Shown here piece after piece: positions 1 to 64,000 of a DNA stretch of 64,000 nucleotides. Position numbers and translations under genes: made by a program. Source of the stretch: Cyanophora paradoxa CCMP329 (lineage: Eukaryota > Plantae > Glaucophyta); assembly GCA_004431415.1 (NCBI GenBank), contig QPMI01000043.1, forward strand, positions 127,694 to 191,693, in the 5' to 3' direction. Below the pieces are notes generated by a model. That model saw nothing but the letters and a program-made list of their open reading frames with translations, was not told the DNA's origin and made no database searches. Position 1 is the first letter of the stretch; each line of letters opens with the position of its first letter.

Positions 1-2285
1 GGGCTTGAGGGCGGGCGGGGCTCCGTTTCGCTGCTGCAGACCTGTTGCTTCGAGGCCGGGCGCGCTCCGCGAGGTGCACTGAGCCTCTTCGCTGCGCCGC
101 CGGCCCGCCCGGCTCAAGAATCGTCGCAGGTCGCGTGCTGGCGGGCTTGAGGGCGGGCGGGGCTCCGTTTCGCTGCTGCAGACCTGTTGCTTCGAGGCCG
201 GGCGCGCTCCGCGAGGTGCACTGAGCCTCTTCGCTGCGCCGCCGGCCCGCCCGGCTCAAGAATCGTCGCAGGTCGCGTGCTGGCGGGCTTGAGGGCGGGC
301 GGGGCTCCGTTTCGCTGCTGCAGACCTGTTGCTTCGAGGCCGGGCGCGCTCCGCGAGGTGCACTGAGCCTCTTCGCTGCGCCGCCGGCCGGCCCGGCTCA
401 AGAATCGTCGCAGGTCGCGTGCTGGCGGGCTTGAGGGCGGGCGGGGCTCCGTTTCGCTGCTGCAGACCTGTTGCTTCGAGGCCGGGCGCGCTCTGCGAGG
501 TGCACTGAGCCTCTTCGCTGCGCCGCCGGCCCGCCCGGATTAAGAATCGTCGCAGGTCGCGTGCTGGCGGGCTTGAGGGCGGGCGGGGCTCCGTTTCACT
601 GCGCCGGACCTGTTTCTTCGAGGCCGGGCGCGCTCCGCGAGGTGCACTGAGCCTCTTCGCTGCGCCGCCGGCCGGCCCGGCTCAAGAATCGTCGCAGGTC
701 GCGTGCTGGCGGGCTTGAGGGCGGGCGGGGCTCCGTTTCGCTGCTGCAGACCTGTTGCTTCGAGGCCGGGCGCGCTCCGCGAGGTTTACTGAGCCTCTTC
801 GCTGTGCCGCCGGCCGGCATGGCTCAAGAATCGTCGCAGGTCGCGTGCTGGCGGGCTTGAGGGCGGGCGGGGCTCCGTTTCACTGCGCCGGGCCTGTTTC
901 TTCGAGGCCGGGCGCGCTCTGCGAGGTGCACTGAGCCTCTTCGCTGCGCCGCCGGCCGGCCCGGCTCAAGAATCGTCGCAGGTCGCGTGCTGGCGGGCTT
1001 GAGGGCGGGCGGGGCTCCGTTTCGCTGCTGCAGACCTGTTGCTTCGAGGCCGGGCGCGCTCCGCGAGGTGCACTGAGCCTCTTCGCTGCGCCGCCGGCCC
1101 GCCCGGCTCAAGAATTCGTCGCAGGTCGCGTGCTGGCGGGCTTGAGGGCGGGCGGGGCTCCGTTTCGCTGCTGCAGACCTGTTGCTTCGAGGCCGGGCGC
1201 GCTCCGCGAGGTGCACTGAGCCTCTTCGCTGTGCCGCCGGCCCGCCCGGCTCAAGAATCGTCGCAGGTCGCGTGCTGGCGGGCTTGAGGGCGGGCGGGGC
1301 TCCGTTTCGCTGCTGCAGACCTGTTGCTTCGAGGCCGGGCGCGCTCCGCGAGGTGCACTGAGCCTCTTCGCTGCGCCGCCGGCCGGCCCGGCTCAAGAAT
1401 CGTCGCAGGTCGCGTGCTGGCGGGCTTGAGGCCGGGCGGGGCTCCGTTTCGCTGCTGCAGACCTGTTGCTTCGAGGCCGGGCGCACTCCGCGAGGTTCAC
1501 TGAGCCTCTTTGCTGCGCCGCCGGCCCGCCCGGCTCAAGAATCGTCGCAGGTCGCGTGCTGGCGGGCTTGAGGGCGGGCGGGGCTCCGTTTCACTGCGCC
1601 GGGCCTGTTGCTTCGAGGCCGGGCGCGCTCCGCGAGGTGCACTGAGCCTCTTCGTTGCGCCGCCGGCCGGCCCGGCTCAAGAATCGTCGCAGGTCGCGTG
1701 CTGGCGGGCTTGAGGGCGGGCGGGGCTCCGTTTCGCTGCTGCAGACCTGTTGCTTCGAGGCCGGGCGCGCCCCGCGAGGTGCACTGAGCCTCTTTGCTGC
1801 GCCGCCGGCCCGCCCGGCTCAAGATCGTCGCAGGTCGCGTGCTGGTGGGCTTGAGGGCGGGCGGGGCTCCGTTTCGCTGCTGCAGACCTGTTGCTTCGAG
1901 GCCGGGCGCGCTCCGCGAGGTGCACTGAGCCTCTTCCCTGCGCCGCTGGCCCGCCCGGCTCAAGAATCGTCGCAGGTCGCGTGCTGGCGGGCTTGAGGGC
2001 GGGCGGGGCTCCGTTTCGCTGCTGCAGACCTGTTGCTTCGAGGCCGGGCGCGCTCTGCGAGGTGCACTGAGCCTCTTTGCTGCGCCGCCGGCCGGCATGG
2101 CTCAAGAATCGTTGCAAGTCGCGTGCTGGCGGGCTTGAGGGCGGGCGGGGCTCCGTTTCGCTGCTGCAGACCTGTTGCTTCGAGGCCGGGCGCGCTCCGC
2201 GAGGTGCACTGAGCCTCTTCGCTGCGCCGCCGGCCCGCCCGGCTCAAGAATTCGTCGCACTGCGGCAGGTCGCGTGCTGGTGGGC
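1..2285. repeat. GC-rich tandem satellite, 142-bp unit, ~16 copies (continues off the left edge)
   Basis: Unit start GGGCTTGAGGGCGGGCGGGGCTCC recurs at 1, 143, 285, ...; few substitutions between copies. Confidence 0.95.
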
Positions 2286-3511
2286 CCGGTCTTATTGCAA
2301 TTCTCATTTCAAGTTTTTTGAATCAAATCAAATCAGCAAGAGTATATGAGATCACTTAGAGAAGTTTAGATCAGTCGTAGCCGAGGCCGGGAGCAGATAA
2401 GGGCTTCATCTCTTCATAGCTATAGAGAATACGTATACGAGCACTCTGGGTCCGTCACAGCCACTAGTACTGAGCTAGCTAGCGCTCAGCGGCTTCATGA
2501 TTGGGGTCTTGGAACTTCAAGGCTTCGAGGCTCTGAGGCCTCTGAGGCTTCAAGTGCAGCTGAGGCTTCATGATAATTATATATAATGACGGGGTCACTG
2601 ATCATGAGTTAGTGAGCCTCGATCGGAGGGAGCTTCTGAGCAGCGGAGCCCTTAAAGGCCCTGAGGCGATCATGACGGGCTCACGAGCATCATGCTCATG
2701 ATCAGGCCCTGAGGACCTGGCGGCTAGGTTAGGCTGGAGGTTACGACTTCACTGATGATGATCATGATGTCTCTGGGCTTTGAGGTCCTGAGGCTTCAGG
2801 ATCATCGCGATATGACCGGATCACTGTGTCAGCAACTTGGCAAGCCTCGGAGAAAGCTTCTGAGCCCTTGAAACTTGAAAGCTTCTGAGCCCTTGACTCA
2901 GTGAAAACTTCTCAGCCCTCACAGGGCCTGTGGCCTTCATGACGGGCTCATAATCATGAGCATCATCATCATGATCAGGCCCGGCGGCCAGGAGGACCTC
3001 GCGGCTAGCTATAGGATAGGCTGGAGGTTACGGCTTCACTGCTTCATGATCATGATGCCGTTGGGCTTTGAGGCCCTGAGGCCTCATGATCATGAGCCAC
3101 AGAAGAAGCTTCCGAGTTCTGAGCCGCTGAGCCCTCAGAGGCCCTGAGGCTTCGACACGGGCTCATCATGGCATAAGCATCATTCGAGGCCCCGCAGCTG
3201 ATTAATATTGCATGACGGGGAACCTAACCTAGCAGCTAGCAGCTAGCATCGCTCGAAAAGAGCTATCCGCAGAAGCATTAAGATGGAGACTGGGCCGCGG
3301 ACCTGCAGAGCCCGCCGTGCTATTTGTGGCCGGAAAGTCGATGCTGGAGATTGAGCTCCTCGCATCATGGGCACGCTTATCAATAGCGCCAGTTTCGAAA
3401 ATCGGCCTGCAGCTAGCATCGTTCGAAAAGAACTGTCCGCAGAAGCATTAAGATGGAGACTGGGCCGCGGACCTGCAGAGCCCGCCGTGCTATTTGTGGC
3501 CGGAAAGTCGG

Positions 3512-3739
3512 AACGATCGCCACGTTGCAAAGATTCCGAAGTTCATTTCAATGTGCGCGATCCCGTGCACGCCCCTGCCTGTGTGGGCACTGCGCTGGTA
3601 CCGACGCGGGCCCCGCTGGCCCCACGCGGGCCCCGCACTGTCCGCTGTAAATATGAATGGCTCGCATCATTACTTGAAGATTTTTCCATGCATGGCTTGG
3701 CTCGGCCTCCGCCGGATCCGTTCCGCAGGAAACAAAGCT
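3512..3739 (+). repeat. Host dispersed repeat, 228 bp, copy 1
   Basis: Near-identical to 5999-6226; diverged partial copy at ~37500-37615. Confidence 0.85.
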
Positions 3740-5998
3740 CATGAGCAGGCACCCGAGCGCCGGCGTTGCATCAAGAGCTTCAAGGCTTATTGCAAGGGGG
3801 GAAAGAAGACCGAAGGTCTTCCCCCCTTGCTTCCCGTTCCCTCGCTTCAGCCAAAATTTCTTCTATGAGGCCGTTTTCGAGGTCCAGTTTGCAACGCGGG
3901 AAAAAAATGGGCCGAAATTCGGTTGCAGCGACACGTGTTTGTCGCTGCGGCCGTCCATGCAAAAAAAGGTTTTCGAGGGCGAAGACCAGTTTTCCTTGAC
4001 TTGAAGCCTGGAAACCAACTTCTCTCTCATTCCGATCTTCGAATTCCTTAAGCTTCCGCGGTTCTAGCGAAGACCAGTTTTCCTCGACTTGAAGCCTGGA
4101 AACCAACTTCTCTCTCATTCCCGTCTTCGAATTCCTTCCGCGGTTCTGCATGGAACCAGTTCTCCCTATAGCTAGCTGTCTCCTGTAGATTTCGGCTTCC
4201 TCGCAGTGCGTCGCGTACGCCTTGCTCTTCGTTGCGCGGTTCTGCATGGAACCACTTCTCCCTAGCTGTCTTGCTCGATCTCCTCTAGATTTCCACTTCC
4301 TCGCACTGCGCCGCGTACGCCGCACGGAATTTCTTAAAACTTCCGAAGTTCTCCCTAGCTGTCTTGCTCGATCTCCTCTGGATTTCCACTTCCTCGCAGT
4401 GCGCCGCGTACGCCGCACGGTACCCGTGCCGCCTGATCTACTTTTGACTGCATTAAGCTTGCACCGCAGCACGTGCACCGAAGCACGCGCAGCCCGTGGG
4501 CCGGATTGGCCCGTACCGCGTAGCTTTTCCTCGCGATCCAGCCTCTGCTCGCAGCCGCATCGCTGCGCCGACCTCGTTGGCGCCCCGGCCGCTGTCCCTT
4601 CGCGCCGGGCGGTCTTGCGAGCTGACCAGCTCTTGCGAGCGGATCAGCGGCAAACCGATCGCGAGCGTTCGAGTTGCGAATAACAAAGAGCGGCGCGTGT
4701 GCAGCTGCAGCGCGTGAACAGTGAGTAAGCGAGATCATTGCGTGCACGAGAATCCGGGCGTGAACTGATCATGAGCTTCGGCACTGAGCTTACTAAGTTA
4801 ACGTTAGTGCTCCCGCCGGACGGATACCGGCACGCCGCGTCCAGCTGGCCGTCAGGAGCGGCCCCCGACGTCGGCGGTCTCGTGTCCGTGCTCGGAGCGG
4901 CTGAGAAGCCGCTGCTCATCCTCGCCGAGTCGTCCGCGAGCTCCCCGACCGGGCTGGCTTCCCCCCCACGCGCGAGCAAGCCGTCGCCTTCGCTTTAGCG
5001 ACCGTCGAAGTTAAGCACTCGCGGCTGCACGGCAGGATAGCTTCGTCGTTCGCTTTGTCGGGTGCGTGAAGATTCATTGAAGTGGACCGCCCATAGCTCA
5101 CCTCTGTTTATAATTGCCACGGCAGGCCTGCGATCGAGGACCTCCAAATGGGAGTCCTCAACCGCCTCCGTGACGCCGGCCTCGCGGATATCGAAATTCA
5201 AGACCTTGTCTACCAGATGCGCAGCGGGAGCGAGCAGCGCGCCAGCCGCGTGGCTCTGCGGGCGCTCGAAGCGGCGGGCCGCCTCACCATGCTCTCGCAA
5301 GACGGCTCTCTTCAGGACCGCCGCCGCTGGCTGCCGCTCACCCCATGGGCGACTTCCGCCTCGACCCGCTCCAGAAGGCCTGGATCGCCTATGTTTACGG
5401 CGAGCCCTCTGCAGACAACACCATCATCTTTTAGCCAGCTGTTCAGGGTTAGGGGTAGGCCGCGCGAACACAAATGATGCGCAGCGTTTTTCCGCTCCAG
5501 ACCAGTCTTTCATATACAGTGCGCTGAATCTGGCCTTTCATTCAGGCTTTTCTTTATTCGGTTAGATCGCAGCGTCTGCATATCAGCCCTTTTCTACTCT
5601 TTTCAATCATATATAATCTGTGTCTATCTTTACTATATATATATAGCTACTTCAACCTGCCGCGCGCGCTGGGCCGGGGTCGATCTACATCTGCCCCGTG
5701 CATGTTCGTGCCACTACTACTCTTTCATTACATCCCGATTCCCCCCTTGCACCCCCGGCGCGCCAAAACGCGGCCGGGCCACTAGTAAAATTATAATTAC
5801 GATCTACTATTACGTTCGAATTCGCAATGGCGACCTGGCCATGGGCCAGCGATGAGCCGTGGTAATATTAATGCCACCATTGGTCATGAGTCGCAGTCCT
5901 GCACAACTGGCCTCCGAATTCGGAATTCGGAATTCGAATTCGAAAGTCGTTATCGATTCTTGAGCTTCACCAAATCTCATCATGAGCATAAGCTCTTT

Positions 5999-6226
5999 AA
6001 CGATCGCCACGTTGCAAAGATTCCGAAGTTCATTTCAATGTGCGCGATCCCGTGCACGCCCCGGCCTGTGTGGGCACTGCGCTGGTACCGACGCGGGCCC
6101 CGCTGGCCCCACGCGGGCCCCGCACTGTCCGCTGTAAATATGAGTGGTTCGCATCATTACTTGAAGATTTTTCCATGCATAGCTTGGCTCGGCCTCCGCC
6201 GGATCCGTTCCGCATGAAACAAAGCT
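5999..6226 (+). repeat. Host dispersed repeat, 228 bp, copy 2
   Basis: Near-identical to 3512-3739. Confidence 0.85.
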
Positions 6227-6390
6227 TTTAATCAGCTGCGCATGCAGGGAGCCGCGCGCCGGCGTGCCGGCGTCCGGATCCGGTCCCAGCTCTCTCCGAG
6301 GCTCAGAACAACATTGCGCAACGATATCAAAGCCACGTACGTGCACATGCGCGTTCTTTCTGGCTTGTAGACAGAGGGGAGAAAGGAGAG

Positions 6391-6613
<223 letters not shown>

Positions 6614-7367
6614 AGACACCCGCTCACGCGGGGAAGGCCCCCCCCCCTCCCCCCACCCCTTCCCACACATCCAGATTCCTTCGAGTTATCCAGATCTAAT
6701 TATAAGGGGAAGAACATCGATTTAAATCAGTACACAGCCTCAATAAAAGATCAAGGTGGATCGATATCTAAGTAGATCTAGAGAGCTGCCAGGCTGGACC
6801 AAAGCAGGCGGATCTGAGAGCTGGACCAAAGCAGGCGGATCTAGAACTAGAAAGGCATGTGTAGCATCGATTTTTCGGTTCAGACTGCATGTCGGAGGCT
6901 TGTCGTGCGCGTATAGTATGTTAAATTTCATATAAGCATCGAAGAAACATACACTTCCCAGCGCTAGAGTACGTAGCGATCTTGAGCATCCGCTGCGCAT
7001 GCATCGCTCGCAGTGCTTGCTCGCAATTTTCGTGAGCCTAGTACTAGTGAGAGCTGCTGAGGCCGGGCGTCTTCGAATTCAAACCATGCATCGATATCGC
7101 TAGATAAACATCACAAGAGCGTGCAGAAATATTCCTGAGAGCTGGAGCAGCGGAGGCGCATCGAGAATTAGAAAGGCATGTGTAGGATCGATTTTCCGGT
7201 TCAGACTGGATTTCGGAGGCTTCTCGCGCGCGTGTAGCATGCTGAAGTTCAAGGCACGGGTGTGCGGAAAGGTTCAAGGGCGTGTCCAGGATCAAATTCG
7301 ACTGCAGCCCCGGTTCCCGGGGTCCGGCGCGTGCCTGGAGCATGCGAAACGCTTAGTTTACATCCAA

Positions 7368-7373
7368 CATACA
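7368..7373 (+). repeat. Left target-site duplication CATACA of element 1
   Basis: Same hexamer immediately follows the right TIR (36289-36294). Confidence 0.95.
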
Positions 7374-7898
7374 ACACATAGTAAAATGCGGAGTTTTAAC
7401 CCTCGGCTTATCTTAATTGATTTTGTTGATATATCTCGTATATTCTATTTCAATCAATCGATAATCTGTGTATATCTTATCGAATATTCATTTATTTCGT
7501 TTATTTTGTATTCTTTTCGATATTTTATCGTAAATTTCTCTTATTTTCCAATTAGTCTTACTGAGTCTATCGATAATCTGTATATATTTCCGAATAATAT
7601 AACTGAATCTCAATTAGATCTTGCCTCTGGTTAAAACTCCGCATTTTACTATGTGTGATTGGTCTGTTTGTTAATTGATTTAATCGATATTATATTCATG
7701 TACTTTCTCGATTAAATTTAATTAAATTTAATTCATTTAATCGGAAATATATCGCTAAACTCGATTAAGATCCATAAATGATTCATTTGTTTATATTAAC
7801 AAATCGATCTCTTATTGAATTCAATCGTAATTATACATGAAACTTATATGATTTTATCATTGTTTTGTTGAGTCTAAGGGGGGACCCTTAGGATTTTG

Positions 7899-8019
7899 GG
7901 TGTGACAGGTGTGACAGGTGTGACAGGTCAATCCCAAGGAAAGTCCTAGTGAGAAATTGATTTTTAAAATCCACGGGATAAACCTGTCACACCTGTCACA
8001 CAAACCATATTCAGTAAGG
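7899..8019. promoter_or_regulatory. Iteron cassette A in TIR (putative origin): (GGTGTGACA)x3 / spacer / inverted x2
   Basis: Inverted 9-bp iterons; homologous copy at 16946-17066 behind the primase-helicase; mirrored at 35643-35763. Confidence 0.6.
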
Positions 8020-8063
8020 ACCTCATATATTGTGAAAATCTCAGTGTTAGTTGGTGTTAAATC

Positions 8064-8255
8064 TTTCAGGCAGCATTTATTTGTCAGGCATTAAATCTAT
8101 CGATTTTCATAAAGTATTTTATTTTGGCTAAGTCATTGTTTGGATTAACAATGAAATTTCAATTTTATAAAAGTTTTCTAAAAAGGTGCCTGACAATGCC
8201 TGACATACTATATTAGTGCCTGACAACTATATTATAGTGCCTGACAAACCATATA
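8064..8255. promoter_or_regulatory. Iteron cassette B in TIR: TGTCAGGCA ... (TGCCTGACA)x4
   Basis: TGCCTGACA at 8187, 8197, 8217, 8238; inverted at 8082 (partial at 8066); mirrored at 35407-35598. Confidence 0.5.
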
Positions 8256-8498
8256 TGGTAATACTATATGTTATAACCTACTTTCTCAGTGTTAGTTGGT
8301 GTAGTTGATTCAAATAATGCATTTTATACTCTGATTCATTGTTATTTCCTGTGAAATTTGAGTCAACTCAACCCACTTAGTCAACCCTTGCATTGAATTC
8401 GTAACAAAATCCATATACTATCGATTAATATGAGTCAACCTTGAGTCCACTTTAATAATAGGGGGAATCTTGGGGAGATGCTTATTAGATGCTATTAA

Positions 8499-9884
8499 TT
8501 AGCTAGTTTTGGTCCTTTCTCTTAGTGTTCTTTGAGGTTTAGGGGCTGTATATGACTCCTTAGTAGTCTGAAAGTCATTATACCATCTTTGGCTATTCAC
8601 TTCTGAAAGTTTCTGTGTTCCTGCTATAGTGAGCTTTTTGAGTTCCCTGTTAACTTTGCCAGCCTTCTCCTTTCTAGCCTCTATCAAAGGCTTATCTGGG
8701 ACTTCATTAGCAGCTTCTATGCCCTCTCTCCTTATAGAAGCATCAACCCTAGCTTCCTCTTTAGCTTGCTCTAAGGCATCCACTGTAGGGGCTTCCAGAT
8801 ACTCAACTGCATTCACAGGCAACAGCTCATGGAAAGCAAACCTGTTATCTATGATCTCTCCAGTGGGACTCTTTAGCTTAAACTTAAAGCCTTCTCTACT
8901 ATCAACAGTGTAAACCATCCTAGACCAATTGTTACCCTGTTTAGCAAAGGGGTTCTTCTCTACTTTCACTCTAACAAACATGCCAGGCTGCATGGTATCA
9001 AGATAAGCTATTGATTTCTTGAATCTTTCATCTTCTAATCCTACTATATACCTATAATGCTCCTCTGTAGTTTCACCTGGCTTCATCTTAGTAGCTGAGT
9101 GAACTGTATTATTGTAATTATACTCAATATCACCTAACACATCAAAGAATCTAGCTGTGTTATTAGCTATGCAGTAGTTTGTGATCAGTCTCTTAATCTG
9201 CTTGTTAAAGGCTTCAATTCGACCTTGGCTTCTATGGTCAGCAGTTCCACTCACTTGGTGTTCTATGAATTTACTAGATAAATACTCCTGGAATATTCGA
9301 TTTTGGAACTCACTCCCAGCATCTGATTGAACTTTTACTATGGGTCTTGCCACTCTCATTTCAAGCTGCTTAAATGCAGCTAATGTAGTGAGAGCTGATT
9401 TATCTCTTATAGGTATAATATACCCAGTTCTTAGTGTGGATTCCATAGCAGTCATAAAGGTATCATAGCCATTGTTTTGTTTCTTATAAGCTGGGAAAAA
9501 GAGCAAATCAATCACATAGGTATCAAGGGGTTGCCTTATTGGAACCATGGGATCTCTCTTCCTAGATATAGCTGGTGCATTGATCTGAACTACCTCTTGT
9601 TTTTTATAGAACTCTTGCAACTGCTTATAGGATTCATCTGGTAACTCAGCCCTCATAGCTTGAAGCCCTTTGTAACCAGTTCTCACATCATAGAATCTCT
9701 TGGCAATCTTGCTGGTTTCTTTCACTGCAATAGCAACTGGGATCTCTACTGGGACAAGCTCTTTCATCTCTGACTTTTTGACAATTCGAGATTCCCCCTT
9801 TTCCTCCTTTGGAACTGTGATGGGCAGTAGGTTACCTTGTAGTTGCTCAGTGGTTCTCCTAACTATTCTTCCAGTTGCTGGCAT
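8499..9884 (-). CDS. Retroviral-like (rve) DDE integrase
   Basis: YVIDL...VQSDAGSEF...QGRIEAFN (D,D,E); YNNTVHSATKMKP motif; fits a 6-bp TSD. Confidence 0.93.
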   Translation of the reverse strand: MPATGRIVRRTTEQLQGNLLPITVPKEEKGESRIVKKSEMKELVPVEIPVAIAVKETSKIAKRFYDVRTGYKGLQAMRAELPDESYKQLQEFYKKQEVVQINAPAISRKRDPMVPIRQPLDTYVIDLLFFPAYKKQNNGYDTFMTAMESTLRTGYIIPIRDKSALTTLAAFKQLEMRVARPIVKVQSDAGSEFQNRIFQEYLSSKFIEHQVSGTADHRSQGRIEAFNKQIKRLITNYCIANNTARFFDVLGDIEYNYNNTVHSATKMKPGETTEEHYRYIVGLEDERFKKSIAYLDTMQPGMFVRVKVEKNPFAKQGNNWSRMVYTVDSREGFKFKLKSPTGEIIDNRFAFHELLPVNAVEYLEAPTVDALEQAKEEARVDASIRREGIEAANEVPDKPLIEARKEKAGKVNRELKKLTIAGTQKLSEVNSQRWYNDFQTTKESYTAPKPQRTLRERTKTS

Positions 9885-9887
9885 CTC

Positions 9888-12800
9888 TTAATTAAAAGGA
9901 ACAGAATTAATACCATCTGGTAAGATGTATCTCTTTGCATCAAAGCAGTTTAGGGCAACCCTTCTACTCACAGTGTCTATTATTGTGTGATCTGCCCTTC
10001 TTTTCTGCTTTGCAGTCACAGTCTTGCTGATACCTGCAAATAAACACTGTTTAAAATCATTAAATTGGAGTTCCTCAGTTGAAGTCCCAGAGAGCTTACT
10101 CCTCTCAATCTCAGCAGTTCTGAAACTGTAAACTTTAGCTCTCAGACCCACATACTCCAATATAGCAGAGCCAGGCATTTCATTTTTGTATTTACCTGGG
10201 TCATTCTGGAATCACCTCCAAGGTCTAATGCATAGGATATATTCTCTATATCTTTTGTAGGGTCTTAGATTCGATATATAGACAAAAGGAGTCAGTATCA
10301 TGGAATAGTAACTTTGCTTTTGTCCATTGGGACCTTACAGTATCATAGAAGAACTTGTAGTTATGCAGTTTGGCTGCATCCAGAACATAAGCCCAATAGC
10401 AACTGGCTTATCTAGCTTCACATGCTTTGTGTAAAACTCAAAGGCAACTGCTTTTTCGTTTATGGGACTTGTTGATTTCACCAATGGGGAGGCTGCATAT
10501 TTCATAAACAGTTTCTCACTGTTTGCAATCTTAACCACAGATCTACCTCTGCAAGATTCAATGCATTTCCCATAGATTGAGTTATTCATGAGTTTATAGA
10601 AATCAGCCTCGAATTTATTCACTGCTTTCCTTCTCATGTCAGTATTCAGCTCAATATAGGGTTTCATTACAGGAGCCACAGTAAATGATAGGACCCTGTG
10701 AACTTTCTTTAATTTCACCCCTTTGTCCAACAGATATTGCAGAAGAGGCTCAGAAATCACATAGTTGGTCACAGAACCAAAGGTTGCAGTTAGCTTAGGG
10801 GTCTTATCAAGCTCTTCTCCTGAGAGATCTAATAGGCTCTTTTGATATTGTGATAATTCTGCATATTCTACTATTTTCTTGTTAATAATTAGGGGGAAAT
10901 CACTGTGGTCTAGATATAGCCTAATTGGGTAATCCAGATCAACTTCCAGGAAACTGGATCTGTTATCTTGTGGGTTGAATTCGGTCTCCCATCTAAAATC
11001 ACCAACTGGGATTGGCTGACTCAAACAGTAGCCATACAAGTTGTTAGCATCAAACAGCATTATATGGGAGTTCTCACCATCAGCCTCAGCATACCTACAA
11101 GGCATTGTTGCAAAGCCACCCCTGATTCCCCTCTCAACAAATTCGTATTGCTCTACATCACTTATAAGCTCTATTTTTGCCTTGGTGGTCCTAAGCATAG
11201 CATCCCAAGATAACCCAGGTGCAGATACATAATGAACTGGGTCCAATCCATATACTGAGTGTGAAAGCCTTCTGAAGGCTTGGAATTTGTCCATTAACTC
11301 ATCTACATCAGCAGCCCCAAAGTCCATAAAATTACTTGCATCAATGAACTTGTAAAGACCCCATTGCAATGAAAGGTATTGATCAAAGTTTTTCGAAAGG
11401 ATTTCGATTCGCTTTTTATCACCCATGCCTGCTATTTTTCTGAAAATGAATGTCCCACAGTCATCCATTTGGTCAACAACCACTGCTACTTTTGTTTGCT
11501 TTGAGATTCTCCTATGGAGATTGCAGTTTCTGCATGCAGGAGCAATATAATGACCTGTGTGGTGATCATGATCCCTGCATTTGAAGTTCTCTTTGGTGAA
11601 CCTCTCACTGCAAAGGTAACAGTGTTTAGTAGCCTTGTAAATTGCTTTCTGCTCATCTGTGAGTTCATTCATGGGAATATTGGTAAACAGGAAGTCAATT
11701 AGCTCTCTTGCTTTGGATTCCAAGCATTCAAACAGACCTCCCATTGGATCCTGACCCTCAAATCGAAACTCCTGAACATCTGCCCCAGTGACTATTCTAA
11801 TGTTGACTGCTGAGACTTCCCTCTTGGATTTCGATGCATCAATGGGGATGCTTCTATGTTCAATCTTGCAGTAAACCACAACAGGAAGCCAGACAGTTTT
11901 CCTGAGGTTTTTCAGTCCAAACTCTATTGTGGTGTCAGGCTTAGGGGTGATTCCCTTTGAGAGTCTCCAATCAATGCATCTGTTTGAGTCCACATGAGCA
12001 GTGAGTTTAGCCTCAGACCTGAATCGAGATAAGCATGTATCACAGTAGTGTAACTTTTGATCCTTGGTTTTATCAAGGGCAACTCTGAGAAGTCTTGAAA
12101 GGGACATGATAGTAATATAGTGACCATTCCCTTCATCATCATGAATGAGCATGAGATTAATCTTTTGCTTTCTGCCTGGGTTGCTGGATTGATGCAGGGG
12201 ATAAATAACCTCTCCATCGATTCCAAATATATTAATGCTAATGCCTGCATTTTGAGCCTCGAATTTATCAATTATTTCAGCATCACAGGCAACAGGGAAT
12301 GGGATATTGTCGAAATTGAGAGCCAAAGGATTGTATGTGGTTGGTGAGTATTTCCATTTGCGATATTGTGTAAGCTCACTTCTCTTGTGGGAATTTACAT
12401 CTTTCCTATGGATCCATGCCAAAATGGCATTTTCAAAGCAAGAATCATCAATATTTCGAATATTCACTGTGGCTTTCTTAGCTGCAATTGATTCTGGTGT
12501 TTTAACATAGCAGCCACCAGTTGGGGCATAACTCATAATAGCAACTCTTAGCATTTCGATTCTCTCCAATCGATAGCTATCAACAACATTCATCTGTTCC
12601 TGACACATTTGGGCTGCTTTATTCAGCTCAGTTCGAATATTTCTCGATTTGGTTAATACAAAATAATCGCTGTAAATGTATTTCGATATCCAAACCTGTG
12701 GATTGCTGACTTTAACGAACTTGCAGATAAACGACAAGCGAACTTTGATTGCCCTGAATTGATCCAGACTATCTCTTAAACGTTTTGGTAGAGAGGTTGC

Positions 12801-13128
12801 AATTCTATCTAAATATTCAATCACATCTACCACAACTTCCCTTCTGGCTCTGTATGTGAGCCAGCGATATAATTCATTCATGGCTGTTCCATCTTCTGCC
12901 TCTGGTTCTATTTGCCTCAGGCGATCGAGTTCATCAAGAGTCTCAACTTTGTCATAGAGGTTATTGGCTTTTCTGGTTAATTTTGCTAAAGTGGGTCTGC
13001 CCTTGAAATAAATCCGATTTCCCGGTCATATTCAGCCTCTGTGATTTCATGGGCTGCATACAGTGTTCCCAGTAATCCCATAAGTTCCCATTTCTTCTCT
13101 CTAATGAGTCTGTTGCTAATTCGGGCAT
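9888..13128 (-). CDS. polB: Protein-primed family B DNA polymerase (several 1-nt frameshifts, probably sequencing errors)
   Basis: FDANNLYG, KLMNNSIYGK, HDTDS; colinear with the intact copy 43538-46783; breaks mostly at shortened homopolymers. Confidence 0.92.
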
Positions 13129-13237
13129 AGTTCCTAACTTGTTCCTACTAAAAGGGGAGGTTTTAAATGGGGAATTCTGAACACAAAATTTGATGAAAAC
13201 TACTTAAAGAAATATCTTCTATATATATAAAAGGACA

Positions 13238-14053
13238 ATGGCAGAGAAGAAATCGTATTGCCTGGAAAAGCTCAAAGCGGCTTTAATGTTGCTTTGTGGA
13301 TCTGATAACTTCAATGATTATGTTGCTCTTGGAAGTAACAGGAAACCGCTCCCTCTTTGGGCAAAGCTTGCAAAATATGGATTAAGTGACTATGACCTGC
13401 CTCCAGAGTCTGAGCATTGCGCCTGTGATCATCCAATTAAAGAGCAATGCTATATTCTGCATGTTAATAAAAAGATTGTGGTCATTGTTGGGAATTGCTG
13501 CATTTTACGATTTATTCCAAAGGGTGCCAGAGGTCAAGATATATGTGAAAGATGTGGAGATCGGCATAAAAACCGAAAGGATAATTTCTGTAATAAGTGC
13601 AGGATTATCATAAAGGAGGAGGAATTGGAAAGAAAAAAGCAAATCCAGAAAGAAGCAGAGGAGCGAAAGAAACAACTTGAATTAGAAGAAAGAGAGCGAA
13701 GGCAGAGAGAATTAGAACAAGAAAGAGCAAGGAATAGACATGCAGTTAATCTTTTCCTGATTTGGTGCAACCAGTTCATTCCAAAAATGGATAATCTTCG
13801 CAGAGATGATATAGAGAGGTTCAGAGAGGGTAGATCTGCATTGATTGAAATGTATGCAGAACTCAGTACAACAAACACATTGGTTGCTGGGTTTCAGGTG
13901 CCTTTTCTTAAAAAAGATATCGCAAAAGGATTAGATTGCAGATGGAATAAGGACAAGAAAACATGGGAGACCTTGGAAATCGAACCATTTGTAGCATTGC
14001 TAGGTAAGCATTTCAAACTTATGTATATTGAGAGATTTGGACAGAGAGGTTAA
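13238..14053 (+). CDS. Hypothetical protein: Cys/His zinc-binding N-terminal region, coiled coil, DUF5710-like C-terminus
   Basis: CACDHPI...VGNCC; CERC...CNKC; VPFLKKDIAKGLDCRWNKDKKTW resembles DUF5710. Confidence 0.65.
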   Translation: MAEKKSYCLEKLKAALMLLCGSDNFNDYVALGSNRKPLPLWAKLAKYGLSDYDLPPESEHCACDHPIKEQCYILHVNKKIVVIVGNCCILRFIPKGARGQDICERCGDRHKNRKDNFCNKCRIIIKEEELERKKQIQKEAEERKKQLELEERERRQRELEQERARNRHAVNLFLIWCNQFIPKMDNLRRDDIERFREGRSALIEMYAELSTTNTLVAGFQVPFLKKDIAKGLDCRWNKDKKTWETLEIEPFVALLGKHFKLMYIERFGQRG

Positions 14054-14109
14054 AGAACAAAAAATGATTTAAAGAATTCTCTATATATATTAAGAGAGAC
14101 AGAGGAAAA

Positions 14110-14364
14110 ATGCCACTCAGTGAAGCCCAGAAGAGAGCTATGAAGAGGTACCAGCAAACTGAAAAAGGTAAGGCTCAAATCAAAAAGTTTAACGAAAAAA
14201 TAGCCACACAGCTTAGAGATCTATATCAAACCGATGATACCTATAGAGCCATGAAAATAGCAAGTTCATGTCAGCGAAAGTATGCAGCCAATGCAGTCTG
14301 CTTTGTCAAGTATTTGTATGATGTCCCTTACTCAAACAGAGGGAGAAAATCGAAACATGTCTAA
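14110..14364 (+). CDS. Small basic hypothetical protein
   Basis: 84-aa ORF with AAAATG start and upstream TTAAAG/TATATA motif. Confidence 0.55.
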   Translation: MPLSEAQKRAMKRYQQTEKGKAQIKKFNEKIATQLRDLYQTDDTYRAMKIASSCQRKYAANAVCFVKYLYDVPYSNRGRKSKHV

Positions 14365-14576
14365 ATTATTTTTCCCAGCATATTACTAGGCTGGGGATAT
14401 GCTGTTTATTCGCTGAAATACCCATTCATCCTTTTTGTATCTAAACCACTCGATAAGTCGTGTGGAAATATTTCGTAGGGATACTTTCTCGATTTCCAAC
14501 AAAAAATGATTGGGGGACCCAAAACTACTTAAAGAAAAATCTTCTATATATATAAAAGGGACCCCGATCGCTGAAA

Positions 14577-16904
14577 ATGAACGCCAAACAGACCAAGTTA
14601 ATCAAATCGCTCGCTTACTGGCTCAGATCTGATGAGGATCTAGCCAAAAACATGATTATCCCAGTGAAACCTGACAGCAAAGACCCTGTTTTCAAGCATA
14701 AGGGAGGTGCTTGGTCCTGGGAAAAGTATGAAGAAGCGCTGGCAACTAATCAGTATGTATCTTGGGGCATTCTGCTCTCAGACAACATGATGGTTATTGA
14801 CTTTGATGATGAGGAGAACTTTGAGAAATTCCGAGATATGTTTCCTGATGACTTTGATGCCAATCAACCCATGGCAAAAACTAAAAAAGGCTATCATGTC
14901 TACTTTAAACGACCTGAGGAGTTCACTAAACTCAAAATCACCGATAAGGCTCCAGGCTTTAAAGGCTTTGAAAAGGTTGACCTGAAAACAATCACTGGAA
15001 CTGGAACTTCTGGATTGATCAATGTGTGTCCCAGTGTCAACAAGGCTTGGGTGATCTCCCCATGGGATGATACCTGTGATTTCAATGAGCCTACTGATGA
15101 CTTCAAAAAGTGGATTATAGATAACTACATCTATAAGAGTGAGTATACTGCTAATGCTACCTCACATGATGAACTGGAAAACAATATTATCAAAGAGCTG
15201 GTGGATATGGGATTTATGCATCCCAATATAATCTCTAAAACTGAACTTGGCTTTAACTTTGATGCTGCTAACAAGGGACTCAATTGCCCATGCTGCAATG
15301 GTTCACATGAATCGAATAACTGGTATGTTATGAAAGCTAAAGGAGATGATAACAAATACATTGTGTCAAGCTACAGTGGAAATTGCAAAAAACGATTCAT
15401 CTGCATTGGAATGCAATCTGATATCTTCAATCTTATAGATAAATCCGCTGGTTCTGGTGGCGCTCATTATGATGTGAGTTTAGTATGCAAAGAGGTTCTT
15501 AAACATACATGGAGATACTCCAAAAAGTCATGGTTCAAACTCAATACTGATACTGGGATTTGGGAGCTTGATGACACAAACCTAAAGATTTACCTAGATA
15601 TAAGCCGTCTTGTTGTCCCCCAATACCTTGGGAGGGCTGTGCATTATAGTCAAAGAGCTTTAAAGGATGAGGAAAACAAAGCAGCTTTCGAAGAAAGATC
15701 CAAAACATTGATGACCATTGCCAAAAATCTTAAACAATCAGGATTTCGCAAATCCCTTCTGACTGACTTGGTCCCACTGCTGAATGATGATGAATTCTTT
15801 GAGAAGATTGACACTGTACCATATGTGATTGGATTCGAAAATGGTGTATTTGATCTGACAACTATGACTTTCAGAAAGGGGAAACTGGAAGATATGGTGA
15901 GCAAGACTGTGGGTTATGACTATACTGAAAATGTAGACCCCAAGAAAATAGAGCATCTCAATCAGATTTATAAAGAGATTGTGGATGATCCAGCAGAGCG
16001 AAAGTACCTTCTGGCATCCATTGCAATTGCTCTTAGTGGATCAACTAAATCCCAGAAGTTCTTCATGTGGACTGGTGCTGGTGCTAATGGGAAATCACTT
16101 GTTCAGGAAAACTGCAAACAAATATCTGGTCGTTATTACAGCCCTCTCGAAATATCCTATTGGACTAAGCCTAAAAAGAACTCATCAGAGGCTACTCCTG
16201 AACTTGCCAAACTCCTAGGAAAGCGACTTGTATTCAGTAATGAGGCTGAAGATGGTGATAAACTGCAGATCTCCAAGATTAAGGAGGTCACAGGTGGAAA
16301 TGAAATGACTGTGAGAGCCTTGTTCAAAGACCCAGTTATCCTTACCCCAATGTTTCAGGTCTACATTACAACTAATGACAATTTGACTATAAATAAACCA
16401 GACTTTGCAATTCAAAGAAGACTTTCCTATCAGAGATTCAATAATATATTCAGAGAGAAGCCAGAAGCTGGTCAAAAGAAAGCTGATCCAACTCTGTTCA
16501 CACTTCTTCACAATGATGATGAGTATAAGATGGCTCACATGAAGATATTACTGGATATGTGGAAAAACAAAGAGGTTGAAGAGATCTTAAGAAGTCCCCC
16601 TCAATCGATTATTGAACAGGGAATTAACTTTATAGCTGAAAATGATAAGATTGGTGAATGGCTTCGAGATAATTTCGAGGTTACACATAATGCTAACGAC
16701 TTTGTTTCCAGTGATATCATTTACAGATCATACAAAAGTGTTGATGATAAAGTTGAATGTGTATCTGTTATGAAAAGAGTAAGGGAAATCTTCAATGTTA
16801 AATCAGAAAGAAAACGAGTTAATGGTATTCTTGCCAGAGGATATATTGGGATTCGAAAGATAACAAGGGTTCAGGAAGACAATGAAGATGATGCCGAATA
16901 TTAA
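14577..16904 (+). CDS. Primase-helicase: bifunctional prim-pol N-terminal domain, Zn motif, D5-like SF3 helicase
   Basis: GILL...VIDFDD...TKKGYHVYF (prim-pol); CPCC..H..C; FENGVFDL (D5_N); Walker A GAGANGKS. Confidence 0.9.
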   Translation: MNAKQTKLIKSLAYWLRSDEDLAKNMIIPVKPDSKDPVFKHKGGAWSWEKYEEALATNQYVSWGILLSDNMMVIDFDDEENFEKFRDMFPDDFDANQPMAKTKKGYHVYFKRPEEFTKLKITDKAPGFKGFEKVDLKTITGTGTSGLINVCPSVNKAWVISPWDDTCDFNEPTDDFKKWIIDNYIYKSEYTANATSHDELENNIIKELVDMGFMHPNIISKTELGFNFDAANKGLNCPCCNGSHESNNWYVMKAKGDDNKYIVSSYSGNCKKRFICIGMQSDIFNLIDKSAGSGGAHYDVSLVCKEVLKHTWRYSKKSWFKLNTDTGIWELDDTNLKIYLDISRLVVPQYLGRAVHYSQRALKDEENKAAFEERSKTLMTIAKNLKQSGFRKSLLTDLVPLLNDDEFFEKIDTVPYVIGFENGVFDLTTMTFRKGKLEDMVSKTVGYDYTENVDPKKIEHLNQIYKEIVDDPAERKYLLASIAIALSGSTKSQKFFMWTGAGANGKSLVQENCKQISGRYYSPLEISYWTKPKKNSSEATPELAKLLGKRLVFSNEAEDGDKLQISKIKEVTGGNEMTVRALFKDPVILTPMFQVYITTNDNLTINKPDFAIQRRLSYQRFNNIFREKPEAGQKKADPTLFTLLHNDDEYKMAHMKILLDMWKNKEVEEILRSPPQSIIEQGINFIAENDKIGEWLRDNFEVTHNANDFVSSDIIYRSYKSVDDKVECVSVMKRVREIFNVKSERKRVNGILARGYIGIRKITRVQEDNEDDAEY

Positions 16905-16945
16905 AGAAAACGATTAATGATTGAGATTTACATATATTTTTATAG

Positions 16946-17066
16946 CCTTACTGAAAATGGTTTGTGTGACAGGTGTGACAGGTCCATCCCAAGGAAAGCC
17001 CTGGTGAAAAGTTGATTTTCAAAATCGATGGGATAGACCTGTCACACCTGTCACACCTGTCACACC
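16946..17066. promoter_or_regulatory. Internal iteron cassette A (putative origin) downstream of the primase-helicase
   Basis: GTGTGACAG x2, spacer, inverted x3; homologous to TIR 7899-8019. Confidence 0.65.
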
Positions 17067-17133
17067 TATCGAAAATGACCAAAATTTGACAAGAATACTT
17101 AAGGCTTACTTGATTGTGTATAGTGAAGACAAA

Positions 17134-17355
17134 ATGGCAAAGACTCTTGATGAGATGACCATGACTGAGTTAGATAAATGCATAAAGCATGGAGATATAG
17201 GGGCATATATCGAAATGTCACAGAGATTGATAGGTTACAATATGTATGCAGCTAAACCAAAGAGAAATAGATCAGTAAACATTCACATTACTGTTTCAGT
17301 GTCTGAGAATGCAAACAAAAAACAACAAAAGCATATTTACAAAACTTATCTGTGA
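17134..17355 (+). CDS. Small hypothetical protein
   Basis: In-frame AAAATG at 17134 within ORF 17086-17355, preceded by TACTTAAG motif. Confidence 0.45.
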   Translation: MAKTLDEMTMTELDKCIKHGDIGAYIEMSQRLIGYNMYAAKPKRNRSVNIHITVSVSENANKKQQKHIYKTYL

Positions 17356-17442
17356 CTTGATTGCAAGTATAAAGCCAATTCCTTTGTATATATTTTTATA
17401 GCTGCCTCAGTGGCATACTGAGACCGCTTTTTCTCAATTATC

Positions 17443-17688
17443 TTATAGACCTGGGGGTCCATTGCTACTTTCAGTAGGCAAATAATATTTAATCGGTCTC
17501 CCTCTTGGTCTCTGCTCCTCTTTTTGGGCTTTTCTGCGATAATAGGATGCCAGGGCTTGCTGCTTTTTATACTCTCTATATGCTGGGTCCTCTCTATATC
17601 GTTTCTGCATTGCTAGAATGTGTCTAATAGAACCCTCAGTAACAGGTTCATCACTGGTAAACTCGATTAAACTAATAGTATCCTCCAT
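17443..17688 (-). CDS. Small basic protein with AT-hook-like motif
   Basis: RPRGRP; conserved at 50730-50975. Confidence 0.7.
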   Translation of the reverse strand: MEDTISLIEFTSDEPVTEGSIRHILAMQKRYREDPAYREYKKQQALASYYRRKAQKEEQRPRGRPIKYYLPTESSNGPPGL

Positions 17689-17944
17689 TTATATTCCCAG
17701 AGAAAACGTTTTCTGCTGACAGAGAACTTCTCCTTGGATACTCCTGTTGCTCATATGTATACTCTGTGGGGTCTGCTGGCATTGACTCCACAGAAACTGT
17801 AGACCTCCTTCTCTCTCTTGCTTCTGAGGCATTATCCTCATTATCTGACATCTCAAACTCCACTGTTGTCTCACAACATCCACTGTGGCAATTGCTCACC
17901 ACATGCAGACTGAACATCTCGAAGAACTTTCGTATTATGTCCAT
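17672..17944 (-). CDS. Hypothetical protein with Cys-rich motif (SNCHSGCC)
   Basis: Conserved at 50959-51231. Confidence 0.65.
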   Translation of the reverse strand: MDIIRKFFEMFSLHVVSNCHSGCCETTVEFEMSDNEDNASEARERRRSTVSVESMPADPTEYTYEQQEYPRRSSLSAENVFSGNINGGYY

Positions 17945-17966
17945 ATCTCTAATAAAACAGAGATAA

Positions 17967-18701
17967 TTAAAGCCAAACTCGTCTTTTATATACTGTTGGG
18001 GCAACTCCCTTTTCTACTTCAGCTTTGGTGGCACCAGGTTCAATGGTTCCCTTTTGGGTTTTTGTTTTCATTTCATCTACTGCCTGCTCATCGATTTGGT
18101 TCTCTTTCTTAGCAATAAACTGTTTATCTGGGACACCAGTGATTCCCATTTTATAAACTTCCTTTCGAAGCATCTCCTTTAGCTTGGCTCTCTCTTTCTT
18201 CTCAGTAACATACTGCTCCAAGGCACTTGATTTGGCTTCCAGATCTTTGAGTTTAGCAGTCATCTCATCCCATTGAGCCTTGGGAATTCGATGAATATTT
18301 TGAGTGGGAGCAGTCTTGTATGTGACTTCACCAGCCATAGACTGAATTACCTTGTCTGATTCCTTACTAAGACCCTCACCTTTGCGAGCCAGTGAAAGAT
18401 CTTGCAAGCCTAAACCTTTGTCATCAGCAGCCCCAATAATTCGCCTGGCACCCTCAGCAACAGACTTCATCTTTGCTGTCTCAGGGGAAATGTTCAGTTG
18501 GTCAGCAGTTGAACTTTGTGGGGCTTTGTCATCGACTGATTCCTCATAGGCAGCATTTAGGGGGTCCTCTTCTTGCTGTGAGGGCTTTACCTCATTCATA
18601 CCATTGAATTTCAGTGGATCTGTGTTAATGGATCCATTGTTTCCACCACCTGAATAGCCAACAGCCCCAGCTGGAATCCCTATCTTTCGTTTGGGAGGCA
18701 T
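17967..18701 (-). CDS. Hypothetical protein (possible core protein)
   Basis: 244 aa, conserved with mostly synonymous changes at 51254-51988. Confidence 0.75.
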   Translation of the reverse strand: MPPKRKIGIPAGAVGYSGGGNNGSINTDPLKFNGMNEVKPSQQEEDPLNAAYEESVDDKAPQSSTADQLNISPETAKMKSVAEGARRIIGAADDKGLGLQDLSLARKGEGLSKESDKVIQSMAGEVTYKTAPTQNIHRIPKAQWDEMTAKLKDLEAKSSALEQYVTEKKERAKLKEMLRKEVYKMGITGVPDKQFIAKKENQIDEQAVDEMKTKTQKGTIEPGATKAEVEKGVAPTVYKRRVWL

Positions 18702-18729
18702 TGTATCTTTATTAGAATGAGAGATAATT

Positions 18730-19512
18730 TTATAAACCGCGTTTATATCGCATCAATTTATTGCTATGGACTTGGCTTTTCACTTCTTTGGGGGCTTCCT
18801 CTTTTTCTGGTGGTTTCAGTTCATCCTCTTTCTTTTTTGGCTTCCTGTGGAAGCGAGGAAATGGGAAATCTTTCACAAGCTCAGCTTTATCTACATAGTA
18901 TTTAACTGAGTAGTTTGCAGAGGACCAAATGATATATTGATAGGAGTGAACATACTCTTCAAACATCTTGTAGAAATCCTCTTTATTTCGCATTATATTG
19001 TATTCTTCCTCTATGGCTTCAAGTTCTTTGCGATTAGCAGCACTGAGAAACATAGCATAGTCAGAATTGACTCGAATAGTCGAAGAGACTTTTCTTAGCT
19101 TTTGTGTGATGCAGATAATGGATATTTTCGAATGGCGACCTCTGGAATACAGAGATCCGATTATTTTATCCCTTGTGAGATCGACTATCTCATTATCGAT
19201 TAAATCATCTAAAACTACACATAACTGGTTAACAGGTTCACCTTTCTCTATTTTCTCTTGCCTCTCATCTAGCAATTTAGCAATGTAAGGGGCATCCCAT
19301 TTTCCCAGTTGCAATGTTGCAACTTTATCCCAGAAATGATTGAAGCTGGTACCACTCACAACTAATACAACATCAATCTTTTTGGCATCATGCAACTGCT
19401 TCAACCAATACTTTACAGCTTCTGATTTACCAGTTGCTGATTTTCCTATTGCCAATACACGAAATGGTGGTTCTATCATTTCACCAGCCAAAAATTCATC
19501 CAAATCAGTCAT
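18730..19512 (-). CDS. A32-like (FtsK-HerA) genome-packaging ATPase
   Basis: Walker A GKSATGKS, Walker B VVLDD, RGRHSKISIICITQ. Confidence 0.92.
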   Translation of the reverse strand: MTDLDEFLAGEMIEPPFRVLAIGKSATGKSEAVKYWLKQLHDAKKIDVVLVVSGTSFNHFWDKVATLQLGKWDAPYIAKLLDERQEKIEKGEPVNQLCVVLDDLIDNEIVDLTRDKIIGSLYSRGRHSKISIICITQKLRKVSSTIRVNSDYAMFLSAANRKELEAIEEEYNIMRNKEDFYKMFEEYVHSYQYIIWSSANYSVKYYVDKAELVKDFPFPRFHRKPKKKEDELKPPEKEEAPKEVKSQVHSNKLMRYKRGL

Positions 19513-19571
19513 TGTTGTATATCTTTCTAAATAAAGACAGATAAAAATAATGCAGAGAGACTGAAAATGGT

Positions 19572-20513
19572 TTACAGGTTAGATAAGAATCGTTTAATGC
19601 AACCCTCTATATCTGTTTCAGTATATGGGATTCTTAGGAGTAATATGTTGTTGGCTTCACAGTATCTAGTTTTAATAGCATCATTTAGTTTTCGTTTCTC
19701 AAAATCCTGTTCCCCTCCAAAGTATTCAACAGGTTCAAAGTGTTGTTTTCCATCATATTCAATAGCTATTTTCAATGCAGGCATATAGAAATCGAAAGGG
19801 AGAACTCTTAGAGCCTTGCAGTCCTTGAAAGCATACTCTCTTTCGTACTCTAAGCCAATATTATTGAGGATGGAAGCAATTGCATTCTCTCCTTTAGAAG
19901 CTTTGCAAGCAATGCAGCCACTTCCCATTAAATGTACTCTTGCTTCCTGTTGGAATTCATTCAAGCAAATGTTGCATTTCAATTTGACGATACTAAACTT
20001 GTTTTTATATTCAACTTGACTATAATCATACTTGTCTCTATGGATGCTCTTTGCTTTTGAGATGAATTCCAAAGTATTGCTCCTCAATTTTGCACCCTTT
20101 TCCTGATGACCACATTTTCGACAACCTCGACCTCTAAGATGTGAATATGGCTCTTGCTGAAACACATTTCCACAACTCTTACATGTGATTGCTACCTTCA
20201 CTTTCGCATTTTTGTAATTTTGCTTTACCTGTGAATAATCGTACTTGTCACCATGAATTACTTGAGCTTCTTCTATGAACTTCTCGACTGGCTTTACAAA
20301 TAGGTTATGGTAGAGATCACTTTTGCAACTCTTACAACCTCCATTACCCTTTAGATGGTGGTGAGGTAAAGATGTGAAATCTTTCTGGCAAGTGTTACAG
20401 GTAACTGTTAAAACTGTTTTTGCATTTTTGTATTCTGTTTTCGCATACCCAAATTTGTCTCCATACTTACCCTTGCTTCGCTCAATGAAATCTGAAGTTG
20501 TAAGAGGCAGCAT
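19572..20513 (-). CDS. Endonuclease: three DUF723-like Zn-ribbon repeats plus Vsr/DUF559-like nuclease domain
   Basis: HGDKYDYS...CxxC...H..G.GCxxC repeats; FDFY...IAIEYDGKQH...LLRIPY. Confidence 0.8.
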   Translation of the reverse strand: MLPLTTSDFIERSKGKYGDKFGYAKTEYKNAKTVLTVTCNTCQKDFTSLPHHHLKGNGGCKSCKSDLYHNLFVKPVEKFIEEAQVIHGDKYDYSQVKQNYKNAKVKVAITCKSCGNVFQQEPYSHLRGRGCRKCGHQEKGAKLRSNTLEFISKAKSIHRDKYDYSQVEYKNKFSIVKLKCNICLNEFQQEARVHLMGSGCIACKASKGENAIASILNNIGLEYEREYAFKDCKALRVLPFDFYMPALKIAIEYDGKQHFEPVEYFGGEQDFEKRKLNDAIKTRYCEANNILLLRIPYTETDIEGCIKRFLSNL

Positions 20514-20624
20514 ATTGCTTTTATATTCTAAATGTGACTTCTCTTTAAATGATGAGAAGAAGATAAAAAGAAATCATTTTTTGCAGAACAATGCAGTAAA
20601 TACATACAATCTTTACTGTAGACT

Positions 20625-21991
20625 CTAAAGATTGATACGCCTCAAACCATCTTTGTCGACAATTATGAAACTATGCATTAAAGCGCGAACTTGAACATTG
20701 ATTGTCTTATCTGTGGGCATGTAGAGTGTGAGGAATGAAGATGAGGAATTAGTCAGGTCTACAAATCCACTTTGAGCAATATTTCGAATTGCCTTTTCTC
20801 CATCAAGGCAGAATGGGAGTCCTGAAAGGACATATTTATCTGCAACCTTATCCATGTTAGAGCATTTGAAGGCATCAGCAATTAGCTCAGCTCCTTTGAG
20901 TAGAGAAATTGGCTCAGTGGCAAAAAGTCGCTGTCCATTTATTTCAGTTGTGAATGTTATCTCTTTGGAGTTGGCATAGGTCTTAAGAACACTGTGGGAG
21001 CCATTGGATTTGTCAACAGTCTCATAATCACGAACTGAAACAAGCAGAGCATAGACAAGACCTGAGATTTGAGAGAGGTTAATTCGATTGGGCTGGGCAT
21101 TGCCCTTGGCAGGGAAAGCAATGGCATCTACAAATCCAATATCAAGGGAGGGAATAGCCATGCCAGTAGTCTTTACTTTTTCAATTACAGTAGCGAAAAG
21201 CTCATCAGAAACATTAATAGCATGCATGTAAAGGCGAGGAGAAGTAATTGAAATAGCAGGGGTTGTTGCACCAAGACTGAAAGTGGTGATGTTTTGACCA
21301 ACATGGGCAAGTGTAGCATTAGCAGTATCACCAAGACCATCATCTTCTGTCTTATCAGCAGCTGTCCCACCAACAACAGGGAGAGAGCGACCACCATAGG
21401 AAGTTTCAACATAACCCTTTCCAGCATCCTTAAACCAAACAGTAACAACCATTTCACCAGATAAAGCACCAAGGGGAAGGTAGTGATTTAGCCAAGGCAC
21501 TGGGATTTCAACGAAAAATGAGCCACCAAGTCGGTTGGTTCCATGAGCAGGGATTCCATGAACCATGCCCATTGAGCGTTTCTTTTTAGCTAGTTGATCC
21601 TCCGAATAATAGACCAGGGGAAATGAGCAAGGAAATCAGAAGGAATGTGGTAGGTGTAAGATCCATAGGTAATTTCAAGTCGCTGAACTAAAGCACCAAC
21701 TGGGCGAGTGTATCCATTGCGAACTAGATCTTCACCAGCAAAAGTGATTTCTGGTAGGTCGAAAGCAAGTTCGAGTTTTCCACAGAAATTGTAGCGAGGT
21801 AGCTTGAAGGAAATGCGATTTCCAACATTATTCTCAAAAGTATTGCTGGGATTCACAACAACTAGAACTGGCTTAGACTTGGATTCGAGACCAAGCATAA
21901 GGGAGTTATCCAGGAAAAAGGCTTTCGCCTCCTCTGGGGTTGTTAGGGCTTCTTTCAGCGAAAGTCTTTGAAGAGTGGAAGTGATATCCAT
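20625..21991 (-). CDS. Double-jelly-roll major capsid protein (1-nt frameshift at ~21617)
   Basis: ISFKLPR..GKLELAFDLP, LVQRLEITYG, FFVEIPVPW..YLPLGAL; G4 here vs G5 in element 2, which restores one ~455-aa ORF. Confidence 0.8.
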
Positions 21992-22044
21992 TATATTCTC
22001 TTTTATTATACTGCAACATAAAAAATCTACCAATGATCCTTAAT

Positions 22045-23055
22045 TTATGCGAAGTTTGTAATAACTGGATAGGAAGGGTGAAGCTGCGACATTCTCATCT
22101 TATAGTATTCATAAACTGGGTCCCCAGCTGGCTCATCACCATAGCGAATTTCAAAGGTCAGATGAACAGGTTGACCCTCAAAATCAATTGGTTCATTTAC
22201 AGCATTAACAATATCAACCGAGAAAGTGGATAATCCAACCTTTTTGTTATAGTATTTATAAAGTGGATGAGCCTCTGTTGAATTGTAAACAACATGCTCA
22301 CCATAATCTTTGTCAGGGACCACTATTTTGTGAAAGTAACCAGTCAGAAGACCATCCCCACATTGCACCAGATCACCCAGCTCCTTTACTCTCACAAACA
22401 AAACACTGTCCCTGGTCTTCTCAGGCTCAAAAGAAGATATAATGCCATTCACTCGACCACCAGTAAAGATTCCATCAGTGAGAGCATCATAAACTTGTGA
22501 TTGGATTGAGGAATTGCCATATCTTCCAGGATCAAGACCAAGCAGTCTAGCTGAACTCAATAGCTTTTGGATTGTTTGTTGGCTTGGGTTCACAGCTACT
22601 GAGAAAGCCAAGTAAAATGGTACTGCTGAGTGGAATATAATTCGTTTCAGTGATTCATCCCATTTGCAGCGAATGGATGGTTGGGGATTTCTGCCTTCGA
22701 ATTTAGAGTTAATTACATTCACCAGTTGTTGGTGGCTTTGGATGGGGGTGTTTCGACTTATAATGAATTGTTTCCATTGTTCATAGTCAGCAGCTGGGCG
22801 AACTGTTGGAATTCCTGAGCTTCCAGCTCCAGGAGTTTGTTCAGAATAATAAATGCTAAATGCATTGTCAACTGTCACATCTCCAACTTTGGTTTCACCA
22901 CTCACCATAGGGATGCTGTTATAAAATTCGGCTGATACCAGTCTCACAGCCCTCACATTCTCATAACTACTGGGGAGTCTTGCCACAAAGCTTGATGTGG
23001 GACCATCACCAGAGATTGTATTAAATGAGCTAACCTCGATGTAATCCACAGGCAT
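22045..23055 (-). CDS. Minor capsid protein (penton-like), paralog 1
   Basis: SFVARLP..YENVRAVRLVSAEFYNS; C-terminal FSVDIVN..NEPIDFEG..VHLTFEI. Confidence 0.75.
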   Translation of the reverse strand: MPVDYIEVSSFNTISGDGPTSSFVARLPSSYENVRAVRLVSAEFYNSIPMVSGETKVGDVTVDNAFSIYYSEQTPGAGSSGIPTVRPAADYEQWKQFIISRNTPIQSHQQLVNVINSKFEGRNPQPSIRCKWDESLKRIIFHSAVPFYLAFSVAVNPSQQTIQKLLSSARLLGLDPGRYGNSSIQSQVYDALTDGIFTGGRVNGIISSFEPEKTRDSVLFVRVKELGDLVQCGDGLLTGYFHKIVVPDKDYGEHVVYNSTEAHPLYKYYNKKVGLSTFSVDIVNAVNEPIDFEGQPVHLTFEIRYGDEPAGDPVYEYYKMRMSQLHPSYPVITNFA

Positions 23056-23084
23056 TCTTCTTTTATCTATATTTATATATTAAA

Positions 23085-24017
23085 ATGAATCGACTTGTTA
23101 ATATTGATAGCAGGGATAGAAGCCAAGGACAAAATGAAAACTCTTACAGGGTCACTCTCACAACTCCAGTAGAGAGACCAAGGGAATGTAGGGTTCTCTA
23201 TGCAGAGATTCCAAACAGTATCTATAACAGTGTGGGAACTGATCATCTAACAGTTCAGTTTAATTACCAAGATGGTTCATACAATGAAATCATCACACAG
23301 AAAGTGTATCCCCTTCCCAGTGGCTACATTAACCAGGGTCATTTTGGGGTAACACACCCTTATAATTATGGGCTGAACTATTCAAGCTTCCAAACCATTG
23401 CAGGCAAAACAGTAGCTTTTGAGTTCAAGATATTCTATAACCCAACTACCTATAAAGTGGAGTTTTACAGTAACCATGAGTTTCGTTTTATTGCAAGCAA
23501 CCAGAGAATAGGGAAGCTTTTGGGTGTGAGTTCTACTGAATACACCAATGGTTATTATAGCACTCCTCCTGCTGGTGGATCTCCCTATCGACCTGAGAAC
23601 CTTTTAAAGTATGATGGCAAACCTATTACACCTGATCACCCAGCATGGGGAATCACCTTCTCAGGACCCAGACTCTCCTCAAAGCCCTTGCAATATTATT
23701 TTGACAGCAGGAAGATGTCTGATATGAATGCTGAGCAGTATCTGTACATGCATATTAAAGAGCTGTCCCCCTTTGCCAGCAGACACAATATAATCCCGAA
23801 ATCGCAACCACATAACCAGGGGGCAATCCTTAGACTGCAATTGAGTAAAGATATAGGCGGCTATGTTTACCATAGTGGTGAGCATGCCGAATTCATTCAG
23901 ATAAATGACAGAAACCTGGTGATAAGGGAACTCACTGTGGAGTTTAAAGATTACTTTGGTGAACTGATTGATATGAATGGAATCGACAATTCTTTTCAGT
24001 TGGAGTTTATCGAATAA
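23085..24017 (+). CDS. Minor capsid protein (penton-like), paralog 2
   Basis: NIDSRDR..SYRVTL..AEIPNS; C-terminal LTVEFKDYFGELIDMNGIDNSFQLEF. Confidence 0.75.
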   Translation: MNRLVNIDSRDRSQGQNENSYRVTLTTPVERPRECRVLYAEIPNSIYNSVGTDHLTVQFNYQDGSYNEIITQKVYPLPSGYINQGHFGVTHPYNYGLNYSSFQTIAGKTVAFEFKIFYNPTTYKVEFYSNHEFRFIASNQRIGKLLGVSSTEYTNGYYSTPPAGGSPYRPENLLKYDGKPITPDHPAWGITFSGPRLSSKPLQYYFDSRKMSDMNAEQYLYMHIKELSPFASRHNIIPKSQPHNQGAILRLQLSKDIGGYVYHSGEHAEFIQINDRNLVIRELTVEFKDYFGELIDMNGIDNSFQLEFIE

Positions 24018-25562
24018 AGGCACCTGTAAAGTCCACTCTCATTGTGGGAGCATTCACATACACAAGGGGATAAATGCGAATATACTTGATTCTGAGAGAA
24101 AAACCTATGTAAAAAGCATCCTTGATGCTGAGAGGAAATCCACTCAATAAAGCAACATCACCTGAGTTGTGAGCATTGTTAATGTTCTCACAGACATATA
24201 TTTTGTTCTGCCCATCTGATCGAATAAAAGACCAGTTGATCCCATCAGTGGATGTTGCCACATTGAAAGTCTTAATAAAAGCATTGGTGTCCCCTGAACC
24301 ATAGGCAATAACAGAGGAGAGTTCGAAAGTATATGGGAAAGCAACTTGAAGGTATTCAGTGGGGGTTTCCCATATCTGCTCAGGAGCATAGGCTCCAGCT
24401 TCCCAGCCAAATGCTGAAGGTCTAGCCATGAAAGGCTCTTTACCTGTCACAGAGGATGAGGCAGTGAAGGCATCATCTGCAAGCTGATACCAATTTGCAT
24501 CCAAAGGAGGTGATGTAGTGAGAGTGGATGATATGTAAGCCTTTGAAGGGTTCTTTAATTCATAGTTTGCTACTAGAATGCTGCAAAGCTTATTAATCAT
24601 ATCATTGTTTGCTGCAATGTATGTTTCAGTGAATGCAAGCATGTCTGGGATTTTAGAAGTGTCATCCAGGGAGCTTACTATATGATTTGGAAGTGGGACT
24701 GATAGCCTATAGTATCTCCCATAATCCTGATCATAGTTGTAGGGTAACAACTCCTCCATCTTATCAAGGGCAGAAAGCTCACTTGCAGCCATGAGCATGT
24801 TAATCAATGGGCTTCCATCTGTTGAGGCAATCCATGAGAGAATGCCCCAGCTGTTGACAGTCTCATAAGCATAACCCACATAATCAGACTCTAAATGTGG
24901 GTCCACCTCTCCACAAGATATACTTATTACTATAATATCATCATCATCACTGTAAATTTTCTTTGCATGGCTGTAACCACACACACTGGGATTATTGTTT
25001 CCCGAAATGGCACCATCAATTAGACAGACATATACTCCCCGATTGAAATCAACAATGCTTACAGGAGAGAAATATGTAGGAGCAGCAGAAGTAGCCCTAG
25101 CAGCAATCTTACAAGGCATAAAGTTGTAATTGTTGTCATTTGTGATAAATATTGGTTTCATATTCTGAGTATCAAAGGATGTGATCACAATGTCCTTTAG
25201 GGAATCCTGTATTAGTGATTCACCAGTAACTGAATTGATTGCAGTCTCCAAGGGTCCCACATCATACTTTGTATTAAAAAGGGCATTTTCGATTATATTT
25301 CGAGGATTTGCGAAAATCAAGGGCAGTTGAGTTAGGTAAATATTGTGTAAATCGTTTGCTGTCAGTTTAGGTTCACCTGGTTTATCAGGATGCCTTATAT
25401 TCAAACCTATTGCAATGATCCCACCAGTGGAAGTTCCACTCACAAGATCCACAAGATCGATTATTCTCCTGCCAGTTCGATTTTCGATTTCTTTTAGCAG
25501 CCTGGTTATGATAATGCCCCTTGCACCTCCCCTGATAAAGACAGGCAGATTTTCAAGGGCAT
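24007..25562 (-). CDS. Patatin-like phospholipase fused to a C-terminal discoidin (F5/8 type C) domain (1-nt frameshift near the start)
   Basis: Restored N-terminus MPLKICLSLSGGGARG; GTSTG; ATSAAPTYF; DGA; C-terminal EYLQV...STDGINW...YIRIYP...MRVDF. Confidence 0.85.
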
Positions 25563-25605
25563 CTTTTACTTATCAGGAATTTTATAAATCCATATAGTAA
25601 AAGCC

Positions 25606-28600
25606 ATGAGCTTCAATTACCCACCAAATCTAGAAACCATTCAAGATGATAATGCAAGCAGCACCAAGCATGTGAACTTTGATAATATTAAAGTAAAGGG
25701 TTCAGTTTCGATTGACCACAGTTCCGATAATTCATCCAAGACTCAATCAAGGGAGCATGCTTTATCTGTGAATCAAACCGATCCAGATAAGGAGGAAGTT
25801 AGTGTTGCTTTTAGCTTGGGTAATGTGAAAGCAAACCAAGTGGCAGAGATCAAAGCAACAAGAAGGAGACCTAGGAAACTCAAAACCAGTGGCACTCACC
25901 CAGATATACCTTCTAGGTTTGATAGTGGTCGATTGATTTTCAATGTTCAAGATGAGCAGGGCAAACAGAACACAGGTTTGCGAATTTACAATGAGGGCAG
26001 CACTGCAAAAGCTGAGGTCCCCCAAGTATTGCAAGTGGGTCCCATTGCCAACACAAATCAGGTCTCCTACACAAATGATGTCTATCCCAAGGATATAACA
26101 TATGACTTTGCGAGGAATGAGCCTTTTGGGTTCTTTACTCCAAAAGATGTCCATCAAAAAAAGCCATCAATTACAATCAACAGTAGCCCCAGTCAGCCAG
26201 TAGCAATCCATTTACATCCTGATCTTGTTGAAATGGATAGGCACCTTTTGCCTTTGTATAGCAATGTGAAAGACCTTGGAATTCGAACCAGGCAATGGCG
26301 AAATATCCATGGCAGCAATGTGTATGCAAATGGTGAGAAGCTTGTAAGTGAGAAGACCATAAGAGAGATCTTTGAGTATTATGGACCTGTCCCAGTTCCC
26401 TTCCCTCTTCCATGGGATCCACCGGATTTAACACCGAAAAAGCAACCAGGCAGAGAGTACACAGCAGATGAGACAGTTGCTTTTGGGCAGCATATTGTTA
26501 GTTGGGAGCAAGTTCGCAATAAACCTATAATTGAACCCAGAAAGCAAATAGATGAGCAGTATTTACCTCCTGAAGTCGATATATTAGAGCTTGATGAATA
26601 TCAATTCGTTCCAGATGAGGAAGAATATTTACCAGATGGTTTTGACCCACAAGAATATGAATATGATCAGTTTGACCCCAATGAGGAGGAGATACTACCA
26701 GATGGCTTAGATCCCCAAGAGTTTGAGTATGAGCAGAACTATGAACCTGATGAGGAGTATTTGCCAGATGGGCATGATCCACCAGCTGTTGATTATGAGC
26801 AACCTTATGAACCCCATGAGGAATTATTACCAGATGGATTTCGACCTGAGATCTGGGAGTTCTTTCCTGATTATGAACAAATTAATAATAAACCTGCAAA
26901 GTATCCCCCAGAGGATCACAATCATGACTGGGATGAGATCTTAGGCAAACCACAGAAATACCCACCAGAAGACCACAGGCATGATTGGGGTGATATTGAT
27001 GGGATTCCAGATAAGTTTGCAGCAAGCAACCATGAACACACCTGGGATGAGATCAATGACCAACCAGAATTTGCAAAAGTTGAGCCTCTTGCTACTCTGG
27101 GAGTTTCTCTTTACCAGACTTGCAATGTCCCTGAAAGGATCTTTTTGAATCACCACTATGTTCATGTGAATGGGACACTTGCGAATTCAGCTATGAGAGG
27201 ACCACTTCATATTAGGACATTACCAGGCTCTTATAATCCACCACCTGAACCAGGAGCAACCATACCAAATATCTTTGTGTCAAGCTACATGGAGGCTGAC
27301 ATTCCCACAGATACATTCAGAGTCCCAACAGACCCAGCAACCTACCAAAATTACAACTCTGCTATACAGGTTCATGTAGCAGATGTAAGCAGCTTAGATG
27401 GCTCAAGACCAATGATAGTATTCAGTCGAGATAAATACTCCTACATTCCCATAGTGGGAACTGCAAATGATAACTATGGGAGGGCAGAGCTTGCATGGAT
27501 TAAAACAGATTATGGTGGGGTTCTGGAAGCTAATCAGAGGATGGCTGCAAAAAACATACACAATGAGAGCATTTCGAGAGTAGTCACAGAGGATTACCTT
27601 ACTGCTGTTGTTCTTGTGAATATAGTCACCCTTGCTATGCTCGCAAATTATGTAACTAAAAATGAACTTGCAGCCGAATTATCCAAGTATCTTCCACTTG
27701 TTGGTGGGACAATCACAGGAGACCTTACGGTAAATAGTAATATTTACAGTAGCAATATAGAGACGAGTAATTTAAAAGTGAATGGAAATCTTACAGTGAC
27801 AAGTAATATTTTTATTGGAGATAGAAATACAAAAGTCGATGTCTTTTATAACACACCATATTACCCTGTTACATCAAATACAGATCCGGCATTTACAATT
27901 CCGAATTGTGTAATGGCAGCTAAACCATCAGGTTATGCCGATCTTGAAAATGCATACGCAAAACCAATCGGCAACCGATCCACATTAGCAATTCCATTCA
28001 TTCCAAATTTGTATGCTTTGACAGGAAGTTCACCCAATACATCATACTTTAAGATAAGTCCTTTATTGAACAATCAAATCACTTTAAATTCTGGTTCGGG
28101 AAGTGTTGGTTTGACCACAAATAGAACAGATACCGTGGATTGGAGTAATGGGTTAACATTCTTCTATGTGGGTAATGTGAGATCTGATTCATACACAAAT
28201 GGAGTATTTTATGTTGCTGATGAAGGAGTGTTTGAAGTTAACTATGGAACTTTTATAGATTGGACAGTAAGCCCCCCTGTTTGCAAATGGGGCATGAATA
28301 GATATATTAACACAGCAGCTGGAATAAACATGCAATATGGAACCCCAACATATAATGACCTTCCACATGTCCATATGCCTTATGAAGAATACGCAAATTA
28401 TAAACATGCATACTGGGACACCACTGTGACTTCCGAAAGTATATCATATTCAATGAACGGGAAGCATTTAGGAACAGTAGCTGGAAACTGGCTTCCGCCA
28501 TCAACATTTAATTTTTTTGGAACAAGACACGACTGGGGTGAGTTTGCAGAACTCATTGTTTTCAATAGAGTTTTGACAGAAGGCGAGAAACAACAGGTGA

Positions 28601-31600
28601 GATATTACATTCAACAGACATATGGATTTCCAATAACTCAGCCGCTTTACTATCCTGATAATCTACGAATTTCGGCTGAATATGTTCATATAAAAAATTT
28701 AATCGTCTCTTCAAATGCTGTGATTCCAAACTATACAACATCAAATGTGGTTCAAGGTTGGATACAAAACCACACACACACCAAAGATCAGATCACAGAT
28801 TTTGACCATAAACATGTTAAAGCAGACATAACAGATTTTGACCATACTCACACAAAATCGCAAATCACAGATTTTGCACACAAACATGTCAAAGCAGATA
28901 TTACAGATTTTGACCATACTCACACAAAAGCGCAAATCACAGATTTTGCACACAAACATGTCAAAGCAGATATTACAGATTTTGACCATACTCACACAAA
29001 AGCGCAAATCACAGATTTTGCACACAAACATGTCAAAGCAGATATTACAGATTTTGACCATACTCACACAAAAGCGCAAATAACAGATTTCACACATAGG
29101 CACAATTGGGACGAAATAGATCAACAGCCAGTTTTTGCACAATTGAATGCAATCGGAAACGTTTTTAATGGAGTCACACTTTACCAATCAAGTAATACAC
29201 CTGAAAGATTGTATTTGAATGATCATTATGTTAGTCTCAATGGGACTTTTACAGGTCAAACAGGAACCCCAATGGTGGGAACTCTTGCAGTAAGATTACC
29301 CAGGGATCCAATTGTTAATGGAGTTTATGATGGCGATTTTAATGTGGGAGTTAATGATACTTTCCCCAGTATCTATGTTACAAATTATCACCCAGGTGAA
29401 ACAGGACAAGTAGCCAATTTTTCAGCAGCTATTCAAATAAACGTTACAGATCAAAGCGCATATGATGGAGCAAGACCTAAAATTGTGTTCACAAGGGAGA
29501 AAGTTGTAAACTACCTTCCTGTTGCGGGACAACCCACAGATGATCATGGAAAATGCGAGATTGCTTGGATTAAAACGACATCAGGTGGAGCCTTAGAAGT
29601 CAATCAGAGGATGGCAGCAAAGAACTTACACAATACCACCCTTTCAGGAGTGGTCACAGATGATTACCTTACCAATAAAGGTTATCTTACTTCTGCAGAT
29701 TTAAGCAGTTATGCAACAGATGCAGAGTTAACAACAGCTCTTGCAAACTATTTGCCTCTTACAGGTGGGACTGTCAATGGAACTGTGAATGCTACCACTC
29801 TACAAATTGGTGGAACCACAATTCCAAAAGGTTATGATTTTGATCAGTTAGATGTAGTATCAACAGATAGAAGCGCAAATAATTGGACAGTCAATTGGAC
29901 AGGACAAAGAACAGGACAAACAGGATGTTACACAAACCCACTAAATGATGAAGATTGCAGTGGTTGTTGGATGAGATGGCTCATTCCCACAGGTATGAAA
30001 TCATTTTATATCCAGCACATGCCTTGGTATAATTGCAGATATTTCGATATCTATGGGCAAACAACTAATGGATATCAACATTTCTTAAAGCGAGTAAATG
30101 CCTATCAGGGTATACAACAGGTGAATCAGGATGGAACACACAATACAATCTTGTTTGTCTCTATCAATTGCGAATTCTACAAATATATTTATGTCCAAGG
30201 TCGAAAAGGTAGAATCCATCTTACAGGTGTTTTTGGGTGGAGCAGACAGAGAGCAACAGATAATGAATTGGGCATGATCTCTTGGGATAATATTTTTAGT
30301 AAACCTGATTTTGCAGGCACTTATGCAACAAAGGCAGAAGTCCCTAACGTTTTAGGTGATCTTTTGACAGTGAACTCTGTGGACTGGCACAAATCAACAG
30401 ATAATATTCCAAGGTTTTGGTTTGGTAGTGGTAATACTACATATATTCGAGGATATGGGAATAGTGAAGGTGTGTCAATTGAATTTAGAAATTCAGGAGA
30501 TACAGCCATTTTGAAGTCTTATGACAATGGTAACCTTTGGGTCAATAATACCCTCACAGCATCTACCATTAATGCTACTACGAATCTCCAGATAAATGGG
30601 AATGCTGTTCCAAAGCTACACTCCAACGATGGATATGTTGCAGGGAGTTCTCCACACAATTATTCTGGAAGTTGGACATTTGGGTATGGCTCAGCTTGGG
30701 AACCCTATTTTAATTATGGTGGGCATGCATACAATAGTGAAGTGGATGACCAAACTTCTTCTGCTTGGATTGAATACAATATTCCCGATGGATTACACAC
30801 AGGAACAGCATTTTTAACTCATTTACCTTGGGGCAACACACGAATTTTCGAGATTTGGGGAATAAATCGACAAGGCAATGCGATTTTCATTACAACTGTC
30901 AACAATTATCACCCTTATGCAGGGTCTGCAAATGATAACCATAGTGGTGTGAATAATGTCCCCATTTTCCTAGGAAACCGATTTGTAAGGATTCGAATTC
31001 AAGCAAGAATTGGAAGGGTTCACATTATGGGTATTAGTTTCATGAAAATATGGGTTGGGCATAGCTATGGTGGTCACACTGGTTATATTCATTGGAATAA
31101 TGTGTATAGTAAGCCGAATATACCTACATCCTATCTATCATTAACAGATGTAACCAATTCGATTGGAAACATTACAGGATTTGATACTTGGAGTGGAACA
31201 GGTTCCTATGGTCTATCATTTAGTGGTGGTTGGACAACAGGTTGGACACCAACCTACACAAATCCAGTCGATGGATTTTATAGTAACATTTCAGGCGATG
31301 AAACAGATGGTGGTTGGGCGCAAATTGAAGTCCCTGGCAATATGAAAACATGTCATGTTCAGTATATGTGTTGGACAAATTGCAGATATTTCGATATTGG
31401 AGGCTATCGAAATGGGAGGTGGCATCACATTATGAGGGTGAATTGCTACCAAGCTGTTTCAAATAATTACGATTCAGATTGGCATGATGGCTTAACATGG
31501 ACGTCTTTCCATTGTGATACATTCTCCCATGTAAGATTTGTTGCAAGGAAAGGGAGATGTCACATTGGTATGATTGGATGGACAAAAGAAAAAGGAAGAA

Positions 31601-32172
31601 CAGCCCCAGCAAATGGTTTTATAAGTTGGGATAATGTATATAGTAAAGATGCTCGCACAACTTGGGCAACCGGAACTTGGATAACATCAGATGAAGGTAA
31701 TGGGAGAGTTTATTTCGGTTCATCATCAACTACATACATTAAAGGTTATGGTTACGAAATGATCCATTTTAGAGCAGGAAATGATATAACAATGCAAGCT
31801 TTTTATAATAATGGTGACGTTTACTTTTGGGGATGGCTTACACAAGGAAGTGATAGAAGATACAAAACCGACATTAAAAATATAACCGGCGCCCTTTCAG
31901 CAATTGAGAAATTACAGGGTGTGAGTTACAAAAAGATTGGTGATGGAAAACAGAAAGTAAACTTAGGTTTGATTGCGCAAGATGTCGAAAAAGTCATACC
32001 AGAAGTAGTAGGTAAAAATCACGAAAATTATTTGACCCTTGCATACACAGGTTTAATTCCGGTTCTCATTGAAGCAGTGAAGGAGTTATCCCAAAAATGC
32101 AAAGATTTAACACAAACCTGTGAGAATCTCCAAAGTCAAATAGACCAAATTAAAAATATCACAGTATTATAA
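25606..32172 (+). CDS. Large fibre/spike protein with a C-terminal peptidase-S74-type intramolecular chaperone
   Basis: 2188 aa; acidic repeats, HTHTKAQITDF repeats, YLPLxGGT motifs, LamG-like segment, SDRRYK...GLIAQDV...LIEAVKEL. Confidence 0.85.
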   Translation: MSFNYPPNLETIQDDNASSTKHVNFDNIKVKGSVSIDHSSDNSSKTQSREHALSVNQTDPDKEEVSVAFSLGNVKANQVAEIKATRRRPRKLKTSGTHPDIPSRFDSGRLIFNVQDEQGKQNTGLRIYNEGSTAKAEVPQVLQVGPIANTNQVSYTNDVYPKDITYDFARNEPFGFFTPKDVHQKKPSITINSSPSQPVAIHLHPDLVEMDRHLLPLYSNVKDLGIRTRQWRNIHGSNVYANGEKLVSEKTIREIFEYYGPVPVPFPLPWDPPDLTPKKQPGREYTADETVAFGQHIVSWEQVRNKPIIEPRKQIDEQYLPPEVDILELDEYQFVPDEEEYLPDGFDPQEYEYDQFDPNEEEILPDGLDPQEFEYEQNYEPDEEYLPDGHDPPAVDYEQPYEPHEELLPDGFRPEIWEFFPDYEQINNKPAKYPPEDHNHDWDEILGKPQKYPPEDHRHDWGDIDGIPDKFAASNHEHTWDEINDQPEFAKVEPLATLGVSLYQTCNVPERIFLNHHYVHVNGTLANSAMRGPLHIRTLPGSYNPPPEPGATIPNIFVSSYMEADIPTDTFRVPTDPATYQNYNSAIQVHVADVSSLDGSRPMIVFSRDKYSYIPIVGTANDNYGRAELAWIKTDYGGVLEANQRMAAKNIHNESISRVVTEDYLTAVVLVNIVTLAMLANYVTKNELAAELSKYLPLVGGTITGDLTVNSNIYSSNIETSNLKVNGNLTVTSNIFIGDRNTKVDVFYNTPYYPVTSNTDPAFTIPNCVMAAKPSGYADLENAYAKPIGNRSTLAIPFIPNLYALTGSSPNTSYFKISPLLNNQITLNSGSGSVGLTTNRTDTVDWSNGLTFFYVGNVRSDSYTNGVFYVADEGVFEVNYGTFIDWTVSPPVCKWGMNRYINTAAGINMQYGTPTYNDLPHVHMPYEEYANYKHAYWDTTVTSESISYSMNGKHLGTVAGNWLPPSTFNFFGTRHDWGEFAELIVFNRVLTEGEKQQVRYYIQQTYGFPITQPLYYPDNLRISAEYVHIKNLIVSSNAVIPNYTTSNVVQGWIQNHTHTKDQITDFDHKHVKADITDFDHTHTKSQITDFAHKHVKADITDFDHTHTKAQITDFAHKHVKADITDFDHTHTKAQITDFAHKHVKADITDFDHTHTKAQITDFTHRHNWDEIDQQPVFAQLNAIGNVFNGVTLYQSSNTPERLYLNDHYVSLNGTFTGQTGTPMVGTLAVRLPRDPIVNGVYDGDFNVGVNDTFPSIYVTNYHPGETGQVANFSAAIQINVTDQSAYDGARPKIVFTREKVVNYLPVAGQPTDDHGKCEIAWIKTTSGGALEVNQRMAAKNLHNTTLSGVVTDDYLTNKGYLTSADLSSYATDAELTTALANYLPLTGGTVNGTVNATTLQIGGTTIPKGYDFDQLDVVSTDRSANNWTVNWTGQRTGQTGCYTNPLNDEDCSGCWMRWLIPTGMKSFYIQHMPWYNCRYFDIYGQTTNGYQHFLKRVNAYQGIQQVNQDGTHNTILFVSINCEFYKYIYVQGRKGRIHLTGVFGWSRQRATDNELGMISWDNIFSKPDFAGTYATKAEVPNVLGDLLTVNSVDWHKSTDNIPRFWFGSGNTTYIRGYGNSEGVSIEFRNSGDTAILKSYDNGNLWVNNTLTASTINATTNLQINGNAVPKLHSNDGYVAGSSPHNYSGSWTFGYGSAWEPYFNYGGHAYNSEVDDQTSSAWIEYNIPDGLHTGTAFLTHLPWGNTRIFEIWGINRQGNAIFITTVNNYHPYAGSANDNHSGVNNVPIFLGNRFVRIRIQARIGRVHIMGISFMKIWVGHSYGGHTGYIHWNNVYSKPNIPTSYLSLTDVTNSIGNITGFDTWSGTGSYGLSFSGGWTTGWTPTYTNPVDGFYSNISGDETDGGWAQIEVPGNMKTCHVQYMCWTNCRYFDIGGYRNGRWHHIMRVNCYQAVSNNYDSDWHDGLTWTSFHCDTFSHVRFVARKGRCHIGMIGWTKEKGRTAPANGFISWDNVYSKDARTTWATGTWITSDEGNGRVYFGSSSTTYIKGYGYEMIHFRAGNDITMQAFYNNGDVYFWGWLTQGSDRRYKTDIKNITGALSAIEKLQGVSYKKIGDGKQKVNLGLIAQDVEKVIPEVVGKNHENYLTLAYTGLIPVLIEAVKELSQKCKDLTQTCENLQSQIDQIKNITVL
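28771..29110 (+). repeat. Coding tandem repeat, 33-bp unit (66-bp dimer), HxHxKxxITDF
   Basis: About 10 units of 11 aa in the fibre ORF. Confidence 0.9.
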
Positions 32173-32478
32173 ATGGCGACCTATCCTCTTGGTGGAACCA
32201 CCTATTCTACTGAGCCTGTTGCACTTTCTTTTGATACAATCACCCTTGTAAACGCATTACAAACAGTTGAAAAAACGATTCAGCAAACTAACAAGCTCTC
32301 ACCAGTTGTAAATGAGTATAAAAACCTCTTGGTTAATGTCCTTGCTCAAGCTGCATATGGTGACCCTGTTGCTAAATACAATGAGTGTGATAACAACATT
32401 AAAGCAATGACGTCCAACCTGCAAGTTCTTTCAACTGTTTACCAATCCCTTGGATCGAATTTAATCACTTTGGCTTGA
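32173..32478 (+). CDS. Hypothetical helical protein
   Basis: 101 aa, starts immediately after the fibre stop (TAAATG). Confidence 0.6.
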   Translation: MATYPLGGTTYSTEPVALSFDTITLVNALQTVEKTIQQTNKLSPVVNEYKNLLVNVLAQAAYGDPVAKYNECDNNIKAMTSNLQVLSTVYQSLGSNLITLA

Positions 32479-32517
32479 TTGCAGTTTATTTTTCTTTCCT
32501 TTTTAGTAAAAGAAGCA

Positions 32518-33372
32518 ATGGGTGAATATAATCGAGTTCAACTTCCAATATATTCCCTTGGATCCCCTGCAATGCACTTTCGCCAGCATGAAGTTAATGA
32601 TGAGGTTCGTGGTTTAGAATCCACAGAGAGACCCAATTCCAATGGTAACTCCTTTGATAAGAATTCGATTATTCGAGTTAAAGAGCTGAGAGCTGATAAG
32701 AACTCAGGTGTGGTGAAAACAACTCGACTTCTTGTCACAAATGCTAACTTTTTCCAACCTACTAATGGAGGTCCTGATGCTTACAGTGTTGATCTGAAAG
32801 CCCTTGATTTCGATAAGAATTCTGCAGCTGTTACTGTGAGATCAGGAGGAGCTTTTATTGGTGGAGGCTGCAGAGTTTCAGGTCAGCTATCTTCATCTGT
32901 TTCCTACAATGATGTCCCAGATACTCTAGAGCAAAATGCTGAGAACCCACAACGAATTCGTTTCTACACACCTGTTGCACAGCAACCTTTTTTGCATTTC
33001 TATGTTGCATCCTCTGTAACTCTTGAGAATTCGGAATTAGTTTCCATTACAGGAACTGATCGAGTAAGAAGAAATATTCCTCTTCCCACTTCAATGCTTT
33101 CCATGTGTAGAGCCAATAATAATCAACCAGGTCACAACTACTTATTCTTTGTTCAAGCTTCGAACCATTTTGGCAGAGGATATTGTGTTTATAACAATTT
33201 GACATTTACCTATGATCTGTTTGTCACTGAGGTTGGAGTATACAATACTATGATTATGGGACTGAGAACAGATATAGCAGCTGTATCAGCACTTCGTGGT
33301 GTAAATGTTGCTGATATATTCACAACAGGATTTTACATGGAACCAGATGTGATTGATGACCCAACCCCATAA
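32518..33372 (+). CDS. Small fibre-like protein, paralog A
   Basis: RVKELRADKNSGVVKTTRLLVTN shared with 33396, 61838, 62902; AVTVRSGGAFIGG fibre-type motif. Confidence 0.65.
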   Translation: MGEYNRVQLPIYSLGSPAMHFRQHEVNDEVRGLESTERPNSNGNSFDKNSIIRVKELRADKNSGVVKTTRLLVTNANFFQPTNGGPDAYSVDLKALDFDKNSAAVTVRSGGAFIGGGCRVSGQLSSSVSYNDVPDTLEQNAENPQRIRFYTPVAQQPFLHFYVASSVTLENSELVSITGTDRVRRNIPLPTSMLSMCRANNNQPGHNYLFFVQASNHFGRGYCVYNNLTFTYDLFVTEVGVYNTMIMGLRTDIAAVSALRGVNVADIFTTGFYMEPDVIDDPTP

Positions 33373-33395
33373 AAGATATATCCCTTTAATGTAAA

Positions 33396-34229
33396 ATGGC
33401 TGAGCAACCCCCACTTGAACGAATTATCACCCCACAACTATCATTAGCAGCCCCAGCAAACCATGTTCTGCAACATGCTACCTTTGATGATGTGGAAGGT
33501 CTCCAATCCACAGAGGTCCAACCTACAATGAACACCTTTGGTTCCACCCATAAACTGAGATTACAGGAACTCAGATGTGATAAAAATAATGGAATAGTTA
33601 AGACAACTAAGCTACTTGTCACAAATGCAAACTTTTCTGCTCATTATGGAGACCCAGATAGCTATGGAGATCCTCTTTCTACTTATTCTTTTGAATCTAG
33701 GTCGGGAGCTATTAACTGCAAATCGGGGGGAGCTTATATTGGTGATGGTCTTAGGGTTGGTGGGGCTGTTGGAGCGCCTCTATTTGTGAATGATCAACCC
33801 AATCCCATTGATCCCAACACAAGAATTCGAACCTATGTCCCCAGCATGAATGCCCCCTATATAATCAAGATATTCCCCATTGTTGTGAATGAACAAACAG
33901 CAGTTGTTGACTCTCTTGTTGAGATTGGTGACCACTATAAGGTTGTTGTTGATATCCCACCAGATGTTTATGCTGTATGCCAAGTTGAAGGTGGAACTCC
34001 TAATTTTGCTGTTGTGATCACCCCATATGATAATTTTGGTATTGCTTATCATGGAGTCAATTTCGGTTTGGAAGATTATCAGTTCTTAGTGAGAGCCACC
34101 AAGTTTGGTATCTACAAATGTGTATTATATGCAGAGAGAACCGATTTTATTGCAAAGCAGAATACCTATGCTGAGTACTATGGGACAAATCGATATTTCC
34201 CCATTTTTGGGCAGGATACTGCTCCATAA
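33396..34229 (+). CDS. Small fibre-like protein, paralog B
   Basis: RLQELRCDKNNGIVKTTKLLVTN; KSGGAYIG. Confidence 0.65.
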   Translation: MAEQPPLERIITPQLSLAAPANHVLQHATFDDVEGLQSTEVQPTMNTFGSTHKLRLQELRCDKNNGIVKTTKLLVTNANFSAHYGDPDSYGDPLSTYSFESRSGAINCKSGGAYIGDGLRVGGAVGAPLFVNDQPNPIDPNTRIRTYVPSMNAPYIIKIFPIVVNEQTAVVDSLVEIGDHYKVVVDIPPDVYAVCQVEGGTPNFAVVITPYDNFGIAYHGVNFGLEDYQFLVRATKFGIYKCVLYAERTDFIAKQNTYAEYYGTNRYFPIFGQDTAP

Positions 34230-34251
34230 GAATGTTGATTATATATAGAGT

Positions 34252-34524
34252 ATGGATAGTAAAACAAAAAAGTTTATTGATGCTGCTATGACAGTTCATG
34301 GTAAAGATAAATTCGATTACAGTGAGACACATTACATCAAAGCTCAAGAGAAAGTATCTGTGAGATGTTTGCAGTGTAATAAGGTGATCCTTACCTATCC
34401 CTTTAATCATGTGAAGGGATCAGGTTGCAGGGACTGTAACAAAAGAAAGAGTCAAGCACACAGGAAAAGAGCTACTTCATCAATCAGAGTAGAGTATAGG
34501 GATATTTGCATTAGGTTTGACTAG
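34252..34524 (+). CDS. Single DUF723-like Zn-ribbon protein (no nuclease domain)
   Basis: VHGKDKFDYS...CLQC...HVKGSGCRDC. Confidence 0.6.
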   Translation: MDSKTKKFIDAAMTVHGKDKFDYSETHYIKAQEKVSVRCLQCNKVILTYPFNHVKGSGCRDCNKRKSQAHRKRATSSIRVEYRDICIRFD

Positions 34525-34547
34525 TTAATTTTTCTAAGGTATTCTTA

Positions 34548-34946
34548 ATGGAGACTAAATACAGAGGCTTTCATGTTATGCTTGATTACAAGGCTAAATC
34601 AGCTATAGCAACAGGTCATGAGCATGTTAGCTTCCTAGGTAATTGAATTATGGGAACCCTTGAACAAGCAGTATTGAGACAAGGTATTAGGATTGTTCAT
34701 AAGCATTGTGAGATATTTGATGGCAAACTATCACCTCCTGGTTTTGCTTTGGTTCTGCTATTAGATGAAAGCCATTGTACAGCTCATTGTTATTCCAATG
34801 AAGGCATGTTAGCAATTGATATATTCAGTTGTGGTAAAGAAGCTCAGCATAAAACACAATCAGTAGCAGATGAGATCGATAAAACAATGAATTTCTTAAC
34901 ATTTGAGAAGACTGAGAGACATAAACATGATAGATTCCCGTTTTGA
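34548..34946 (+). pseudogene. speD: S-adenosylmethionine decarboxylase-like (SpeD family) with an in-frame TGA at codon 33
   Basis: GFHVMLD, PPGFALVLLLDESHCTAHCY...AIDIFSCG; TGA at 34644-34646 in frame with ATG 34548. Confidence 0.75.
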
Positions 34947-35179
34947 TGGGTTTCTATAATGATAAACAGGGTAATTTACCTTTTTTATTACAATGGCAAT
35001 CGTTAAAAAAGGATATAATATATCCTTTCCTACAATAGCTTTCTACAATGATTTTCTTTCTACAGTAGCTTTTGTTACAATAGAATTCTACTGTATGATG
35101 TAGCCGAAATATGAATGCACCCTACATTAAGCAATGTCAAGTATTTCGAATACTATTCGATTTCCTTACAATAACACTC

Positions 35180-36288
35180 AGCATCTCCCCAAGATTCCCC
35201 CTATTATTAAAGTGGACTCAAGGTTGACTCATATTAATCGATAGTATATGGATTTTGTTACGAATTCAATGCAAGGGTTGACTAAGTGGGTTGAGTTGAC
35301 TCAAATTTCACAGGAAATAACAATGAATCAGAGTATAAAATGCATTATTTGAATCAACTACACCAACTAACACTGAGAAAGTAGGTTATAACATATAGTA
35401 TTACCATATATGGTTTGTCAGGCACTATAATATAGTTGTCAGGCACTAATATAGTATGTCAGGCATTGTCAGGCACCTTTTTAGAAAACTTTTATAAAAT
35501 TGAAATTTCATTGTTAATCCAAACAATGACTTAGCCAAAATAAAATACTTTATGAAAATCGATAGATTTAATGCCTGACAAATAAATGCTGCCTGAAAGA
35601 TTTAACACCAACTAACACTGAGATTTTCACAATATATGAGGTCCTTACTGAATATGGTTTGTGTGACAGGTGTGACAGGTTTATCCCGTGGATTTTAAAA
35701 ATCAATTTCTCACTAGGACTTTCCTTGGGATTGACCTGTCACACCTGTCACACCTGTCACACCCAAAATCCTAAGGGTCCCCCCTTAGACTCAACAAAAC
35801 AATGATAAAATCATATAAGTTTCATGTATAATTACGATTGAATTCAATAAGAGATCGATTTGTTAATATAAACAAATGAATCATTTATGGATCTTAATCG
35901 AGTTTAGCGATATATTTCCGATTAAATGAATTAAATTTAATTAAATTTAATCGAGAAAGTACATGAATATAATATCGATTAAATCAATTAACAAACAGAC
36001 CAATCACACATAGTAAAATGCGGAGTTTTAACCAGAGGCAAGATCTAATTGAGATTCAGTTATATTATTCGGAAATATATACAGATTATCGATAGACTCA
36101 GTAAGACTAATCGGAAAATAAGAGAAATTTACGATAAAATATCGAAAAGAATACAAAATAAACGAAATAAATGAATATTCGATAAGATATACACAGATTA
36201 TCGATTGATTGAAATAGAATATACGAGATATATCAACAAAATCAATTAAGATAAGCCGAGGGTTAAAACTCCGCATTTTACTATGTGT
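35180..36288 (-). repeat. Right terminal inverted repeat of element 1
   Basis: Reverse complement of 7374-8482. Confidence 0.95.
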
Positions 36289-36294
36289 CATACA
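36289..36294 (+). repeat. Right target-site duplication CATACA
   Basis: Identical to 7368-7373. Confidence 0.95.
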
Positions 36295-36755
36295 TACTGT
36301 ATCGATGCGCGCGCGCGCCGCCGCGTGGGCGCACGGAAAGGTCGATGGGAGAGTGCAGAATCACATTTTGCTGCAGTTTACTTTCTCGCGCTGCGCCGGC
36401 GCTCGAAGCCGGATTTCGGGGCGGCGCAGGCTTTGTTGAGTCTATGCGCATCACTACGCATTGCTCTCGTGCCTTGGCGGACAGGAATCGACTGGCCCAT
36501 GCCTGTGGATCAAATTTTCGAGTGACGCGGATCGATTCCAAAATTTCGGGGTGACTGCGAGCTTGAATTCGAACTTCCCAGCGCTAGAATAGCGATCTCG
36601 AGCATGCGCTGTGCCGCTTTGCAGTGCTCGCTGCGGCGCGGCCGGCGCCGCGTTGCGTCGTGGGGCGGCTTGAAATTTTTCCAGGGTCCCACCTTCCTTC
36701 TCAGTCGTGGGTGTGAAGCGGTTCAAATACCCGCCTGAAAATTTCATTTTCGGTT

Positions 36756-36825
36756 GCGGTTTTAGCCTAGCGGTTAGGATACTCGGTTCCGGACCCGACG
36801 ACCCGGGTTCGGGTCTGGGGGGGAG
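36756..36825 (+). pseudogene. tRNA(Glu)-like relic or SINE head in host DNA
   Basis: TAGCCTAGCGGTTAGGATACTCGG...GACCCGGGTTCG resembles eukaryotic tRNA-Glu; acceptor stem does not pair. Confidence 0.5.
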
Positions 36826-39029
36826 GATTCCTTCCTGAGTGCACGTACGCGACACGGACAGGGCACCGATTGGTCACCGATAGCCGCTAACAGGAGCGAG
36901 CGTGCGCTAGTGGTCGAGCCGGGTAGAAGATATATGCATATGATATATGAGAGGGGAAATAGGCGACACCGACCAATCACCGAGCGGGCACCGATAGGGC
37001 ACGGTGCTGGGACGGAGGGGGGAAATTGTGGGGGGCGGTTGCCCAGTGGGTGCCGTCTCGAGGGAATCGGGCGGGCACCTGGGAAAAAATTATGGGGGGG
37101 GCCCAATAACAATATATATAGGGGGGAAATGCGCATGCTATGATGCATATGCATATGCATGCGCAGCCGGGCCTGATATCGATCCGGATGATACTGGGAG
37201 TCTGGCCGGGACAAGCTCGAAGCTTATAATTAAAAGTTCTCAGAGTCTTGCAATTGCTAGCTAGCTCGGAGAGGAATTGCATGAGAGGATTCGGAGATCT
37301 AGAGGTGTCTAGATCGGGGAGATACGTATACGTATACAGGGCCAGCGCGCGATGGGCAAGGCGACCGGAAAACGCAAGGCGAAGACCGGGAAGCCGACTC
37401 ATACACGGCGCGGGTTCGGCGGGCTTTTCATAAGCGCGACGGCCGCGGGGCCTGAGGAGCTCGAGCTCGGAGTTGCATCCGACGCTGACGCCGGCATCCA
37501 CGCGGGCCCCGCACTCTTCGATGCAAATACGAGTGGTTCGAGCCATTTCTTGAAGATGCTTCCATGCGTAGCTTGGTTGGGCCTCCGTCAAATCTGTTTG
37601 CACGAATCGCAGCTCTTGAACGTGAACGGGGAGCGCTAGCGGGGCCGTCATGCGCAGGCAACGGCGTCGCAGCGATGGCGCTATCAGAACAACAACTTGC
37701 ATGCGCATCAAAGCAACGTGCGCGCTCTTTTCCAGCGATATATATATACATGTATTTGCTTTAGATCTAAACAACTTGCACTTGCGGCCGCAGCGAAAGC
37801 CTTGGAAGCAGCGCGCAACACATGCAATTAAAATATTGCGCATGCGCACATCGATATTCCTGTGCGTGCAAAATTAAACGCGTTTTTGTTTGTCTACCTG
37901 TTCGAATTCTGCAGGCGCAGCTCGCGATCAAGTTCTGCATGCTCTGCAAGATCTAGATTTACATCCAGATGTAGAACAGCGAACTCGATTGCAACCCGCC
38001 GCAAATTCATGCGAAGCAATTCAAGAAGCATCGCCATCAATTCAATCATCGTCGCCATCGACTCATGGGCATGCAGATTCCATCAGCTGCAGTGCGTCAT
38101 TCTTTGCCCGCAGCTGCAGCCCCTTGGCCTATATATATATATAGCTATCGCTATAGCTGATCATGACCCAGCTGCGAATTCGTCAGATACAGGCCCAATT
38201 GCAAGTTGTGGTGCTGTGCACGTGCGCATGCCCGTCATACAAGAGCTGTCCGTGAATTCTGCTTCGTCATCTGCAATAGCGGGAATTGTTCGTGCCGCAA
38301 TGCAGTGAGCTCGATCTAGCTCGATCTATGCCCGTAATATGCACAAAACCGTAACGCATGCGCAATCGTTTTCGAATCAGGACAATAAATTCCGGCATTG
38401 GAGCCGGTGCAGTTGGGGTTTCGCCACTCACCCAGGCATGCATTATGCTGCTTGCATTCATCGAAGTTCAGGGTCATGCAGCGGCCTTCGATTCTTTCCG
38501 GTTCGCAATAAATGATTTATACGTTAATCTTCATCGCAAATTGTTGATCCGCTTTGCAAAAGCGCCTGCGCTAGTCTCTCCAGTGAAGACATCACTGGGC
38601 TACAACAAGCTCTCCAACAATGCCACACAACAGCGATGGGAAACGGTGACGCTTGGAATGCGCTCATCCCCCGAATTACGGCGAATTTGCGCCAAAGTCG
38701 GCTGGAAGCGGACCCGCAGTGGAAACAGTTTGCAGATGCACGTAAACAAGATTACTGTGGCGCCTGGGGGTCATCAATAGCATCAGTGCTCTCACAAGCC
38801 GAGAACGTTTCTAGTTCCGCAAAGTGCGTGCAGTGCCCCAGATTCTAGATCTGAGTTGTATTGCCATTCATTAATAGTTGCGCCAGCTTTATTTCCCTTG
38901 CTCTGGCAGATCCAATGGGTCTGCCATCTATGGTGCACGACAACTGGGGCTCGCGATCGTCCAGTGGAGAGTATTTCTCAATAGGTGCACTAGTTTTTTC
39001 TCAATAGTATTTCTAAGTAGTTTTAATGC

Positions 39030-40260
39030 ATCAAGCTGATGAGCTCGAGCTGATAAGCCTTTGAAATTCGGCGCAGAAGACATCAGGAAACAAAGAGCCG
39101 ACATCGATGCAAAGCTCGGCAGGCTGGCGGACGGCTTTCAGTTCATCACACTTGCCAACAGTGGCAACACTTCCGACCAAGAATCTGTGATTGAAGAAAT
39201 TGCCTGCCTGGTGCATTGGCCTGCCTATGCCTGGCCATGGATCAATTTTTGACTTGGTGAACAGGTCGCGAAAAAGTTCTCAATCGTCAAATGCTCGATG
39301 GGGGCTTATGTGTGGACAAAAGGCTCCTGGGGAACATCGAGAGGTGCCCTAGGAATCAACGTTCAGTTCGGAGAAAGAACACCAGTACCAGCTAACGCAT
39401 TCAAAGGACGGTCTGCTCAATTTGTTGCATTTATTAGAATATCGATATCATTTTGCAGTTTCCGCTAAAGATACATCAGGGAAGATCATCTTGTCATTCC
39501 TTGTATATATGAGTCTCTTCCCCCAAGCGAGCAAATACTTGGAAGTAATGCCGAGGCTGTTTGCAGTGCTTTGGAACAAATTGGCGGCAATAAGAGTGGC
39601 GGCACAGTGACTGCTAAAGAACTCAGGGAATCGCATCCATTTGCAAAGCTTCCGATCAAGGTATACTTAAAAATATATATCTTTGTTGGAATAGAAGCTG
39701 TATAAAATGCAAGTTATACTCCAGGTCATTATCTGTGAGGCGATTCAAATGAATGTCAACGACGGAATAAGATATCTCTCGCTGGAGTACCTCATTGGGT
39801 TGTCAGCGTTGTGTGAGGAGTTTCGAATCGCCCTCCTGTTTGATGAAGCCATGACTGGTGCAATTCAAAATTAAATAAATGCCCGTGAAACCTTCTGAAA
39901 CCTATTAATGCTGCAGCTGATTGCAGGTACCTGTCGAACCGCAAAGTCCTTCTTTGCTTTTGAGCAGTTTGTGAGAGCTTCTGTCAGCAGCTGCAGTGCA
40001 ATGATGAGGAGGAAATGCGACAATGACCAGGTTTCGCCTAGGCCTATCATCGTGCATGGAGTCCTCACAGGCAAAGCCTTCATTGCATCGCTTATCCTTG
40101 TGCGAAATATTTCCCTGGTAATCTAAAGATTTCCCTTTGAATCTCAAATGAAGTAATATTCATCGGCCTAGATAAAGCACATGCCTGGCATTGGGGACCC
40201 CTGGATTGCGACTTTTGGAGTCTCTGCAGAAACATTTGCACATGATGTTCACACAGGTGC
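39030..40260 (+). CDS. Host intron-containing class-III aminotransferase-like gene or pseudogene (boundaries approximate)
   Basis: Exon 39725-39857 VIICEAIQ...LCEEFRIALLFDEAMT(G), GT-AG intron, exon GTCRTAKSFFAFE...LTGKA; upstream ANSG. Confidence 0.5.
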
Positions 40261-41066
40261 AGGCCGTTTATAACAGCTAACCGGCCATTCCATTCATTTC
40301 TATATATATTTCTTAATGCTCAGTGCAGAGTATGTAACGGTTCAGCCATATCGCATACAGCTGATTCAGACCTCGTGGCTATTGGACAATCGTGCGCACA
40401 CATACATATGTTATTGAGTCCGTTCCGCTAATCCTTATAATCTCTGCGAAATGCACTTGCAGTTTGCGAAATGCGAGAGCGCAATACACATATGAATATT
40501 CATATTTTAATCCCTCGGCGTTCCGCCTCAGGATTAAAATATGAATATTCATATGTGTGATTCGATGTTATATCAATAAAATCGATTAATTTATTTGAAT
40601 TTTCACCTGAATTTTCATATTTTTATATGCATTTTCAATTAATTTAATCGATGTTATATCGATAAACTCGATTAATCGATATTGTATCTTAATTGTAGTT
40701 AATCGGAATTATATCAATAACTTCGATTGATCTTAATTGAATCCTAAATGAATCTAATCGGAATTATATCAATAAATTCGATTAAATCATGTTCTTTTCC
40801 GATTAAATCAATTAAATATTTAACTTTGTTATCAGAAGTGGTCTAAGTTGACTCACTTTTCATAAACATTTTGAACTCTTAGTCTCTTTGAATTTCTTAA
40901 GATGACTCAACTTAGTCAACTTAGTCAACTTTGTTACCATAATCAATCAGGGTGGACTCACTTTTAGATCAACTTTGAAATTTCAAGCAAAATCAACTTG
41001 GATTTCAAAAGTGGATCTTCTAAGTGGACTCAAAATGTTCACTTTGTGATACATGTTAGCTCAAAT

Positions 41067-41271
41067 CCTTACTGTTTATGGTCAGGGTTGACTAAGTGGG
41101 GGAGTTGACACATTTTTTGAAATCCTTTTTAGAAAACTTTAGGTCCCAAATATTTCCTGTGAAATTTGAGTCAACTCAACCCACTTAGTCAACCCTTGCA
41201 TTGAATTCGTAACAAAATCCATATACTATTACTACTTTTACGATTAATATGAGTCAACCTTGAGTCCACTT
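41067..41271. promoter_or_regulatory. Iteron cassette C in the left end of element 2
   Basis: GGTTGACTAAGTGGG..GAGTTGAC / GTCAACTC..CCCACTTAGTCAACC; homologous to 46843-47023. Confidence 0.6.
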
Positions 41272-41849
41272 AAATATAAATATAATATAATAGGGGGAAT
41301 CAAGGGAGATGCTTACTAAATGCAGTGTTAGATTGATGATTTCACATATGTAATCACGATTATCTCTAAAGTAGATTTGGGTTGATTATTCGATGTTATC
41401 AGGTGATTGAGTTGATAAGTATTTGATGTAGATCTTTAACTCTTTCGTTATAATCGAATTTAATCGAATTAGTTTTGAATTTTCAAAATCGGTTTAATCG
41501 TAATAGCGATGTATACACATCGAGATTCGTAGATGTGATTGCAATTTATTGTTATGTATGATATTGGTGATTATATTGAATCGTTGGTGTATCGATTTGA
41601 TAACTTCCTGGTGATCTGTATTAAAAACTCACGTTTAATGGATTTTAATCGAATTTAAAATCAAAATTCAAAATCGAGTGACCGCCTTAAAATGCTCGAT
41701 TTTATGACGTTTTAAGCGCATCGATTTGAGCATGTGGTGTTGAGATATCGTAGCAAACGTGAATAGTGAGTTTCTAGACGGGTACAGCATTAATCTAGAA
41801 AAAACCGCGTTTTTTTTTACTTTTCAAGTTTCACGGCGAACGAAGTAAA

Positions 41850-41922
41850 GGTTCCCGGTCGGATTTGAACCTCGTAGTTCTGGGTCAGTAATCTAGCGCT
41901 TTATTCTCTGAGCCAAAAACGG
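41850..41922 (-). ncRNA. Degenerate tRNA-like sequence (Pol III A/B boxes) inside element 2
   Basis: Minus strand TGGCTCAG...GGTTCAAATCC at tRNA-like spacing; stems only partly paired. Confidence 0.35.
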
Positions 41923-42148
41923 CTTGCCATCTAGTCGACTCCTGGGCTAGTGTTTCACCAAGTCTACTATGGCAAGTGACTTTTGCATCTTCAAACTGTT
42001 ATATCTCATCACCAGATCATCAAAACGCAACGTTCTGCATATCGCTGTGAAGCGCTTGATAAGATCTACAAGACTATGTGTATATCATGTGCATATATGT
42101 ATATCAGTCATACATATATTTGGAAAAAACGAGTTTTTGCCTAGCAAA

Positions 42149-43534
42149 CTAGCTAGTTTTGGTCCTTTCTCTTAGTGTTCTCTGAGGTTTAGGGGCTGTA
42201 TATGACTCCTTAGTAGTCTGAAAGTCATTATACCATCTCTGGCTATTAACCTCAGAAAGTTTCTGTGTCCCTGCTATAGTGAGCTTTTTGAGTTCCCTAT
42301 TAACCTTGCCAGTCTTCTCCTTTCTAGCCTCTATCAAAGGCTTATCTGGGACTTCATTAGCAGCTTCTATGCCTTCTCTCCTTATAGCAGCATCAACCTT
42401 GGCTTCCTCTTTGGCTTGCTCTAATGCATCCACTGTAGGTGTTTCCAGATACTCAACTGAATTCACAGGTAACAGCTCATGGAAAGCAAACCTGTTTTCT
42501 ATGATCTCACCAGTGGGACTCCTTAGCTTAAACTTAAAGCCTTCCCTACTATCAACAGTGTAAACCATCCTAGACCAATTGTTACCCTGTTTAGCAAAGG
42601 CATTTTTCTCAACTTTCACTCTAACAAACATGCCTGGCTGCATGGTATCAAGGTAAGCTATTGATTTCTTGAATCTTTCATCTTCTAATCCCACTATATA
42701 CCTATAATGCTCCTCTGTAGTTTCGCCTGGCTTCATCTTAGTAGCTGAGTGAACTGTATTATTGTAATTATACTCAATATCACCTAACACATCAAAGAAT
42801 CTAGCTGTGTTATTAGCTATGCAGTAGTTTGTGATCAGTCTCTTAATCTGCTTGTTAAAGGCTTCAATTCGACCTTGGCTTCTATGGTCAGCAGTTCCAC
42901 TCACTTGGTGTTCTATGAATTTACTAGATAAATACTCCTGGAATATTCGATTTTGGAACTCACTCCCAGCATCTGATTGAACTTTTACTATGGGTCTTGC
43001 CACTCTCATTTCAAGCTGCTTAAATGCAGCTAATGTAGTGAGAGCTGATTTATCTCTTATAGGTATGATATATCCAGTTCTCAGTGTTGATTCCATAGCA
43101 GTCATAAAGGTATCATAGCCATTGTTTTGTTTCTTATAAGCTGGGAAAAAGAGCAAATCAATCACATAGGTATCAAGGGGTTGCCTTATTGGAACCATGG
43201 GATCTCTCTTCCTAGATATAGCAGGTGCATTGATCTGAACTACCTCTTGTTTTTTATAGAACTCTTGCAACTGCTTATAGGATTCATCTGGTAACTCAGC
43301 CCTCATAGCTTGAAGCCCTTTGTAACCAGTTCTCACATCATAGAATCTCTTGGCAATCTTGCTAGTTTCTTTCACTGCAATAGCAACTGGGATCTCTACT
43401 GGGACAAGCTCTTTCATCTCTGATTTTTTAACAATTCGAGATTCCCCCTTTTCCTCCTTTGGAACTGTGATGGGCAATAGGTTACCTTGCAGTTGCTCAG
43501 TGGTTCTTCTAACTATTCTTCCAGTTGCTGGCAT
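42149..43534 (-). CDS. rve integrase
   Basis: 461 aa, few substitutions relative to 8499-9884. Confidence 0.93.
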   Translation of the reverse strand: MPATGRIVRRTTEQLQGNLLPITVPKEEKGESRIVKKSEMKELVPVEIPVAIAVKETSKIAKRFYDVRTGYKGLQAMRAELPDESYKQLQEFYKKQEVVQINAPAISRKRDPMVPIRQPLDTYVIDLLFFPAYKKQNNGYDTFMTAMESTLRTGYIIPIRDKSALTTLAAFKQLEMRVARPIVKVQSDAGSEFQNRIFQEYLSSKFIEHQVSGTADHRSQGRIEAFNKQIKRLITNYCIANNTARFFDVLGDIEYNYNNTVHSATKMKPGETTEEHYRYIVGLEDERFKKSIAYLDTMQPGMFVRVKVEKNAFAKQGNNWSRMVYTVDSREGFKFKLRSPTGEIIENRFAFHELLPVNSVEYLETPTVDALEQAKEEAKVDAAIRREGIEAANEVPDKPLIEARKEKTGKVNRELKKLTIAGTQKLSEVNSQRWYNDFQTTKESYTAPKPQRTLRERTKTS

Positions 43535-43537
43535 CTC

Positions 43538-46500
43538 TTAATTAAAAGGAACAGAATTAATACCATCTGGTAAGATGTATCTCTTTGCATCAAAGCAGTT
43601 CAGGGCAACCCTTCTACTCACAGTATCTATTATTGTGTGATCTGCCCTTCTCTTCTGCTTTGCAGTCACAGTCTTGCTGATACCTGCAAATAAACACTGC
43701 TTAAAATCATTAAATTGGAGTTCCTCAGTGGAAGACCCAGAGAGCTTACTTCTCTCAATCTCAGCAGTTCTGAAACTGTAAACTTTGGCTCTTAGACCCA
43801 CATACTCCAATATAGCAGAACCTGGCATCTCATTTTTGTATTTACCTGGGGTCATTCTGTTAGGTCCTCCTAAGTCCAGATTAAAGGATATATTCTCTAG
43901 GTCCTTTTGGAGGGTCTGAGATTCGATATATAGACAAAAGGAATCAGTATCATGGAATAGTAACTTTGCTTTTGACCATTGGGACCTTATAGTATCATAG
44001 AAGAACTGGTAATTATGCAGTTTGGCTGCATCCAAAACATAAGCCCCAATTGCAACAGGCTTATCTAGTTTCACATGCTTTGTGTAAAACTCAAAGGCAA
44101 CTGCTTTTTCGTTTATGGGGCTTGTTGATTTCACCAATGGGGAAGCTGCATATTTCATAAATAGCTTCTCAGTATTTGCAATCTTTACCACAGATCTACC
44201 TCTGCAGGATTCAATGCATTTCCCATAGATTGAGTTATTCATGAGCTTGTAGAAATCAGCCTCGAATTTATTCAATGCTTTTCTTCTCATCTCAGTGTTC
44301 AGTACAATATAAGATTTCATTACAGGAGCCACAGTAAATGATAGGACCCTGTGGACTTTTCTCAATTTCACCCCTTTGCCCAACAGGTATTGCAGAAGAG
44401 GCTCAGAAATCACATAGTTTGTCACAGAACCAAAGGTTGCAGTTAGCTTTGGGGTTTTATCAAGCTCTTCTCCTGAGAGATCTAATAGGCTCTTTTGATA
44501 TTGTGATAATTCCGCATATTCTACTATTTTCTTGTTAATAATTAGGGGGAAATCACTGTGATCTAGATACAGCCTTATTGGGTATTCCAGATCAACTTCT
44601 AGGAAACTGGATCTGTTATCTTGTGGGTTGAATTCGGTCTCCCATCTAAAATCACCAACTGGAATTGGCTGACTCAAACAGTAGCCATACAAGTTGTTAG
44701 CATCAAACAGCATAATGTGGGAGTTTTCACCATCAGCCTCAGCATACCTGCAAGGCATTGTTGCAAAGCCACCCCTGATTCCCCTCTCAACAAATTCGTA
44801 TTGCTCTACATCACTTATAAGCTCTATTTTTGCCTTGGTGGTCCTTAACATAGCATCCCAAGATAGCCCAGGTGCAGATACATAATGAACTGGGTCAAGT
44901 CCATATACTGAGTGTGAGAGCCTTCTGAAAGCTTGGAATTTGCTCATTAACTCATTCACATCAGCAGCCCCAAAGTCCATGAAATTACTTGCATCAATGA
45001 ACTTGTAAAGACCCCATTGCAATGAAAGGTATTGATCAAAGTTTTTTGAGAGGATTTCGATTCGTTTTTTATCTCCCAAACCTGCTATTTTTCTGAAAAT
45101 GAATGACCCACAGTCATCCATTTGGTCAACAACCACTGCTACTTTGGTTTGCTTTGAGATTCTCCTATGGAGATTGCAGTTTCTGCAAGCAGGAGCAATG
45201 TACTGACCTGTGTGGTGATCATGATCTCTGCATTTAAAGTTCTCCTTAGTGAATCTCTCACTGCAAAGGTAACAGTTTTTGGTAGCTCTGTAAATTGCTT
45301 TCTGCTCATCTGTGAGTTCATTCATAGGAATATTGGTGAACAGGAAATCGATTAGTTCTCTTGCTTTGGACTCCAAGCATTCAAACAGACCTCCCATTGG
45401 ATCCTGCCCCTCAAATCGAAAATCTTGAACATCTTCCCCAGTGACTACTCTAAGGTTGACTGCTGAAACTTCCCTCTTGGATTTCGATGCATCAATGGGG
45501 ATGCTTCTATGTTCAATCTTGCAGTAGACCACAACAGGAAGCCAAACAGTTTTCCTGAGGTTTTTCAGTCCAAACTCTATGGTGGTTTCAGGTTTAGGGG
45601 TGATTCCCTTTGAGAGTCTCCAGTCAATGCATCTATTTGAGTCCACATGAGCAGTGAGTTTAGCCTCAGACCTGAATCGAGATAAGCATGTGTCACAGTA
45701 GTGTAACTTCTGATCATTGTATGTTTCATGATTTACTTTCAATAATCTTGAAAGGGACATGATTGTAATATAATGACCATTCCCTTCATCATCAAATATC
45801 AGCATGAGATTAACCTTATGCTTTCTGCCTGGGTTACTGGATTGATGCAGGGGATAAATAACCTCTCCATCGATTCCAAATATATTAATGCTAATGCCTG
45901 CATTTTGAGCCTCGAATTTATCAATAATCTCAGCATCACAGGCAACAGGGAATGGGATGTTATCGAAATTCAGAGCCAGCGGATTATAAGCGATTGCTGA
46001 GTATTTCCATTTGCGATATTGTGAAAGCTCATTCCTCTTATGGGAGTTTATCGCTTTTCTGTGAATATATGCCAAAATTGCATTTTCGAAGCAGGAATCA
46101 TCTATATTTCGAATATTCACTGTGGCTCTCTTCCTAGCAATCCACTCTGGGGTTTGTAGAAAGCATCCACCAGTTGGAGCATAACTCATAATAGCCACTC
46201 TGAGTATTTCGATTCTTTCCAAGCGATAGCTATCAACCACATTCATCTGCTCTTGACACATTTGGGCTGCTTTATTCAGCTCAGTTCGAATATTTCTCGA
46301 CCTGGTTAATACAAAATAATCACTGTAAATGTATTTCGATATCCAAACCTGTGGATTGCTCACTTTTACGAACTTGCAGATAAAAGACAAGCGAACCTTG
46401 ATTGCCCTGAATTGATCTAAACCCTGCTTTAATCGATTAGGAAGGGATGTAGCAATTCTGTCCAGGAATTCAATCACATCTACAACAACTTCCCTTCTGG

Positions 46501-46783
46501 CTCTGTAAGTGAGCCAGCGATATAATTCATTCATGGCTGTTCCATCTTCTGCCTCAGGTTCTATTTGCCTTAGGCGATCCAGTTCATCCAAGGTTTCAAT
46601 TTTATCATATAGGTTATTTGCTTTTCTGGTTAATCTGGCTAAAGTGGGTCTACCCTTTGCAATTAAATCTATTTCCCGGTCATATTCAGCCTCTGTTATT
46701 TCATGGGCTGCATAAAGTGTTCCCAGCAATCCCATGAGTTCCCATTTCTTCTCCCTTATGAGTTTGTTGGAAATTCGGGGCAT
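43538..46783 (-). CDS. polB: Protein-primed family B DNA polymerase, intact, 1081 aa
   Basis: DANNLYG, KLMNNSIYGK, HDTDS; endonuclease-VII-like insert CRDHDHHTG..CRNCN; NIDDSCF/GHY N-terminal protease-like region. Confidence 0.95.
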   Translation of the reverse strand: MPRISNKLIREKKWELMGLLGTLYAAHEITEAEYDREIDLIAKGRPTLARLTRKANNLYDKIETLDELDRLRQIEPEAEDGTAMNELYRWLTYRARREVVVDVIEFLDRIATSLPNRLKQGLDQFRAIKVRLSFICKFVKVSNPQVWISKYIYSDYFVLTRSRNIRTELNKAAQMCQEQMNVVDSYRLERIEILRVAIMSYAPTGGCFLQTPEWIARKRATVNIRNIDDSCFENAILAYIHRKAINSHKRNELSQYRKWKYSAIAYNPLALNFDNIPFPVACDAEIIDKFEAQNAGISINIFGIDGEVIYPLHQSSNPGRKHKVNLMLIFDDEGNGHYITIMSLSRLLKVNHETYNDQKLHYCDTCLSRFRSEAKLTAHVDSNRCIDWRLSKGITPKPETTIEFGLKNLRKTVWLPVVVYCKIEHRSIPIDASKSKREVSAVNLRVVTGEDVQDFRFEGQDPMGGLFECLESKARELIDFLFTNIPMNELTDEQKAIYRATKNCYLCSERFTKENFKCRDHDHHTGQYIAPACRNCNLHRRISKQTKVAVVVDQMDDCGSFIFRKIAGLGDKKRIEILSKNFDQYLSLQWGLYKFIDASNFMDFGAADVNELMSKFQAFRRLSHSVYGLDPVHYVSAPGLSWDAMLRTTKAKIELISDVEQYEFVERGIRGGFATMPCRYAEADGENSHIMLFDANNLYGYCLSQPIPVGDFRWETEFNPQDNRSSFLEVDLEYPIRLYLDHSDFPLIINKKIVEYAELSQYQKSLLDLSGEELDKTPKLTATFGSVTNYVISEPLLQYLLGKGVKLRKVHRVLSFTVAPVMKSYIVLNTEMRRKALNKFEADFYKLMNNSIYGKCIESCRGRSVVKIANTEKLFMKYAASPLVKSTSPINEKAVAFEFYTKHVKLDKPVAIGAYVLDAAKLHNYQFFYDTIRSQWSKAKLLFHDTDSFCLYIESQTLQKDLENISFNLDLGGPNRMTPGKYKNEMPGSAILEYVGLRAKVYSFRTAEIERSKLSGSSTEELQFNDFKQCLFAGISKTVTAKQKRRADHTIIDTVSRRVALNCFDAKRYILPDGINSVPFN

Positions 46784-46842
46784 TATTCCTAACTTGTTCC
46801 TATTCTAAGGGGATATTGTATTTTAGAGCATTTTAAACGCAA

Positions 46843-47023
46843 GTGGACTTAGTGGGTGGAGTTGAGGCACTTTTTATTTCTTTTTAGGGCAGAGTCCTCT
46901 TTCAGAATCTGTGAAAAAATGAGTCAACTCCCCCCACTTAGTCAACCTAATCGATAAATAAACCATAAATAAAAGACTGTTTGGGTCTTTTATGATAAAT
47001 TTGAGTCAACCATGAGTCCACTT
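46843..47023. promoter_or_regulatory. Internal iteron cassette C (putative origin) downstream of the element-2 primase-helicase
   Basis: GTGGACTTAGTGGG..GAGTTGA / GAGTCAACTCCCCCCACTTAGTCAACC ... GAGTCAACCATGAGTCCACTT. Confidence 0.6.
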
Positions 47024-47033
47024 TTGAGTAAAC

Positions 47034-49627
47034 CTAAACTTCAACATCAGAATCATAATCTGATGCATCAGGATCAGCAGCAGGTAGGTCTTGTTTCATC
47101 CTTGGATTAGCTTCTTCCTCAATGGTCTCATCATCTACAAGCTTCATCTTTCTGAATTCCTCAAATACTTGTGGGAATAGGAAATGATAGTATTGCTTAC
47201 CATTTGTAGTTTTCACTTGGATATATGTCACACTTCTCATTTCAGTATAATACCTGCGACTATTATAATCGTTTTTATATTTATTGCTGGTAATGAACTC
47301 CTGGAACCATTTCCAGGTTTCCACAAGGCTACCAGACTTGCATTTATTCTCGGAAATTAAGCCTCGATCCACAAGCCACTTAGTGAACATAAGGATGATT
47401 GGAGCGCACACCTGTTGGGCTAAATAGTATTTATTTGTAAGGGGTCTATCAGCAATCCAGTTCACATCCTCACAGTCAACTTTGGTTCTCAAATAGTGGG
47501 CAATGTTTCGAATATTGCAGTGATCATTTAGCCATTTTACAAGTGGAAGGAAGTATGACCTATCCTTTGCGAATTTCTTACTAACTTCAACAACCACAAA
47601 TCGCCTATCTCCAGCTTCAATTTTCACTGGAATGTTATTATTGCTGGTAAATATAATCCTGGCAAAGTTGCTTTTTGTGTATGAATCTATCCCTTTGTGT
47701 TCAATAACAATCTTATCAGAAGTAATGAGATCTTTGAGCATATCATTATTTTCGAATGTGTCCTTGCCTGAGGCTTCATTCACAACAATCAAGATCTTAT
47801 CCTCTCTATTGTGGGCAAATCGACCAAACAGATCCTCTTTTGGCTTTCCAGTTGCATAACTCAGGGCATCTCCAAGTATCTTCTTTTGGAAAGTATCAAC
47901 CAACACATTCTTACCAGTTCCCTGTTCACCAATGAAGATTAAGGATACTCCATTGAGTTCCCCAGGCTTTTGCAGCATGTGGGCAAACCATTTCAATAGA
48001 TATTCATAGGTATTTTGATCCTCACCAGACATTAAGAACAAGTGATCTAGGAAAGGCTTAATCATCTCAGCAGTTACATCCTCTGGAGCATTTTCGAATT
48101 GCTGATGGTCGACCTTCATTCCTGGATAGAGATTAAATACAGACTTGCATTTTGCACTGAGAGTAGCAGGAGGGGGAAGGAAATCCATGTAAGTTGATCT
48201 TGTGGCTGTTGGATCCACAATCCATTTCCTAAATGATTGCTCCCATTTCTCTTTCTCATTATCTGTTCCCTCATTGACAATCACCTTATGCATCAAATGG
48301 GGAAATGCTTTGTAGAGAGCTTCCCAATATCTTTGGGCATCCAGCAAAGTAGTTGTTCATCCCAGAGCATCACACAACCAACATTTTCAACATGATGCAT
48401 TCGAGCATTGAAATACCTCTTATGCACATTGTAATGTTCAGCCAAAGGAGGGATACTTGCAGTCTTGTAATCGATTTCATCTGTGTCCTCTGGTAGGAAT
48501 GCATACTTTTTGGGGAAGAGTTCCTTGAAAAGCTCATTGTTATCTTTGCTCAACCAATAAACCAAGGATTTGAAGGTCAACACTTTGCCAGGCTCAGCCT
48601 TCTTCTTGCTTCTGCGAAGCTGTGTAAACTTCTCCTGGCATTCATCATAATCATACTTGTCACTCTGTTCTGAGAATTGGTGGAAGAGTTCAGCTTGCAT
48701 TTTAGGGGTGAACTTGTTGTCTTCCCCAACATTGATGATGACCAGTCCTACATCAATCCAAGTTTTATACTCATTAGCTCTCTCACCATTCAGACCCATT
48801 ATAACACTTTGTAGCAGTTCGAAAGTAACAGGATTGTCGGGTTCAGTGTCTTTTTCAGCTTCTACCTTCTCAGTCTTCACTTTATCACTTTTTGGCTCCT
48901 TTTTAACTGGTTTTGGCTCAGGGCTATAATTTGCGAATGCAGAAATATTCGATTCATCCACAAGTTTAGTAGAAGCTGAGAAGAAAGATACAAAGAAGTC
49001 CTCATTTCGCATTAACACTTTGTCACAGTCAACGAATTTCTTAAAGCAAACGTTTTTATCAACATCTTTCTTTGATTTATTTTGAGCATCCAGAGTCTCA
49101 CCTTTGCAGCAATTGAGGCAGATAAGGTTCTGTGTGGAGCTGTAAACTCCACTGTCATAATCCTCATTTTTCACCAATCCCATAGCTTTGAAAAGCTTGG
49201 GGATATCTTCATGTTTGCATGCAAGCGATTTAATGATAAAGTGGGCTGAGATCTTGAACTTGGTGACATCCTCCTTGATCAAATAAACCCTTCTATGGCG
49301 AACTGCAACAGCAATATCGTTAATCGAAGTGGTCCCAGATCGCTTCCATAGCTTATCTCTCATCTCTCTTACAACAGTTTCAGCCTCAGCATAGTTATCA
49401 GCAATATTCTCCTTCAAATCAGCGAATTTATCCAGGTCCAGGTAAACTCTGGTCACTTGTTCAGGCTGAATGCATTCAGCCCAGGTCTTGACCTTGCTAT
49501 TATCAATTGCTTCAAGGGCATCTTCAGCAGAATCAAATACATGGGTGACCTTGTTGCGATCACCAATGAGAGTACTAAGGAATGTAGCATTTTCAACAGG
49601 GGTGGCGAATTTCTCGATTTTGTTCAT
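47034..49627 (-). CDS. Primase-helicase: AEP primase, PriCT-2, DUF5906-type SF3 helicase (1-nt frameshift at ~48324)
   Basis: VYLDLD, SAHF, DSGVYS; YKTWIDVG...FSEQSDKYD; Walker A GEQGTGKN, FTSNN, DRRF. Confidence 0.88.
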
Positions 49628-49844
49628 TTTCGATTTTGGGGGACTTCTACCTTTAACAAAGAAAATAATTTCGGAAGGAGGAATTGTCTTTTATATATAT
49701 CCTATTATTTGCCAAGTCCTTAAGTAGTTTTGGGTCGGGATACTGTCTCGATATATAGGTACAGTTTTAAAAAGAGGGAAGAAAGCTGTCATTTTTTTGC
49801 CTCCGATCAAATCGATTTCTACAAAATTTGTGTCGATCGAGAAT

Positions 49845-50171
49845 TTATTCTTCGATATATTTCCGAGGTCTTCCAACCGGTTTATGCTCTTTGGGTTTCT
49901 TGGGCTGTTCATCTTTCTTCTTGTGGTAATATTCCAGCGCTTTTGCCTTTTTCTGCTCGCGATATTCTTCATTTTCCCTGTATTTCCTCTGGTGTCTGAG
50001 GGCAATCTTTTTGAGTTCTTCTGGTGTGTGAACTGTAGCGGCTCCTTGGGATAATCGTTCCTCCTTCTTTTTATGATAGGCTTCGCGTTTTCTTTGGGCA
50101 TCTTGCTCCCTTTTCAGTCTCAGCTTCTCTGCTTTTTCATCATCTGTGAGTATCTTGCGGATATTCGGCAT
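49845..50171 (-). CDS. Small basic protein with AT-hook-like motif
   Basis: KPVGRPRK; YRENEEYRE..K.KALEYY resembles the 17443/50730 proteins. Confidence 0.65.
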   Translation of the reverse strand: MPNIRKILTDDEKAEKLRLKREQDAQRKREAYHKKKEERLSQGAATVHTPEELKKIALRHQRKYRENEEYREQKKAKALEYYHKKKDEQPKKPKEHKPVGRPRKYIEE

Positions 50172-50340
50172 TTCTCTTTAATAGTAGATACGAAAATAAT
50201 TTTTCCTCAATACAACCTATCTACTTTTTCTTTAAGTCATTTTTTGTTGCGAACACCAGTTCCTGTCTATAAACTGTGGCAACAAAAAATGATTAGGTGA
50301 AAGCAGCTTGATATTTATCAGATATAATTACAGATCAGTA

Positions 50341-50649
50341 ATGGCTGCTCGAACTGCAAGAGGAATTCTGTTTGACAAGTTGGAGAAAAATCCTATTGTG
50401 AATGGACATAAGGGATTGGTAGATGCTATGGTCGAAAGTAGTCTTCAATCAAAAGGGATAAACATCAATCATACAGACAACACAAGAACCAAACAGTTTC
50501 GACAGAAATTGGAGAAAGACATATTGACAATGACACTTGATCCAAACTACATGCCTTCGATTGGTAAAAAGAATCATTCAGGCTCTGCCACAAGAAAGCG
50601 ACTTTTAACCAAATTGATGAATCGTTCTATTGCAGCCACTAGCGATTAA
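50341..50649 (+). CDS. Hypothetical protein
   Basis: ATG at 50341 in ORF 50308-50649; unique to the element-2 cassette. Confidence 0.5.
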   Translation: MAARTARGILFDKLEKNPIVNGHKGLVDAMVESSLQSKGININHTDNTRTKQFRQKLEKDILTMTLDPNYMPSIGKKNHSGSATRKRLLTKLMNRSIAATSD

Positions 50650-50729
50650 CCAATGAAGCCACTAACTCCTGTGTATATATTTTTATAGCTGCCTCAGTGG
50701 CATACTGAGACCGCTTTTTCTCAATTATC

Positions 50730-50975
50730 TTATAGACCTGGGGGTCCATTGCTACTATCAGTAGGCAAATAATATTTAATCGGTCTCCCTCTGGGTCTCT
50801 GCTCCTCTTTTTTGGCTTTTCTGCGATAATAGGATGCCAGGGCTTGCTGCTTTTTATACTCTCTATATTCTGGGTCCTCTCTATATCGTTTCTGCATTGC
50901 TAGAATGTGTCTAATAGAACCCTCAGTAACAGGTTCATCACTGGTAAACTCGATTAAACTAATAGTGTCCTCCAT
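50730..50975 (-). CDS. Small basic AT-hook-like protein
   Basis: Ortholog of 17443-17688. Confidence 0.7.
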   Translation of the reverse strand: MEDTISLIEFTSDEPVTEGSIRHILAMQKRYREDPEYREYKKQQALASYYRRKAKKEEQRPRGRPIKYYLPTDSSNGPPGL

Positions 50976-51231
50976 TTATATTCCCAGAGAAAACGTTTTC
51001 TGCTGGCAGAGAACTTCTCCTTGGATACTCCTGTTGCTCATATGTATACTCTGTGGGGTCTGCTGGCATTGATTCCACTGAAACTGTTGACCTCCTTCTT
51101 TCTCTTGCCTCAGATACATTATCCTCAGTATCTGACATCTCAAACTCTATTGTTGTGTCACAGCATCCACTGTGGCAATTGCTCACCACATGCAGACTGA
51201 GCATCTCAATAAACTTTCGTATTATATCCAT
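50959..51231 (-). CDS. Hypothetical Cys-motif protein
   Basis: Ortholog of 17672-17944. Confidence 0.65.
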   Translation of the reverse strand: MDIIRKFIEMLSLHVVSNCHSGCCDTTIEFEMSDTEDNVSEARERRRSTVSVESMPADPTEYTYEQQEYPRRSSLPAENVFSGNINGGHY

Positions 51232-51253
51232 GTCTCTAATAAAACAGAGAAAA

Positions 51254-51988
51254 TTAAAGCCAAACTCGTCTTTTATATACTGTGGGAGCTACTCCCTTTT
51301 CTACTTCAGCTTTAGTGGCACCAGGTTCAATGGTTCCCTTCTGGGTCTTTGTTTTCATTTCATCTACTGCCTGCTCATCGATTTGGGTCTCTTTCTTAGC
51401 AATAAACTGTTTATCTGGGACACCAGTAATGCCCATTTTATAAACTTCCTTTCGAAGCATCTCCTTTAGCTTGGCTCTCTCTTTCTTCTCAGTAACATAC
51501 TGCTCCAAGGCACTTGATTTGGCTTCCAGGTCTTTGAGTTTAGCAGTCATCTCATCCCATTGAGCCTTGGGAATTCGATGAATATTTTGAGTGGGAGCAG
51601 TCTTATATGTGACTTCACCAGCCATAGACTGGATTACTTTGTCTGATTCCTTACTAAGACCTTCACCTTTGCGAGCCAATGACAGATCTTGCAAGCCTAG
51701 ACCTTTATCATCAGCAGCTCCAATAATTCGCCTGGCACCCTCAGCAACAGCCTTCATTTTCGAAGCTTCTGGTGATATATTGAGTTGGTCACTGGTTGAA
51801 GCCTGTGGGGCTTTGTCATCAACTGATTCCTCATAGGCAGCATTGAGGGGGTCTTCTTCTTGCTGTGAGGGCTTCACCTCATTCATACCATTGAATTTCA
51901 TTGGTTCAGTATTAATGGATCCATTGTTTCCACCACCTGAATAGCCAACAGCCCCAGCTGGAATCCCTATCTTTCGTTTGGGAGGCAT
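51254..51988 (-). CDS. Hypothetical protein
   Basis: Ortholog of 17967-18701. Confidence 0.75.
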   Translation of the reverse strand: MPPKRKIGIPAGAVGYSGGGNNGSINTEPMKFNGMNEVKPSQQEEDPLNAAYEESVDDKAPQASTSDQLNISPEASKMKAVAEGARRIIGAADDKGLGLQDLSLARKGEGLSKESDKVIQSMAGEVTYKTAPTQNIHRIPKAQWDEMTAKLKDLEAKSSALEQYVTEKKERAKLKEMLRKEVYKMGITGVPDKQFIAKKETQIDEQAVDEMKTKTQKGTIEPGATKAEVEKGVAPTVYKRRVWL

Positions 51989-52016
51989 TGTATCTTTATT
52001 AGAATGAGAGATAATT

Positions 52017-52810
52017 TTATAAACCGCGTTTATATCGCATCAATTTATTGCTATGGACTTGGCTTTTCACTTCTTTAGGGGCTTCCTCTTTCTCTGGTGG
52101 TTTCAGTTCATCTTCTTTCTTCTTGGGCTTCCTGTGGAAGCGAGGAAAATCGAAATCTCCAACTAAATCGGCTTTATCAACATAGTAGCCCACATTATAC
52201 TTGAAAGATGTATAAACAAGGAATTGATATGAGTGGACATACTCTTCAAACAGTTGATAGAAATCTTCTTTGCGAGGAAAAGTCGAAAACTCCTCTGCAA
52301 ATGCTTCCAGCTCTTTTTGATTGCTTGCACAAACCATAATTACTATATCACTATTGCAGCGAATAACACTTGCGACCTTTCTTAATTTTTGGGAAATAGT
52401 TATAATTGATATATTGACATGTCTGCCACGAACATAAAGCATTCCCACTGTTTTATCTCGACTGAGATCCAGCTGGTCATTTTCTATCATATCCTCTAAA
52501 ATCACCAGCATATGGTTAAGTTCTTCTCCTTTCTCCCTTTTTGCCTCTCTTTCTTTTATAATTTTCGACATGTATTGGGATCCCATGCACCCAGTTGAAC
52601 AGTAGCAGCTTTGTCCCAAAAATGTGAAAATGAGGTAGCGGATATAATAAGTGTTGTATCAATCTTTTTGGCATCATGCAGCTGTTTCAAATAATATTTT
52701 ACAGCTTCTGTTTTTCCGCATCCACTTTTTCCGAGTATGAGTAGTCTGAAAGGGGGTTCTATCATTTCACCAGCCACAAATTCATCCAGATCAGAACTTG
52801 GTATTGGCAT
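52017..52810 (-). CDS. A32-like packaging ATPase (1-nt frameshift at ~52578)
   Basis: GKSGCGKT, VILED, RGRHVNISIITISQ. Confidence 0.88.
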
Positions 52811-52866
52811 TGTGTATCTTTCTATAAAGAAACAGATAAAAATAATGCAAGGTGACTGAATATGGT

Positions 52867-53597
52867 TTACAGGTTAGATAGGAATCGTTTAATGCAACCC
52901 TCAATATCAGTTTCAGTGTATGGGATTCTCAGTAGTTTAATGTTGTTAGCTTCACAGTATCGATTTTTTATTCCATCATTAATTTGAACCTGTTTAAATT
53001 GCTCTTCACCATTATCAGCACCAAACCACTTTCTTGGTTTGAAATGTTGAATACCATCATATTCTATTGCAATTCGAAGAGAATCAATATAGAAATCGAA
53101 CCTTAATGGAAACTTATTTCTACAATCTTTGAACGTATGTTGTTGTGTATACCCCAATCCAATGGAGTCCAACACTTTGCACAACTCTTCCTCACCTTTT
53201 GAAGATCTACAAAATGGGCAACCAGTATTTCGAATATGAATGATTGGGGGTTGCATGAACTCTTTGTTACAAGAGTTGCATCTTATACAAACTGGTGTGT
53301 GAGCTTTCACATATTCTACTTTATTATAACAATATTTGTCTCCATGTGTTTTTCTTGATTGCTCTATAAATGTTTCCAGCTCTTTTCTGCGTTCATTTCC
53401 CAACCGCTGAAAACTACATTTTTTACAGCTTGACCCTCTTAGATGGTGATCCACACGCTGTTCAAATATTGTACTGCAAGTCAGACAAGAAATGAGAACT
53501 TTATCCTTGCATTTTGTAAATTGAACCTTCGAATAATCGAATTTACCATTATGCTTGGCATTTGCACGATCTACAAACTCATTAATTGTGAGGGCAT
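52867..53597 (-). CDS. Zn-ribbon repeat plus Vsr-like endonuclease (two repeats; frameshift at the start)
   Basis: FDFY...IAIEYDGIQH; restored start MPLTINEF. Confidence 0.75.
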
Positions 53598-53670
53598 TTT
53601 ACTTTATAAAGGTTTCCAAAAATAAATAATCATTTTTTCTTTAAATGCCTTACTGTTTATCGTAAGGTTA

Positions 53671-55040
53671 TCAAAGATTTATACGACGTAATCCATCTTT
53701 GTCCAAAATTATATAGCTATGCATGAGAGCGCGAACATTGACATCGATTACCTTATCTGAAGGCATGTAGAGGGTGAGGAAGGAAGAAGAGGAATTTGTT
53801 AAATCGACATAACCAGACTGGGCAATATTTCGAATTGCCTTCTCTCCATCAATGCAGAAACTTAAACCTGAAAGGACATAGCGATCAGCAACCTTATCCA
53901 TGTTAGAGCATTTGAAGGCATCAGCAATTAGCTCAGCACCTTTGAGTAGGGAAATTGGCTCAGTGGCATAAAGTCGCTGTCCATTAATTTCAACAGTGAA
54001 AGTAATATCTTTGGAGTTGGCATAGGTCTTAAGAACACTGTGGGAGCCAGTGGATTTATCAACAGTTGCATTATCACGAACTGAAACAAGCAGAGCATAA
54101 ACAAGACCTGAGATTTGAGAGAGGTTAATTCGATTGGGTTGGGCATTGCCCTTGGCAGGGAAAGCACTAGCATCTACAAATCCAATATCAAGGGAGGGAA
54201 TAGCCATGCCAGTAGTCTTTACTTTTTCAATTACAGTAGCGAAAAGCTCATCAGAAACATTAATAGCATGCATGTAAAGGCGAGGAGAAGTAATAGAAAT
54301 GACAGGGGTTGTTGCACCAAGAGTAAAGTCTGTGATGTTTTGACCAACATTTGCCAGAACAGTTTCAGCAGGGGCAGTTCCAAGACCGTCATCTTTTGAA
54401 TAATCTACATCAGCTGCTGCAACAGTAAGACCACGACCACCATAGGAAGTTTCAACATAACCCTTTCCAGCATCCTTAAACCAAACAGTAACAACCATTT
54501 CACCAGATAAAGCACCAAGGGGAAGGTAGTGATTTAGCCAAGGCACAGGAATTTCAACGAAAAATGAGCCACCAAGGCGGTTGGTTCCATGAGCAGGAAT
54601 GCCATGAACCATGCCCATTGATCGCTTCTTTTTAGCTAGTTGATCCTCCGAATAATAGACCAGGGGGAAATGAGCAAGGAAATCAGATGGAATATGGTAG
54701 GTGTAAGATCCATAGGTAATTTCAAGTCGCTGAACTAAAGCACCAACTGGCGAGTGTATCCATTGCGAACTAGGTCAGTATCACCAGCAAAAGTGATGGC
54801 TGGAAGGTCGAAAGCAAGTTCGAGTTTTCCACAGAAATTGTAGCGAGGTAGCTTGAAGGAAATGCGATTTCCAACATTATTCTCAAAAGTATTGCTGGGA
54901 TTCACAACAACTAGAACTGGCTTAGACTTGGATTCGAGACCAAGCATAAGGGAGTTATCCAGGAAAAAGGCTTTCGCCTCCTCTGGGGTTGTTAGGGCTT
55001 CTTTCAGCGAAAGTCTTTGAAGAGTGGAAGTGATATCCAT
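53671..55040 (-). CDS. Major capsid protein (1-nt frameshift at ~54749)
   Basis: Ortholog of 20625-21991. Confidence 0.8.
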
Positions 55041-55093
55041 TATATTCTCTTTTATTATACTGCAACATAAAAAATCTACCAATGATCCTTAAT

Positions 55094-56097
55094 TTATGCG
55101 AAGCTTGTAATAACTGGATAGGAAGGGTGAAGCTGCGACATTCTCATCTTAAAGTATTCATAAACTGGGTCTCCTGCTGGCTCATCACCATAGCGAATTT
55201 CAAAGGTCAGATGAACAGGTTGACCCTCAAAATCAATTGGTTCATTTACAGCATTAACAATATCAACCGAGAAAGTGGATAATCCAACCTTTTTGTTATA
55301 GTATTTATAAAGTGGATGAGCCTCTGTTGAATTGTAAACAACATGCTCACCATAATCTTTGTCAGGAACCACTATTTTATGAAAGTAACCAGTCAGAAGA
55401 CCATCCCCACATTGAACCAGATCACCAGCTCCTTTACTCTCACAAACAAAACACTGTCCCTGGTCTTCTCAGGCTCAAAAGAAGATATAATGCCATTCAC
55501 TCGACCATCAGTAAAGATTCCATCAGTGAGAGCATCATAAACTTGGGATTTGATTGGGGAATTCCATATCTTCCAGGATCAAGACCAAGCAGTCTAGCTG
55601 AACTCAATAGCTTTTGGATTGTTTGTTGGCTTGGGTTTACAGCAAGTGAGAAAGCCAGGTAAAAAGGCACTGCCGAGTGGAATATAATTCGTTTCAGTGA
55701 CTCATCCCATTTGCAGCGAATGGATGGTTGGGGAGTTCTGCCAATGAATTTTGAGTTGATTACATTCACCAGCTGTTGGTGGCTTTGGATGGGGTCTCGC
55801 GATTTACCATGAATTGTTTCCATTGTTCAAAATCAGCAGCTGGCGAGTTGTTGGAATTCCTGAGCTTCCAGCTCCTGGAGTTTGTTCGAATAATAAATAC
55901 TAAATGTGTTATCAACTGTGACATCTCCTGCTTTGGTTTCACCACTCACCATAGGATGCTGTTATAAAATTCGGCTGAGACCAGTCTCACAGCCCTCACA
56001 TTCTCATAACTACTGGGAGTCGAGCCACAAAGCTTGATGTGGGACCATCACCAGAGATTGTATTAAATGAGCTAACCTCGATGTAATCCACAGGCAT
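55094..56097 (-). CDS. Penton-like paralog 1 (multiple frameshifts)
   Basis: Colinear with 22045-23055. Confidence 0.7.
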
Positions 56098-56126
56098 TCT
56101 TCTTTTATCTATATTTATATATTAAA

Positions 56127-57055
56127 ATGAACCGGCTCGTTAATATTGATAGCAGGGATAGAAGCCAAGGACAAAATGAAAACTCTTACAGGGTCACCCT
56201 CACAACTCCAGTAGAGAGACCAAGGGAATGCAGGGTTCTATATGCAGAGATTCCAAACAGCATCTATAACAGTGTGGGAACTGATCATCTAACAGTTCAG
56301 TTTAATTACCAAGATGGTTCATATAACCAAGTGATCACACAACAAGTGTATCCCTTCCCAGTGGCTACATCAATCAGGGTCATTTTGGGGTAACACACCC
56401 TTATAATTATGGGCTGAACTATTCAAGCTTCCAAACCATTGCAGGCAAAACAGTAGCTTTGAGTTCAAGATATTCTATAACCCAACTACCTATAAAGTGG
56501 AGTTTTAACAGTAACCATGAGTTTCGTTTTATTGCAAGCAACCAGAGAATAGGGAAGCTTTTGGGTGTGAGTTCTACTGAATACACCAATGGGTATTATA
56601 GCACTCCTCCTGTTGGTGGATCACCCTATCGACCTGAGAACCTGTTAAAGTATGATGGAAACCTATTACACCTGATCACCCAGCATGGGGAACCACCTTT
56701 TCAGGACCCAGACTCTCATCTAAGCCCTTGCAATATTATTTTGACAGCAGAAAGATGTCTGATATGAATTGCTGAGCAGTATCTATACATGCACATTAAA
56801 GAGCTTGCCCCTTTTGCCAGCAGACACAATATAATTCCGAAATCGCAACCACATAACCAGGGGCAATCCTTAGATTGCAATTGAGTAAGGATATAGGTGG
56901 CTATGTTTTACCATAGTGGTGAACATGCAGAATTCATCAGATAAATGACAGAAACCTGGTGATAAGGAACTCACAGTTGAGTTTAAAGATTACTTGGTGA
57001 ACTGATTGATATGAATGGAATCGATAATTCTTTTCAGTTGGAGTTTATCGAATAA
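56127..57055 (+). CDS. Penton-like paralog 2 (multiple frameshifts)
   Basis: Colinear with 23085-24017. Confidence 0.7.
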
Positions 57056-58575
57056 AGGCACCTGTAAAGTTCAACTCTCATTGTGGGAGCATTCACATAC
57101 ACAAGGGGATAAATGCGAATATATTTAATTCTGAAGAAAAACCTATGTAAAAGCATCCTTGATGCTGAGAGGAAATCCACTCAATAGAGCCACATCACCT
57201 GAGTTGTGAGCATTGTTAATTTCTCACAGACATATATTTTGTTTTGCCCATCTGATCGAATAAAAGACCAGTTGATCCATCAGTGGATGTTGCCACATTG
57301 AAAGTCTTAATAAAAGCATTGGTGTCCCCTGATCCATAGGCAATCACAGAAGAGAGTTCAAAAGTATATGGAAAAGCAATTGAAGGTATTCAGTGGGGGT
57401 TTCCCATATCTGCTCAGGAGCATAGCTCCAGCTTCCAGCCAAATGCTGAAGGTCTAGCCATGAAAGGCTCTTTACCAGTCACAAGGATGAGCAGTGAAGG
57501 CATCATCTGAAGCTGATACCAATTAGCATCAAAGTGGTGATGTAGTGAGAGTGGATGAGATGTAAGCCTTTGTAGGGTTCTTTAATTCATAGTTTGCTAC
57601 TAGAATGCTGCAAAGCTTATTAATCATATCATTGTTTGCTGCTATGTATGTTTTCTGTGAAGAAAGATATCTGGATTTTAGAAGTGTCATCCAGGGACTT
57701 ACTATGTGATTCGGAAGAGTACTGATAACCTATAGTACTCCCATAATCCTGATCATAGTTGTAGGGTAACAACTCCTCATCTTATCAAGGCAGAAAGCTC
57801 ACTTGCAGCCATGAGCATGTTAATCAATGGGCTTCCATCTGTTGAGGCAATCCATGAGAGAATGCCCCAGCTGTTGACAGTCTCATAAGCATAACCCACA
57901 TAATCAGGACTCTAAATGTGGGTCCACTCTCCACAAGAGATACTTATTACTATAATGTCATCATCATCACTGTAATCTTCTTTGCATGGCTGTAACCACA
58001 CACACTGGGATTATGTTTCCCGAAATGGCACATCAAATGAGACAGACATATACTCCCCGATTGAAATCAACAATGCTTAAGGTGAAAGTATGTAGGAGCA
58101 GCAGAAGTAGCCCTAGCAGCAATCTTACAGGGCATAAAGTTGTATTGTTATCATTTGTGATAAATATTGGTTTCATATTCTGAGTATCAAAGATGTAATC
58201 ACAATGTCCTTTAGGGAATCCTGTATTAGTGATTCCCCAGTAACTGAATTGATTGCCAGTCTCCAAGGGTCCCCAATCATACTTTGTGTTAAATAGGGCA
58301 TTTTCAATGATATTTCGAGGATTTGCGAAAATCAAGCAGTTGAGTTAGGTAAATATTGTGTAAATCGTTTTGCTGTCAGTTTAGGTTCACCTGGTCTATC
58401 AGGATGCCTTATATTCAAACCTATTGCAATGATCCACCAGTGGAAGTTCCACTCACAAGATCCACAAGATCGATTATTCTCCTGCCAGTTCGATTTTCGA
58501 TTTCTTTTAGCAGCCTGGTTATGATAATGCCCCTTGCACCCCCGCCAGAAAGACTTAAAACGACCTGAGAGGCAT
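57045..58575 (-). CDS. Patatin-discoidin lipase (many frameshifts)
   Basis: Colinear with 24007-25562. Confidence 0.75.
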
Positions 58576-58617
58576 CTTTTACTTATCAGGAATTTTATAA
58601 ATCATATAGTAAAAGCC

Positions 58618-61600
58618 ATGAGCTTCAATTACCCACCAAATCTAGAAACCATTCAAGATGATAATGCAAGCAGCACCAAGCATGTGAACTTTGATAATAT
58701 TAAAGTAAAGGGTTCAGTTCAATTGACACAGCTTGATAATTCATCAAAGACTCAATCAAGGGAGCATGCTTTATCTGTGAATCAACCGATCCAGATAAAG
58801 AGGATGTCAGTGTAGCCTTTAGTTTGGGTAATGTGAAAGCAAACCAAGTGGCAGAGATCAAAGCAACAAGAGGAGACCTAGGAAACTAAAACAGTGGCAC
58901 TCACCCAGATATACCTTCCAGGTTCGATAGTGGTCGATTGATTTTCAATGTTCAAGATGAGCAGGCAAACAGAACACAGCTTTGCGAATTTACAATGAGG
59001 GCAGCACTGCAAAAGCTGAGGTCCCCAAGTATTGCAAGTGGGTCCCATTGCCAACACAAATCAGGTCTCCTACACAAATATGTATACCCAAGGATATTAC
59101 ATATGACTTTGCGAGGAATGAGCCTTTTGGGTTTTTTACTCCAAAAGATGTCCATCAAAAAAAGCATCAATTACAACACAGTAGCCCAGTCAACCGTAGC
59201 AATCCATTTACATCCTGATTTAGTCGAAATGGATAGGCACCTTTTGCCTTTGTATAGCAATGTGAAAGACCTTGGAATTCGAACCAGGCAATGGCGAAAT
59301 ATCCATGGCAGCAATGTGTATGCAAATGGGAGAAACTTGTAGTGAGAAAACTCTAAGGAAATCATTGAGCATTATGGTCCCAATGGACCAACAGTGTCCC
59401 ATTCCCTATTCCATTTCCAAATGGACCCCCGATTTAACACCAAAGAAGCAGCCTGGAAGAGAATACACAGCAACTGAAGATGTAGCCTTTGGGCAGCATA
59501 TTGTTAGTTGGGAGCAAGTTCGCAATAAACCTATAATTGAACCAGAAAGCAAATAGATGAGCAGTATTTACCTCCTGAAGTCGATATATTAGAGCTTGAT
59601 GAATATCAATTCGTTCCAGATGAGGAAGAATATTTACCAGATGGTTTTGACCCACAAGAATATGAATATGATCAGTTTGACCCCAATGAGGAGGAGATAC
59701 TACCAGATGGCTTAGATCCACAAGAGTTTGAGTATGAGCAGAACTATGAACCTGATGAGGAGTATTTGCCAGATGGGCATGATCCACCAGCTGTTGATTA
59801 TGAGCAACCTTATGAACCCCATGAGGAATTGTTACCAGATGGATTTCGACCTGAGATCTGGGAGTTCTTTCCTGATTATGAACAAATTAATAATAAACCT
59901 GCAAAGTATCCCCCAGAGGATCACAATCATGATTGGGATGAGATCTTAGGCAAACCTCAAAAGTATCCACCAGAGGATCACAGGCATGATTGGGGAGAAA
60001 TTGATGGGATACCTACTGAGTTCCCACCAAGCAAACATGAACATACTTGGGATGAGATCAATGACCAACCAGAATTCGCAAAGGTAGAGCCTCTTGATAA
60101 CTTGGGGTTTCTCTTTATAGACTTGTAATGTGAAAGAATCTTTTTGAATGAACACTATGTTCATGTGAATGGGACACTTGCAAATTCAGCTATGAGAGGA
60201 CCACTTCATATTAGGACATTACCAGGCTCTTTGAAACCCACCACCAACCAGGAGCAACCATACCAAATATCTTTGTGTCAAGCTACATGGAGGCTGACAT
60301 TCCCACAGATACATTCAGAGTCCCAACAGACCCAGCAACCTACCAAAATTACAACTCTGCTATACAGGTTCATGTAGCAGATGTAAGCAGCTTAGATGGC
60401 TCAAGACCAATGATAGTTTTCAGTCGAGATAAGTATTCCTACATTCCCATAGTGGGAACTGCAAATGATAATTATGGAAGGGCAGAGCTTGCATGGATTA
60501 AAACAGATTATGGTGGGGTTCTGGAAGCCAATCAAAGAATGGCTGCAAAAAACATACACAATGAGAGCATTTCGAGAGTAGTCACAGAGGATTACTTCAA
60601 GCCCAAAATACATAGATGAAACAGAGCTGAATGTAAGGTATAGGTGTAAAGGCAATTACCTCCTCTCACAGGTGGAATAATTGATGGAACAGTAACAGCA
60701 TGTAACTTCTTTGTCCATACTGAAAGCAATCAAACCTTTCCTGTGGTCATCCAGGAGGTGAGTATGAGATACCTGATGATCCAGCTATTATGCCCATTAA
60801 GATTGATCTCCTTCTGATTATGTAGGAAGGGTGAACTGAAGACCATCTCTTTCACAGGGATTATAATGATCTCATAAATAAACCCACCCATCAATTTAAT
60901 GTTGCATACTCAGGTAGTTTCCTTGATCTTAATAATAGATCACACACCCACACAAAGGCAGAGATCACAGATTTCGCACACACTCACACAAAATCCAGAT
61001 AAGATTTTGACACACCCACACAGAGCAGATATCACGAATTTTGCTACACCCATTTTAAATCTGAGATCTCAGATTTTGCTCACACTCACACAAAGTCACA
61101 GATTACAGATTTTGCACACACTCATGTCAAGTGAGATAACAGATTTTGCACACACTCATGTCAAGAGTGAGATTACAGATTTTGCTCACACTCACACCAA
61201 GGTGAAATTACAGACTTTGCTCATACTCATACAAAATCCAAATTACAGATTTCGCACACACCCACCTTTGGGAGATATAATCGACCTACTAAACCAACAA
61301 CACAAATGTATGTAGGATCAGGTCAGATTGTAGAACCAGCAGGACCTATGTTTGAAGAAACATGGTTCTTCCACAATTCGCAGAATTACTTTGATAAAAC
61401 CTTACTTGTTCGTGGAAATGCATATGCAAGGAATTTCTATGCTATGAACCCCTCAAATAATGCGACCATCAGTCGATGCATTACAGAAGCAGATCTTTCC
61501 AGTCAACTCAATGCATATTTTAATGGAAAATTCAAGCAGGTAAGTATGTTTACACTACTCCTGTTTAAATTACAATAATCTGTATGTGTTCAATCTTACT

Positions 61601-61771
61601 ATCTATTTTACCAATGCCTTTGCTTCTCCTCCTGTTGTTACAGCAACTGTAAGGCATGAAGGACAAGAACCAAATTATCAAGTAACTCCCGTCATTTTTA
61701 CTGTGAACCTGTTGAATGTTTACAGTAACTATTTCACCTGTGAACTTTTCACTGATCCATATGCAAAATAA
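58618..61771 (+). CDS. Fibre protein, shorter allele with a different C-terminus (many frameshifts)
   Basis: Colinear with 25606-27597 up to VTEDY (~60596), then HTH repeats and a FTNAFASPPVVTAT head. Confidence 0.7.
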
Positions 61772-61837
61772 ATTCATCCAAAACTGTAACAATCCATTAC
61801 ATTGCTGTCGCAATTTAACTATTTGATTAATATAAAG

Positions 61838-62880
61838 ATGACCTCTCTATTAGAAATCCCAAACTATGAACTTGCAGCCAAATCACTGCACAGCACCTCT
61901 CATGGAGTAGTTGATTCAACCCCTGGGTATATTTGTACTGAAACTTCAAGTAATACCTCTTTCACAGAGAATAATATACTCAGAGTCAAAGAAATTCGAT
62001 GTGATAGAAATGGAGGCAAGATAAGAACCACAGGAATTATTATCTCGAATAAAAATCAGGTTAAGCAGGTCAAGTAGTCCCAGATTCAGCAATATATGAT
62101 AATGTAGGTGGATTTACCACAGCACAGATAGTTTCTTTTGGTAACACAAGTAATACTTCCGCTCTTGTAGTCAAGAGTGGAGGAGCATACTTTGGAGAGG
62201 CATTAAAGGTGAATGGAACAGTAACAGCATCCATACTAAATGCTGGAAGTGGAATGTTTGAGAGTCCAATAAATTTTGAGGGTGGATATAATGCGAGTAG
62301 TTTTTCAGTTGGTGTTGGTGTCTTTTCCACAATGTTAAACACACCTGAAATTGAATCATCGAATGCACTCAATATCAAGAGAAATGCAGTGGTTACAGCA
62401 ACCATAAACAATGTTTCCCCTTCAATAAATCTAATTAAATATCTGAAAGCTCCTCACCCTCGGTTTTGTATTGTAAATTATTCAACATCAGCAGTTACTG
62501 TGGGAACCACATCAACAGCAAGAAGATTCGCTTTTAACAGAACTCTTGTGGATGCAAGCAATAATATACATTATCCACAGGCACCTTTACAGCACCTGTG
62601 TCCGGAATTTATAGATTCTTCTTCATTGTTCAAATGTCAACAGCTTCATCAACAGGGGAGTGTAGAGTTGCATTAGAAAGAATGATTTGGCTCTTTCCCT
62701 CAATCGGTTCAAGAATTTTCAACTTACAATGGAAGGCGAAGTGTTCATATGGAGGCTTCTTTTGCTGTATATGCGAACGAATTTGTGAATGTTATACAAA
62801 CCTGGACATCGTCCATGCAATATGATGCTACAATACAAGGTATTACCTGTTTTGGGGGGCATCTCATCAGTAGATTATAA
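61838..62880 (+). CDS. Small fibre-like protein with C1q-like head (frameshifted)
   Basis: RVKEIRCDRNGGKIRTT; FTAPVSGIYRF; ends FGGHLISRL. Confidence 0.65.
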
Positions 62881-62901
62881 ACTTTTGTTGGGAATTTATA
62901 G

Positions 62902-63900
62902 ATGGCTACCAAATTGCAGTTCCTGTTTTCTGTTATGCAGCACCTAAATTGCATCAACTGAACCACACAGTTACAGATGCTATTCCCGGGTTTATTTGCA
63001 CAGAAACCACAGGAGCAGATTCATTTACTCAAAATTCAATTATCAGATGCAAGGAAATTCGATGTGATAGAAATGCTGGAAAAAATACGAACCACACAAT
63101 TAATCGTAAGTAATCAGGTTTTACCAGGTGGTGTAGTTGCTGATGCAGCTATTTATGATGATGCAGGTGGGGTGACCACACCACAATTGTTACTTTTGAT
63201 GGGACAGAAAATAATCAGCACTTGTAGTTAAATCAGGTGGAGCATGGATAGGTTCGGGAGCTTTTGTGAATGGAAACTCTCAGCTACAAATGTTTCAATT
63301 TCAGGAACAACAACATTTACAGGTGTTGTGAATGCAATGGTGGTCTTTTTGTTCCTACTTATACAGTCCCTGTGATGACCGCAACCACAAAGATACAAAC
63401 ACCTGAAATAGATACAGGAGCAAATGTAGATCTGATTCTGAAACGAAATAGCACAGAAGTCGCCGAATTGATGCAGGGGGTCTTACAATCGCAGCAAACT
63501 TTTATTTGAAGCAAGAAACCCAACCTCGATTTTGTGTTGGGTTTGGTGTAGCAACAAGAAGTGGAGTATATGGGCGTCTTACTAATTGGTTGCATGAATT
63601 CTTTGATAATACCAACTCATTTGATGTAGTAGAAGGGAATTCACAGCGCCTATAAGTGGAGATTATAGATTCTCTCTTAATTCTATAGTATTGTTACCTA
63701 TCTGTGAGTGTAGATCTGAAAGTAAATGATCAGAATGTTTCAACAGAATTCAATTTCAGGGTAAACACTCACAAACAGTAACCAACAAAACAATCATTTT
63801 TGAGCGCAATACTCAGACTTGGGAGCCGATAATGTATTTATGCTGTTGATACTTCCATTTCAGAATCACACAAGTGGCGAATTGCTGAGCATAATTTAAT
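62902..63900 (+). CDS. Second small fibre-like protein with C1q-like head (frameshifted, end approximate)
   Basis: RCKEIRCDRNAG..IRTTQLIVSN; FTAPISGDYRF at ~63640. Confidence 0.55.
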
Positions 63901-64000
63901 TTCTACAAGTAGTTTAGAAGTCGAATATATACCAAGTAGTTCTGACTGATACCGAAAAGTTGGGAATGGAATATTGCGCTGCTTCTGTTTCAGGACTGGA

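Follow-up and report, generated by a model that had tools for sequence, protein, structure and literature searches.

The 64,000-nucleotide stretch of Cyanophora paradoxa DNA analysed here (the window) contains two sister integrated polinton-like elements, in which unrelated primase-helicase cassettes occupy one common slot. The inverted-iteron block of each cassette is probably the loading origin of the cassette's own helicase, and the element ends carry stacked blocks of this kind, the resident type plus others, which probably recombine. In favour of the origin reading, the blocks, with a spacer between opposed iterons and a rep gene upstream, match the layout of the SaPI origin bound by a winged helix. 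The features are listed in Table 1.

Table 1. Coordinates of the two elements, their replication cassettes and their iteron blocks in the window.
Feature	Positions	Strand	Remarks
Target-site duplication, element 1	7368-7373 (left), 36289-36294 (right)		6 bp
Left TIR, element 1	7374-8482		1109 bp, 100% complementary to 35180-36288
Right TIR, element 1	35180-36288		mirror-image stack
Type A palindrome, left TIR, element 1	7899-8019		3+2 iterons, 9-bp period
Type B palindrome region, left TIR, element 1	8040-8302		TGCCTGACA iterons
Half C, left TIR, element 1	8343-8453		right half of type C
Half C, right TIR, element 1	35209-35319
Type B palindrome, right TIR, element 1	35418-35596
Type A palindrome, right TIR, element 1	35643-35763
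rve integrase, element 1	8499-9884	-	Pfam rve match in sister copy 42149-43534
Protein-primed polB, element 1	9888-13129	-	in pieces in this assembly
Cassette 1 (type A)	13148-17384
271-aa Cys/His-rich ORF	13238-14053	+	weak C-terminal DUF5710 match
84-aa basic ORF	14110-14364	+
Helicase A	14577-16904	+	prim-pol, D5-type SF3 helicase, predicted C-terminal winged helix
Internal type A palindrome	16946-17066		about 40 bp past helicase A stop; probable origin
Left terminus, element 2	40486-40558		terminal palindrome, hairpin-forming
C-like block C', left end of element 2 (outer)	about 40847-41031
Type C palindrome, left end of element 2 (inner)	41067-41271
polB, element 2	43538-46783		open reading frame intact
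Cassette 2 (type C)	46803-50671
Internal type C palindrome	46843-47023		directly past helicase C stop; probable origin
Helicase C	47034-48293	-	NrS-1/DUF5906-type SF3 helicase, C-terminal helix-helix-hairpin domain
Primase ORF with PriCT-2	48293-49627	-	one-base overlap with helicase C start
108-aa basic ORF	49845-50171	-	weak AT-hook match
102-aa ORF	50341-50649	+	without family match

Analyses of the backbone placed the elements among the Polintons and polinton-like viruses (PLVs). Element 1 has a long TIR and a target-site duplication in the 5-6-bp range, and matches were obtained to a protein-primed polB (DNA_pol_B_2, E 7e-13), an A32-type packaging ATPase (Pox_A32, E 7e-11) and an rve integrase (E 2.5e-4, below the Pfam cut-off). 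The candidate double jelly-roll major capsid protein (20625-21991) had no match in Pfam, PHROGs or PDB sequences, and 23085-24017, tested as a capsid or penton gene, had a weak DUF5901 match (E 0.017). A tRNA-like stretch at 41848-41930 was rejected, having no ARAGORN or Rfam match and a folding z of -0.05. The right end of element 2 lies beyond the window and its TIR is therefore inferred; the phased elements number two, one of them with a single end.

The slot is bounded on the left at 13131 in element 1 and 46786 in element 2, and on the right at 17385 and 50672, respectively. The initial annotation had described the sisters as near-identical around it; the common boundaries on both sides support this, but the wording was slightly generous, as the identity is 93% over 8497-13158, 85% over 17377-19685 and 93% over 20627-27597. 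Its claim that different cassettes fill the slot was confirmed, with only short promoter-like words common to the two. Terminal repeats or a target duplication of its own, as expected of a self-mobile transposon-like cassette, were not found at the cassette borders, which pass straight into sequence common to both sisters. No inverted repeat pair of at least 12 bp with a short gap was found at the borders, nor any long-range repeat there among the top-listed repeats.

Helicase A, on the + strand of element 1 as annotated, matched Prim-Pol, D5_N and DUF5906. Its model resembled SaPI5 PriRep (Z 13.7, rmsd 5.8, 383 aligned), and the C-terminus of the model (residues about 686-764) aligned with RFX (Z 9.7-10.4) and with the P4 origin-binding domain (1ka8; Z 6.2, rmsd 2.6, 72 aligned). 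The protein is predicted from these models to be an SF3 ring helicase with a C-terminal winged helix like that of P4, and so pairs a linked primase with a putative origin-binding domain in the manner of the SaPI and P4 initiators. A C-terminal profile built from helicases associated with A iterons scored 115 of 126 other D5 proteins as high as helicase A, which it therefore failed to set apart. For the 271-aa ORF of the same cassette, the only lead of an atlas search was DUF5710, below 0.9.

In cassette 2, the PriCT_2 and DUF5906 matches bore out the annotation of these domains on the - strand, but the AEP assignment had no Pfam or PHROGs match and was based on motifs seen by eye. The helicase C model aligned with NrS-1 (Z 25.0) and SaPI5 PriRep (Z 19.9) to residues 369-374, the alignments running through its C-terminal domain; helicase C is predicted on this basis to be an SF3 ring helicase whose C-terminal domain aligns with that of SaPI5 PriRep. 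The one-base overlap between the primase ORF and helicase C may represent either a natural pair or a broken fusion. The 102-aa ORF had no family in Pfam or PHROGs, and the atlas search with it was blank. Single-protein scans of viral contigs with helicase A and with helicase C returned no loci.

Phage NrS-1 had the nearest fold to helicase C; in sequence, the primase-helicases of NrS-1 and Halomonas phage H4907 differ from those of cassette 2, at about 25-27% identity. Both phages have opposed repeat arrays right past the gene (H4907 by our detector, NrS-1 by eye), as does cassette 2, and in H4907 the PriCT-2 and helicase genes have the same one-base overlap. Across six phage relatives of helicase C, an array directly 3' was found in one by the detector and in one more by eye. 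No origin function for the NrS-1 or H4907 arrays was found in the papers covered.

A palindrome was present directly 3' of each helicase gene, as the initial annotation had claimed; here as in SaPI and P4, the gene is immediately followed by opposed iterons. The word GTGTGACAG had 15 matches in the window versus 0.37 expected (none of 100 shuffles reached 15). All of them fall inside the three type A palindromes and none in element 2, in agreement with the claim that type A recurs in the element 1 TIRs and with the failure of the initial annotation to find it in the left end of element 2. The claimed recurrence of type C in the left end of element 2 was likewise upheld, and AGTCAAC occurred 23 times in the window versus 6.9 expected (0/100 shuffles reached 23). 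The type B palindrome proper (8066-8244) has an 18-bp direct repeat on each side (8040 and 8285) and no cognate helicase within the window. The initial annotation had named an AT-rich spacer as a feature of the sites bound by P4/SaPI-type initiator helicases; this description suits C (69-74% AT) and B (80% AT), but not A, whose spacer is 57-65% AT versus 61% for element 1.

A survey of public sequences identified 115 loci (79+26+10) with the A-type palindrome pattern, and 23 of 96 ORFs adjoining such palindromes matched helicase Pfam families. By HMM, a helicase was present at 45 of the 115 loci; 39 of these pointed toward the palindrome, and 38 ended within 300 bp of it or overlapped it. After clustering, 24 helicases pointed toward the palindrome versus 3 away (p=5e-5), an orientation count inflated by HMMs partly seeded with 23 "toward" ORFs. 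The remaining 70 loci, including 34 of the 60 that were at least 4 kb long, had no helicase match, and some A-type loci followed housekeeping genes or recurred many times within one genome. In prokaryotes A-type iterons lie behind at least four helicase families, and the iteron word therefore does not define a helicase family. C-like palindromes in prokaryotes were at a helicase 3' end at 1 of 12 loci, 8 of the 12 being dispersed repeats in one bacterial family, and B-like palindromes had a helicase match at 0 of 5 loci.

In a control of giant-virus-type D5 genes (79 loci, 1.32 Mb) there were no strict and four relaxed palindrome detections. A control of polB-only Polintons had a helicase at 0 of 93 loci and weak palindromes at two; it covers few ends, since only 6 of the 41 loci of at least 8 kb have a long inverted repeat. 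The detector is insensitive, since C', the internal type C palindrome and the array of NrS-1 all escape it, and zero counts in the controls are therefore lower bounds. Viral contigs had no match to the A pattern in its exact form, to the C pattern or to the terminal motif of a second family.

This second integrated family is unrelated to the first and has end stacks with a common spacer and differing iterons (L083, L091, L115, L126 and L149), as well as an internal A block past the end of an ORF (L085 and L147). The L147 ORF resembles a D5 C-terminus (14.2 bits, 0/300 shuffles); the L085 ORF fragment did not score above shuffles in the same comparison. The family bears on the idea that helicase and palindrome form a selfish mini-replicon that parasitizes the virus, with the terminal blocks as useless, non-autonomous derivatives spread by TIR homogenization. 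The direct repeats around B, the dispersal of similar palindromes without a helicase in bacterial genomes, the sufficiency of polB alone in other Polintons, and the mobile D5-like helicases with flanking repeats reported in entomopoxvirus TIRs (PMC11296320) would all suit such a parasite. We nevertheless consider it unlikely: the iterons are kept while the spacers drift between internal and terminal blocks, the blocks are confined to the region just past the helicase gene and to the vicinity of the ends rather than scattered through the element, and the second family places its blocks alike.

The element ends proved more complex than had been noticed earlier. The element 1 TIR is a stack of a complete A, a complete B and a half C, and the left end of element 2 has two C-like blocks, of which C' had been overlooked. 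In half C the iterons are intact and the opposing arm is missing; it is identical to the element 2 end copy at 110 of 122 aligned columns, nearly all of the difference being one 11-bp gap. Internal and terminal A spacers are identical at 45 of 55 positions and flipped relative to their flanks, and internal and terminal C at 131 of 197; these copies are homologous but not fresh copies. Contigs of other copies, from four DNA runs, contained variant stack joints, among them a C arm whose spacer is flipped and a half-A located past the inner of the direct repeats, and depth in these contigs fell 3-4-fold across the type A cassette. The ends thus appear to accumulate and recombine blocks, and clean rewriting is not supported.

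The initial annotation had proposed that Rep and ori modules are exchanged and the TIRs rewritten to match. The gene-linked, SaPI/P4-like block and its copies near the ends agree with the exchange, but B and half C in the TIR do not agree with a clean rewrite. In its strict form, every cassette swap would replace the TIR block one-to-one, leaving B and half C as leftovers of earlier swaps. The internal palindrome of either element is matched by a complete one only in the end of that same element, element 2 lacks A, and half C is as little changed from the sister as an ancestral remnant should be. Completeness of B, the divergence of internal from terminal copies, the further mixes in other copies, and the position of the resident type, outermost in element 1 and innermost in element 2, all run counter to strict rewriting, which we regard as distinctly improbable. 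The same positions do not support a stack polarity in which the newest block is outermost, and neither does the second family, whose constant slot is the inner one.

Half C also relates to the proposal that the additional blocks act in titration or incompatibility, as sites that would sequester an element's own or rival helicases without firing, either to control copy number or to interfere with co-activated sisters. Iteron titration is established for plasmids, and a half block with intact iterons would be enough for binding and not for a two-sided origin. The A and B blocks of the TIR are complete, with two arms and spacers, and make this role a very unlikely one for the stack. It is scarcely credible that the palindromes are termination or polyadenylation hairpins or integrase or recombinase sites, even though they follow gene ends and, in their terminal copies, come after the outermost genes, as no other element 1 gene is followed by a comparable inverted repeat (the only ones of at least 12 bp with a gap of up to 130 being the three A blocks), the arms consist of tandem iterons and stand 50-100 bp from each other, elements whose blocks differ have integrase genes with 93% DNA identity, and the same layout lies 3' of helicase genes in prokaryotic elements.

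The origin reading is supported indirectly by comparison with characterized systems. Phage P4 alpha and its ori form a comparable initiator/origin pair. In the SaPI/PICI module (SaPI5 PriRep with an iteron ori), rep is followed by opposed iterons that flank a spacer and are bound by a winged helix (10.64898/2026.10.17.759575). As in SaPI and P4, the primase is here either part of the SF3 helicase protein or encoded next to it, the helicase has a predicted C-terminal winged helix, and short opposed iterons around a spacer come directly after the gene. Unlike those systems, the host is a eukaryote and the module belongs to an integrating virus, where it coexists with a protein-primed polB and an rve integrase; both ends carry stacks of additional copies and of foreign types; and the blocks are more compact (about 100-200 bp versus 300 bp), with a type A spacer that is not AT-rich. 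These likenesses lend indirect support, by analogy, to each palindrome being a SaPI/P4-type origin that may travel with its helicase gene.

The initial annotation knew of no precedent in PLVs. Helicase swapping and the TIR as origin have, however, already been proposed in print (PMC11296320; 10.64898/2026.07.28.741278). Barth et al. 2024 (PMC11296320) proposed in their "replicative end module" model that inverted repeats are a primase-helicase origin and that replicons turn over through mobile helicases, and described in Gezel-14T a repeat of >300 bp in the TIR and just downstream of the end module. The sisters described here differ in that their helicase is located 5-9 kb inward, with both polB and rve still present; iterons, a matched change of helicase and motif between sisters, and a multi-type stack were not found in the sections covered of that paper. 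Replication-gene replacement in endogenous virophages and PLVs has also been reported (Hackl 2021, PMC8547959; Halocafeteria preprint, 10.64898/2026.07.28.741278; cryptophyte PLVs, PMC12220804); the palindromes in the passages covered of those papers are terminal hairpins (gap limit 10), as opposed to sub-terminal iteron blocks tied to a helicase gene. No description of the iteron-level anatomy or of the stacks was found in the passages covered, but the figures and supplements on the Gezel-14T and entomopoxvirus PLV repeats may show iterons.

Under the favoured origin reading, two helicase hexamers would load on the opposed iteron arms, open the DNA and supply the primers from which polB or a helper replisome starts synthesis. 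Gene and origin would be transferred jointly via recombination in the flanking common sequence, and occasional conversion would keep the terminal blocks similar to the internal one. Crossovers within spacers, which would explain the half blocks and flipped spacers, may shuffle terminal blocks between sister TIRs. The resident helicase would thereby have three sites, one internal and two terminal, and the helicases of co-resident sisters would have sites as well.

The locus offers candidate origins of 100-200 bp, where the printed TIR-as-origin hypothesis does not specify a site, and two natural helicase/site pairs within one backbone; the type B palindrome predicts the existence of a third cassette. 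We suggest, tentatively and at well below an even chance, that PLVs that swap primase-helicases collect and recode end blocks, so that both their own helicases and those of co-resident sisters can fire the genome. If this suggestion is correct, the stack would both document earlier replicons and give the many copies within a host a means to cooperate or to cheat, and unrelated families, at least two of them, would have come to this design. Functional stacks would explain how a replication module is replaced with no orphaned ends, and would also suggest that endogenous viruses compete in trans.

The backbones of elements 1 and 2, the sister polinton-like elements (PLVs), were 85-93% identical. 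Element 1 encoded an rve integrase, a protein-primed polB, an A32 ATPase, a tail-fibre-like protein with an S74 chaperone and an AdoMet decarboxylase, a gene set typical of protist PLVs (the family scan for polB and rve used the copies in element 2). The initial annotation had described different cassettes at the same locus in the sisters, and this was borne out. Primase-helicase cassettes A (element 1) and C (element 2) filled one slot in opposite orientations, starting directly at the polB upstream sequence, and their boundaries ran into shared backbone. The two had only promoter-like words in common, which suggests a common transcription programme for these unrelated cassettes.

Window sequence, whole or partial, was present in 20 of the 24 listed runs. 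Across contigs from four runs, individual cassette-A contigs were covered at ~30x or more the level of contigs of unique flank; over 13239-17275, summed depth was 3-4-fold below that of the backbone, although contig depth in run assemblies is not copy number. This depth indicates only that the element family has multiple copies and that some of them lack cassette A. The polB of element 1 was in pieces, and since run contigs had indels across it, its breaks may be peculiar to some copies or reflect errors of assembly. The primase and helicase of element 2 were separate ORFs; one relative was fused (P0016) and another naturally split. Sister homology broke near 27600, making the distal fibre part another variable module. 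An HNH/homing-endonuclease-like gene also diverged between the sisters, whose ATPases too differed more than the remaining backbone; the site of the HNH-like gene is a second variable slot, and the gene is a possible driver of exchange.

Coordinates of features in the window and in public loci (L-numbers)
Feature	Position	Remarks
Element 1	7374-36288	Perfect 1109-bp TIR; 6-bp target duplication
Element 2	from ~40486	Extends past window edge
Promoter-like word AAAACTACTTAA	13196, 14521 (+), 49720 (-)	Before genes of both cassettes
Promoter-like word TATATATAAAAG	13222, 14547, 49688	Follows AAAACTACTTAA
HNH/homing-endonuclease-like gene	19572-20513; 52867-53630	PHROG 559, E 5e-77; between ATPase and capsid candidate
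Repeat arrays, fibre-like gene	28769-29128; 60928-61270	36-bp (12-aa) repeats
Stretch in element 2 only	41330-42146	~820 bp between terminal C block and integrase
A-box/B-box-like words	41848-41930	In the element 2-only stretch; no tRNA or Rfam match
Nested terminal inverted repeats, element 1	7374-7402 with 7627-7655	Long loop
Nested terminal inverted repeats, element 2	40486-40558	Hairpin
Perfect terminal palindrome, second family	L091:1704-1757; L126:3146-3209
Opposed GGTTACACTT array, phage NrS-1	L305:2500-2760	Dense; right after primase-helicase gene
Host satellite and palindromic microsatellite	1-2400; 6391-6612	142-bp GC-rich satellite, ~16 copies; long AT-type microsatellite

Each cassette was accompanied by its own inverted-iteron palindrome, as the initial annotation had reported. 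Type A, a 9-bp-period GGTGTGACA array opposing its mirror over ~55 bp, had just three occurrences across the window, one behind helicase A and one in each TIR of element 1 (15 word matches against 0.37 expected), and type C lay behind helicase C and in the left end of element 2. The further proposal, that TIRs are rewritten to match the resident helicase, was not supported in its simple form. From outside inward, the element 1 TIR comprised the terminal region, a full A block, one copy of an 18-bp direct repeat, a full block of a third type (B), the other copy of the repeat and the right half of a type C block. This half C was identical to the terminal C of element 2 at 110/122 positions and to the internal C at only 81/123, indicating that it is shared backbone beside the integrase, unlike the outer TIRs of the two elements, which were largely unrelated. 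At the end of element 2, a further C-like block lay outside the first. The internal and terminal A blocks agreed in flanks and iterons, but their spacers were inverted relative to each other (45/55 identical), the outcome expected of a crossover between arms. Block types also shared parts: A had a CCTTACTG flank in common with C, and B had a 17-bp spacer word in common with C. In run contigs from other copies, the spacer of A occurred in a variant form, half of an A block came after the inner copy of the direct repeat, and an arm of C was linked to the opposite flank. Together, the mixed blocks, flipped spacer, shared parts and variant joints indicated that the ends are a recombining stack, not one matched motif; the original observation is real but richer than first described.

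Eight metagenome loci represented an independent family, another low-GC element. L091 encoded an rve+chromo integrase, and visual inspection suggested a maturation protease for an ORF in L149 (no match in Pfam or PHROGs). L083, L091 and L126 had a perfect terminal palindrome, with host-like DNA beyond it in L083 and L126. Beside the terminus were two block slots with spacer and flank in common and different iterons: the inner was A-type throughout, and the outer varied, being of GGCACC type in L091, of TGTCACC type in L083 and again A in L115, L149 and L126. An internal A block lay immediately 3' of an ORF end in L085 and L147, that of L147 being 109/131 identical to the terminal one. The L147 ORF piece scored 14.2 bits on a D5 C-terminal profile, above 300/300 shuffles; the shorter L085 piece did not score above shuffles. 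This second family, seen on short unphased contigs, repeats the whole design of end stack and internal block.

In SaPIs, the origin lies downstream of rep, with opposed iterons on either side of an AT-rich core, and is bound by the helicase through its winged helix (10.64898/2026.10.17.759575). Opposed iterons also lay behind the helicases here; the type A spacer was not AT-rich relative to the element (57-65% against 61% AT), and those of C (69-74%) and B (80%) were. The predicted structure of helicase A (mean pLDDT 68, ATPase core poor) matched the primase-helicases of ASFV and poxviruses as well as SaPI5 PriRep, and its C-terminus matched RFX and the origin-binding domain of P4. For helicase C (model pLDDT 81), the matches were NrS-1 (Z 25) and SaPI5 (Z 19.9), extending through the C-terminal domain. 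The GGTTACACTT array behind the well-studied NrS-1 primase-helicase is a candidate origin.

A relaxed A pattern identified 115 public loci. D5, VapE, DUF927 or DUF3631 matched in 23 of the 96 having an ORF end near the palindrome. HMMs found a helicase in 45/115, of which 39 pointed toward the palindrome and 38 ended within 300 bp or overlapped it, their seeds including 23 "toward" ORFs, which favours that orientation; clustered at 50% identity, 24 pointed toward, three away and one was distant. The remaining 70 had no helicase match; many were short, but 34 were 4 kb or more. Control sets comprised 79 mostly giant-virus D5 loci (1.32 Mb; 0 strict and 4 relaxed palindromes) and 93 polB Polinton loci, few of which include ends (0 helicases, 2 weak palindromes). 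The A word stood behind four helicase families, which counts against a simple iteron-helicase code, and a C-terminal profile built from A-associated helicases yielded no signature of A binders, 115 of 126 other D5 proteins scoring as high as helicase A. Among prokaryotic palindromes, 1/12 C-like and 0/5 B-like were beside a detected helicase. Iteron-like palindromes occurred many times per genome in Dehalococcoidia and Pyrinomonadaceae (L164, L166-L168, L172, L182; L195-L199, L202, L204, L205), adjoining housekeeping genes where tested, and are possibly dispersed repeats derived from origins. Polinton polB contigs in many prokaryotic genome bins (L231-L299; one bin with ~ten) are probably eukaryotic contamination.

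Helicase replacement is already known (PMC8547959, PMC12220804, 10.1101/2025.10.09.676808), and the TIR was proposed as a helicase origin in PMC11296320, which also points to one repeat that Gezel-14T has both in its TIR and at its module end; TIRs made of near-identical units are mentioned in the preprint on Gezel-14T. The Halocafeteria preprint (10.64898/2026.07.28.741278) describes polB with a D5 helicase and terminal hairpins, and its terminal palindromes resemble the nested terminal repeats of elements 1 and 2 and the second family; such repeats could permit hairpin priming. The passages covered of PMC10120064 held nothing on this subject. A literature search of main texts, few of them from subscription journals, turned up no account of iteron stacks at the ends of PLVs.

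We consider it somewhat likelier than the contrary that helicase gene and putative origin form one replicon cassette, and that recombination within the flanks common to the sisters swaps it. Loading of the helicase would take place both at the internal block and at sites ~0.5 kb in from either end, and the enzyme would open and prime DNA alongside polB. The terminal blocks, which are homologous units, would have their iterons recoded or converted and would be shuffled between the TIRs of sister elements. Foreign blocks in the stack may be used by the sisters' helicases, or be decoys or inert leftovers. By analogy, the cassette and its blocks would work like a SaPI/P4 replicon set in a polinton-like virus; what is new is the matched sisters, together with origin-like blocks that, in two families, are stacked and recoded at the ends.
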